This document shows positions 1 through 64,000 of a DNA stretch of 64,000 nucleotides, one piece after another. The DNA comes from Octopus sinensis (taxonomy: Eukaryota), in contig NC_042997.1 of NCBI RefSeq assembly GCF_006345805.1, positions 168,702,001 through 168,766,000 of the forward strand, in the 5' to 3' direction. The position numbers and the translations under genes are program-made. The number at the start of each line of letters is the position of its first letter. The first letter of the stretch is position 1. The notes beneath the pieces were generated by a model, which worked only from the letters and a program-made list of their open reading frames with translations, was not told the origin of the DNA and did not search any database.

Positions 1-309
1 TGTAAGCCTAGTACTTATTCTATCGGAATCTCTTGCCGAACCGCTAGGTGACGGGGACGTAAACACACCAGCATCGGTTGCCAAGCGATGTTGTGGGGGA
101 CAAACACAGACACACAAACACACACATATATATATACATATACACATATACGACGGGCTTCTTTCAGTTTCCGTCTACCAAATCCACTCACAAGGCTTTG
201 GTCGGCCTGAGGCTATAGTAGAAGACACTTGCCCAAGGTGCCACGTAGTGTGACTGAACCCGGAACCATGTTGTTGGTAAGCAAGCTATTTTACCACACA
301 GCCACTCTT
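1..309 (-). mobile_element. tRNA-derived CORE-type SINE (family A), cut by the window edge
   Basis: Reverse strand has A/B-box-like head (TGGCTGTGTGG ... GGTTCAGTC) and GGCACCTTGGGCAAGTGTCTT core; many copies in the window; probably one of the described octopus OR-type SINEs (from memory). Confidence 0.85.
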
Positions 310-671
310 TAGCTTAGTAGATAAATATTTTCCCCGTATGAGTAGGTTCAGTAACATTTTTAATAGTTACTCCTTAAGAGTCTCCTTTAATTGTGCACCT
401 AGTGCCAAAAAAGAGAAGATATTAGCAGGTCGGTCCACACCTGAAACAAAAGCAGGATGCTCATGTATTGGTAGCACCATATGTCTCCTTAATGCCACTG
501 TAACATGGATAAGTCCTATATGATGCAGAAATGAAAGTATGTGGAAGCGACAGAGAATCAGAATCAATAAACATAACTCCTTCGGTATTCTGGGGGAGAC
601 GAAATATCATGGTCCTGGACAAACACTTATGGCCGTTAAAGGAAAGTGGAGTACAGCATAAAGTGGGAAAT

Positions 672-821
672 CTTCTTTCAGTTTCCGTCTACCAAATCCA
701 CTCACAAGGCTTTGGCCGGCCCGAGGCTATAGTAGAAGACACTTGCCCAAGGTGCCACACAGTGGAACTGAACCCGGAACCATATGGTTCGTAAGCAAGC
801 TATTTACCACACAGCCACTCC
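672..821 (-). mobile_element. SINE family A, head only
   Basis: Near-identical to 158-309. Confidence 0.8.
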
Positions 822-2012
822 GTTTTTTTTTTTTTAAATACAATTCAAGGCTTTAGAAACTCTCTACTAGTTATGGACAACCTTTATCTAGAAGCGGGGT
901 GCATGAGACATGGCTCATCATCAGACGAGCTGAATTACAGGTAATTTTTCATTTAGGATTGCCGGGACAGCAGTTTGCCTATGATCTACACTAGTGCTGA
1001 AGCGGCTCGAAAAATGTTAGTTATATTTTGTTATACACAAGAATGGCTGATAAAACAAAATAAACAAGTCTTTCTTCAAACATTTTTTTTTTCTTCTGAA
1101 TTTTTAACTTCGAATCATAATTTGTCTTTCTTAAAATTTTCAGGCAAAGTACGCCAAACTAATTTGTTTTTTATGTGCACCAGTAATTTAATCTTTAATG
1201 TCCTTGCCCCACGAAGTAAAAAGGAGAAGAAAAAAGAAAAAGAGAGAGAGAATTATAGATCTAACATATCAAATTATGGAGAAAACATGTAAAGTAATTT
1301 GATAATACGATAGCAATGAATAATTGAATAAAAATGACACCTTCACTCACTCTCCTTCCTTACCGTACAGAAGTGCGGGTGCCGAGATCTGTGAACACGG
1401 TTACATTCAACCTGACGTCATATTACCTTACTTCACTCTTTATAAATCCACCTGACAGTCACTCCCATCTAATTTTCAATAGTCCCATCAGAAAAATAAA
1501 CCACACTTGCTGTATAGAGTATTATAAACTAGTCTATAATACGCGTTTTACGAGAGCTGAATAAATCAAGCATGAATAATTATAAATATAATGATAAAAC
1601 AAGTAAATTTTTATTATCAGAAAGCTGACAAAAGATATCTAATAATAAGTGTCTCCTTTAAATCTCACTAACCATATTTAAAAAAAAAAAATGGAAATTG
1701 ATATGTAGGCGTTCGCCGTACCCGACATACTCCATCCCCACTTTTGTTTCTGCACCTGTTGGGTTTTGGGACACATGGTTCAAGTCGTTATTAAAAAGAT
1801 TTACACAGCATATTATCACGTCATACAAAACAAAGGAAAATATATACTAATAGGGACATGAGTTTTAGCCTATGAGAAAAATAAACAGGAAAATATCGAT
1901 GTTCGCAAGTCTGAAAACTTTAAAATATTGTAAATAATATACTTGCATTTCAGATAATAACAGGTGTTGTTGTTGGGTCAGCCAAAATCGAACAGATTTA
2001 TAAAGAAAAGAA

Positions 2013-2458
2013 GGATCTTTTCAGTTTGAACGGCAGTTTTTTCTAGCGGTGTCATATGAAATTGTCACCCATAATTATGACCCTAGTATTGATCTATTGC
2101 ATTTCAATCTGTTTTAGGTTTAGGGTTGGTTAGGGTTAGGGTTAGGGGTGGGGGAAGGGTATCTTTTTTCTTCACAAATGTAAATAAACCCAATCTGTTT
2201 CTTAAACGAGGGACATATTCATACGGCACAGAATGTTTTTTTTTTTACCTCAATAGACGTCATCGATTGGTTGAAATTGCAGAAATTGAAGAAAAACAAC
2301 AACAAATATCTTACAAACTATAGAATTTTCTCAATAAAGCCAACAGAAAAAGATGTTTTATAAACACACTCTACCAGTTTAAAATTATACGAAGTTTAAA
2401 ATTTTTTTTAGTTACATAGAAATTATTTTAAAAACTGCCGTTCAAACCGAAAAGATCC
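2013..2458. mobile_element. MITE with 28-bp TIRs and internal TTAGGG repeats
   Basis: TIR GGATCTTTTC(A/G)GTTTGAACGGCAGTTTT, 27/28 match; flanks gaaaagaa / gaaaagag (7/8, probable 8-bp TSD). Confidence 0.85.
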
Positions 2459-2687
2459 GAAAAGAGTCAGCGCTAACATCATCCTCTCTTTCTCATTGGT
2501 GTAGTTACAGTCTGTTCCTCCGGGAGCAGCTTTTGAGTTTGCTGTCCCCAGCTTTGGACCACAAGCCTATACAGGCTTATACAGCAAGCCAAAAAATATT
2601 GCCTCCATAAAAGTATTGCCCGGGCCGAACTGCCCCTTTCGCCTCAACCTCTAGCAATACGACTACTCTTTTTGTATATATTTATAT

Positions 2688-2901
2688 TTCTTTACTACCC
2701 ATTAGGGGTTAAACACAGAGGGGACAAACGGATTAAGTCGATTACATCGACCCCAGTGCGTAGCTGGTACTTAATTTATCGACCCCGAAACGATGAAAGG
2801 CAAAGTCGACCTCGGCGGAATTTGAACTCAGAACGTAACGGCAGACGAAATACGGCTACGCATTTCGCCCGGCGTGCTAACGTTTCTGCCAGCTCGCCGC
2901 C
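2688..2901 (-). mobile_element. tRNA-derived SINE family C
   Basis: Head GGCGGCGAGCTGGCAGAAACGTTAG ... GAGTTCAAATTCC, central GCCTTTCATC...GGGGTCGATAAATTAAGTACCAG; multicopy. Confidence 0.85.
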
Positions 2902-3279
2902 GTCTACTCTTTTTGTATATCTAGAACTACATTAACAAACACCTCCCTCCTTTTACAAGACAGTGATTAGAGGGAAATTTGACTGTTTTTTCTAGTAGGT
3001 TGAGCGATCACATAGAATTGAGTACAGATGGTATACATGATATAATGTTTCTTAGAGATGATTTTCATAATATGGGAGCTATTCCCACAGAAGCCTGGTC
3101 GTATGGTTAAGATGTTCATTCCTCTTGAAACTACACGATTTTTTAGTTCAATCCCACAGCGCAGCGTCTTCTACCATAGCGTCAGATTGACTCAAAATTT
3201 GTAAGTGAAACGACAGTCTTAACCACTTAAGAGCGCTGACTACTAACCCCAAAATTCCGAGTTCGATTCCAAGCAGTGA

Positions 3280-3325
<46 letters not shown>

Positions 3326-3326
<1 letters not shown>

Positions 3327-3868
3327 CCCTGATGCAGTACCAGGCAGTGGCTCTCATGGCTTCTGATCTTAACTGACTGGAAGTGTTATCATGTACATTG
3401 TTTTGTCTTGGTATAAAAGATGGGCTACAGCAAATATTCTGCTCAATACCACAGATTTGCTTGACCTTAACCAGTTGAGCATGTCCCTTAGTGGCTGGCG
3501 GTATGTGCATCTCGGATCACGAGCAGAAGTAGTGGGGGAGCATCATAGCCATGTGTTGAGAGGGATTCTTTGGGGTTTGAATGATTCACCTCTGGAAACA
3601 TGGGTGTTTCATTCAACATCCTTAAACAACCCTTATTCAGGGACCTTTTGAGCAGGATGGGTTACTCGACCAGAAGAAAATTCTAAGTGGGCCCCACCTG
3701 CAAGGTCATGTGCTGTTTATCTTGATATGAGATCACCATGTCGCGCACATATGGTTGCGATGCATGTGCCTAGTGTACCCTTATCAGACGGGTAGTCATA
3801 ATGGGTATACTGGGCTTCGTATATTTTACCCCAGTGTCACTTTGATGGCATGCACTGCTCTCTCACTC
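3326..3868. mobile_element. 543-bp interspersed repeat (family D) embedded in (AAT)n
   Basis: Same ends as the copy at 12644-13186; partial copy at 24056-24491. Confidence 0.8.
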
Positions 3869-4407
3869 AATAATAATAACATCGAAAAATACCTTAGGAA
3901 TGAGAACCCAGGTTCGAAATTTCCCCCAAGACACTTGATGAAGGCTGGAGCGTATATCAGCCGAAACGTTGAGTTAACAACAAACAAGATGAGGGCAAAT
4001 ATCCGTTGAATGTAAATAATGAATGTTTTTTTTCTTTTATTTACATTTATTCTTTTATCACTATTAATAAAGGGCAAAGTTGATCTCGGTAGGATTGAAA
4101 ACCAGGGCATAAGTTGGAATAAATACCACAAAGAAATGCGTCTAATGATATAGCAACTCAGCCCGTTAATCAGATTAATCAACTTACTCACTTATACGCA
4201 TTTGTGATAAAACAATAAAGGAAACAAAGAAACAGAATGTCACCTAAATTCATATTTGATATTTCAGCACTTCTGAGATCAAAGCAAGGATTAAAAAAAG
4301 AAAGAAAAAAATTTAAAACGCTCGTTGTGCAACCACGTAGTCTTGAGTTCAATCCCACGGCACGGTACTTTGGTTGTTTTCTACTATAGGAGACGTAGAC
4401 TGTGAGG

Positions 4408-4414
4408 AAGCCTG

Positions 4415-4468
<54 letters not shown>
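4408..4468. repeat. (TA)n microsatellite
   Basis: Direct reading. Confidence 0.95.
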
Positions 4469-4471
<3 letters not shown>

Positions 4472-4929
4472 TAAAAAAATGGAGTTAACGCAGGTGTAAT
4501 CAAATATTTTTACTTTCGACACATGTTTCGAAAATTCCACTGATACTATTCAAAAGAATAAATGGTATAAACAATGCAATCTTCTCCTCAGGAAAGTGAA
4601 AAAAACGAAACTCGCCAATAAGACATTTTAGCAAAAAATGATGGATTTGTATAGCGATAGACAGAACGCTATTAATATTGTTTAAAAAAACGTTATATGA
4701 TATAACGTCATAAGTAGCTAACTCCATTTTTTTATTCATATTATTCAAAATATTCAACGTAAACACGAAGTTTCTACCTTTATAAACAAGGAGTTACAAC
4801 ACCTTTACTTGTGAGATTTTTGCTGCCCTGGTAACTATTTATTTATTTTTCCGTGTTAATTGTTAACAAGGTAAAAATACACTCATCTATATATATATTA
4901 TATATATATATGTGTGTGTGTGTGGTGTG

Positions 4930-4960
<31 letters not shown>

Positions 4961-4989
4961 TGTGTGTATATATATATATATATTACAGT

Positions 4990-6853
4990 TATGTTGAAAC
5001 AGGTGATACAGGAAAGTGTAGCATTGATGACAAAGCATTTGTGGAGTAAATTTTAAAGCTTCGCATAAGCGATAATTTGAGTTTAGCACACCAATTTGGA
5101 CAGAATTACCATTTTTATCTGAAAGCAGCTCCAGGTGTTGTGAAGAACGAATTTGTCTGGCGAGCTAAACGTTGTTTTATTGATTCAGCATTAAGTGCTG
5201 CATTATGCCTTTGCTGATGTTGAGAAAGTCTCCTCTGCCTTCTCTCTTGAGACTGTATTTGACGTACTGCTGCATGCGCTTGGTGATCTTTGGAAAGTGT
5301 CATGTCCGTTCTGTATTGAAACTCCATCTGACGTACTGCAGAATGCCTTTGTTGATGTTGAGAAAGTCTCATGTCCCTTATCTCTTGAGATTCTTACCTT
5401 CGGTTTTCTGCACTCCTCCTTGATTTATAGGTGTTTCTGGAAAGATTACATTTTTTCTTTGGTGGCATATTTTTTTCAATATTTTAAACCAAAAATTATG
5501 AACATAGAAAAAATATACATTAATCTCCATTTTTGTAAGCAATTCTATGTATGTAGGGTATCCCTATTTTGTATATAATGTAAATTAACCAAATACAAAC
5601 AAATTGTAAATATCTTGCAACTGCTGCAATAATTATGAACTGTTAATTGAATGGTAGATGTGTATTTTTATATAACTTGGAGCCTTCCATGTAATTGTTT
5701 TTTGTCAAGAGTTTCACCTCCAGCCGTTCTCATCACATATATATATTTATGTGTAAATGTGTGTGTTTAAATAACGTATGTAATAGGCGCGCAAACACAA
5801 ACACACTCACAGACACATACACATTCATATACAAATTGTGACGATACGCACACATACAAATAGTAAGATAGACACAAAGCGACATACATTCACGCACGTC
5901 AGTCATCATATGTGTAGATGAGTATGTTTAATAACATACCTAATGCGGAAACACACATAGTTAGAGACATACACACTCATATATGTGACATCATCGGCGT
6001 CGTGGTATAAAAAGTCCTTTACTATCTCGTATGTATCGAACACGCAAACACACACACACAAAAGTGAAAGAATAAAGTGAAACAATATTATATTCTTATC
6101 ATATTAGAATTAAAAGAATAAAAGTGAAACAATATTACATCATACAAAGAAGTCAATTTGTTGACAGAAATTACAAACCCCATTTCAGCGTATAAAGCTC
6201 TAGAAGAAAATAGCTTCAGCCACTTTAAGATATCTTTTTCTAACGCATGAACGCTCAGTGGTGTGGTTGAATTCTCATTTGTTAGTAATGAAGGCTTATC
6301 GGCTGTATCACAACGGTTTTCGATAGAGGGAGTAATGTAAATAGTGTATCTAAGTAGACGGAGAGCAAAAAAATTTTAATAAATAATGTTGTAGGAAGAA
6401 CGTACAAATAGCGTGAAGACAAAGGTATTTAGGCACGACAAAATTGAAATACACTGCAGTCAATTTTCAGAGTGAGAGAGAGAGAGAGAGAAAAACTTAA
6501 AGTGAGGAACTATTACAGAAGGTGAGAGAGAATATATGTAAGCAAGAGAAACAGAGGGTGAGAAAAAGAAAGAGAAGATAGAAATAAGCAGAGAGAGAAT
6601 TGCTCGAAAACTACAGAAGTAATATGGGAGAGAATCGGTTGAAAACTGCAGTTTTTAGAGAAAAACCGTGTGAAACACCTTTCTCTCTGGTTGGTTTCTC
6701 GCATTACGCAGGAGCTCTGGGCAAAATGTTATAGTGCATGACCATCCTTGGCACATAAGTAATGTGTATGTAAAGTTTGATGAAAATCGGTTGAAAACTG
6801 TAGAAATGCATACATACTACACACAAAGGCATCTTTGTTATATATATATATAG
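4990..6853 (-). mobile_element. Helitron remnant with N-terminal Rep region
   Basis: Minus strand starts CTATATATATATATAAC; 5400-5030 reads RLSQHQQRH repeats, AAFR, then VQIGVLNSNYRLCEALKF, resembling the IGxM..C..C.ALKF motif of Helitron Rep N-termini. 3' end not defined. Confidence 0.65.
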
Positions 6854-7879
6854 TGTATTGTTGTGTGATGGTATGATCAACAAAAAAGCACTCCATCTGG
6901 TGAGAGATAAATATTATTTAGTAGATACAATGTTTTTGTGTGCTACTATTAGTTTCATGTGAGTGTTTTATAACACGTCTGTTATCCCAACACAATTATC
7001 AGACGCTGCCCACATGGCATGCCGAATTCGTTATGCCATGGTTGTGCTGGGATACCAAACGTGTTATAAAACAGTTTGGCTTGTTCCCAGCACATGAAGC
7101 TAATAGCACACAAAAACATATTTTGCTTATTAATATACAAATGTGTTTGTGTGTGCAAGCATGCGTTTTCTCTGTGCTTGTGTTTCCGTTCCATTCATGC
7201 TTGATAACATGGTATTGGTTTATGTCCTCGTAATTTAGTGGATAGGCAATAGAGACTGGTAGAATACGTACCAGACTTAATAAAATAAGTACTGGGATCG
7301 ATTTGTTTGACTAAAACCCTCCAAGTATGGTTGCAGTCAAATGACTGAAACAAGTAAAATGTTTAAAAAAAAAGTGGATCTTTCTTTTCACGTTTCTCTC
7401 TCTAGTTTCAGCTCAGAGCAGCGGCCATGCTGATGCACCACCGTTTTACTAACGTTGTTAGTAAAAACAAAATTAAGATTTCTGGTAGTTTATAAAAGCT
7501 TAAAATTTATGATTCAGTGAATCTGTAATATAAATCTGAAACACAAACAGGAGCATTACAAATTTTTTTTCAGTTTTTAAATTGTTTTCTCTTGATGGAA
7601 CAAGTTGACTGAACCTACAATGTTCTACCTCTCCAAACGTCTTGATCCTGTGTTATCTCATCTTTGAACCCCACTTTTTTCACAGCTATTTACAAACATC
7701 TCAACAGAAAGATACTCCCAATGCCTGTCTAAAGAGTACATCATTTACTGGCTCATATTTCACTGAGTATCATCTATAAAGCACAATAAATAGATATAAA
7801 TGCATTCATCTTTTTCGTATATACCTCCTATGATTCTGATGCCAAGCCTCTTCAATGTCTAATGAAGCCAATAAGCAGA

Positions 7880-8080
7880 ACCTCTATATGATCGCTTGAC
7901 CTGTTGGAAATAGCAACCAAATTTACATCAAATCACACTTGACCATCTTAAAAATAGAAGTATACATTGGATAATGAAGTTCTTGATACACTGTATCTGA
8001 ATAAAAAACAGGATGATTGCTACTAGAAAACCGTTTTTGATAACAGGTCTGCTGGATCAGGGTTAACATTAATAACAATG
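7880..8080 (+). mobile_element. Short interspersed repeat family F (copies also at ~10030, ~10395, ~11880 minus, ~14760, ~16670, ~21240, ~43285 minus)
   Basis: Shared motifs ctagaaatagcagccaaat...aaatcacac...gatgggatggtca...gatcagggc...aaacaacaac; degenerate. Confidence 0.65.
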
Positions 8081-8253
8081 AACTTGTTCTCTGCTGTTTG
8101 TACGACTTCAAGAACTCAATGGGGTTTTTCTTCTTCAAATACAATGAACCAAATATGAAACAAAGCAAACAGAATCCCAGAACTTGTAGAGTCAAAACCT
8201 TCCCCCACCAATGTATAAGGAGATAGGGGTCAGTAAGTGATGCAGTATATATA

Positions 8254-8716
8254 CCGTAAATCCTCGAGTATAATACGTAGGGGATTTTTAGGGGGCTGTA
8301 CTCTGAAAAACCTAAACCTTGTGTATAATATGCACCCCTTCTCTAACTTTAGTCAAGGGGGTCTATATAACGTCCTTGGTTTGTAAAAATGTATACGGTA
8401 ACATCCTTTATTATTATTGTATATATAACATAATGCAAACCTGTGGCTTTTTTCTGTATTTTGTTTGCAGAAAATAAAGAAATAACAGTAATAACGTTTA
8501 ATAAATGTTGCTAACTGCAAGTTATGGATGATTTAAGGTATTTTTTGTGTCTGACATCACAAAATGTGTCTGAATAAATATTGCCGGACAACAAATAGAG
8601 ACACGGACATTGCTTAGAAAATAATTTTCATTTTTAACCTCGTATATAGTACGCACTAGGGATTTTGACCTTTAAATTTGGGGGGAAAAGTGCGGATTAT
8701 ACTCAAGGATTTACGG
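8254..8716. mobile_element. Tc1/mariner-pogo type MITE
   Basis: TIR CCGTAAATCCT(C/T)GAGTATAAT, 20/21 match, flanked by TA on both sides. Confidence 0.88.
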
Positions 8717-11700
8717 TACACATATAACCTCTCTCTATTCATTAATTTTTCCATTTCAAGACGAAAAGTCATGTTGCAGTTAAAACTTCATTTTATATGA
8801 CTAAGTTATCTAGATCATCCCAGACTAAAATCTGCATAGAGAGCCTGTTATGCAAACCTGAATGGATTTCAAAACACAATTCTTAATACTGATGATACAC
8901 TTTTACTGAACAGTGGCTTTCTTGACATCAGCAAACGAATGCAATTAGTGCGCAGATAATCTGTCAGGCAGATCCCAATTGACCAAATATGAGGTGGTTC
9001 ACCACAGCAAAATACATTTCTTCCTGGTGCATTACATTTTGTGCGATGAGTCCAAAATACTTCAAGTAAAGACAGTGTGGATCTGATCATCACATTCAAT
9101 CACAACCTAAAACAATTCACACAGAAGCTTTTCAAAAGTACAAAACACTCCTGAATTAATTATTTCTTTATTGCATTTATTTATTTATTCATTATGTTTT
9201 TTTCTTCTTTTCTCTTTTTTACAAACATTTTCAATAATTTTATTCTTGGGCTGCTTTTGTTTTTTGTTGTTTTTTTTATGTACAAAACTTAGTAGGAACA
9301 AACAAAATTATCTTCATTATAAAACACAACAAATGAATAACATTGCATAAAACAGATAATTCCCCACATTTTGTGTGAAATGATCAACATGTTCATATAT
9401 ACATATGTATACCATACACACACACACATAGATGCATGCATAGACACAAACACACACATCATATGTGCCTTATGCACACACACACACATACATGCATGCA
9501 CAACTGCACAAAAAATGTTCACAAATAACCAAACAGGAAAAGGACATTTCTGCGTTGCATGTTATGCACATTAATGCACATTTTTCATGCATACAAAAGT
9601 TAAATTTTATAAAATGTTTTCAATTTTTTTATTTCCTTTTGGAAAAAGAAATTAATTCATAAATAAATCTTTTGCTTTGTTTTATTTTTTTGTTTTAAAT
9701 TAAATGGCATTTAAAGAAAAAAAGACACATCTAGATCAATGATAAATAATTGCTATGGAAACTTCCACATCATCACAGTCATATTTATTAACATCAGCAG
9801 CAGCAGCGACAAATGAGACATTATCAGCAATAAAATTCACTATTATCATTGTTTCTATTGTCCTGTAAACTTATCTTTCCTTCTCACATTGACATTGTTG
9901 CTTTCAGTGTCATCAAACCTTATTATATTTCATATCTTTGTCGTCAACATTATAGCCATAAGGATCAAGATAAATGATATTCATAGTGAAGGAAAAGAGA
10001 AGTGTGACAAACAGTCATATATGAACCAACAAGACAGCCTCTATATGGTCTCTTGACTTGCTAGAAATAGCAGCAACCAAATCCCTTTATGAAAGTGCTA
10101 TCTACTTACTGTCTCAAACAGAGTAAGGACATATAGAAAAATGTAGACTTTATCCATAACACAAAAAGATGGTCATTGCTGGAATGTCTTTGATCATAAG
10201 TCTGCTCAGTCAGAGTTCACTTATGACTAAACAATGACCATAAATCATCACCATTTGTGACTAATTAATATTGTTAAAGGTAAAAATAAATCAAATCGAA
10301 GTAATCCACGGTAAATCTCTCAACAACCAATCTTTGCCTGAATATAATTGATGTCTTATATGATATTTAAACATTAATGTCTTCCAGCCAGTGAGTGAGC
10401 TTGTATGTGGCCAGTCAACCTGTTAGAAATAACAGACAAATGTTTCTCAAATCACACTGTTATCTTTAAAAAAGTAGGAAATAAAATATGCCTAAATGTC
10501 TTTGATCAAGCATCAACTTTATCAGAGCTGACTTGGGGCTAATCAACAACAACAATACCAACACTAAATGCCTTTAGAATTATATTTTACAAAATTTAAA
10601 TTAAGAAGTAAAATTTAGCATGCCTAATTTTCTCTCTAATAATTTCAAAAACTAAGTTAATCTGTTGACTGTCATAACTTTTCGGGAATGTAATCACATA
10701 TATACATACATATACATATATATATATACACACAAATACACACACACACACACACACATATATATAGAGAGAGAGAGGGGAGAGAGATAAAAATCACACA
10801 ATTAACACAATACATGAGACAAGAGGACACAAACAAACAGTACATGGGGACAGGCATAAGGAAGCTAGTGACTAAAATAAAGTGTAGAAATATAAAATGA
10901 AAAAAATAACAATCAAAGAAGTGCATAATGCAGACAAATATGCCAAAGGAAGAAACAGAATGAAGAGAGGCAAGAAAAAGAGAAAAATATGCAATAGCTA
11001 ATTTGACATCTGTTTACATGATAGGTCTCAGGAAGAATATATATATATATATATAATATCAAGACAAAAATTATCATAAAGAAATGGCTGAATATAAACT
11101 AATGAGGGGACAAAAACTGAGAAGTTTTAATTAAATGGTTCCTCCAGGAGAGATTACAACGTTGGAATAGAAGACAATGTAGGCTGGACAAAGAGAAGTC
11201 AACATTTTGCCATCAAGAGTCTGGTAGCAAAGTAAAGCAGGAAAGATTTGACATTCTTAAGTTGACTAGGTAAATGAACTTTAAAGACAATTGAGTAGAA
11301 AATAAATTATTGATTTGACAAAAGATGAGATCTTTATGGAACAGCTATTCTGTTGTTAGGTGAACAGAAAGAAAATAATAGAAAGCTATCATAAAATAAC
11401 ACTGAGAAGAAAGAAAAAGAAGCATCTTGGAATAAAAGTAAAAATCTTCTTTATGGATGGAATACATGACAACAAAAGCAAATCTAATTTGAACCAAGAT
11501 AGGTGAAAACATGAAAGAAAAAGAACAGTAAACTGGAAATGCGAAAGAGATGTGAAAAAAATATTTTTAAATTAGAATAAAGCAAATAGAAATTAAGATT
11601 GATTCTATAATCAGATTTTATCTCTAAAGCCTTTTCAGTTTGGAAGCAAGAAAATAAATTTAACACATTGATATGATAATGCAGATATAAATATTTACGT

Positions 11701-11731
11701 GTGAGTTTGTATGTGTATATGTATGTGTAAG

Positions 11732-11779
<48 letters not shown>

Positions 11780-12537
11780 TACATACTATTGCACTGATGT
11801 TTATCACGTCATTGATTAATAAGATTAAATCATTATTAATACATTAAAATAAATAACTTAAAATATTTATTAATTTATATTTAGTTGTTGTTTAGCCCCT
11901 GGTCAGTCCTGATCAAGCAGAACTGATAATCAAAGGCATTCCAGTCATGACCACCCTGTTTTTTTATTATTTTTTGTGTGCAGGAGCAGGGTTCCAGGAT
12001 CATATCCACTATATCCTGTTCTAAGATGGCAGGGTGAGATCTGAGGGAGATTTGGCTGCTATTTCTAGCTGGTTGAGCTACAAGTCAGAAGAAGGGTTGA
12101 GACATCTCATATTCCAACAAAAACAAATCCTCAAAAAGACTAAACATTTGGTTTTATCTTAATACCCATCTACAGTTAAACAAGGTCTGGCAACTAAGGC
12201 TTCTCTCCAGAATGTGGAACAGACAAATCCAGAGACTTAACCTTCGGTGTGGCTTTTAATATTAGCATTTGCCCACAAATTTTGGGAGAGATGGTAAAGT
12301 CAATTTATCATGCTAAGTATTTGGCTGGTGTATGTTTTATCAATCTTGAAAAGATAAAAAAAACAATACTGACCTCAGCAAGGTTTGAACTTAGTACATA
12401 GCCAGAGATGTTACAAAGGGTTACTAAATACTTTAAGACATTGTATCTAGCATTCTATTATTCGTGCATTCACCATCTTCAGTGATAGTATTTACAATAA
12501 TCTATTCTTATAACATAAAGATCTAAGCTAGAAAGCC

Positions 12538-12593
<56 letters not shown>

Positions 12594-12643
12594 TAATAAT
12601 AATAATAGTAACAATAATAATAATAATAAATAAAATAATAAAT

Positions 12644-13186
12644 GCCCTGATGCAGTACCAGGCAGTGGCTCTCATGGCTACTGATCTTAACTGATTGGAA
12701 GTGTTATCATCTACATGTTTTGTCTTGGTATAAAAGATGGGCTACAACAAATATTCTGCTCAATACCACAGATTTGCTTGTCAGTTGTTTGACCGTAACC
12801 AGTTAAGCATGACCCTTGGTGGCTGATGATATGTGCATCTCTGATCACAAGCAGGAATAGTGGGGAAGCATCACAGCCATGTGTTTAGAGGAATTCTTTG
12901 AGGCTTGAATTATTCACCTCTGGAAACAAGAGTGTTTCATCCATCATCCTTAAACAACCCTTCTTTAGGGATCTTTTGAGTGGGATAGGCTACTCAACCT
13001 GAAGAAAATTCTAACAGGGCTTCACCTGTAAGGTCATGTGCTGTTTAATCTTGATAAAAAGTCACCATGTCGTACACACATGGTTGTGAGGCATATGCCT
13101 GGTGTACCCTTATAAGACAGGTATATAGAGCTTCATATATTTGTACCCCAGGGTCACTTTGATGGCATTGCATTGCTTTCTCACTC
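12644..13186. mobile_element. Family D repeat, second full copy
   Basis: Colinear with 3326-3868; (AAT)n on both sides. Confidence 0.8.
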
Positions 13187-13649
13187 AGTAATAATAACAA
13201 TTCTTTCTAATTTTGGCACCTAGCAGTTGACTAGTACTTTTTTATTTTATTAATTACCAGAGGGATGAATGGTAAAACTGACTTCAGTGAGATTTGAACT
13301 AACCACGTAAAGAGCTGGAAGAAAAGCTGCTATGCACTTTGTCCAACATACTAACAATTCTGTCAGCTTGCCACCCTAATAATAATAATAATAGTCCTTT
13401 CTACTATAGGTACAAGGACTGAAATTTGTTGGGAGGGGACTAGTCAATTACATCAACCCCAGTGCTTCACTGGTACTTAATTTGTTGACCCTGAAAGGAT
13501 GAAAGACAAAGTTGAACTCAGTGGAATTTGAACTGAGAATGTAAAGAATTTGAACTCAGAACATAGCGATGGGCAAAATATCACTAAACATTTCTTCCAG
13601 TGGGCTAACAATTCTGCCAGCTCACTACCTTCCTAATAATAATAATATT

Positions 13650-14085
13650 CTTTACTCTTTTACTCGTTTCAGTCATTTGACTGTGGCCATGCTGGAGCAC
13701 CGCCTTTAGTTGAGTAAATTGACCCCAGGACTTATTCTTTGTAAGCCTAGTACTTATTCTATTGGTCTCTTTTGCCGAACCACTAAGTTACGGGGACATA
13801 AACACATCAGCATTGGTTGTCAAGCGATGTTGTGGGGACAAACACAGACACACAAACATATACACAGACACATACATATATATACATATATACGACAGGC
13901 TTCTTTCAGTTTCCGTCTACCAAATCCACTCACAAGGCTTTGGTCAGCCCAAGGCTATAGTAGAAGACACTTGCCCAAGGTGCCACGCAGTGGGACTGAA
14001 CCTGGAACCATGTGGTTCGTAAGCAAGCTACTTACCACACAGCCACTCCTACGCCAATTACTTACCACACAGCCACTCCTACGCC
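13650..14085 (-). mobile_element. SINE family A, full length, head end duplicated
   Basis: Full body; cttaccacacagccactcctacgcc occurs twice at 14031-14085. Confidence 0.85.
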
Positions 14086-14271
14086 TAATAATAATAATAA
14101 TAATGATGATAATAATAATAATAATAACAGTAATAATTTCTTTAAAACATCTACTTTTCAGTATGGTGGGTATATCAGTTTCAATATCCACAAGGAATAC
14201 TAAGAAAATAAAGAGTATGAATTTCAAAGAGTAAATGGTTTTGAATGAACCCAATTCATGCATTCAATCAT

Positions 14272-14311
<40 letters not shown>

Positions 14312-17072
14312 ACTGATATTTCATATATAAATATAAGCTAAACCAAACAAATCATCCAGCATTGATCTCTAATGCAAAATAAATACATTGCAGATCGTCC
14401 TAATGAAATTTTACGTCATGCTTCTTGTTACTTCACTGGTGTTTGTAATAAGTTAAGATAATGAAACATGTATTTGTTGTTGTTATTTAGTACTGACTCA
14501 GTCATATGATGGAAGGCATTTCAGCTGTGCTTATCTGAATTTTTGTATATTTTAATACTACACTGTCAAATGTATATTTTCCTCTTTTTCAAAGGAGATT
14601 AAACATGATTTGAGGGAATTTAGCTGTTATATGTAGCAGGTCAAGTATTCATGTAGAGACCCTCTTATCACTTCATACAGCATGTTAATTACTGTATCAA
14701 ATGCAAATTGCCAAATCAACAACTCTTCACTCACCACATTTTACCACAACCAGTCAAAAGAGCTAACAATGTAGCTAGAAATAGCAGTTAAATCTTTCTC
14801 AAATCACACCACCATATAGTATGTTGGTAATGTACTTCCAGATACTTTATGCTTAAAAGTAAAACAATGGGATGGTCACAGCTAAAAATCATTTTAGATC
14901 ATAGGCCTGCTTGATCAGGGTAGACCTGAGGCTAAACTATTGTTTCAAATTTTGGCACAAGGCCAGCAATTTTGAAGGGATTGGCAAGTCCTCAGTACTT
15001 GACCGGTACTTATTTTATTGACCCCGAAAGAGTGAAAAGCAAAATTGGCCTGGGTGGAATTTGAACTAAGACCAGAAAAAGCCAGAACAAACCCCAATAA
15101 ATATTTTGTCCAACATACTAATGATTCTACCAGCTTTAATAATAATGGTTTCACATTTTGGCACAACGCCAGTAATTTTGATGGGAAGGGTAAGTCGATT
15201 ACATCAACCCCAGCACTTGACAACAACAGTCACTAATTATTTATCAAGTTGTATCTTCACTGCTGCCAACTACTATATTGATCTCCATTCCTTTGAATAC
15301 AATGACTGTATACTGTTTCCATCTGAATCCATTAAATGGATCTTTGGTCAACCTTCTAATTCCTTTCCTAACCACAACCAATTTACACTGGATCTTTTCT
15401 CTCCCCATTATTACCAGCAACACTTCCTTGGAAATAATAACTACATGAATCTAACTCACTAACCCCTTTTAAAAGGGGTTAAAAAGCTAATGACATTGTC
15501 CCCACTCTTCTTACAAAATCATAGCAAGCATTCAATATTCACTAGAAATATTCAGAAGAATTATTATAAGCAAACCACAGAAAGACAATTTGTCTCAATA
15601 ACCACTTGAGCAAAGCATTTTGACTGCCATAAAAACAAGCCTGTTTGTTCAAACAAATCAGGTTTAGCCTTTAAACCTTTTTAATAACTAGAAACTTAAT
15701 TCTACTCACAATCCAATCACAAGAAGGGACATTCCTCTTAGCTCCATCTTCTCATCATTCTAATATGACTTCTACAATGTATTCTTGCACCATTAGTATT
15801 ATAGGTGCTAAAGGGTTACATCTAACATTTCTTCACATTTATGAGTGAACTTCCATTTATACATCCCAAATTTGTATGTGAGTGATATTTATTGTTTATA
15901 AGGCTTTCCAAACTCTTAAAGAAAAATCATTCTCCCAATGATCTTCACTTAATGTCCATGTTCCATGCTGATATGAGATGGATGATTTAACAGAATTTGA
16001 TGAGTCCATCGACTGCATTGTGCTCCAGTGTCTGCATTGGCATGGTTTCAATGACTTGGTGATCCTCTAAATGCCAAGAACATCAGACAGTATGTACTGG
16101 ATGCTTTCTCCATGCTACCAGCACTACTAAGGTTTTGCAAGACTGCAAACCCCAAGGACAGCATGGTTGGTTTTATGCTAGTGAGTTTGAGTGGTTAAAG
16201 CATGAAAGAAGTGGGGATGAGGCAAAGCAATTTCTTCTAGAGGAGTTACATGGCTAACTAAAAGCAAATCAGCTTAACTCAATAATTTAAAATGAAAAAA
16301 ATGATACCCATCCTAGATTCTTTAGCCTACATATAGAATGATGGAACCAGTCTTGTTCGATAAATGAAGCTGAATAACCCCAAACCTGAAAATTAAACTC
16401 TCTCATCTGCTAAAACATGTGTTTTACCAATTGTGTTATGAATGAAAGCTATTTTTTCCCCTTTTGTGTTCTAATACACCTAAACAGAAATTTAACATTT
16501 AGCAAGTCAGAAATACATGAACTAGTCATTCGTTTTAGTATTAACTAAACAATAAATAAACATTCAATTAACTTTAGAATAGTTTCAATGGCAGTTTCAA
16601 TAACATTTTGACAGTAAAATAACAATAATAAACATAAACACCAGTACCAACAACGAGAAAAAGCAAGGCCAACAAGAGAGCTTGCTAGAGATAGCAACAA
16701 AATTCCTTCAAATCACACCCTATCATCTAAAAACACAAAGTGCACATTGGACACAAAATGATGGGATGGTCAGATCTGGAATGCTTTTGACCACAGGCCT
16801 GCTGAATCTGGGTTAAACCTACAATTGAACAACAACATCAAGCATCAGCAAGTAGAAAGTTGTGCACATCTACCTTACAACAAAGGAAGTTTAGTTAAAG
16901 AGAAAGATATTCCTTATGATGAAATCCAAGACCAATATGGCAAGGTACTGTAACAATATTACTCTCAGTATATTTTACTGAATATTCATCTGAAATATAA
17001 ATGTTTATACATGGAGTTTTGTGTGGTTTCTTTGTGTATATCAGAAAATGAGTGAGCAAGTGAGCGAATGAA

Positions 17073-17107
<35 letters not shown>

Positions 17108-17254
17108 ATGAGAGAGACATAGTGTGTGTCTGAGTGCAAGTGTATGCCTCTATATATGTATCACATATTAAAATATACCTTGTTAAAAACAAAACAATAC
17201 ATATATGAAAACTTGTAACAGCAGTATGATTGTGTGTACATACATGTGTGTGTG

Positions 17255-17294
<40 letters not shown>

Positions 17295-17937
17295 CATATG
17301 TGAACATATACACCAACACACACCCATGTGTACATACATATCATGTTTCTGTGTATATACGTATTTGCGTGGGTGTATGTACACACACACACACACGTAT
17401 GTATGTATGTATGAATTATGCTGAGAAACTCAAGTCGTATCACTCAAATAAAATTACACAAATATATACAAGTAAATATATTTACAAACAGTAAATCACT
17501 GAATGGGTTTCATATTAAATAAACACACACAACTACACATACTCAAATACATAACTCAACAAACACACACACACACACACTCTCTCTCACTCACTGACTC
17601 ACACATGCATGCTCACATTTTTCAAACAGAAACACAAAAAAATGGACTGTTTAATATTTACACATGCAAAAAGCTGATTGAAAGGACAAATGTGTTGAGC
17701 AATAATCTACAATATGTAGTAGCAGTATGATCACTCTCAAGGAAGGTCTATGAAGAGACAGGAATGATATCAGAAAACATATAGGGTTTGTGTGTCTTTA
17801 TATGTTTGTATATTTAAGTGACTGTACGTAAGACTATGTTATGGTGTATTTGACTGTGTGTTTGTTTCACTGTTATCATCATCATCATCATCACTATCAT
17901 TTTTCCATCATTGCATGAGAGTTGTGTGTGCATGTGA

Positions 17938-18016
<79 letters not shown>
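17938..18016. repeat. (TA)n microsatellite
   Basis: Direct reading. Confidence 0.95.
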
Positions 18017-18026
<10 letters not shown>

Positions 18027-18044
18027 TACATATATATATATATA

Positions 18045-18202
18045 CTTTATTTAAAGCAGCAGAAAATTCAACAAAATCTGTTACTCTGAGTTTCTTGTTG
18101 CCATTCATCAGACAGTTTTTGCTAGAAAAAACTGTCTGATGAACGGCAACGAGAAACTCAGAGTAATAGATTTTGTTGAATTTTCTGCTGCTTTAAATAA
18201 AG
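18045..18202. ncRNA. 76-bp-arm palindrome containing type I hammerhead ribozyme motifs (Penelope pLTR-like)
   Basis: Arms 18045-18120 and 18127-18202, 3 mismatches; CTGATGA 18136-18142, GAAAC 18153-18157, GTA cleavage triplet 18163-18165, stem I ctgt/atag. Confidence 0.7.
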
Positions 18203-18399
18203 CATATTACTCTACCACTGGTATTTGAGTACTCTTTTTTCCACCTTGTTTCACATTTATGTGTTTACTCCGGTATATATATATATATTATATATATATA
18301 TATATATATACACACACATACACGTATGTATAAACATATGCATATGAATATATATATATATATATGCGTATTATGTATGTATGTATATATATACATATT

Positions 18400-18603
18400 C
18401 TTTTATTGTTTTACTTTTTTCAGTCATTTGACTGTGGCCATCCTGGAGCACCAGCTTTAGTCGAACAAATCAACCCCAGTACTTATTCTATCGGTCGCTT
18501 TTTGCCGAACTGCTAAGTGATGGGGACGCAAACACACCAACAGTGGTTGTCAAGCGATGGCGGGGGGACAAACACAGACCCAAAATAAGAAATACGTACA
18601 TAC

Positions 18604-18660
<57 letters not shown>

Positions 18661-18990
18661 ACGGGCTTCTTTCAGTTTCCTTCATTCAAATCCACTCACA
18701 AGGCTTTGTCAGTCCAAGGCTATAGTAGAAGACACCTGCCCAAGGTGTCATGCAGTGGGACTGAACCTGGAACCATGTGGTTGGGAAGCAAGTCTCTCAC
18801 CACACAGCCACTCCTGCACCTATATATATGGTGTGGCTGTCTGGTAAAAAGCTTGCTTATCAACAACATGGTTCTGGCTTCAGGCAATTTGAATGTCACC
18901 TTGGGCAAGTGTTTCCTACTATAGCTATGGGCCAACCAAAGCCTTGTGAATGGATTTGACATGGTAGCTGAAAGAAGCTTGTCTCATGTG
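18400..18990. mobile_element. Two family A SINEs head to head (18400-18821 minus; ~18830-18990 plus head)
   Basis: Similarity to other family A copies. Confidence 0.75.
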
Positions 18991-19726
18991 TGTATTGTCG
19001 CCTTGACATAACACCAGGAGATAGCTGTAAGTGGCAGTTACTGTCATACAAGGAGTGTCATTTGAATCCAGACTTCCATGAAAAATGTGTCCAGCCAAGT
19101 AGAAATTTTACCTTACATGGAAACAAATGAAAGTTGGCAACAGGAAGGGCATCTGACTGAAAAAAAAAATCTACCTCAATAAAAGCAGGGAAAAGTAGAC
19201 ATTAAAATGATGACAATGATACTCCTTTCCCCTTACTGCAACATTGTCTACCATGCTTGCATAGATTGCACATGTGTGTGCAAATATAAATAATAAATAT
19301 ATGTGTGTGTGTGCATGTTTGTATTTTGTGTGTGCATGCATGTATTCAGATAAAGGAGAAAGAATGAATGTAAACATGACCCCATTTCTAAGAATTGGTG
19401 CCAACTTATAAACCTCTACAAAGACATAACAGTCAATAATTCCAGCACTCAATTTGAGTGAAAATTTACACCTATTAAAATGCCCCTTTTTCCATAATCC
19501 TTGATCTACATTCATCATACTCTATTTTGTTGTTGTTGTTATTATAATCATAATCATTATTATAATTATTATTATTATTATTATTATTATTAAATATTTG
19601 TTAAATTCACATTCCTTGTGGCATGAAGGAGTTAGTTAATTGTTAAGAATTACATAAGTCAGTAACACACAACTTGACATGAAAAAACATGTGGAATGGT
19701 TGGCAATGGTTTTTGGAGAATATTTA

Positions 19727-19933
19727 TCATGGGTTTGTTTCTGATGTAGTAAAATCCATTGACATTGCAGTGGATGTGGTCTGAGAGTTGGGATTCGCTA
19801 CTGAAGATGTCGATGTTGGAAAAATGGAAAGTGTCATTCCCTGGAGGTGACTGGTGGAGCTGTCTTCATAGGAATCGTCTATAGGTTCAGACTTAATGAA
19901 CATCATTTGATCACTTTCAAATGTGTGTGGAAT
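19727..19933 (-). CDS. Terminal coding exon: IPHTFESDQMMFIKSEPIDDSYEDSS...TTSETNP-stop (acidic, S/T-rich tail)
   Basis: Acceptor CTTTATTGCTTTTGCAG; phase 0 matches exon B2; 68 codons + TGA; IKSE fits the psi-K-x-E SUMO consensus. Linkage to the upstream exons is inferred from phase and position. Confidence 0.75.
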   Translation of the reverse strand: MPHTFESDQMMFIKSEPIDDSYEDSSTSHLQGMTLSIFPTSTSSVANPNSQTTSTAMSMDFTTSETNP

Positions 19934-20029
19934 CTGCAAAAGCAATAAAGTGAACAGGTAATTTAAAATTGGGTTAAAAAGGTATAAATAATATTATATA
20001 TCTCTCTCAATCTCTCTATATATATAGGG

Positions 20030-20190
20030 AGAGTTTACGAAAAAAACAAAAGACAAAGACAGGTGGTGTACAAAACAAACAGATGTGTTAGTATAATGCT
20101 CAGGAATAGAAAAAGTCTTTTACGTTTCGAGCCTACGCTCTTTTACAGAAAGGGACACAGAAAAAAACAAGGAAAGAAAAAAATGTGTGT
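20030..20190 (-). mobile_element. Penelope-like terminal repeat fragment
   Basis: Similar to 47275-47420 and 50605-50745; minus strand GAGCGTAGGCTC-GAAACGT resembles a decayed hammerhead stem II plus GAAA. Confidence 0.55.
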
Positions 20191-20199
20191 AGTGGCTAA

Positions 20200-20246
<47 letters not shown>

Positions 20247-21015
20247 CAATTGTAGTATGGAATAAGCCATTTAAGAAACACACAAAATATGTTAGATTCA
20301 CTTCAACATTTAAATTTAATTTGTCAAAATATTTTTGGTGCTTTGAGACCACGACCTGTTCACTGACAAAATTCCATGCTGCATCTTATATATATATATA
20401 TACACACATGCATGCACACACACGTATGCATGTATATAAATGTGAGGGAACATTACTCAATGACAGACAGTTCATAGTGTGAATGATTAACAGTTTGTCT
20501 GTATTGTTGTTATTGGCATCAATACAGTTGCTTACAGCTTGATTCACGATCAATAATAGCTGTAAAAAAGTGAAAATATAAGAGTTCATATGATGCACAT
20601 ACAAGGAAAGCCTCCCCGAATTGTGGTTGAGAAGTTGGTCTTTAGTATAAAGGAAATCAAAGATTTCAGTAAAACAGAGGTAACAAGATTGCCACTTCCA
20701 TTCGTAGGCTTTGACTTAGCCAGGATACTCAACAGGTGGCAAGAGTTTTAATTTATAAGTTGTCTGATGTATGTTGATAATGAGATCATGTTATGTCTAA
20801 CTGGGCTTCTAAATGTATATGTGAATGTCAGGTCTTAAAACAATTGGTAGTTTATCCATTATATGCTATGATAGAGTAGGAAAGACAGGCAATAACCTTT
20901 GGTTTGGCCACTTTTTGTTTCACCTTTAGAGCTATCCCTAAAATATAGGGAACATCTGTGGTCTTTCAGCTTGTTAGAAATAGCTACCAAGTCTTATTTA
21001 GGTCACAACTTAGCT

Positions 21016-21247
21016 ATTTCTTTACTACCCACAAGGGGCTAAACACAGAGAGGACAAACAAGGACAGACAAACAGATTAAGTCGATTACATCGACCCCAG
21101 TGTGTAACTGGTACTTAATTTATTGACCCCGAAAGGATGAAAGGCAAAGTCGACCTTGGCGGAATTTGAACTCAGAATGTGGCGGCAGATAAAATATCGC
21201 TAAGCATTTCGCCCGGCGTGTTATCGTTTCTGCCAGCTTGCCACCTT
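21016..21247 (-). mobile_element. SINE family C
   Basis: Colinear with 2688-2901. Confidence 0.85.
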
Positions 21248-22044
21248 TTTAGGTCACAATCTTTATAAGAGAATATACCATCTTTATAAGAGAATACATT
21301 GAACAATGCAGCCTTAGATAAACAATATACTATAATTGGAAAATAGATGGGATGATCACAACTAGAATGCTGTTGATTATAAATCTGTTCAATCAGAGAT
21401 GGTCTGGGGTTAAACAAAAACAACACCATACATAAAATATATTTAGATGTTCTTATAATGAAGAACATATTTTATTACAATCATTTTTTAATGACAAAAA
21501 TTGTAATTAAGCATATCTTGTTACTGATGTTTTTATGATTAAAGTTTAGATAGAAGATTATACAAAGAACTAGTATTTGAAACTATATTGATTTTTTTAA
21601 TGAATTCAATGTAGGCTTAAAAATGAAAAATGAAAAGAATACAATTATGAAAATCCAGTGTTGTATTTGAGACAAAATGAATTATAAAGAATAACAAGTA
21701 AATATCTTGCTTCAGTTTTGAACTATCACTCATAATCTCAAAAAAAATTATTCTTTTAAAAATTAGCTTAATGATTTATAAAGTTTTATAGTTAAAATTA
21801 TGTCAGTGCAAAGTTACATGTAGAAAGATATTATTGAACTAGAAATGATATATCTTTTAAAAGGTCATTATATTATATATTTATTTATTAGTCAAACATG
21901 AAAATATCTAAAAGTTGAAGCTATTTATTTCAGCAACAAATTAAAGTCAGACTATAAAGGTCACTAAAGCAAAATCTATTAAAAGAATAGGGCAACTGGA
22001 AAAATAATGAAATAATAATAATAATAATTATTATTATTATTATT

Positions 22045-22528
22045 GCCTTTGTACAGCTTCTAACGCTGGAGATGTACTACAGTGTCAGTTGTTTACTACC
22101 AATAAACTAAGGTAAAACCTCTTATTTTTCGAGCACCTTCTGGAGTATTCAGACAGTTCCAAGCAATGCTGTTTTCTGCAAGTGCTCCACCCTTATTCCA
22201 GCCCCTATTTGTTCCACATACTTCTCAAGATTTTTTGCTCACTGTTCCCAGGGCTCTCACAATTACTGGTACTACTGCTACCTTTTCAATCGACCACAAC
22301 TGCTTAACTTCCCAAGCTAATCTGCCATATCACTCAACTTTTCTTTCTTCCTTATTGCATACCTTGTTGTCAGCTAGGCATGCTATGTCTATGATCCAGC
22401 ATAGTTTGTTTTCTTTCTCAATTAAGACTATGTCCAACTTTTTCTTTCTCTATTAAGACTATGTCTGGCCTTTTCTTTCTCAAGACTATGTCCAACTTTT
22501 TCTTTCTCAATTAAGACTATGTCCGGCT
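22045..22528 (-). mobile_element. 3' fragment of R4/Dong-clade (REL endonuclease) LINE
   Basis: Minus strand reads LAWEVKQLWSIEKVAVVPVIVRALGTVSK/NLEKYVEQIGAGIRVEHLQKTALLGTV*ILQKVLEK*; (AAT)n on both sides. Confidence 0.8.
22409..22528. repeat. ~31-bp minisatellite, ~4 copies (ttttctttctcaattaagactatgtccaac)
   Basis: Direct reading. Confidence 0.85.
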
Positions 22529-22847
22529 TATTATTATTATTATTATTATTATGAGTTTTCATCAAGAAATGGAAACAAAATTAAAAAGGAAAAAAAATTT
22601 CATAATAATAATAATAATAATAACCTTTTCTACAAAATGCATAAGACCTGAAATTGGGGGGGGGACTGAGTAGTGGGGGCTAGCCAATTATATCTATCCC
22701 AATGCATAACTGGTACTTATTTCATCAACCCCAAAAGAATGAAAGGCAAATTCGACTTTGGTGGAATTTGAACACAGAACACAATGACAGAAAAAATGGT
22801 GCTTAGCATTTTTCCCAGTGTGCTAACAATTCTGCCAACTCACCGCC

Positions 22848-23808
<961 letters not shown>

Positions 23809-24021
23809 CCTTTCTACTGTAGGTACAAGGCCTGAAATTTTGGGGGAGGAGACTGGTCAATTACATGGACCCTATCATTTCACTGGTACTTAATTTATTG
23901 ACCTTGAAAGGATGAAAGGTAAAGTTGACTTTGGCAGAATTTGAACACAGAACATGAAGCTAGACAAAATACTGTTAAGTATTTTGCCCGGTGTGCTAAC
24001 AATTCTGCCAGCTTGCCACCT
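23809..24021 (-). mobile_element. SINE family C, degenerate; (AAT)n tract lies at its tail
   Basis: Similarity to family C; another copy at ~22625-22848. Confidence 0.7.
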
Positions 24022-24055
24022 TGTTGTTGTTGTTGTTGATGGTGATGATGATGAT

Positions 24056-24491
24056 GATGCAGCAGTACCAGGCAGTGGCTCTTGTGGCTTCTGATCTTAA
24101 CTGATTGGAAGTGTTATCATGTACGTTGTTTTGTCTTGGTATAAAAGATGGGCTACAGCAAATATTCTGCTCAATACCACAGATTTACTAGTCAGTTATT
24201 TCACCATAACCAGTTGAGCATGTCCCTTAGTGACTAATATGTGCATCTCTGATCATGAGCAGAAGTAGTGGGGGAGTATCATAGCCGTGTGTTGAAAGGA
24301 ATTCTTAGAGGTTTGGATAATTCACCTTTGGAAACATGGGTGGTTCGTTCAACATCCTTAAGCAATCCTTATTCATGGACCTTTTGAGTGGGATGGGTTA
24401 CTTGACCAGAAGAAAATTCTAACTGGGCTCCACCTGCAAGGTCATGTGCTGTTTATCTTGATATGAGATCACTATGTCGCACACATATGGT
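24056..24491. mobile_element. Family D repeat, truncated third copy
   Basis: Colinear with the first ~430 bp of 3326-3868. Confidence 0.78.
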
Positions 24492-25586
24492 GCAAAACAG
24501 CGACGGATAAAAGAGGAAATAAACAACCTTGGTGGAAAAGGAGAATTTCAGAAGATATAAACTCCTTGAACAGTGTAGGGTCAATATTTGTCAGGAAAAG
24601 AAATGCAGAACTTAAGAATGAGAGTACATTCAAAAAAGCTAGGAAGAAGCAGTTTTTTGAGGGAAGGGGACAAGTTGATTACATCAAACCCAGCACAGAA
24701 CTAGTTCTTATTTCATCAACCTTGAAAAGATTAAGGCAAAGGTAACCCCAGGGGAATTTGAATACAGAATGTAAAGATGAATGAAAAACCATATTAAGCT
24801 TTTTGTCCAATGCAATAATAATTGTCAGCTTGCCACCTTTCTAATAATGATGATAAATTCAAATTTATAATAATAGAAGAAAATATAATAAATTTTACTT
24901 TAATTTTGTAAGATAAATGATTGTATTAAAAGCTTAAGGCCAGTTCCAACATTTGGCAGAGAAATCTGTTATATATATATATATAATTTATGAACTAAAT
25001 GTGAGATACAAACCAAAGACAAAAAGTAGCTAAATTTGTTGAAATAATTTACTGTCTTCATGATAGGAAGAAGACAGTAGCTATATTACATGAATGGATA
25101 TGTTTTTGTTCTTTTTTTAAGATTTAGGAATATACCAGCTTCTACATACATCCGAAAAAAGAAAAAAAAAAAGACAAAATAACTGAATTTCAGGAGCTGG
25201 ACTAATTGACTATAATGCAGAAGATTGGTAGAGAGTCTATGTTAGCCATTCTGTGTCCTTAAACAAGTCTCATTATTCTACTTACTTTGCTTTGTCAAAA
25301 ATAATCATGTTTAATACCAATCTTAGTCGGGATTGTCTAGTTTTGTAAAGTTTTGTAGTAACATTAATTTGTAAATAATCAAAATCTACCCAACCATAAC
25401 ATTTATAATGGTTTCAAATTTTGGCACAAGGCAAACAATTTAGTAGATAAGTCAATTACACTGACTGCAGTAGCATTTGAACTCAGAATGTAAAGCTGGA
25501 AGAAGTGCTGCTAAGTATGTTGTCTGGCATACTAATGGTTCTGCCAGCTCATTGACCAAACTATTATATAGCATTTATAATAACTC

Positions 25587-25899
25587 TCTTTTTACTCTTT
25601 TACTTGTTTCAGTCATTTGCGGTCTCTTTTGCCAAACTGCTAAGTTACAGGGGACGTAAACACACCAGCATCGGTTCTCCAGTGACGTTGGGAGGGGGAC
25701 AAACACAAACACATATATATACATATACATAATACAATGGGCTTCTTTCAGTTTCCATCTACCAAATCCACTCACAAGGCTTTGGTCAGCCTGAGGCTAT
25801 AGTAGAAGACACTTGCCCAAGGTGCCATGCAGTGGGACTGAACTCGGAACCATGTGATTGGTAAACAAGCTACTTACCACACAGCCACTCCTGCACCTA
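25587..25899 (-). mobile_element. SINE family A with internal deletion
   Basis: Similarity to family A. Confidence 0.8.
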
Positions 25900-26959
25900 T
25901 GAGAAATAATAGGAATTTTTTTTTTTTAAACACAAAGTAATCCTAAAATTCTTCAATATCACTTTACAACTGCATATTACAATAGTCTTGATTTTTGAGA
26001 AAATGTTAAAATCAGTCACTCTAGAAATAACTGTAAAGCTCCAAGACTCTGGCTTACAAATTTGCTGTCTTCTCACTGAACTTCTGCTGCTATTAAAGTA
26101 AACACGAATTCCTTGAGCTGGCTGATCTTGTGTCAGTTGTACTTAGGTTTCACTGATCCATTCATCATTCCATTTCTCATAAGGTCCACCTTATTCACTG
26201 GTTTCTCCTCTACTCATTATCCACCAGGTCCTTCATTAACCATTTTCCCCCAGCCCTTTCTCCTTAGAATGCTGGTCCTCTTATGCTCTCTCCTAGCTCA
26301 TGTTTTTCCTGCAGCTATTGGCTTACAATTTTCCAAGTAGGACATCAATTGAGTAGCCCTAACAGCTCTCAGGGAGCCGCCAAAGGTCATCAGTACAGCT
26401 CCTTATTCCAGACAAATTCATTAAAAAATAAATCTTAAAACTGAAATTAATTTATTCTTGTGAAAAAGAGATGGTTAAGTAATGGTTTAATGATGAAAGA
26501 GAATTCAACATCAATGGAAATTAAAAGATTTCTTTAGATATTCAAATGAATCAATCATTCATTTTAGTAACTAATCAACTACTGGAATCTTTAATGTGAA
26601 TTTATTTGGAATATCAATAATTTTTACAGAATTTTGTTAACAGTATGTGTCTCTATAGAATTCATTCAAAGATATATCCAATATATAAATTGATGTATGT
26701 TTTACAAATTAGATATGCAAATATCTCATAAGCTGTCTTACATAAATATGTAAAATGATATGTTTGCATATCACAGAAAAGTAAAATAAGAACTTGATTT
26801 GAATAAATCATGAACTTATGGTAAACACACCAATGCACATCAAATCAAAAGTAATACAAAGTAGAATTGAAAATCCAGCTGCAAAATATTTGTGAATTAC
26901 CATGGAGATAAATGTAAGAAAGAAAATAAAAAACGAAATTAAAAGAAGACTAGGTTTGG

Positions 26960-27650
26960 CTAAATTTAATAATGGTTTAAAATTTTGGCACAAGGCCAGC
27001 AACTTCAGAGGAGGGGGTTAAGTTGATTATATTGAACCCAGTGCTCAACTAGTACTTATTTTATCAATCCCAGCAGCAACATTTGAACTCAGAATGTAAA
27101 AGCATATGAAATGCTGCTAAGCATTTTGCCCAGTGTGCTAACAATTCTTATTTCTTCATTGCCCACAAGGGGCTAAACATAGAGGGGACAAACAAGTACA
27201 GACAAAGGGATTAAGTCGATTAGATCGACGCCAGTGCGTAACTGGTACTTAATTTATCGACTCCGAAAGGATGAAAGGCAAAGTCGACCTCGGCAGAAAT
27301 TGACGTCAGAACGTAAAGACAGACGAAATACCTACTTCTTTATTACCCACAAGGGGCTAAACATAGAGGGGACAAACAAGAACAGACATAGGTATTAAGT
27401 CGATTACATCGACCCCAGTGCGTAACTGGTACTTAATTTATCGACCCCGAAAGGATGAAAGGCAAAGTCGACCTCGGCCGAATTTGAACTCACAGCGTAA
27501 CGGCAGACGAAATACTGCAAAGCATTTCACCCAGCTCGCCGCCTTTACTTACCACACAGCCACTCCTACACCGGTAAGCATTTTGTCCGGCATGCTAACG
27601 TTTCTGCCAGCTTGCCACCTTAATACTAACAATTCTGTCAGCTTGCTGCC
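26960..27650 (-). mobile_element. Cluster of tandem/nested family C SINEs
   Basis: Near-identical units at ~27151-27330 and ~27333-27543 plus degenerate flanking pieces. Confidence 0.8.
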
Positions 27651-27939
27651 ATAAGTTTAATCCAATACTGACCTCTAACACTGATACAAGGACACAAATT
27701 TCTTGGGAAGACATAGTCAATTAAATCACATTACAGTACTAAGCTGGTACTTCATTTTATCACCCACAGAAGGGTGAAAGATAAAGTTAATCATTGCAAC
27801 ATTTGAACTCAGAACATAAGGGTTGAAACTAAATACTGCAAAGCATTGTGTTTAACATACTACTGATTCAGTGAGGCCACTGCCCTTGTTAAATTCAACA
27901 AGTATTAAAAAGAAGAGAAGAAAGAAAAGAAATTCTTAC

Positions 27940-27982
27940 CTGTCTTGTGAAGTTTTTCATAAAATCTACACCAAAATATACT
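27940..27982 (-). CDS. Internal exon B2: VYFGVDFMKNFTRQ
   Basis: 43 nt (1 nt + 14 codons); strong donor CAG|GTAAGA; YFGV motif matches exon B1. Confidence 0.87.
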
Positions 27983-28832
27983 GTAGTGAAAAGGTTAAGG
28001 AATCCAATACAATTTATAAACAAACATTACAAGAACCATTAAAATAATAGAATGATTTCAATATATTAAATTGAAATAAAAACAAAATGTTGTCATCTTG
28101 TAAAACATAAATATATAATCACTTGTTCATTTGTTTTATATCTGTTTTTCCCATGCTGGTATGGGCGAGATGAATATAGTATTCAGACATTGTTTTATAG
28201 TCAGATACCATTCTTCATGCTAATCCTTTCTTGCTTTTCAAGTAAGGAATTTTTTACTGTACTTAGCTTCAAAGGTACAAAGCATGTAGGTGATCTATAG
28301 ACAGGAGAAATACCAACAGAATGTCACATAAATGACCATGTATGCATACATGCGAGTGCCCATGTGCACACATACTCTACAATAAGTTTCTTTCAGATTC
28401 TGTCTACCAATTCCACTCGTAAGGCTTTGATTGATCTGAGAAGCTTCAGTAGAAGACACTTGCCCAAGGTTCCACAGTGGGACTGAACCTGAAACCATGT
28501 GGTTGGGAAGCCATTTTCTTAACCATACAATCAGGCTTATGCTCCTTGATAAGAAATGTTTTAATGCAATAAAGACCTAAAATTTAATGTTTCTCTCGGG
28601 ACCCAGTCAAACGTAAAATCTGTCTGTTGTCAAAAATTCCCATCTATCTGGCTCAAAATCTCTCTCTCTCTCTCTCTCAAAGATCTTTTATTTCCTCAAC
28701 TCCTTTGTACATCTTTTAAACTAGACCAAAACTCTGTAATACTGAATAAGTCAAGATTCTCTTTCGTCAGAAAAATGCAAACAAGAGAAAAGACAGTTTT
28801 CCTTGTTTAAATCATAATTTATGGAAAGTAGA

Positions 28833-29087
28833 TAATGGTTTCCAAAGTGGGCAGTATTGCCCTCTGGGGGCAGTGGAAAGTTCCAAAGGGGCTTTGAAGA
28901 AAAGTGGGGTGATAATGGGGTAGTGATTCATATAAAAACAACAAAATAATGGGTTCATTAGGTTAAGTTTCATTTGTTAAATACAGTTGCTTTGAATTTG
29001 TTTGTAATGGTTAGCTGAGGTGGGGGTGCTAGGAATGTGGCCTGGGTGTCAAGGGGGCAGCAGCCTGAAAATGTTTAGGAACCACTG
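28833..29087. mobile_element. hAT (Charlie-like) MITE
   Basis: Left taatggtttccaaagtggg, right tttaggaaccactg, matching CAGTGGTTCCCAA-type termini; TSD not recoverable. Confidence 0.6.
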
Positions 29088-29327
29088 ATTGATAGATATA
29101 TGCTAACAGGTTTACATCTGATATATCTATAGTGATATTATCATCCAGGTATATTGGAAATTTTTTATATAATAAAACTGTATCATTGACTCTGAAAAGC
29201 CAGATTCACAGCTTTTCAGAGTCAATGATACAATTTTATTATATAAAAAATCTCCAATATACCTGGACTATAATAGCACTATAGATATATCAGATGTAAA
29301 CCTGTTAGCATATATCTGTCAATCAGT
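29084..29327. repeat. 117-bp-arm fold-back palindrome
   Basis: Arms 29084-29200 and 29211-29327, 10-nt loop cagattcaca, high identity. Confidence 0.9.
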
Positions 29328-29472
29328 TTTACATAGCGGCACAATGCATTAAGTAAACAAAGTATATTTGAGAGAAGACAGATAGGTAAATACAGAACCA
29401 GTATGAACATAGAGATTCTTCATATTATCAAATAAAATATAATTTCACAATAGCTAAATATAGAAAGGATAT

Positions 29473-29647
29473 GTCTTAAACTTCCCTTTTCTCTTCATAT
29501 GAATACTAGGGAACAAAAACCGCATTGCTCGATTGCACTGTACACCCCAATATTGTACACCAGGTTCCTCAATTTTCTGTCCTAATAATTGAAGGACCTC
29601 ATCACGTGAGATGCCCATGTCAAAGTCACCAGTCCAGAAAACAAGTT
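29473..29647 (-). CDS. Internal exon A2: (E)LVFWTGDFDMGISRDEVLQLLGQKIEEPGVQYWGVQCNRAMRFLFPSIHMKRKGKFK(T)
   Basis: Acceptor TTTATTTTACAG; 175 nt (2 nt + 57 codons + 2 nt); ends at U12 donor ATATCCTTTC; paralogous to exon A1. Confidence 0.9.
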
Positions 29648-30150
29648 CTGTAAAATAAATTACAATATATTAGAAAACAATTTTAAATATGTACTCAGTG
29701 TGTGTACATGCATAGGTATGAAGAAGTATTTATATATCTGTAGTCAGCCCAACTTTATATATGAAAATAACAGTGAAACATTTTCTAAAATGCATCATAG
29801 AATGTAAAGCTATTACCAGAATATATCATACTGAAGACATCTTTTGAGGGTAATTTAACCTGGCATAATGCGTCCACATTACAGGTTACTGAATATGGAT
29901 AGAAATGGCAACTTTAAATTGAAATGAAATAACTGAAACCAGGAATCAAACCTACTCACATGTTCAGCAAGCAAAGAGCTTATATTTATGCCAATATACT
30001 TACATGTGTGTGTGTGTGCGTGTATGTGTGCATGCATGTGTACATGTGTGTACAGCTCCTCAGCTTACCAGCCCTGGTCAAACCATCCAACCCATGCCAG
30101 CATGGACAATGAATGTTAAATGATGATGATATATCTAATATCTAATCTAA

Positions 30151-31768
30151 TCTAATATAATATATAAAACAGAGATGTGTGCGTATTCACTTTTCACGCG
30201 ATTTCATTTCAGTCCCTACAGTTTTGTGTTTTTCTGTGGTTAACGGTTTCTTTCTGGTTCCTTTGATACTGGCTCTTTGGTTCACTGGGCGACAAATTTC
30301 ACTTCAACAAGAAGGGCAAGAGAGGTGCAACAACATTTCCAGCATCAGGACGAACATTGTAGTGTCTCTACAAAAGATGCTGCATAACAACAACTTGATC
30401 AGAAACTTCAAGACTGCACTTGAAACAATTACACCTAACTCCATGGATTACAAGGTAGTTATCAGATCAGACAAGAAACCATCTGGTTAACATGGAGGGA
30501 GGTTTAATGCACCAACAGTAAATGAAATAGCTGTGTTTCTGGTTGGGCAAGAACATGACAAGAACGTGACATTGTACTCCATCTCAGAGACAGCACACTG
30601 GCAGACACAGTCCAACTACAAATGGAAGCTCCCAAAAATACCACACTCACAGCATTCTTCAAGCTCTGTGAAGATGATGAATTTGCTACAAGACTGCTAT
30701 ACAATGAAGTTCCACAATTCTATACCTGGTACCAAAACAAATGGAAAAGACGTGCACTTGGAGCACCCACACATCATCCATGAATCAAGAAATCAGACAC
30801 ACTCGGCAGAGTCTATGTTGTCCATCCCAGCTACTCAGAGTGCTACTATTTAAGGCTTCTATTACACCATGTCAAGGGACCCACATCATTTACAGCCTTA
30901 CGTATAGTTGATAACACAGTATGTCAAACATATTGCCAGGATTGCCATCTCAGAGGTCTTCTGGAAGATGATGCACTCTCACAGAGGCACAAATGTGCAA
31001 GTCTTCTATGCAACTGAGAAATCTCTTCTCCATCATGTGCAACTTGATGGGTGAGACTGTCTTCATTCCAAGGATACCTCTCATCTCAAATTATCTCCCC
31101 TTTCAGTTCAAGAGACTGCAGTTTCCTGTCAAACTTAGCTTTGCAATGTCTATCAACAAAGCACAAGGTCAATCTCTGAAGGTGGTGGGACTTAACCTCC
31201 TTCAACCTTGTTTCTCACATAGTCAGCTGTATGTATGTTGGATGTTCTAGTGTTGGAGATGAAAAGAACCTCTGAATTCTCAGTGATAAACATGGCACGA
31301 CAGAAAACACAGTATATGAAGAAGCACTTACATGAATAGAAGGTCCATGTCATATACAGAAGTGTAAAACCATTGAGTGTTAAAGTATTACTATTACACT
31401 TTCACTTTTCGCCTGACATGCGTGAATGTATATCTGTGTGTATAGAAGTGAAACAATAACGTGATATATTTGCTCTGTGTGTGTGTGTGTGTGTCTGTGC
31501 ATGCATATGTGTGTGTACTCTATGCACAGCCTTTTATTGTTTATAATCTGTACCTCTTTTTTAGACAAACGTGTATTTACTTTATATACATATATGAGTT
31601 GAAAACTTTCTTTTCACATTTCACTTAATGTCTAAGTTCCATGTTGGCATGGGTTGCAGAGTTGTGTAGAAAGCTGGTATCTCAGCTACTAGCAGTTGAG
31701 ACCTGCGTAAACCAGAGGGCATTTTAAAATTTCATTATTTTCTTTAACCCAAGCAACACCAGGTATTT
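30151..31768 (+). mobile_element. Internally deleted Helitron (Rep and PIF1-helicase remnants)
   Basis: Starts a|TCTAATATAATATATAAAA; reads GRFNAPTVNEIAVFLVG, HVKGPTSF...GLLEDD and FKRLQFPVKLSFAMSINKAQGQSLKVVGLNLLQPCFSHSQLYV, with stops and frameshifts; decayed 3' aacccaagcaacaccagg. Confidence 0.88.
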
Positions 31769-33204
31769 ATATATATATCATCATCATCCTCATCATCATT
31801 TAGCATCCGCTTTCCATGCTAGCATGGGTTGGACGGTTCAACTGGGGTCTGGGAAGCCAGAATATATATTCCATCAAAAGTTATGTATTTGCTTCAGAAT
31901 AATTCTAGTTTATGGAAGCATGAATACATTAATTATATATAAGAAAGAAAGAAGGGTATATTTTAAGGGATAAAAGATTTATAAGGACCTATGATGATTA
32001 TGATGATGAGGGTGCTGATGATAACGAGGGTGCTGAGGATAATGGGTGATGGTCACAGTGATTTATCACTAGACATATCTTTATGAAAATCAACAGGGAA
32101 AAATATACTTTCATTAAAGTTTGTTTCAATTGGGCAGAAAACAAAAAGCTAGAATGAAGACTGAGTAATTGAAAAATCTTTCATTTCTTTCATAATTCTG
32201 GTTTGGAATCTTATTGGTTAAATTAGCTTTTCATTTTTCAAGGTTCAATGATAAATGTCTAAAGAAGAGAGAGAGTAAAAGCCAATTAGCACAATCTTAT
32301 CTCTAGTCATAAGAACTGAGTTGTGTCTGAAAGCAAAACTTTGTTATTCTTCATATTTCAATTAAACTGCACCAATTAAATAGAGTTTAATTACATTCAA
32401 TCTACCCTATCATTCTAACCAAATCCTTTTTCAGAATTACTGAAGTCATTATTATTGTTTTCTCTCTTTAAACTATCTACAAAACTAACACAGGCAACAA
32501 AATACCTCTTTCCTTAATTAAGGTGATTAAGGAAGAATTATTAGCACCCTATATTTAGTACATTCATTCTATTTTATGCACCCTAGTATTTTAAGCTAAT
32601 GCTGTTTCAAGTGTGTACATCAATTTAATTGTAGCCTGGTTAGCTTCTGCACAAATCAGCAAATGTTTTGTTTACTACTTTCTATATTGAAGCAAGCATT
32701 TTGTGCTTGGCTCAGAGTGTCCAGAGTATTCATCACTGAGGAGACCAAACCAGGTTGAAACATTGTGTCTGATGATCCACTGGCATCCTGAGAAAAGCCC
32801 CATGTTTTTTTTAACAAACAAGTCACTTTGAAAAATTTCTCTGAAACAAATTATTACAGTTACTGTCATTTCCATCTGAGTGTACATATAAGCGTATATA
32901 TCACTGCATCACTTTATCAACCTGATTATTGGATGTTGTTATATACAAATGTTTCCTCACATTGTTAGATATCATGATAGCTACACAGACAGATGTATAT
33001 ATTCATATAAATGTATGTAGACGCACACTCCAATATTTTAATTTACTGTGGTTTCGAGTGTGTATATTTGATACAGCACGGTATTAATGCTAGGACACAA
33101 ATCAGTAAGTTTTTTAATTCATAAGTCTGATGTGGCTTTTATTTTGTCAAAATTTTTTTTTTAAGAAAGGAGAAAATGAAAATAAAAATGTAAGAAAATG
33201 AGAA

Positions 33205-33262
<58 letters not shown>

Positions 33263-33270
33263 AATAGTAC

Positions 33271-33401
33271 CTGGAAGAAACTGTAGGATCTTCTCCAGAT
33301 CTTGAGAAAGATCTCTCAGTGGCTGATAAGTCACATTCTCAGAGTCGCTTAGTTCTTCTTGTTCTTGCAATTGCTCTATAAGAGCCACACCAAAATAGTA
33401 C
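33271..33401 (-). CDS. Internal exon B1: YYFGVALIEQLQEQEELSDSENVTYQPLRDLSQDLEKILQFLP
   Basis: 131 nt (1 nt + 43 codons + 1 nt); AC acceptor after U12 branch site; donor CAG|GTACTA; phases match both neighbours. Confidence 0.88.
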
Positions 33402-34454
33402 GTTGTCAGCACATTAAGGAGAATTAGATCAATAATTATTGAGAAAAAAAGTACAACGGAAAAAAATACAATGGTAAAAAGGAATCAAGAAAGAAGGTTT
33501 TGATATAAATATCAATAATGTCCCTGATCCCTCAGTGATTTTCTTTTTTAGATCTTGTAACTTATCTCTTCCTGCAATGCTTCTTTAGATAATAGCACTT
33601 AACAAAATCAATCATCTATATGTAAAACTATGATCATGTTTTGAATATAAATTAGTCCAAAGAACGTACTACAAATAGAAATTTCTGGAACACTGAGCCT
33701 GAACCATAAACTTCATTATGGCATGCAGCAGTAGTAGTAATAATGGTGAGGATCATTTATAAAATTAGGTCAACTAACCAAGTTGTAGCTGTGACCATTA
33801 TTGTAGGAAACTATGGTATTTATACATCATTTATGCATCAGTAATGTTAAAGATAACATCAAGGGACAGTTAATAAGTGTCAGATTAAATACCAAGCTTA
33901 AAAATTTAATTCATGGAATCATTAGAGGAATAAATGACACAAAAATGTAGACAAATACATCTATTTTCTTTGCAACTAACACAGAAGCATACATGTAATT
34001 CAGTCAGTATAGGTCCAAGTATGGCTACATGGTAAGAAGTTTGCTTCCCAACCACATGGTTCTGGGTTGAGTCCCACTGCATGGTACCTTGGGCAAGTGT
34101 CTTCTACTATAGCTTTGAGCCAACCAAAGCCTTGTGAGTGGATTTGGTAAATGGAAACTGAAAGAAGCCCTTCATATATAATATATATATATATATATAT
34201 ATGACACGTAAAAAGCACCGTCCGAGCGTGGCAGATGCCAGCGCCGCATGGCTGGCGTCTGTATTGGTGACACGTAAAAGCACCAACCGATCATGGCCAT
34301 TTGCCAGCCCGCTCTGGCCCCTGTGCCGGAGGCACATAAAAAGCACCCACTACACTCACGGAGTGGTTGGCGTTAGGAAGGGTATCCAGCTGTAGAAACA
34401 CTGCCAAATCAGACTAGAGCCTGGTGCAGCCTCCATATATGTACACACACATAT

Positions 34455-34504
<50 letters not shown>

Positions 34505-34642
34505 ATATATACATATATATATGTGGAGGCACAATGGCCCAGTGGTTAGGGCAGCAGACACAGACACAGACACACACAATCAGAGTCTGCCATAAGTTGT
34601 CATAATACTAACAAAAACTGAAGCAGAATAATTCCATGCAAT

Positions 34643-34875
34643 AAAGCGGCAAGCTGGCAGAATCGTTAGCACACCAGGTAAAATGCTTAGTGCTATTTTG
34701 TCTGCCATTACGTTCTGAGTTCAAATTCTGCAGAAGTTGACTCTGCCTTTCATCCTTTCGGGTCAATAAATTAAGTACCAGTTACGCACTGGCATTGATG
34801 TAATCGACTTAATCCCTTTGTCAGTCCTTGTTTGTCCCCTCTATGTTTAGCCTCTTGTGGGCAGTAAAGAAATAA
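34643..34875 (+). mobile_element. SINE family C
   Basis: Plus-strand copy. Confidence 0.8.
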
Positions 34876-35455
34876 GAATAACTCCATGCAAATACTATAT
34901 TTTCACATAAAATAATATGAAGTTTGGCATATTCTATGTTTGAATTGTACTCCTGCTACAGCCAAATGTTTTCCTTGGATACCAATTTGTAAGTTTTGAT
35001 ACTTAAATTAGCTGTCAAGTTAGCAAATTCATTAGTTATTGTGACATACAATTACTGGAAGCTGGTGACATTACACTGGTAGACTACATTCTTGAGATAT
35101 TTTCATAAGAAAATCAGGAATGCTTGAGTGAGGAAGAGATTTGCAAGATGTTTCTTGGCATCTCATTCAGCAGTCAGTTAAAGCATGTTTAACGATGTTC
35201 TTGTTATGTTGATAAAATGAGGCATGCTGAGGTTTCCTGTTGGAAAGTACATTAGTCACAGACAAGTAATGTAAAAATTACAGGCCAGAAGTTATGTTAA
35301 CATCTGGTTATAACTTCAAAAAAAAAAAAAAAAAGAGATGTCCAATTACAAATAGAATTGGTAGTTCCAGTCCAAACATACACTCTAGAGCTAGCCACAG
35401 GTTTCATGTGTGCATATTCATATATGCATGTGTGTGTGTCTATATATATATTTAT

Positions 35456-35990
35456 GCAGGAGTGGCTGTGCAGTAAGAAACTTGCTTTCCAACCACATGG
35501 TTCCGGGTTCAGTCCCACTGTGTGGCACCCTGGGCAAGTGTCTTCTACTATAGCTTCAGATTGACCACAGTCTTGTGAGTGGATTAGGTAGATGGAAACT
35601 GAAAGAAGCCCGTCGTGTGTATATAATTATATATATATATATTGACCATTCATTTTTATACTTTTTGAGATCTAGTTATATGTTTTTTAAAAATATATAT
35701 TTGTTATTTATGTTTTTGTTGCATAATAGTGGTTTTTATCTCTAATTTATATTTTATATATATATATATATATATGTATGTATGCATTTGTGTATCTGTG
35801 TTTGTCCCCCTACTATCGCTTGACAATCACTGTTGGTGTGTTTACATACCGATAACAGAGTGGTTTGGCAAAAGAGACCGATAAAATAAGTACTAGGCTT
35901 GCAAAGAATAAGTCCAGGGGTTGATTTGCTCGACTAAAGGCAGTGCTCCAGCATAACCACCGCAGTCAAGTGACAGAAACAAGTAAAAGA

Positions 35991-35991
<1 letters not shown>
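35456..35991 (+). mobile_element. SINE family A with expanded AT-rich middle
   Basis: Head and tail both present. Confidence 0.8.
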
Positions 35992-36029
<38 letters not shown>

Positions 36030-36477
36030 CATACATACATAAAGATCATTATGTATGCATATATGTATGTGTGTGTGTCTGTATGTGTATGTATTTATAT
36101 GCATATATGTTTACACATACACATGGAGACATGTGGGCTTATGGTCAAGGTATTGGACTCATGATCATAAGATTGCAGATTCAATTCCTGGACTGGATGA
36201 TGGGTTGTGTTCTTCAGCAAAACACTTCATTTCATGTTGCTCTAATCCACTCAGTTGGCAAGAATCAGTAATCTGGCAACAGACTGGCATCCCATTCAGT
36301 TGGTAAATATATATATATGTCATAGAAACTGGGAAACCAGCCTAAGTCTGTAGGGCTCAAAAAGGCTGCTTGATCCTATTATCCTTCACACACACATCTG
36401 CATATCATAATAAATGTATCCATACCATTAGAAGGCATGATGCTGTGGAACTGTCTGAGATAAAAATTTCTTCTCTC

Positions 36478-36876
36478 TTTTACTCGCTTTTACTTGTTTC
36501 AGTCATTTGACTGTGGTCATGCTGGAGCACTGCCTTTAGTCGAACAAATTGACCCCAGGACTTATTCTTTGTAAGCCTAGTACTTATTCTATCAGTCTCT
36601 TTTGCTGAACCGCTAAGTTACTAGGACGTAAACACACCACCGTTGGTTGTCAAGCGATGTTGGGGGACAAACACAGACACACAAACATATACACACACAC
36701 ACATATATATATACATATATACGATAGGCTTCTTTCAGTTTTTGTCTATCAAATTGACTCACAAGGCTTTGATTGGCCTGAGGCTATAGTAGAAGACACT
36801 TGTCCAAGGTGCCACGCAGTGGGAATGAACCCGGAACCATGTGGTTGGTAAGCAAGCTATTCACAACATAGCCACA
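36478..36876 (-). mobile_element. SINE family A
   Basis: Full body. Confidence 0.85.
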
Positions 36877-38389
36877 AGCACAATATATACTAGAGCAAGA
36901 CAAACACAATCACTGCAGTGACTCACAGATGCAACACATGCATTTCACCTTTCTTGGGGCTTGTCAATGGCATGCACAAAATTGTCACCAGCTTAAACAA
37001 AATTCATGTTAAGATATATAGAAAGCAGTAAATAAAATATACACTGAATTATATTCCACCACTTCATTCCTTCTAGTGCTGTGTATACATTTAGTATGAT
37101 ACCCAAATGGCAATTTTAATTTAATGCTGGTTCAATTGTGTATACTAAGATTTTCTACAGCATAACATGTTTCCAGAATTCCGGTGAATTTTATTCACTG
37201 TTTTTGTTTCTCATATATGTCAAGGCATGAATTTCAATTAAGCAGGTGATGATTGAGTGCAAGACATTAACAAGCAATGCATCTGTCATTCTCAGAAGTC
37301 ACTGCAGCAATAATGCTTGTCTCACTCTGATATACATTGTGTTATTAACAAGACAAATCTATGAAGAGACGTACATCTTAGACAATTCCATAGCATCATG
37401 TATTCTAACAGTGGATATACATTACGTATGATACACAGATGGTGATTTTCACTTAATGTTGTTTTAATCATTTATGTCAAGTTGATACACACACACACAC
37501 ACACACACCAGTGTTATGTCATCAGTATTTACATGTCGGAATAACAATAACTGATGAATTTGCTGACTTCACAACTAATTTAAATGTCAAAACTTAAAAT
37601 TTGATATCCAAGAAAAAACTTTTAACTGTAGCAGGAGTACAATTCAAACATAGGATATACCAAATTTTCATGTTTTTATTTAATAAGAAAATATAGCTTT
37701 TGTATAGAAGTCTCCAACTTCAGTTTATATATATATAAACTGAAGTAGGAGCCCCGACTAGCTCCTGTGCTGGTCGCACATAAAAAGCACAATCTGAGCG
37801 TGGCTGATGCCAGTACCACCTGACTGCTTCCCATGCAGGTACCACATAAAAAGCACCCACTATACTATCGGGGTGGTTGGCATTAGGAAGGGCATCCAGC
37901 TGTAGAAACATTGCCAGATCAGACTGGAACCTGGTGAGACCTCCTGGCTTGCCAGTCCCTAGTCAAGCCGCTCAACCCATGACAGCATGGAAAACAGATG
38001 TTAAATGATGATGATGATGGTGAATGTCATGATAAAAATATAAACTAATTATTCTGTTTTGTTCTGCCCTCATATGTGTGTGCATGCGTGTGTATGTAAG
38101 TTTGTGTCTTTATACTTTCTGATAATTGCTCAGCTACAGGTAGTGATACTGCTGTCATTTTGCCTGTCAGCAAATAATGCACTTGTGCCTTCAATGATAT
38201 GAAATTAGACATCCTTTACTTGATAATTAGGGAAGGGTTAACGACAGGAAGTCGGACATCTGGCAGTAAGACAATACTTCAACAATCTATCTGGAAAATA
38301 GATTTAAAAGCAAACTAATGAATACACACACACACATGCCCTGCTGGATGGGTAATGTCAGTGTACATGCACAACATGTAAATGATTTA

Positions 38390-38970
38390 AGAAGAAAACT
38401 GCGTATAAGAGGCATCAGATGTTGTGTGTAAGAGAGAAGACTGCACTGGTTTGGTCAGGTGATGCCTATGGATGAGGACAGCTGCATTAAGCAGAAGTGC
38501 CAAGCTCTAATTGTGGAGGGTACTTGTGGAAGGAGTAGACATTGGAAAATGTAGGATGAAATGGCAAGAAAGGATCTTTGGGTGCTGGGCCTTACTAAGG
38601 AAATGGCCAGGAACCAGATGTGGTGATTTGCTGTACTTGATAAGACATATCAAGCTAAGTAAAATTGCTGTCTTCCACACATACAAGCTTCTCCTTTCAG
38701 GTGCCGGTGCCACTTAAAATGCAACTGTGTTGGTGCTGTGTTAACAGATTTCTGCCGGTACTGCATAAACACACCTGTTCCAGTGGCATGTAAAAAGCAC
38801 CTGGCACACTCTGTTAAGTGGTTGGCATTAGGAAGGGCATACAGCCATAGAAACCATGTCACAACAGACAGTTGGAGTTTGGACAGCTTCTTGCTAGCCA
38901 GCTCCATGTCAAACCATCCAACCCATGTCAGCATGGAGTGAAGACATTAAAAGATGATGATGATCATAAT
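38390..38970 (+). mobile_element. RTE-clade LINE 3' end with (GAT)n tail
   Basis: Reads RRLHWFGQVMPMDEDSCIKQKCQALIVEGTCGRSRHWKM*DEMARKDL..LGLTKEMA, then the tail ending gacattaaaagatgatgatgat. Confidence 0.8.
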
Positions 38971-38981
38971 ATATATATACA

Positions 38982-39400
38982 GGCGCAGGTGTGGCTGTGG
39001 TAAGTAGCTTGCTTACCAACCACATGGTTCAGTCCCATTGCATGGCACCTTGGGCAAGTGTCTTCTACTATAGCCTCAGGCCAACCAAAGCCTTGTGAGT
39101 GGATTTGGTAGATGGAAACTGAAAGAAGCCCGTTGTATATATATATGTGTGTATATATATATATATAGAGAGATATGTATGTATGTGTGTGTACATGTTT
39201 GTGTGTCTGTGATTGTCCCCCCAACATCGCTTGACAACCGATGCTGGTGTGTATACATCCCCGTCACTTAGCAGTTCGGCAGGAGAGACCGATAGAATAA
39301 GTACTAAGCTTACAAAGAATAAGTCCTGGGGTCGATTTGCTCAACTAAAGGCAGTGCTCCAACGTGGCCGCAGTCAAATGACTGAAACAAATAAAAGAAT
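38982..39400 (+). mobile_element. SINE family A
   Basis: Full body. Confidence 0.85.
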
Positions 39401-41872
39401 ATATATATATATATATATCCTCATCATCATTTAGCATTAACTTTTCCATGCTGGTAGGGGTCAGACAGAATTTGTAAAGGCAAATTTTCTACATCTGGAT
39501 GCCCTTCCTGTCAGCAACCCTCACCTACTTCCATATATGGTAATATTTCTCCATGACCAGACATGTTTACACAGAAGAATTACATAATTGTTTCTGTGCA
39601 ATGATAAATCTACATTTAAAAGTTCTAGAAAATATGAAATTCACCACTGAATACTAAATACAACAAACACAAAGGCAAAGGATGTGGACATAGGTACAAA
39701 CACAACTTTCACCACCCTCACCACCAGTAGCAGATAAACCACCATAAAAACTACTACCTTCACTCTGACCACCACCATTACTGCTATAAGAATTACAGAA
39801 GCCACATGAGGGAGTGCTGAAAAGTTCTTGGCTTTGGGTAAAAGAAAATACAAGAGTATCAGTTAATTATGATTTTTACTCAACATATTCCCCTCTTAGA
39901 TTCACACATTTATTGCAGTGGTTCTTCAGTTTTTCTAAGCCATGTAAAAGAATTCGCAAGGTTGGGCCTCTGACCAGGCCTTTTGTGATACCTTTAAGGC
40001 CAGGAACTTTTCAACACCACCTCATATCATCATCATCATCATCATCATCGTTTAACATCTGCTCTCCATGCTAGCATGGGTTGGACGATTTTGACTGAGG
40101 GTTGACGAACCAGATGGCCGCACCAGGCTCCAATCTTGATCTGGCAGAGTTTCTGCAGCTGGATGCCAGAAAGAGGAAGGAATTGAGGCTATTGAAAGAA
40201 CATCACCAGCTAAATTACCCCACCCCCAAGAAAAAGTTCTAAGATAAAAATTGATAAGGTAACTAGCAATTTCAACAACCTGTAGCTACTATATACAAAA
40301 CATGTTTGCGCAGACAAAGAGTGACTAGGATGGACTAACATTAGACACACCCAAAACCCTGTCAAAGCTATAATATATGGGAGCCTATTCCTGTCCATAA
40401 ATCACATTGAAGTAATAAAGTTTCAACCTACAAGTATACATATGAAATGCAATACAGTGCAATGTATCAAAAATAAAAGTAGAATCCCTGAACAACAGGT
40501 GGTAATATATACGCCTGAAGTGGACACAATGCAAACAGCTTTCTGATACCATGAAACAATGAACAGATTTCAGCAACAGAGTAACAAAAGAATTTCTTAA
40601 ACTGCATTTAGAAGGTGGTGGAACAGGTGCCCTAGATACAACAGACACAAAGCCATGTACTTCAGCACACAAGGTTACTTCAACTGTTAAACCCAGGATG
40701 TTGACTCAATACACAATTTCCTTATATTAAATGAGCTATACTTTTTAAATATCTGAGGGGTTTTTCCATGACTAACTAGAGTAAATTACCTCCTGTCTAT
40801 GTCTCTACCTGAAAGATCTTGTCACATGCAAGGAGGTGATATGCAGAGAACATATAGAAACAGATCAGCTAACAAACACATCAGATGTAGAACTATACAT
40901 ATTAAAATATGTCTGCTTTTGTTTTGATAAGAAAGTAAGAAACTACATGGAGCTGCTATGTATTTGCATGAAGATGTAATACCAAAAGCGGTGTTGCCAC
41001 ACCCAAACGCTGTTTGTGACACAAAGAAAAATTTAACATGGTTATGCAAAAAAACATAACACTCAACACATTGCCCACAAGATACCTTAAACAACAACAC
41101 AAAATTTGAGAAAAGTTTTAGACAGGAGCAGCAATAACCAGTTTGAATCAACATGCCAATGAATTCATATTGAGTGGCTTTAATATTTCAAACCTCAAGT
41201 AGACAAAAGGCTATATTCTATTGAGAAAACAACAGCATGATTGCAGGTCAGCTGTTTCTGCTTAACCTCATGGGCATGATGTCCAAATATGTTACTATAT
41301 AAGAGATCCCTGATGGTCAATTAATGCAAAAATGATCCACAATATTTTGTTGTAGTTTGGGAGGGTCATTATGCCAATAATAAATACATGCACTGGTTCT
41401 GTTTCACTTCTGTGTTATTTGTCAATTGGTTAATTATATTACCATTTAACTAGATGATTTTTTGATTAATCATTTAGGGTTGTCAAAGTCCTTTTGCTAC
41501 CATTCACAATCTGATCAATGACATTCCCTCTTTACTCATGTCTGCTTCACCTGAAGTACAGAGAGCAAACCATTGCTGAGGTTGCAAATGGTAACCTAAC
41601 TGATTTACTGATTAGCTGAATGATCATAAAACAACTTATTAATAAATTGGTTAAATAGTTAATCAATTGTCAAATAAAAAATAAAGAAGTGAAATATAAC
41701 TAGTGCATGTATTTCCTATTAGCATAATGACCCTCCCAAGATACAGCAAAATATGCTTCAACCCACAATTTCACATCAAGATTCTTGCAAACCAAACACA
41801 AAAATGAAAATGATCCTCAATATGACTTGCATAATATTTATTCTCTGACTATATTGTAGTCAAATTAATATA

Positions 41873-42297
41873 GGCGTAGGAGTAGCTGTGTGGTAAGCAG
41901 CTTACTTACGAACCACATGGTTCCAGGTTCAGTCCCACTGCATGGCACCTTGGGCAAGTGTCGTCTACTATAGCCTCGGGCCAACCAAAGCCTTGTGAGT
42001 GGATTTGGTAGACGGAAACTGAAAGAAGCCCATCGTATATATATATATATATATGTTTGTGTGTGTTTGTGTGTGTGTGTGTGTGTCTGTGTTTGTCCCC
42101 CCCCCCCAACATCGCTTGACAACCGATGCTGATGTGTTTACGTCCCTGTAACTTAGCAATTTGGCAAGAGAGACCGATAGAATAAGTAGTACTAGGCTTA
42201 CAAAGAATAAGTCCTGGGGTCGATTTGCTCAACTAAAAGCGGTCCTCCAGCATGGCCACAGTCAAATGATTGAAATAAGTAAAAGAGTAAAGAGTAA
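41873..42297 (+). mobile_element. SINE family A
   Basis: Full body with (aaaagagt) tail. Confidence 0.85.
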
Positions 42298-42648
42298 TGT
42301 TTGTCCAAAGAAACTTTTGGCTCAGTACCTAACAAAAATGCACTCCAATCATTTCTAACAAATATCCACAAGGCTTAATGAAAACCAATTCAATAGAATC
42401 TTGATTCATGTATGTGACTCTAAATTCTACACACTTAAGAATGTTTCAAATACCTTTATAATTTGTATTAGGGAATAAAAAAAAACACAAAGATGCATTT
42501 AAAATTACAATAATACAAATATGTACAAGAGCAACTGTACACACACATATATGCATATATTAATATTCATAAGCTAATAAACAATAGGTATTTATATAAA
42601 TCTTAAAATACTTCTTTTTTTTTTTTCAATGTGGAACAAAAAGGATAT

Positions 42649-42817
42649 TTCTTGAACTTCCCTTTCCTCTGAGCCATACTGCTCGGAAACTCTTCTCTCA
42701 CAGCCTTGTTACATGCTGGTCCCCAATGAACCATTTCTGGAATGTTCAGCAGCATACTAATTTTCTGAAGAAGTAGGTCACGTGATACATAACCTTTAGC
42801 ACAGCCAACTAATAACT
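42649..42817 (-). CDS. Internal exon A1 of tandem RFX-like winged-helix protein: (E)LLVGCAKGYVSRDLLLQKISMLLNIPEMVHWGPACNKAVREEFPSSMAQRKGKFK(K)
   Basis: Acceptor TTCATTATTTTCAG; 169 nt open (2 nt + 55 codons + 2 nt); ends at U12 donor ATATCCTTTT; homologous to exon 29647-29473. Confidence 0.9.
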
Positions 42818-43613
42818 CTGAAAATAATGAAGTGAAATTAATTTAAAAAACAAAAAAAAAACTTGATAAATAGCAAAAAAAATAATGCTCTTTTCTGATT
42901 GAAATTTTAAATATTTTAATCAATAAATTAGTGCTAACATGCTATCTTAAAAAGAGAGGGTTGGCAATAATAAAGTATTCCTTCTCCCTAAGCATGTAAA
43001 CTAGCTTTGAAAGATCAATTCATCATTTCTCGGAATTATCTTCCTTTACTTTGTATGTTACTTATAATAGCTGCCAGGATTTTTTCTGTCTCTCAAAGGG
43101 AAATTTCAATTATTTAGGACATTTTTTGTTTACCATTTAACTTCTATTCACAGAGATTATTTAAACATATGCCTGATGGGTTAAATAGTAAAATAATCAA
43201 ATGAGGGCACAAGAGGGTGAATTACAGAGAAGGTGCTGAGAATCATTGAAAGAAAGGATTCCTAATTATTTGGAAGCATTTACAGTTGTTTTGTAACCCC
43301 AGGCCAGCTGTGATTCAGTAAGGTTATTATAAAAGTATTCCAGCCATGACGATCTAAAATGTGAAGCAGTGGAGAGAGAATAAACACAAAGAGACACAGA
43401 TATAACCACAAATATACATGCAAACAAGGGGTGGAGGCACATGGCTTAAAAGTTAGGATGTTGGACTCATGATCGGAAGATTGTGGTTTCAGTTCTTGGA
43501 GTGGGCAATGCATTGAATTCTTAAGCAAAACACTTCATTTCACATTGCTCCTGACCACTCAGCTGGTAAAAATGAATAATCCTGTGATATGGACTAGCAT
43601 CTAATACAGGGAA

Positions 43614-43649
<36 letters not shown>

Positions 43650-44529
43650 TGGCTTGGCTTCATGAACAAATATCAGGAAGGCTGTCCACGTCGTGTGCAT
43701 GCACACTCATGTCTGACAAGTCCTCTTGTGTCTCTTGTCTTTAAACGCGTCTCTTCTTTGTTCCTCAGACTCGCTGACTGCGTTGAAGATCGTGTGGAGC
43801 CAAAAAGCACCCACTACACTCACGGAGTGGTTGGGGTTAGGAAGGGCATCCAGCAGTAGAAACACTGCCAGATCAGACTAGAGCCTTACAGCCTCCTAGC
43901 TTCCCAGACCCCGGTCGAACCGCCCAACCCATGCTAGCATGGAAAGCGGACGTTAAACGATGATGATAATCATCATCATGTTACAGTATTCAATTTGGTG
44001 AATAAAATATAATTTTTTTAAAAACTATTATTAATACAAATTTAGTCAGAAACTGTTTTTGTATTAGAGTAAACGGAAACACACACATTCATGGGCAGTG
44101 GGCCATGGTTATCCGGAATGTGGTGCTGGTACCACCAACAGCCAGCAGTAACCAGAAATATGTAAGACAGCAAAACAATGTAAGATGGTATACATATGTA
44201 TGTGTATGCAAGTATGTGTGCATATAGTTGCGTGTGTCTGCATGTGAGAGTCTGTTCTTTTATATATATGTGTGTTATCATTTGACGACACACCTACCAC
44301 TTTAGCCAAAGTAGCAGAGGAATTTGAGTATGTTTTTAACTTCATAGTTGAGTGCGCAATTGTAGGAGTACATCCAAAGATGCCCCACAGAGTAAATTAT
44401 ATACCCCAGTTCATATGTTAATGTCAACATTTACACAAGTTTCCACCAATTAACAATCATATATGTTCTATGTAATAAGAATAAATAAACATCAGATTGA
44501 GTGCATACATATCTGTGTATGTGTGTATG

Positions 44530-44574
<45 letters not shown>

Positions 44575-44703
44575 TTACTGAGACCATAAATACTAGGTTG
44601 GTATCTAGTACAAGATAACTCACCTCATGGGTAGATAGTCACTATTTTGTTCTGGCTGGCAAATTATCTAGGAGATGGAAAATTCTTACAAGAACACAAC
44701 TAT

Positions 44704-44764
<61 letters not shown>

Positions 44765-45214
44765 TACATATATATAAATATGTATAGGAATGTATATGTG
44801 TATATATGTATGTATGTATATATATTGTATATATATGCATATATATATACACATGTACACATGCACACATACACACACGTACACATGCTGTTACTAGCTA
44901 TATGGTTTATTTCATGGTAGTTATGAAGTTTGATTCCGATACATAACACTACAATTTCTATATATAATAGCTATTAATAATACTATTCATACATTGGTTA
45001 GTGTGGAGTTCCTCATTGAAAGCCACTGCAATGAGGACTCCTTGCTTGTTAGATTAAGGATTTAAATTTAGGTGGCAGAAGTTCTAGGGGTTGCTTTGGT
45101 GCAGTTATCAGAATTTATGGCAGATATTCAATTCTTGTAGTTGATCATATAAACCTTTTCCATCTGATATATATACATATATACACACACACATATATAC
45201 ATATATATACATAT

Positions 45215-45344
45215 ATTTATTTTATAGAAGGAGCTTCTACAGGACTAGAACTGTTTCATTCAAAAGAAATCATCAGTAAGCTCTGATGATTTCTTTTGAA
45301 TGAAACAGTTCTAGTCCTGTAGAAGCTCCTTCTATAAAATAAAT
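45215..45344. ncRNA. Perfect 62-bp-arm palindrome with hammerhead-like core
   Basis: Arms 45215-45276 and 45283-45344; CTGATGA 45283-45289, stem II ttc-tttt-gaa, GAAAC 45302-45306, GTC 45314-45316; stem I cut at the junction. Confidence 0.6.
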
Positions 45345-46333
45345 TAATTTACTCTGCTATGTATTGAGTACCTTATTTACTGTGGTTAACCCCGACTCAA
45401 CCCGGGACCTACATATATATACATATATATATATATACATATATATATATTTACATATATATATGCATATATATATACATATATACATACATACATACAT
45501 ACATACATACATACATACATACATACATACATACATACATACATAGTGAGAGTGAGCGGGGGAAAAAAGAGAAAGAGAGTGTAACTTTTATGTACAAATA
45601 GATGTATGATTGCTACAGTTATGTTTAGATTATCATCATCCAGTCTGCTTCTATTATAGCAGTTAAGCAACTGCTATACAGAGCAAACATAGGTGAAATT
45701 ACAATAAACACAAATTCATATTATTTGTTCCTATGCTCCAGCATGGCCACAGTCAAATGACTGAAACAAGTAAAAGAAAAAAAATATGTTTCACCATTGT
45801 AGTTATTTGTGCAATTGGTTGCTTAATATCAATGGATGACCAGGGAATACTTTATGGCATTATGTTATAGAGAGCTAATGTCTGGAGTTGGATAGCTTTC
45901 TGGATATTTTATAAGTATTTGTGAGGGAAGTAGAGAAAGAGCTAAGAGCTTAAAAAAAAAGATAAAGAAGGATGAAGAGACAAGAGAAAGGGAGAGAGCA
46001 TAAACAAAATAGAGAATAAAGAGAGGTAATATTTATCCATACTTAAATGTGGATGTTCTGTTAGAACAAACAATACTGTGGTAAATACATGAGAGAAACT
46101 CTCATATTGGCTTTAGGTGCAAAATGTATTCTTGTTTACATTGCTAGCAGGGAGATAAATCTCCTCTACCTCCAGCACTGAGACCACCAGTCTTGACAAT
46201 GATGGACACTCAACTGCTAGAGATAGCAGTAACTCATCTGCCTGCCAGTAATATATAGAAAAACAGTGCCAGAACAGGAGCTGGTGTTGCAATTAGCCAG
46301 CAAGCTTGTTAAAAATATATAAGTGGCGTGTTA

Positions 46334-47261
46334 GGATCTGTTCAATTTGGCTCACGGATTTTTTTAAATAAATTTTTTTGAAACTCTGTATACTGGTGGA
46401 ATTTCTCACACAGAACACAGTTTACTCTGAACAATTTTAACAAAATTTTGTATTTTAAAAATTATTTTGTGTTGTCGTATTAGTGTAATTTTAGCCAATC
46501 AACAAAGTGTATCCAGTTGAAAAAAGCTACTGCTGTTTATGATAGTAATTGATGAGGAACAATTTCCGGGCCATCTCTACTAAATGTCACCACTCTGTTC
46601 TATTTTATTTTTTGTTTACTGCCTGTGTTGCATATTACACACTTTTTTCTTTGGTTCTCACACTGGAGTAACCAGTAAGCATATAGAGCTACGGGTCCAC
46701 AACTAGCTTTTTGTTGTTGATATGTATGTAGTTTCAAAATGCCTTATTTTACAACTATAAGATGTATTGTTATTGTTATGATTTTATCTTACTATAATTA
46801 ACAACAAACACATTTCATCAATATAAAAGTCTTTATTAGATTAAAAATAACATTATCAAAACATGAGGGTAAAACAAAACAAATATGCTTTGTTTTCTTC
46901 AAGGCACACCAGTAGAGAGGGAAAGAGTAAGGAATGCAGGGTGCTGACTAGAAAGGAAGAAAGTATAAAGGTTGCATCATCTTCACTCGACATACAAATA
47001 GAACAGAGTTGACCCGGAAGTTGTTCCTCTTTGATTACTATCACAAACAGCAGTAGCTTTCTTCAACTGAATACACATTATTGGTTGGCTAAAATTACCC
47101 AAATATAACAACTTTAACATGAAATAACTTCTAAAATAAGAAATTTCATCAAAAATGTTCAAAGTAAACCGTGTTCTGGGTAAGAAATTCTACCAGTATA
47201 CAAAGTTTCAAACTGCTTAGTTAAAAAAAATTAATAAAAAAATCTGTCAAATTGAACAGAT
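46334..47261. mobile_element. Fold-back MITE with ~270-bp degenerate TIRs
   Basis: Left GGATCTGTTCAATTTG...gctactgctgtttatgatagtaat; right attactatcacaaacagcagtagc...caaattgaacagat. Confidence 0.75.
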
Positions 47262-47274
47262 AAGAAAGATTGTT

Positions 47275-47561
47275 GAAATTTACAGAAAAACAAAAGACAA
47301 AGATAGGTGTATAAACAATAACCAGATGTATTAGTTTAATGCTTGGGAAGGTGACAAAGTCTTTTACGTTTTGAGCCTATGCTCTTAAATTGAAAGGAAG
47401 ACGAGGAAATAAACAGGAAGAATAAAAAAATCTTTTGGAGCTAGCGGCCAATCATGGCAGCTGGCTGGACAATGGTAGTTAGACAGGAGAGCTAGGAAGA
47501 AAGGGAAATAATAAAGTATTGGTGATCCCAAAACAAAGCTGCGCATGCATGTTTGTGTGAG

Positions 47562-47600
<39 letters not shown>

Positions 47601-49048
47601 AAGTGGATAGGGGCTGGTGACTTTGATGTGTAGATGTGTGTGGGTGTGGGTGCTGGGAAGTGGTCAGTGCTAGTGTGTGCAGGGGAGAGTGATGTGGTAT
47701 GATGTGGTGTAGTGTGGCAGTGTTGGGGTGTGGGGATGCGAGGGTGGGGTGTGGGGATGTGAGGGTGGTTGTGGGTTTGGGTGAGGATGTGTGGTTGGAG
47801 TATGTGGGAATGGGATGTGTAGGGGTGGGGTGTGGACGGAGAGGGTATCGATGAAGGGAGGTGGGTAAGAGTGAAGAGAGAAAGTAGGTGTAAGAGGAAG
47901 AGAAGAGGAGGGAAGTCAGATGAAGAGGTGAGGTGAGTTGAGCCCATGTGGGGCAAAGGAGCAAAAAGAGAAGATTAATTCCTGTTCACATTGAAGGCAG
48001 GAGTCCAGATGGTCCCAGTGCAAAGACAATCCGAACACAGACAGGTGTTGTAATGAATGTCTGGTAGAGCGGAAATGGCACGATACTGGGGTGTCATTGC
48101 TGAGTCTAATGCCTCAGAACTGCTCCGCAAATTGGTCAGCCAAGCAGCATCCTGTTTGACCGATGTACAGAGAAGGACAGAAAGAGCAGGAGATGCAGTA
48201 AACGACATTCCTAGAAGTGCGTGTAAAGGAGTCAGTGATATGATAGGGATGATGATGGGTGCTTGTGAGGATGGTGGTGTTGGAGAGGTAGGAGCAAGTG
48301 CAGAAGCATAGGTGGGAGCAGGGGAACAAGCCAGGTTGGGAGATGGGGTTAGGGAAGAAACTGTTGACCAGGAGGTCACGTAGGTTGTGAGCTCGTTTGA
48401 AGGAGGAAAGGGGTAAGTTGATGAAGATGTGTGAAGTGGAGGGGTTGGATTGGAGTTGCCAGAAAGCTCAGAGAATGGTGCATTGGAGGGGCAGAGTGGA
48501 GGGGTAGTAGGTGAGGGGAAACGGGAGATGGGTAACAGGAGGGCGGGTGTGGAGAGGGAGAGCAGAGGTATGGTCCACAGAATGTGCTCTGGCAAGGGCA
48601 GTGTGGATAGTGGTGAGAGGATATCCATGAAGGGTGAAGTGGCGAGCCATGAGTTTAGACTGAGTCTCAACGTCATGGTTGTCACTACAGAGCCTATGCA
48701 GATGAAGGAATTGAGAGTAGAGGATGGAAAGCTTGATGTGGGTAGGGTGGGAGGAAGAGAAGTTGAGGTATGAGTATGAGTCAGTGTGTTTGTAGTGGAT
48801 AAAGGTAGTGAGAGTGGTGTTGTGTATGTTGAGAAAGATGATGGAAGTGTTGGAAATGGTGCAGGAGAATTCGAGGGCAGGATGGAAGATTTGGACAAAA
48901 GAGAGGAAGAAGTCTAGTTGTTCATGGGAGAGTGAGGTCGCACCGATACAGTCATCAATATAACAGTTCGGGAGGGGAACCAGTGAATCTTGAAAATATT
49001 TAGGTCTGAATGTAGCCTGGCAAACAGGTTCGCATAGTTGGAGTCCCT

Positions 49049-49052
<4 letters not shown>
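47275..49052 (-). mobile_element. Penelope-like retroelement, 5'-truncated (RT C-terminus + GIY-YIG endonuclease, frameshifted)
   Basis: CYIDDCIG...IHYKHTDSYSYLNFSSSHP (RT thumb) and SRNVVYCISCSFCPSLYIGQTG (GIY-YIG) in different frames; terminal repeat at 47275-47420. Confidence 0.88.
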
Positions 49053-49083
<31 letters not shown>

Positions 49084-49924
49084 CACACACACACACATAT
49101 ATATAAATGAATACACCCAAGACAAAGAAAGAAAGAAAGCATGGTGAGAAACAGAGCACATGAGAGAGCGAGGAGGAAGTAAGGGATTATTAAAAAAGTA
49201 GTGTTTCAAGTGGTCAATCTGTTAACTCATCCACTGAAACCAATAGAAATTGGAAAATGAATATAAACACAAATATACATAAATAAAGGAGTATGAAAAG
49301 GTCATGACCTTACACAGCATAAGTGTTCAAAGGTCAATTTGTATATTTAAAAAAGGACAAAATCTAAACACATATATTTTTAAGTATAAAACTATGGATT
49401 CATACAAACACACGCCCACACAATATATATAAATATACACTCATACACATATGTATATATATTAGAAACAGAGGCTAGCCAGGGAGCTTGTTAAAATATG
49501 TAAATTAGCAACAGAGACAACATTAATACTGAGAGGTAATATTTATCCTCACTTGAACATGGATGTACTGTTGGAACAAACTATACTGCAGTAGATACCA
49601 TGAGAGAAACTCTCATAACGTGTGTGTCTAAGGAACACATAGGTGCCTCTCCAGTGTTACAAAAAAAATCATCCTGTAAAGTGGTTGTTGTTCTAAAGGG
49701 TAGCCAATCATAGAAACCAAACCAAATATGAACTATTGTGCTACCATCGTCATCAGTGTTGTCCAATCGTTATTATATTCCATAAATCAACACAAATCAG
49801 AAGACTTTAGATATTCCATCAAATCAATTCACTTCAATACAGGACAAATATGAATATAAATGGCATCTGATATTATTTTCAGACTTTGAAGTTAAAAACA
49901 AAGAATTTCAGGCAAGACAGGTAA

Positions 49925-50323
49925 TCTTTATATATAAAAGTAAGGTTGTGTGTCTGTCTCCTACGATTTAGATTCCTAACTACTCCCACATTTTGCAGTG
50001 CAGTTTAACCAAAACCGGGTATCTTATAGTCGTGATTCATATCAAGCCCTTCTGGGTATTAGCGCGCATCTACGATGAGTCTACGATTTAAAAAAAAATT
50101 TACCATCATTTTTTTCCATTTTAATGTATTTTTTTCCACTATTATATAAGGGAAGTAACTCTCTAAAAATGTCTACGATGAGTCAACGATTTAAAAAAAA
50201 ATTTACCATCATTTTTTTTCCATCTTTAATGCATTTTTTGCTATTTTTTGGCTATAACTCTCTAAAAATGCTTATATAGTTATTTCCCTTACAAACCCGA
50301 GCAACACTGGGCGATACTGCTAG
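49925..50323 (+). mobile_element. Non-autonomous Helitron
   Basis: a|TCTTTATATATAAAAG start; subterminal hairpin cccgagcaacactggg; CTAG|t end; internal ~60-bp direct repeat. Confidence 0.88.
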
Positions 50324-50561
50324 TGCAATGTAAATAGAGAAGATAAATAGTTAAAAAAAAACAAGGTAATAAGACAAAGCTGGGGTATACCAAGAAAAAT
50401 ACCTTTGGTATTAGGTGTGAAAAGTTACATCGTGTAAATTACAAATAAAAAAACACGTAATTAAAAGAAATCTATTAAAAATGTAAGACCCTTTATGACT
50501 TTTGGACCACCCTGTATATGTAGTGTGTGTGTGTGTGTGTGTATGTGTGTGTGTATATATA

Positions 50562-50606
<45 letters not shown>

Positions 50607-51139
50607 CAAGTTTATAGAAAAACAAAAGACAAAGACAGGTGTATGAACAACAAACAGGTGTATTAGTTTGACACATGGAAAAAGGGAAAAGTCTTTTATG
50701 TTTCAAGCCTATGCTCTTCAACACAAAGGAATAAGAAAAAATAAACATCATCATCATCATCGTCATCGTTTAACATCCGGTTTGTATGCTGGCATGGGTT
50801 GGATGGTTTGACTAAGGACTGGCGAGCCAGAAGGCTGCACCAGGCTCCAATCTGATCTGCCAAAGTTTCTACAGCTGGATGCCCTTCCTAACATCAAGCA
50901 CTCTGAGAGTGCAGTGGGTGCTTTTACGTGCCACTGGCACAAAGGCCAGTCAGTTGCATGCTCTGAAAGATCACAACTCTGATCTCACTTTATTTGCCTA
51001 TACCAGTGTCACATAACCAGAGTATTTAAAAAGTACCTTTCAATTGTCAGGCAACATGCCATGCATGAGGAGACCAACTGAGTCAAGTAAAATCAAAAAT
51101 CAAAATAACAATCAGAATCTCAATCGAATCAAAATCAAA

Positions 51140-51590
51140 AATGGAAATTGTAGTTGTGGCCAATGCCAGTGCCACCTAACTGGCTCCTGTGCTGGTGGCA
51201 CACAATAAGCCCCATTCATGCATGGGTCATTGCCAGTGCTCCCTGACTGGCTCCCCATGCTGGTGGCGTGTAAAAGGTACCATCTGAATGTGGTTGATGC
51301 CATCACTCCGCCCCTACTGGCTCCTGTACCAGTAGCACATAGAAAGCACCATCTGAACGTGGCTGATGCCAGTGCCACTTGACTGGCTCCCATGCCGGTG
51401 GCACATAAAAAGCAGCCACTACACTCTCTCAAAGTGGTTGGCGTTAGGAAGGGCATCCAGCTGTAGAAACATTGCCTGATCAAATTAGAGCCTGGTGCAT
51501 CCCCCTGGCTTGCCAGTCTCCTGTCAAACTGTCCAACATATGACAGCATGGAAAACAGACATTAAACAATGATGATGATGACAATGATGA
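51140..51590 (+). mobile_element. Family B element: tandem ~55-bp GC-rich units plus RTE-type tail
   Basis: Units like actggctcctgtgctggtggcac...aaaagcacc, then aagcacccactacactc...gatgatgat; copies at ~34205, ~37750, ~43800, ~50750 (minus), ~56455, ~57700. Confidence 0.75.
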
Positions 51591-51864
51591 CTTGTAAGTT
51601 ATATATAAATGTAATTTGACATTATATTGAACTGGGGTAGAATTGGGATAGAAAATAAGTGCAGATTCAAAATCAAAAACACAGGTTACAACATCAGTTT
51701 CAATGTAGAATTTCATGTTAAGAATCTTCACAAAAATGAACTTAGCGTGGTATTGTTAAAGGTGAAGTTTTATGAAAGATTCTTTTATTTTTTTTAAACT
51801 ACAATTATTCTAAATAATAAACACACATAGTATGCATAAATGATAGAGTGATAGAGTGTAAGTG

Positions 51865-53190
51865 ATTTGAGAGAAAAGCTGGGTATATGAGGCATCAGAT
51901 GAAGCGTGCAAAAGAGAAGACTGTGTTGGTATAGCCATGTAATACTCTTTACTTGTTTCAGTCATTTGACTGAGACCATGCTGGAACACTGCCTTTAGTC
52001 GAGTAAATCGAGCCCAGGACTTATTCCTTGTAAGCCTAGTACTTATTCTATCAGTCTCTTTTGCTGAACTGCTAAGTTATGGGGATGTAAACACACCAGC
52101 ATCGGTTGTCAAGCGATGTTGGGGGGACAAACACAGACCCACAAACATATACACACACATACATATATATATTCATATATACGATGGGCTTCTTTCAGTT
52201 TCCATCTACCAAATCCACTCACAAGACTTTGGTCGGCCCGAGGCTATAGTAGAAGACACTTGTCCAAGGTGCCACGCAGTGGGATTGTACCCGGAACCAT
52301 GTGGTTCGTAAGCAAGCTACCACACAGCCACTCCTACACCTAATGTGGATTAATGAAGACAGTTGCATCAAGCGGTGTTGATCTCTAATTTTGAAGGGAA
52401 CATGTGGAAGCAGTAGACCCAGGAAGATATGGGATTAGTGGTGAGAAAGGAACTTCAGATGTTGGGCTTCACAGACAGGATGACAGGAGACAGAAACTCC
52501 TGGCAGTTTGTTGTACTTGAGAACACACATCAAGCTAAGTAAAAGCATGATTGTCCTTGCATGCTGGCATACTCTGCATCCCTCTCAAGCCGAGATTTCT
52601 AATTATGCAGGCTCATGGGTGTTGGTTGCCATGTATAAAGCACCCATATTGATGCCACATAAACACAACTATGCTGATGTTTTTGTTTGTTCCTACTTGA
52701 GCCACGCCTGGCTCATAAGGGCCGGTTTCCCGGTTTCCTTGACATACAGGTTCCCCACCTGGACGGGATGCCGCTCCGTCGCAGGTGAGCTGCAAAATGC
52801 AGGAGGAAAGCGTGAGAGAAAGTTGTGGCGAAAGAGTCAGCAGAAGTTTGCCATTACCATCTGCCGGAGCCGCTTGGAGCTTAGGTGTTTCGCTCATAAA
52901 TACACACATTGCCCGGTCTGAGATTCAAACCTGTGATCCCGCGATCATGAGTCCGCTGCTCTAACCACTAGGCCATGTGCCTCCACAACTATGCTGATGC
53001 CATGTATAAAGCACCCAGTACACTCTGTAAAGTGATTGGTGTTAGGAAGAGCATCCAGCTGTAGAAAACATGCCAAAATAATCATGGCGCCAGGACAGCT
53101 CTTTGGCTGGCCAGCTCCTGTCAAACTGTCCAACCCGTTTCAGCATGGAAAACTGAGGTTAAGTGGTGATGATGATGATGATGACTGGTT
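51865..53190 (+). mobile_element. RTE LINE 3' end interrupted by two SINEs
   Basis: RT remnant at 51865-51940 and 52345-52560, tail to 53190; family A SINE at 51945-52341; family E SINE at 52680-52983 with 16-bp TSD cacaactatgctgatg. Confidence 0.75.
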
Positions 53191-53389
53191 CAGTTTCACT
53201 TCTTTGTAATTATTTGTTAATTGGTAAACTATTTAACCAACTAACTAATCAATTGTTTGATTACTCATTCAGTTAACCAATCAATCAGGTATGTTTGTCA
53301 AAGTCCTTTTGGCACCATTATCAAGAATCTTGCAAATCAAATACAAAAAATTAGATAATATTCTACAATTTTAGTTATTATGCTTTATA

Positions 53390-53791
53390 TGCGTAGGAGT
53401 GGCTGTGTGGTAAGTAGCTTGCTTACGAACCACATGATTCCGGGTTCAGTCCTACTGCGTGGCACCTTGGGCAAGTGTCTTCTACTGTAGCCTCGGGCCA
53501 ACCAAAGCCTTGTGAGTGGATTTGGTAGACAGAAACTGAAAGAAGACCGTCGTATATATGTATATGTGTGTGTGTATGTTTGTGTGTCTGTGTTTGTACC
53601 CCCAACATCGCTTGACAACTGCTGCTGGTGTGTTTATGTCCCTGTAACTTAGCGGTTCGGGAAAAGAGACCGATAGAATAAGTACTAGGCTTACAAAGAA
53701 TAAGTCCTGGGGTCGATTTGCTCGACTAAAGGCGGTGCTCCAGCATGGCCACAGTCAAAATGACTGAAACAAGTAAAAGAGTAAAAGAGTA
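53390..53791 (+). mobile_element. SINE family A
   Basis: Full body. Confidence 0.85.
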
Positions 53792-55886
53792 TGTGTACAA
53801 GTGTATAAAGAAATGTATACACATATATAACTAATTCGCACACATGGAAATGAGCATATTTTTATCATACAATGTTGTTTTAGAATGCAGGAGAAATTCC
53901 AATTCTAATCTAGCAGTTTTAAATCATGGACTATAAGCCTTTAATTACTAGAACACTTTTCATTTACGTCACTCCTCTTTTTTCCTTAATCCATTTCCTC
54001 CAAGACCACTGATTATTTAGTAAATAAGTGGATTGTAGTTTGCAAAAGATGTGGAGATAATTATTTAAGTTCTACTAAAAGTATGCACAAATCATTATAC
54101 ATATCTCAAGGGAAGCATATAATGAAGGAAAATTCCACAGTATAGTTAGAGAACTTAGTAGTGTGTAGGAAGAAACAGACTTTTACTTAAGGGCTATGAA
54201 TAAACACAAATTGTGTATTCAAATGTAAGAGAATATCAAGAATAGCAAATAGATATAATTTAAGAAAAGATTGTTTGATGAAAGTTGCATACAGCTTGCT
54301 TTAAGTAGACCTACATGAACAGAAGATATAAACTTAACAGAGCAAAGATTTCTCAGAGTAATAGATTTTTGGTTATATCTATCAGGCTTTATATGCAATA
54401 ACAGTGACTGACAAAGGCGTAAATCTCTATTACTGACTCGTATAGCAACAGACTTTATTTACTTTGGTCATGGATACATTCAGACACTGAAGTGGTAGTT
54501 TGACTTTCTAATACAGATGATTGGTAGAATCTCTGAAGTGATTTCTGTTTTCAGAGAAGGTTTTACCATAGTTGAATAATTCTAGATCAGATGATTGATC
54601 ATGCATAACATGTCATTCATGGAGGTCAGTGATGTTGATGTTAAAAATATGTAATTTCAAAAATAATTATTATTATCAAATGATTGTTGTTGCAAACATT
54701 TCGATTCTGTTTAGAGAAGGTTTCGGTCAATATTGAAATAACTAAGAAAACTATTTGTGAAATAATTAAAATCTCAATTTCAACAAACAGAAAAGCATGC
54801 TTTTCAAAGAGAAAGTCAATAGGAAGCAAACACTATTGAGAAATATGTTGAACTACTTGAAACTTGATAGTTAGGATGAATTTTATTGCATACACATAGT
54901 GGAGTAAGTTGTTGTCAATGTAAACGCTTGTAAAGATTGTACTCATTCACTTTCAGTGAGATATAATGCTATTACAAAAATAATGAAAATCGACACAGCT
55001 TTGCAGTGTACAATATTTAAGACTTTAACAGCAAGCAAACATAACGTAGTTGAGCAGTTAGTGTATTAGACTCACATCATAAAACCATGGAGTCAATTCC
55101 TGGAACAGGCTTTCTTGAGCAAGTACTTCATGTCACACTGCTTCAGTCTTCTTATCTGAAGAGAGTGTCAGCTAAGTGCTGGTGAGTTTAGCCTGCTATC
55201 TCTCCAGCAGTCACACCCCTGATGATTTGTTAGGTCAATTTTGGAAATTACAATCCCCACTTCCTTAATTTTCAAATAGAAAATGAAACATAATTTTAAA
55301 AACAATAGCAAATTTTTTTTAATGTTTTCATTCACCCCCATAAACCTGTAAAATATCAGCTTTTTTCAAAATTTTTTTAAATCATGGATTTAAAATATGG
55401 ATAGTCTGAATCTGCAATTTGTTTCTAATTTTAAAATAATTTTCAGAAGAGAAGGTGATTTAAGGGAGATTTAGTTGTTGTTTCTAGCACATTGCATGAC
55501 TACTTGGTACCTTGCTCGTTTCTTTGTCACTCTGACATGTACTGATGTTTTTCAATATTTCCTTCCACCACTCCTATCCCCCACAAACATATTTTATGGA
55601 GTGATGATGCGGTGGTTTGTTACTGGGAAGCATGCAACAACACAAAAATTTCTTATATTAATCTTTAACCCCACACCTGCATCAAGTGGGACCATGTGTA
55701 TGTGCATGTGTGTAAAAGAAAAACATTTTCTAACAAAAAAGCATGCTATTAAAATGAATCATCTTTTACATAACTTTTTAAAATCACATGCACACACACA
55801 CACACATAGAGTATGAGCGATATACTTTTATAGAAAGTGAAAAAGTTTACAATCTGAAAATGAAAGAAATAGACAAATATACATAC

Positions 55887-55937
<51 letters not shown>

Positions 55938-58802
55938 GAGAAAGAGAGAAATTCTGTTGCTATCACCAAATTTTGAAATTTCAAAATTAAGTGCAAATGT
56001 TCAGATTTGGTATATTGATGTACTTTTTCACAATGAATCCACTTTTGCAATTCTTTTATTCAAAGATAATTTTAAAGAAAAATGTTACAGGATTTGGAAG
56101 CTAAGCATTTTGCATGTGATAAGTTAAGTATCATAAAATGAAAGTAAATATTAGATGACAAAGTTTTAAACAAAATGAAATCTATGCATGAGAGTACATA
56201 TACAGAGTGAGTGTCAAAGAGCATGGTAAGAATATATAGAGATACTTTGATGGCGATAGGGAGTGGGAGATTTGTGGATCTAAAAGTTGAGTTAGTTCTA
56301 GTAGCGAATTATATTTTATAACTATTTATGAATGACATTGTCTGTGGGACACAGGTTTTGAGAATCAAATTTGGTTTTCTTGAGGATGCACACATACATA
56401 ACCATATACACTCACATTTATACAGTAGATATATATGTATGCATATACATGTATACATATGTGTGCTAAGAGCACCATCCAAGCATGATCGTTGCCAGAG
56501 CAACTAACTGGCTTCTGTGCTGGTGGCACGTAAAAAGCACCATTCGAGCGTCGCCTTACTGGCACGTGAAATAAACATTCAAGCGAGGTTGTTCCCAGTG
56601 CCGCTGGACTGGCTCCTGTGCAGGTGGCATGTAAAAAACACCATTTGAGCATGGCCATTTCCCGTATCGCCCGACTGGCCCTCATGCTGGTGGCACGTAA
56701 AAGCACCCACTATACTCTCGGAGTGGTTGGCGTTAGGAAGGGCATCCAGCTGTAGAAACTCTACCAGATCCGATTGGAGCCTGGTGCAGCCATCTGATTC
56801 GCCAGTCCTCAGTCAAATCGTCTACCCCATGCAAACATGGAAAGCAGACGTTAAACGATGATGATGATGATATATGTGTGTGTGCATGTGTGTTGTATGA
56901 TATGTGAAGGTGCGTAGCCTAGTGATTAGGCTGTTGCTCTCATGATTGCTAGATCATGGGTTCAATTCCCTGACTGGGTGGAATGTTGTGTTCTTGAGCA
57001 AAGCACTTAATTTTACATTTCTCCATTCCCCCTTTGATCAGGGTGTATTGTTGGCCTGCTTACCTAGCCAGTGGGGGAGCATCATTTGAAGGCTAAAACA
57101 ATGCAAAAAGTGCATTGTGACCAGCAATATGTAACAACATCTGATACTGTGGTTGGTCACATGTTCACGTGATGTGTGTGTATATATATATCTATTTATA
57201 AGTATATAACCCATATCAGTATGAAAACTGAACATATGATGGTGATGATGACATATGTGATATATTTATAATGTAAAATTGTAAAAAAATATTTTTTTAA
57301 ATGTGAAAATCAGACTCTTTGAATTTGATCAATGATGCACTCAAACACACACACACACATGCATGCATGCACACATGTACACACACGTTGGTGATAATAA
57401 GTTTATGAAAATTGATGTCCAATCACAACTTATGTTCATAAATATTTTCCTTATTTTCTTATACAAATCACATTTTTATACTTGCTATATAAAGTTATAT
57501 TTAAATGTATTTCATTAAAATCGAAGCCAATTTTTTACAGATTTAGTTGATATTTAAAATAATGAATACTCTGTATTTATGATATACAACAAAGATGTTT
57601 GAATTATCATCATCATTTAATGTCTGCTTTCCATGTTGACATGGGTTGGGAAAATTGGTTCTTGCAATTGCCCTCACCTCCACCACCAACAATTCATCAT
57701 CATATATGAACATGATCGATGCCAGGTCTGCCAGACTGGCTCCTATGCCAGTGGCACATAAGAAGCACCATACAAACCTGGTTGATGTTAGTGCCCTCTA
57801 ACTAGCTCCAATACCAGTGCCACATGGAAAGCATCATCCAAATGTGATCGATGCCAGGGCTGCCTTACTGGCCCCTGTGCCGGTGGCATGTAAAAAGTAC
57901 CCACTACCCTCACGGAGTGGTTGGCATTAGGAAGGACATCCAGCTGTAGAAACATTGCCAGATCAGATTGGAACCTAGTGCAGCCCACTGGCTTTCCAGA
58001 CCTCAGTCAAACCGTCCAACCTATGCCAGCATGGAAAACGGACATTAAACGATGATGATTATCATCACACACACACACACGACTGACTTCTTTCAGTTTC
58101 TGTCAACCAAATCCACTCACATGGCTTTGATTGTCCTAGAGAACATTATCCAGGATGCCACGCAGTGGGACTGAACCTGAAACCATGTGCTCATGAAGCA
58201 AACTTCTTACCACCACACAGCCATGTCAGTGCTCTATGTGCAAATGTTCTAATTTTTCCTTCATGTTATGTGTTCATTGATACATGTCTATATTTTCTTG
58301 TGTAAAAGATTAGCCATTCTAAGCTATTCACAAAATATTTACTTTTTTTAGGGTTGTATAAACCAATTCTTATTTTATGAGATATGTTTGAAGAAAATGA
58401 AGCTTCCAATGTAAGCTATTTACTCTAATATTATCAACTGCTCATGTTTAGCAACTAAAAAATTGAGTCCCACCATAAATATTGTTTGTATATCATCATC
58501 ATCATTTAACGTCCGCTTTCCATGCTAGCATGGGTTGGACTCAGCATGTTTTATTGTAGATAATAGGCTTTTTTTCCTATACATATATATATATTGTTTT
58601 TATCCTTTTGACCACACTGGTATGGCTGTGCTATAAGAAGTTTGTTGCCCAACCACATGGTTCTGGGATCAATCCCACTGAGTGACACTTTATGCAAGTG
58701 TCTTCTACTACAGCCCTGGGCTGACCAAAGCCTTGTGAGTGGATTTGATTGGTGAAAACTGAAAGAAGCCCATCACATATATATAAATGTGTGTGCGTGT
58801 GC

Positions 58803-58852
<50 letters not shown>

Positions 58853-58854
<2 letters not shown>

Positions 58855-59147
58855 AGGTACAATGACCCAGTGGTTAGGGCAGCGGTCTCGCGGTTTCAAT
58901 TCCCAGACCGGGCGTTGTGAGTGTTTATTGAGCAAAAACACCTAAAGCTCCACGAGGCTCCAGCAGGAGGTGGTGGCGATCCCTGCTGTACTCTTTCACC
59001 ACAACTTTCTCTCACTCTTTCTTCTGTTGGCCTGCTCACTTAGCCAGCGGGGTGGCATCATTTGAAGGCTAAAACAATGTGAAGTGCATTGTGACCAGTG
59101 ATGTGTAGAAACTTCTGATAGCCTGGTCGGTCACGGTGATCACGGTG

Positions 59148-59150
<3 letters not shown>
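58853..59150 (+). mobile_element. tRNA-derived SINE family E
   Basis: Head ggaggtacaatgacccagtggttagggcagcgg...tttcaattccc; related copy at ~59742-60020. Confidence 0.75.
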
Positions 59151-59185
<35 letters not shown>

Positions 59186-60283
59186 TTGTCTTTGTTTGTC
59201 ACCCACCACTGCTTGACAACTGGACTTGATTTGTTTGACCAAATCCTTCAAGGTCATGTCCTAGCATAGCTGCAGTCTAATGATGGAAAAAAGTAAAGTC
59301 AATATGGCCAACTTTTATTGGAGAAGTATATAAATAATTGCACTGAACTCAGTATATTACTGGTAAATAAGTATTGGAGACAAGAAACCAAAAGCCACCT
59401 TTGACTTCTTATTCAACCTGCCTCCTCTCTGACACTCTTGGTCATTTACTCTCCTTCCAGTTATACTCTGGGTCAAGAGCAGAGACTTTGATAGGAGGAC
59501 TCTTTAGACATGATGAACCTGACAACCTCTCCAGTGTTGGCATCACAATACTACACATTGAATACACTGTGTAAAGTGATTCATGTTATGACAGACATGA
59601 CAACCTGTGCAACCCATGCCAGGAAGAAAAACATATAAATTATGATAATACACCACACCATAGTTGTTACACACAAGTGAATATGACTCAGTAGCACCAC
59701 ATACAATGGTTAGTGCACAGTACTCTGCAAGGAGCATTGGTGGAGGCACATGGCTTAGTGGTTAGAGTAGCGGACTCGCAGTCGAGGGATCACGGGTTCG
59801 AATCTCAGACTGGACGATGTGCGTATTTATGAGCAAAACACCTAAGCTCCATGCGGCTCCGGCAGAAGGTAATGGTGAATTTCTGCTGACTCTTTCGCCA
59901 CAACTTTCTCTCACTCTTTCCTCCTACAATGGATCGTCCTGTCCAGGTGGGGAAACAATATGCCAAGAAACTGAGAAACCGGCCCTTATGAGCCAGGCAT
60001 GGCTCAAGAAGGAACAAACAAGGAGCATTGGGTCGGTTTCCTGGTTTCTCCGGCATATATATTCTCCACTTGGATGGGATGTCAGTCTGTCATAGGATTA
60101 CTCATTTTCACCAGCTGAGCAGACTCGAGCAATGTAAAATGAAGTGTTTTGCTGAAGAACACAATGTGTCACCCAGTCCAGGAATTGAAACCACAATTTT
60201 ACAATCATGAGTTTGACACCCTAGCTACTAAGTCATGCTCTTCTATATACTGTGGCTTTTTCTGATTGCCTTACGAGTCTATG

Positions 60284-61532
60284 AATTGTGTCATCCTATA
60301 AATAATGTGGTTTCTCAATTGCATGAACTAAAAGTCAGTGGGGGATGGGAAAAACTACCTGCATCAACTTGTTATAAAAGTAGTTAGTAATTTTACTTTG
60401 TCCTTATTCTTAGTGCAAGTTTTGAAGAGTGTAGTTCGATTTTAAGTTATTTTTTCAAAGCAATAATGGAATGACAAAGGAGCATATTCGGCATATTTTG
60501 TTTTAGAAGTTCAATAAAGGCAACAATGGAAAATACAAGGAATATTAATGCAGTATATGGGGATCAGTTGATAAGTGTAAGCCAGTGTCAATGGTGGTTC
60601 CAGTAATCCCAAGCCAGAAGCTACAGCCTAAAAGACAAGCTTTGTTTTGGAAGATCTGTAGAGCTTGATGAGGACATCCTGGAAACCTTGTTGAGGAACT
60701 AACTGTTGAGGAACTAACAGAGAAGCTTGGATTTGATCATTCAACCATTCATCAACACCTGCTTGCCATCGAAAAAGTCAGCAAATTGGGTCAGTGGGTT
60801 CTTTGCAAACTTTTCGAGTCTAATAGTGAGTAGAGAGCGAATGTGTGCTCTTTTTTGCAGCCATGTCTCATGAACAAACCTTTTCTGAACGAATAGTGGC
60901 TTGTGACAAGAAATGGGTTCTCTATGGAAATGTCAAGCACTGAAGACAGTGGGTGGGGAAAGGAGAAACACCAGGACCCCAAATTAAAGAAGGTCTTCCC
61001 CTACATAAGGTGTTGTTATCTGTTTGGTGGGATATAAAAGGTTTAGTCCACTTTGAACTTTTAAACCCAAACCAAATGATAACAAAGGAGATCTACTGCA
61101 AGCAGCTTGAATGGCTTAAGTCTATACAAGAAGAAAAACGACCCTCTTTGGTTTCAAGACGAAAGGTGTTCTTCCATCAAGATAATGCTCAGCCACATAC
61201 AGCAAGGATGACATTCCAAAGGCTGGAGCAGTTTGAATGAGAAACGATGCCCCACCCACCATATTCACTGGACATTTCTCCATTTGCAGTCTTCAAAACC
61301 ATTTGGATGGAAAAAAATATGAATTCTGTAGACAAGGTCAGAACAGTAGTGGAAGAGTATTTTTCATCATGGGCAAGTGAATTGTAGAAGAGGGGGTTTT
61401 CAAGTCTACCAGATACATGGCATTGTAGAAAATGAAGGAGAGTATTTTTTAAGATTAAAAAAGAACTTTGTTTATCTTAATTTTGAAAAATAAAAGTACA
61501 AAAAAACTGCAATATTTAGGAGATTACCCAAT
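60284..61532 (+). mobile_element. Full-length decayed mariner element (transposase pseudogene ~60466-61430)
   Basis: KEHIRHIL, RIVACDKKWVLY, KVLLSVWWDIKG, FFHQDNAQPHTA and HPPYSLDISP motifs with stops and frameshifts; degenerate TIRs attgtgtcatcctataaata / tatttaggagattacccaata. Confidence 0.9.
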
Positions 61533-62155
61533 ATATATGTACAGATAATTAGATAAATTCCCATGAACACAGAAATACACACACCCTGTGTGTGTGCATA
61601 GATGGATAGATGGCTGTTGTTGCATGATTATGAAATTTTTTGGATGGTGTTCAGGTATGAAGAAATGGCCTGATTTACTCCAACAATTAATGTGTAGCAG
61701 TAAATTGGACCATTTTCTCATAACCATATACCACCTGAGGCTGATGTGTGTGCGAGTTCAATATGTATATACACACACACATACATACATTCATTCACAC
61801 ACACACAGTATAAAGCAAAAAAGTGTAAATTTTGCAAATACTTCAAAATCTAATTTATATTGTTTCATTAGCATAATTAATTCCATAATTATGTAATTGA
61901 GATACATAATCTATTTTGATTAATTTAAAGCAATGTTTATCCCGGATCATCAAGAATATGAATTATATTAATCAGAAACTGTCACTAAAATTAATCAATT
62001 ACGTAAGTTAATTGGATTAATGGTAGTTATTTTACTGAAACAGCTGTTGGATGAAATTAAATTGTGAATTATTAATGAATTTTTTTGTTTTTATGCTTTT
62101 CACTCTAAATATGTTACTCTCAAGGATTGCTTTAGCAAATTATGTATATATATAG

Positions 62156-62620
62156 GTGTAGGAGTGGCTGTGTGGTAAGTAGCTTGCTTACGAACTACAT
62201 GGTTCCGGGTTCAGTCCCACTACGTGGCACCTTGGGCAAGTGTCTTCTACTATAGCCTCAGGCCAACCAGAGCCTTGTGAGTGGATTTGGTAGACGGAAA
62301 CTGAAAGAAGCCCATCGTATATATATGTATATATATATACATATAACTTATAAATAAGAGCTAAAGAAAATTATTTCTATGCCAATATGCTGATAATAGA
62401 CTTTTAAATCGTCAATTTCCCCAAATTATTTACTCGCTACAGAAAACATGTAGAGCTTTGACAATTTAAAAGTCTGTTATCAGCATATTGGCATAGAAAT
62501 AATTTTCTTTAGCCCTTATTTATAAGTTGTTTATAATTTTAGCCTTAAAGGTATTTTAATATGCTGCCACATTTTTTGATGGAATTTTTTTCTGTGAAAA
62601 AGCTTCATCCTATATTAGTA

Positions 62621-62696
<76 letters not shown>

Positions 62697-62903
62697 ATGT
62701 ATGTATGTGTATGTGTATGTTTGTCCCCGCCAACATCGCTTGACAACTGATGCTGGTGCGTTTATGTCTCCATAACTTAGCGGTTCAGCAAAAAAGACCA
62801 ATAGAATAAGTACTAGGCCTACAAAGAATAAGTCCTGGGGTCAATTTGCTCGACTAAAGGCAGTGCTCCAGCATGGCCAAAGTCAAATGACTGAAACAAG
62901 TAG
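62156..62903 (+). mobile_element. SINE family A split by an insert carrying a 71-bp inverted repeat
   Basis: Head ~62156-62320, tail ~62700-62903; IR arms 62345-62415 and 62458-62528. Confidence 0.8.
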
Positions 62904-63263
62904 AAGAGAGTAATACATGCAAGCCTTTTCCATTTAGATTTACCATCATGTTATAAGGTGTTAGAGTTTAATTACCTATTATTTATTGAGTACTTAATTA
63001 TTGTGCATATATTTTTTTATCCTTTTAACATCTATTTTTTCCATGCTTGCATGATCCTGTTGGAATTCATTGAGGCAGATTTTCTACAGCTGGATGCCAC
63101 CAACCTTCCTGTCACCAACCTTCACATGATTTCAAGCAAGCAAATATTTCCACATTGCCAGACATGTTTTCACAAAATATTAGAAATGAAAGACATTGTT
63201 TGCACGGCAGTGATACTTGTGTGCAACAATCACATGATGTTAAGCCAGGGAGACTCAAACATA

Positions 63264-63294
<31 letters not shown>

Positions 63295-63382
63295 TTCTTT
63301 CAGCTTCCGTCTAATCCACTTAAAAGTCTCTGGTAGTAATGGTATATTGTAGCCTAAAATGGCATGTAGTATAGGGTAAGGT

Positions 63383-63989
63383 GAAGGCGCATGGATCAAT
63401 GGTTAGTGTTGAACTTACGACCGTGAGGTTGTGAGTTTGAATCCTGGACCGGGCTGCGTGTTGTGTTCTTGAGCAAGACACTTTATTTCACGTTGCTCCA
63501 GTTTACTCATCTGTAGAAATGAGTTGCGATATCACTGGTGCCAAGCTGTATCAGCCTTTGCCTTTCCCTTGGATAACATTGGTGGCGAGGAGAGGGGAGG
63601 CCAGTATGCATGGGCGACTGCTGGTCTTCCATAAATAACCTTGCCCAGACTTGTGCCTCGGAGGGTAACTTTCTAGGTGCAATCACATGGTCATTCGTGA
63701 CTGAAGGGGGTCTCCAATAGGGTAAAGACCCCCTTTGGTAATGAATGACCATGGGATTGCACCTAGAAAGTTACCCTCCGAGGTACAAGTCTGGGCAAGG
63801 TTGTTTAAAGAAGACCAGCATTTGCCCATGCATACCAGCTTCCCTGCTCCACGCTGCCAATGTTATCCATGAGAAAGGCAAAAGCCAATACATTTGGCAC
63901 CGGTGATGTCACAACTTATTTCTAAAGCTGAGTGAACTGGAGCAACATGAAATAAAGTGTCTTGCTCAAGAACATAAAACACACAGCCC
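63383..63989. mobile_element. Tail-to-tail inverted pair of tRNA-derived SINEs (family E-related)
   Basis: Arms 63451-63713 and 63726-63989 are reverse complements with a 12-nt spacer. Confidence 0.85.
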
Positions 63990-64000
63990 TATCTAAGAAT

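What the first reader, a model, noticed from the sequence alone, without database searches (positions are those of the whole stretch)
27940..42817. Two AT-AC minor-spliceosome introns at the same codon of a duplicated domain
Seen: both domain repeats are encoded as [phase-1 GT-AG intron]-exon A-[phase-2 AT-AC intron]-exon B. Both minor introns fall right after RKGKFK, with donors ATATCCTTT, branch sites TCCTTAAT / TTCCTTAACC about 10-12 nt upstream, and AC acceptors. Splicing both gives one continuous frame (KFKKYYFGV; KFKTVYFGV). Known: U12 introns are rare, AT-AC ones are the minority of them, and they are often rate-limiting. Inference: an exon-U12 intron-exon module was duplicated within the gene and both copies kept the AT-AC class, so expression needs two minor-splicing events. 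Skipping from donor 1 to acceptor 2 would be in frame and give a one-repeat chimera (A1+B2), so repeat number could be set by minor-intron splice choice. GT-AG-only gene predictors would mis-annotate this locus.
Basis: partly seen in the sequence, partly recalled or inferred. Interest (0 to 1): 0.9.

Follow-up and report, generated by a model that had tools for sequence, protein, structure and literature searches.

The report
Two conserved AT-AC minor introns, duplicated domain
An octopus zinc-finger gene has two copies of a DNA-binding-like domain, and each is split at the same codon by a rare AT-AC minor-spliceosome intron; this is real and over 500 million years old, but RefSeq already annotates it and it follows known rules of minor-intron evolution.

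Summary
On the minus strand, two homologous exon pairs are each split after the second base of the codon following RKGKFK. Both introns start ATATCCTTT, carry a TCCTTAAY branch site 9-12 nt before an AC acceptor, and lack a polypyrimidine tract.

The window is Octopus sinensis. The gene is RefSeq XP_029643444.1, a 1085-aa C2H2 zinc-finger protein misnamed as a kinase.

Its second junction is unsupported.

Both AT-AC introns are also present in abalone and scallop, and a mussel-like contig has the first complete plus the second's donor. Two gastropod-like lineages switched intron 1 to the GT-AG U12 subtype. The brachiopod Lingula kept intron 1 and lost intron 2. The two repeats also share the upstream phase-1 intron position, so an exon-intron module was duplicated before molluscs and brachiopods split.

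AlphaFold and Foldseek give tandem winged-helix domains, closest to RFX, with the intron in the wing hairpin.

No annotated isoform supports the proposed donor-1-to-acceptor-2 chimera.

Verdict: a new example of a known kind, of moderate interest.

The parts
42818..64000 (-). 3' part of the ~35.9-kb U2-type phase-1 intron between coding exon 1 (aa 1-842, about 14.7 kb beyond the window's high end) and exon A1
   Evidence: tblastn of P0013 on the whole-gene locus L011 and mapping of the window onto L011; acceptor ...ttattttcag|AG
42649..42817 (-). Exon A1 (169 nt): helices of winged-helix repeat 1, ending ...AQRKGKFK + AA
   Evidence: 100% identical to XP_029643444.1 aa 843-899
33405..42648 (-). 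U12-type AT-AC intron 1 (9244 nt, phase 2). 5'ss ATATCCTTT at 42648..42640; branch site TCCTTAAT at 33420..33413; main acceptor AC at 33406..33405; alternative acceptor AC at 33403..33402 (isoform X2, minus Thr900)
33271..33404 (-). Exon B1 (134 nt): second wing strand of repeat 1, acidic linker and N-terminal helix of repeat 2 (...ILQFLP + G)
29648..33270 (-). U2-type GT-AG intron, phase 1 (CCAG|gtacta ... ttttacag|AA). Its position is homologous to the intron before exon A1
29473..29647 (-). Exon A2 (175 nt): helices of winged-helix repeat 2, ending ...MKRKGKFK + AC
27986..29472 (-). U12-type AT-AC intron 2 (1487 nt, phase 2). 5'ss ATATCCTTT at 29472..29464; branch site TTCCTTAAC at 28003..27995 (the core TCCTTAAC is 28001..27994); acceptor AC at 27987..27986.
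27940..27985 (-). Exon B2 (46 nt): T + TVYFGVDFMKNFTRQ, ends in phase 0
19934..27939 (-). U2-type GT-AG intron, phase 0 (CAG|gtaaga ... ttttgcag|ATT)
19727..19933 (-). Last coding exon: IPHTFESDQMMFIKSEPIDD...TSETNP, with stop TGA at 19729..19727

Best explanation
The feature is the 3' half of an Octopus sinensis gene, RefSeq XP_029643444.1. It encodes a mollusc/brachiopod C2H2 zinc-finger protein with two tandem winged-helix domains of RFX-like fold.

Each domain is encoded by the same module:
- a phase-1 U2 intron after a conserved '..LP';
- exon A, which encodes the helices and the first wing strand;
- a phase-2 U12-type AT-AC intron inside the wing beta-hairpin;
- exon B.

Both minor introns descend from a single U12 intron in the ancestral one-domain unit. 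It was copied, together with the upstream intron, by an intragenic tandem duplication before molluscs and brachiopods diverged.

Since then the introns have followed the known fates of U12 introns:
- retention as AT-AC in cephalopod, vetigastropod and bivalves;
- an AT-AC to GT-AG subtype switch of intron 1 in Pomacea-like and another gastropod-like lineage;
- precise loss of intron 2 in Lingula.

Full-length mRNA therefore needs two U11/U12-dependent splicing events. In Octopus the first intron has two in-frame AC acceptors 3 nt apart, which give isoforms with and without one Thr in the wing.

Shown here: the sequence signals, repeat paralogy, shared intron positions, orthologous conservation, and spliced products in annotated proteins and assembled mRNA contigs. 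Inferred: dependence on the minor spliceosome, any rate-limiting role, and DNA binding by the domains.
For: Signals and paralogy:
- Donors, branch sites and acceptors were read directly.
- The only two RTATCCTTT in the window are these two donors.
- Branch-A to 3'ss distance is 9-12 nt in all 12 intron versions tabulated, and all have [A/G]TATCCTT.
- R1 vs R2: 44% identity over 62 aa, no gaps, E 6e-18, with the intron at the same column.
- A 20-row single-domain alignment places the upstream phase-1 intron after the same LP column.

Identity and products:
- 100% match to XP_029643444.1. X1/X2 isoform pairs in O. sinensis and O. bimaculoides differ only by the Thr at junction 1.
- The whole-gene locus L011 gives the exon map.
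- Cephalopod mRNA contig L015 (Logan SRR25158134) is collinear with the five window exons. Its breakpoints fall at 42649 | about 33404 and at 29473 | about 27985, each within 1-2 nt because adjacent alignment blocks overlap or stop short.
- mRNA contig L012 and the related genomic contig L013 show the same intron removed in another mollusc.

Orthologous genomic loci:
- Haliotis L010 and Mizuhopecten L009 have both AT-AC introns.
- Lingula L008 has R1 AT-AC and R2 intronless.
- Mytilid-like L001 has R1 AT-AC and an R2 AT donor.
- Pomacea-like L007 has R1 GTATCC...CAG and R2 AT-AC.

Fold and context:
- AF2 mean pLDDT 82.7 shows two H-strand-H-H-H-hairpin units.
- Foldseek top hits are the RFX5 and RFX1 DNA-binding domains, TM 0.68 and 0.60.
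- Molluscs, including O. sinensis, are known to be relatively rich in minor introns (PMC10639083).
Against: - I could not inspect any RNA-seq read from O. sinensis itself. RefSeq X1/X2 models are taken as transcript-supported by inference only.
- The branch-A to 3'ss distance of 9 nt at the conserved acceptors is at the short end of what I recall as typical for U12 introns (about 10-15 nt).
- Dependence on U11/U12 snRNPs is inferred from consensus only.
- No relative outside molluscs and brachiopods was found, so the pre-duplication single-domain state is unobserved.
- The RFX likeness is fold-level only, with Foldseek E 5e-3 and no Pfam or PDB sequence hit.
Confidence: 0.88

Rival explanations
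1. Parallel gain: the domain was duplicated without the intron (or as cDNA-like sequence), and U12 introns later inserted independently at the same proto-splice site in each repeat.
For: Lingula has the intron in repeat 1 only. On its own this could be read as a later gain in repeat 2 on the mollusc branch. The exon context AAG AA/AC at both sites is similar.
Against: - Two intron positions and phases, not one, are shared by the repeats: phase 1 after LP and phase 2 after KFK.
- Comparative work reports U12 gain as extremely rare, with one clear case among 18 metazoan genomes, whereas loss is common (PMC2831892).
- The Lingula repeat-2 exon is an exact fusion, KGKLKTTYYYG, as expected for intron loss.
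Confidence: 0.06
2. Regulated repeat number: the U12 donor of repeat 1 can pair with the U12 acceptor of repeat 2. This would skip exons B1 and A2 and make a one-domain chimera, so minor-splice-site choice would set domain number.
For: - Both introns are phase 2 and of the same class, so the join is in frame and spliceosome-compatible: AA|TACAGT gives KFK-N-TVYFGV (sequence).
- There is a precedent. In vertebrate JNK genes a duplicated exon carries a U12 5'ss that skips to the next U12 3'ss (PMC1874599).
Against: - No annotated isoform or assembled transcript in any of about 90 retrieved proteins has an A1+B2 join.
- The only variants seen are the +/-Thr tandem acceptor, models that read through a U12 intron, and a Haliotis rufescens X2 model that drops repeat 2 through a different, non-U12 junction after exon B1.
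- Both repeats are conserved in every full-length orthologue.
Confidence: 0.05
3. The introns are not minor-spliceosome substrates. They would be U2-dependent AT-AC introns, as in some sodium-channel genes, or annotation artefacts.
For: U2-type AT-AC introns exist (PMC2831892). No direct snRNP-dependence data exist for this gene.
Against: - Position +5 is C within ATATCCTTT. The U2-type AT-AC introns have G at +5.
- A near-perfect TCCTTAAY lies 9-12 nt from the 3'ss and there is no polypyrimidine tract.
- Where the termini changed to GT-AG, the U12 consensus GTATCCTT plus CCTTAAY was kept.
- Spliced mRNA contigs confirm the junctions.
Confidence: 0.02

Closest known systems
U12-type (minor, AT-AC subtype) spliceosomal introns in general
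   Same: 5'ss ATATCCTT, branch site TCCTTAAC close to the 3'ss, no polypyrimidine tract, non-zero phase, deep conservation, subtype switching and loss.
   Different: Nothing mechanistic differs. The branch-to-acceptor spacing (9 nt) is short, and in Octopus two ACs 3 nt apart are both annotated as acceptors.
Genes and families with several U12 introns inherited through duplication (voltage-gated Na+/Ca2+ channel alpha subunits, E2F, MAPK families)
   Same: U12 introns are retained at the same position in duplicated coding units. Most mammalian SCN and CACNA1 genes have two U12 introns (PMC2831892; PMC6865273).
   Different: Here the duplicates are two adjacent domains inside one small gene, and both are AT-AC at the very same codon. 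In the channels I could not verify that the two U12 introns occupy homologous positions of the internal repeats, because Wu & Krainer 1999 is not held.
JNK (MAPK8-10) exons 6a/6b: tandem exon duplication carrying a U12 5' splice site
   Same: An exon with its U12 donor was tandemly duplicated. Splice choice among duplicated U12/U2 sites is constrained by spliceosome compatibility (PMC1874599).
   Different: In JNK the intron between the copies is a U12/U2 hybrid that forces mutually exclusive exons. Here each copy kept a complete U12 intron, and both copies are included in every full-length model.
NAGNAG tandem acceptors of U2 introns
   Same: Two acceptors 3 nt apart give isoforms that differ by one residue (Thr900 present or absent).
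   Different: The dinucleotides are AC...AC on a U12 intron. The second AC is simply the conserved Thr codon ACN, so this may be splicing noise rather than regulation.
RFX-type winged-helix DNA-binding domain (RFX1 1dp7, RFX5 8zjr)
   Same: Best structural matches of the predicted domain. A motif of the type ..FP....RR.G.RG..KY.YYG resembles the RFX helix-3 and wing region (the RFX pattern is from my memory of the sequence, not a tool result).
   Different: No Pfam RFX_DNA_binding hit and no PDB sequence or profile hit. The similarity is fold-level only. The domain is present in tandem and joined to C2H2 fingers.

Membership tests
U12-type intron, AT-AC subtype | 5' splice site /ATATCCTT (C at +5, no G) | tested here: met
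   42648..42640 and 29472..29464 are both ATATCCTTT
U12-type intron, AT-AC subtype | Branch site TTCCTTRAY close (about 10-15 nt) to the 3' splice site, with no polypyrimidine tract | tested here: met
   CTCCTTAAT and TTCCTTAAC. Branch A is 9 nt from the conserved AC (12 nt from the downstream AC). The spacer sequences GTGCTGAC and CTTTTCAC are not pyrimidine tracts
U12-type intron, AT-AC subtype | Intron ends in AC and its removal restores the conserved reading frame | tested here: met
   RefSeq proteins, 12 orthologues and mRNA contigs L015 and L012 read KK-T-[YF][YF]FG and K[TS]-T-x[YF]xG across the junctions
U12-type intron, AT-AC subtype | Orthologous introns keep U12 signals (conservation or subtype switch) | tested here: met
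   Haliotis, Mizuhopecten, Lingula (R1), L001, L007 and L013
U12-type intron, AT-AC subtype | Splicing requires U11, U12, U4atac and U6atac snRNPs | not testable with these tools
   Needs snRNA knock-down or a minigene assay
Intragenic tandem duplication of an exon-intron module | The two units are paralogous at the protein level | tested here: met
   BLASTP E 6e-18, 44% identity, ungapped. 13 invariant columns across 20 repeat sequences
Intragenic tandem duplication of an exon-intron module | Intron positions and phases coincide in the two units | tested here: met
   Phase 1 after LP and phase 2 after KFK+2 nt in both units
Intragenic tandem duplication of an exon-intron module | An unduplicated relative carries the same intron | tested here: inconclusive
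   No single-domain relative was found. All hits are molluscs or Lingula and already have two repeats
RFX-type winged-helix DNA-binding domain | Winged-helix fold superposable on the RFX DBD | tested here: met
   AF2 domain cores are mostly pLDDT >90. Foldseek rank 1 is RFX5 (prob 1.00, TMt 0.68); RFX1 has TMt 0.60
RFX-type winged-helix DNA-binding domain | Sequence-profile match to Pfam RFX_DNA_binding or to RFX chains in the PDB | tested here: not met
   No Pfam family at E<=1. No RFX among PDB hits with a single sequence or a profile

The most novel reading that the evidence does not exclude
Splice-site choice among the duplicated minor-intron signals might be used biologically. Two routes are conceivable. 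The tandem AC acceptors of intron 1 could add or remove one Thr in the putative DNA-contacting wing. Alternatively, donor-1-to-acceptor-2 splicing could make a single chimeric winged-helix domain. Either would make the output of this putative transcription factor depend on minor-spliceosome activity. The +/-Thr isoform is annotated in two Octopus species, but nothing shows it is more than noise. The chimera has no support.
Probability: 0.07. Interest if true: 0.6.

Novelty: new member of a known kind. Interest (0 to 1): 0.3.

Why it matters
- The locus is a compact natural example that shows, in one gene, almost every documented fate of a U12 intron. These are inheritance through internal duplication, retention as AT-AC for more than 500 million years, AT-AC to GT-AG subtype switching, and precise loss.
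- It shows concretely how GT-AG-only pipelines truncate, split or internally delete a conserved gene across many mollusc genomes. It also gives corrected junctions.
- It defines an undescribed lophotrochozoan protein family, C2H2 fingers plus tandem RFX-like winged helices, that has no Pfam model and a misleading RefSeq name.
- It does not change what is understood about minor splicing.

Tried and rejected
- Pfam on the two repeats and on the whole protein gave no family.
- PDB sequence and profile searches gave only chance hits: His-tRNA ligase and CCT gamma.
- tblastn of orthologous zinc-finger exons on the window found nothing, because coding exon 1 lies outside the window.
It was rerun without that row.
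- Wu & Krainer 1999 is not held, so the ion-channel precedent for homologous positions is unverified.
- Literature searches for intragenic duplication of U12 introns, and for tandem AC acceptors, found no direct precedent.
- The Nucella gene look-up found nothing on record.
- A single-domain profile search found no new phyla and no single-domain relative.
- Motif counts alone (RTATCCTTT 2 vs 1.7 expected; TCCTTAAY 8 vs 6.4) are not enriched. The significance comes from their positions, not their number.

Full report
**1. Observation**

I read the four junction regions on the minus strand and re-derived the exons.
- Exon A1 (42817..42649) follows ...ttattttcag and ends ...AGG AAA GGG AAG TTC AAG AA|ATATCCTTTTTG.
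- Exon A2 (29647..29473) follows ...ttattttacag and ends ...AAA GGG AAG TTT AAG AC|ATATCCTTTC.
- Upstream of the B exons lie TCCTTAAT (33420..33413) and TTCCTTAACC (28003..27994). Each is followed within 9-12 nt by AC dinucleotides and has no pyrimidine tract.

Chance does not explain this.
- RTATCCTTT occurs exactly twice on both strands of the window, against 1.73 expected. TCCTTAAY occurs 8 times, against 6.4 expected. So the counts themselves are unremarkable.
- However, the only two donors fall at the same position of the same codon in two ORFs that are 44% identical over 62 ungapped residues, E 6e-18.
- Each donor is matched by a branch site next to an in-frame AC.

**2. What the gene is**

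A full-library HMMER search with the spliced 172-aa segment found a 1085-aa protein that is 100% identical, plus 11 long orthologues.
- Cluster look-ups name it XP_029643444.1 of Octopus sinensis. Its RefSeq name, 'probable serine/threonine-protein kinase DDB_G0282963', is a misnomer; no kinase or other Pfam domain is found.
- Orthologues are 'uncharacterized' proteins in O. bimaculoides, Haliotis, Gigantopelta, Pomacea, Littorina, Nucella, Lottia, Mizuhopecten, Pecten, Mya, Pinctada, Sinanodonta and the brachiopod Lingula.
- Later searches added Mytilus and Solemya and found no other phylum.
- The gene locus (L011) shows coding exon 1 (aa 1-842, with widely spaced C2H2 fingers) about 14.7 kb beyond the window.
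- A 35.9-kb intron follows, then five small exons that all lie in the window: A1, B1, A2, B2 and a last exon at 19933..19727.

**3. Correction of the acceptors**

- All full-length proteins read KK-T-[YF][YF]FG and K[TS]-T-x[YF]xG across the two junctions.
- In the window this requires the upstream AC of each ACNAC pair: ...GCTGAC|AACGTAC (first exon base 33404) and ...TTTCAC|TACAGTA (first exon base 27985).
- For intron 1 both choices are annotated. Isoforms X1 and X2 of O. sinensis (1085 and 1084 aa) and of O. bimaculoides (1091 and 1090 aa) differ only by this Thr.
- For intron 2 only the upstream AC is annotated.
- An assembled mRNA contig from another cephalopod (L015, Logan SRR25158134, about 80% nt identity) is collinear with the five window exons. 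Its breaks fall at 42649 | about 33404, 33271 | 29647, 29473 | about 27985 and 27940 | 19933, each within 1-3 nt because adjacent alignment blocks overlap or stop short.

**4. Class of the introns**

Table:

| Taxon / locus | Intron 1 (repeat 1) | Intron 2 (repeat 2) |
|---|---|---|
| O. sinensis (window) | AT-AC, 9244 nt | AT-AC, 1487 nt |
| Haliotis cracherodii (L010) | AT-AC, 3237 nt | AT-AC, 1240 nt |
| Mizuhopecten yessoensis (L009) | AT-AC, 456 nt | AT-AC, 278 nt |
| Mytilid-like contig (L001) | AT-AC, 961 nt | ATATCC donor; contig ends before the acceptor |
| Pomacea-like contig (L007) | GTATCCTTC...CCTTAAC...CAG, 716 nt (GT-AG U12 subtype) | AT-AC, 956 nt |
| Unidentified mollusc (L013; its mRNA relative is L012) | GTATCCTTT...TCCTTAAT...TAG | ATATCC donor |
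| Lingula anatina (L008) | AT-AC, 498 nt | No intron; KGKLKTTYYYG is contiguous |

- Every version has [A/G]TATCCTT and CCTTRAY 9-12 nt from the 3' end.
- C at +5 argues against the U2-type AT-AC class described for sodium-channel genes (PMC2831892).
- Many further genomic ORF fragments end ...KGK[FY]K[KTAS]YP[FLS]. That is the read-through translation of [A/G]TATCC, so the donor is widespread.

**5. Origin**

- The homology of the repeats extends upstream of the A exons: WKMLKIKEVLP|E versus DLEKILQFLP|E.
- The phase-1 intron therefore falls after the same LP column in both repeats.
- Two shared intron positions, together with the rarity of U12 gain and the frequency of loss, favour one explanation. 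A genomic module that already contained the U12 intron was duplicated before the mollusc-brachiopod split, and Lingula later lost intron 2.
- Independent insertion remains formally possible but unlikely.

**6. The protein domain**

- AlphaFold2 on a 10-sequence alignment gave mean pLDDT 82.7, with a disordered acidic linker.
- The model has two units of helix, strand, three helices and a beta-hairpin, which is the winged-helix pattern.
- Foldseek against the PDB ranks the RFX5 and RFX1 DNA-binding domains first among single-domain matches (prob 1.00 and 0.96; TM 0.68 and 0.60). Other winged-helix and tandem winged-helix proteins follow.
- E-values are weak and there is no sequence-level link. 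I therefore call it RFX-like in fold only.
- Both U12 introns interrupt the wing hairpin, at the start of its second strand.

**7.

- Two minor-splicing events are required. This follows from the structure.
- 'Rate-limiting' is untested. RefSeq models of Pecten maximus and Littorina saxatilis, and Pomacea PVD22450, read through intron 2. This could reflect retained-intron transcripts or annotation failure.
- The donor-1-to-acceptor-2 chimera is in frame, and JNK exon 6a/6b offers a mechanistic precedent. However, none of the retrieved proteins or transcripts shows it.
- The only repeat-2-less model, Haliotis rufescens X2, uses a different junction after exon B1.
- The prediction that GT-AG-only predictors would fail is well borne out:
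  - Truncation at donor 1: O. vulgaris, Lottia, Sinanodonta, Pinctada, and the 852-aa O. bimaculoides UniProt model.
  - Split genes: O. bimaculoides UniProt entries and Pinctada.
  - Internal deletions of the wing: Mytilus edulis, Solemya and Mya WAR30976.

**8. Comparison and novelty**

- The introns meet every sequence-testable criterion of U12-type AT-AC introns.
- Inheritance of U12 introns through duplication, subtype switching, loss and mis-annotation are all established phenomena.
- Molluscs, including O. sinensis, are known to be comparatively rich in minor introns.
- RefSeq already models these junctions.
- Two things appear undescribed in the searched literature. One is the specific case: two AT-AC introns at the same codon of adjacent internal repeats, with all three evolutionary fates visible across lophotrochozoans. 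The other is the protein family itself.
- I rate it a new member of a known kind, with interest about 0.3.

Noticed in passing
window 32730..32775 (+): Type I hammerhead ribozyme match (Rfam RF00163, 36.1 bits against a gathering score of 34). The CUGA-GA / GAAAC / GUC core is intact. It lies inside the B1-to-A2 intron on the opposite strand and may be a relic of a retroelement such as a Penelope-like element or retrozyme (the link to those elements is from memory).
   Followed up: partly
window 60953..61240 (+): Fragment of a mariner-type transposase (Pfam Transposase_1, E 1.2e-16), inside the large first intron of the gene.
   Followed up: partly
window, many sites, e.g. 531..794, 13762..14022, 34000..34218, 36657..36851, 38964..39227, 41906..42232, 53423..53608: A dispersed short repeat whose spurious ORFs all read ...HSQGFGWPEAIVEDTCPRCHAVGLNPEPCGW... 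It looks like a high-copy SINE-like element and fills the introns on both strands.
   Followed up: no
window 22784..23860: About 1 kb of A+T-only trinucleotide-type microsatellite. ORFs from it are made almost entirely of N, I, Y and L runs.
   Followed up: no
window 33402..33406 (-); proteins P0013/P0063 and P0064/P0068: Tandem AC acceptors 3 nt apart on a U12 intron, annotated as two isoforms (with and without Thr900) in both O. sinensis and O. bimaculoides. This is an AC-AC analogue of NAGNAG. I found no paper describing such a case.
   Followed up: partly
L008 (Lingula anatina LFEI02000011.1) 5382..5630: Repeat 2 of the Lingula orthologue is encoded without the U12 intron (exact exon fusion), while repeat 1 keeps an AT-AC intron.
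   Followed up: yes
L007 2850..3590 and L013 295..605: In a Pomacea-like snail and in another mollusc, intron 1 is GTATCCTT...AG (U12 GT-AG subtype) while intron 2 stays AT-AC. This is a subtype switch confined to one of the two paralogous introns.
   Followed up: yes
RefSeq and GenBank models of orthologues (P0016, P0021, P0020, P0027, P0036, P0042, P0025, P0049, P0065, P0069, P0082, P0086, P0087, P0088): Widespread mis-annotation at the two U12 sites: truncation, gene splitting, read-through (…KTYPF…) or in-frame deletion of the wing. In addition, the RefSeq product name 'probable serine/threonine-protein kinase DDB_G0282963' for the octopus protein has no support.
   Followed up: partly
window 30993..31250 (+) and 47975..49142 (-): ORFs that look to me like a helicase tail (…MSINKAQGQSLKVVGLNL…) and a GIY-YIG-like motif (…VVYCISCSFCPSLYIGQTG…), suggesting transposon remnants. 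Pfam gave no hit at E<=0.01, so this is unconfirmed.
   Followed up: partly
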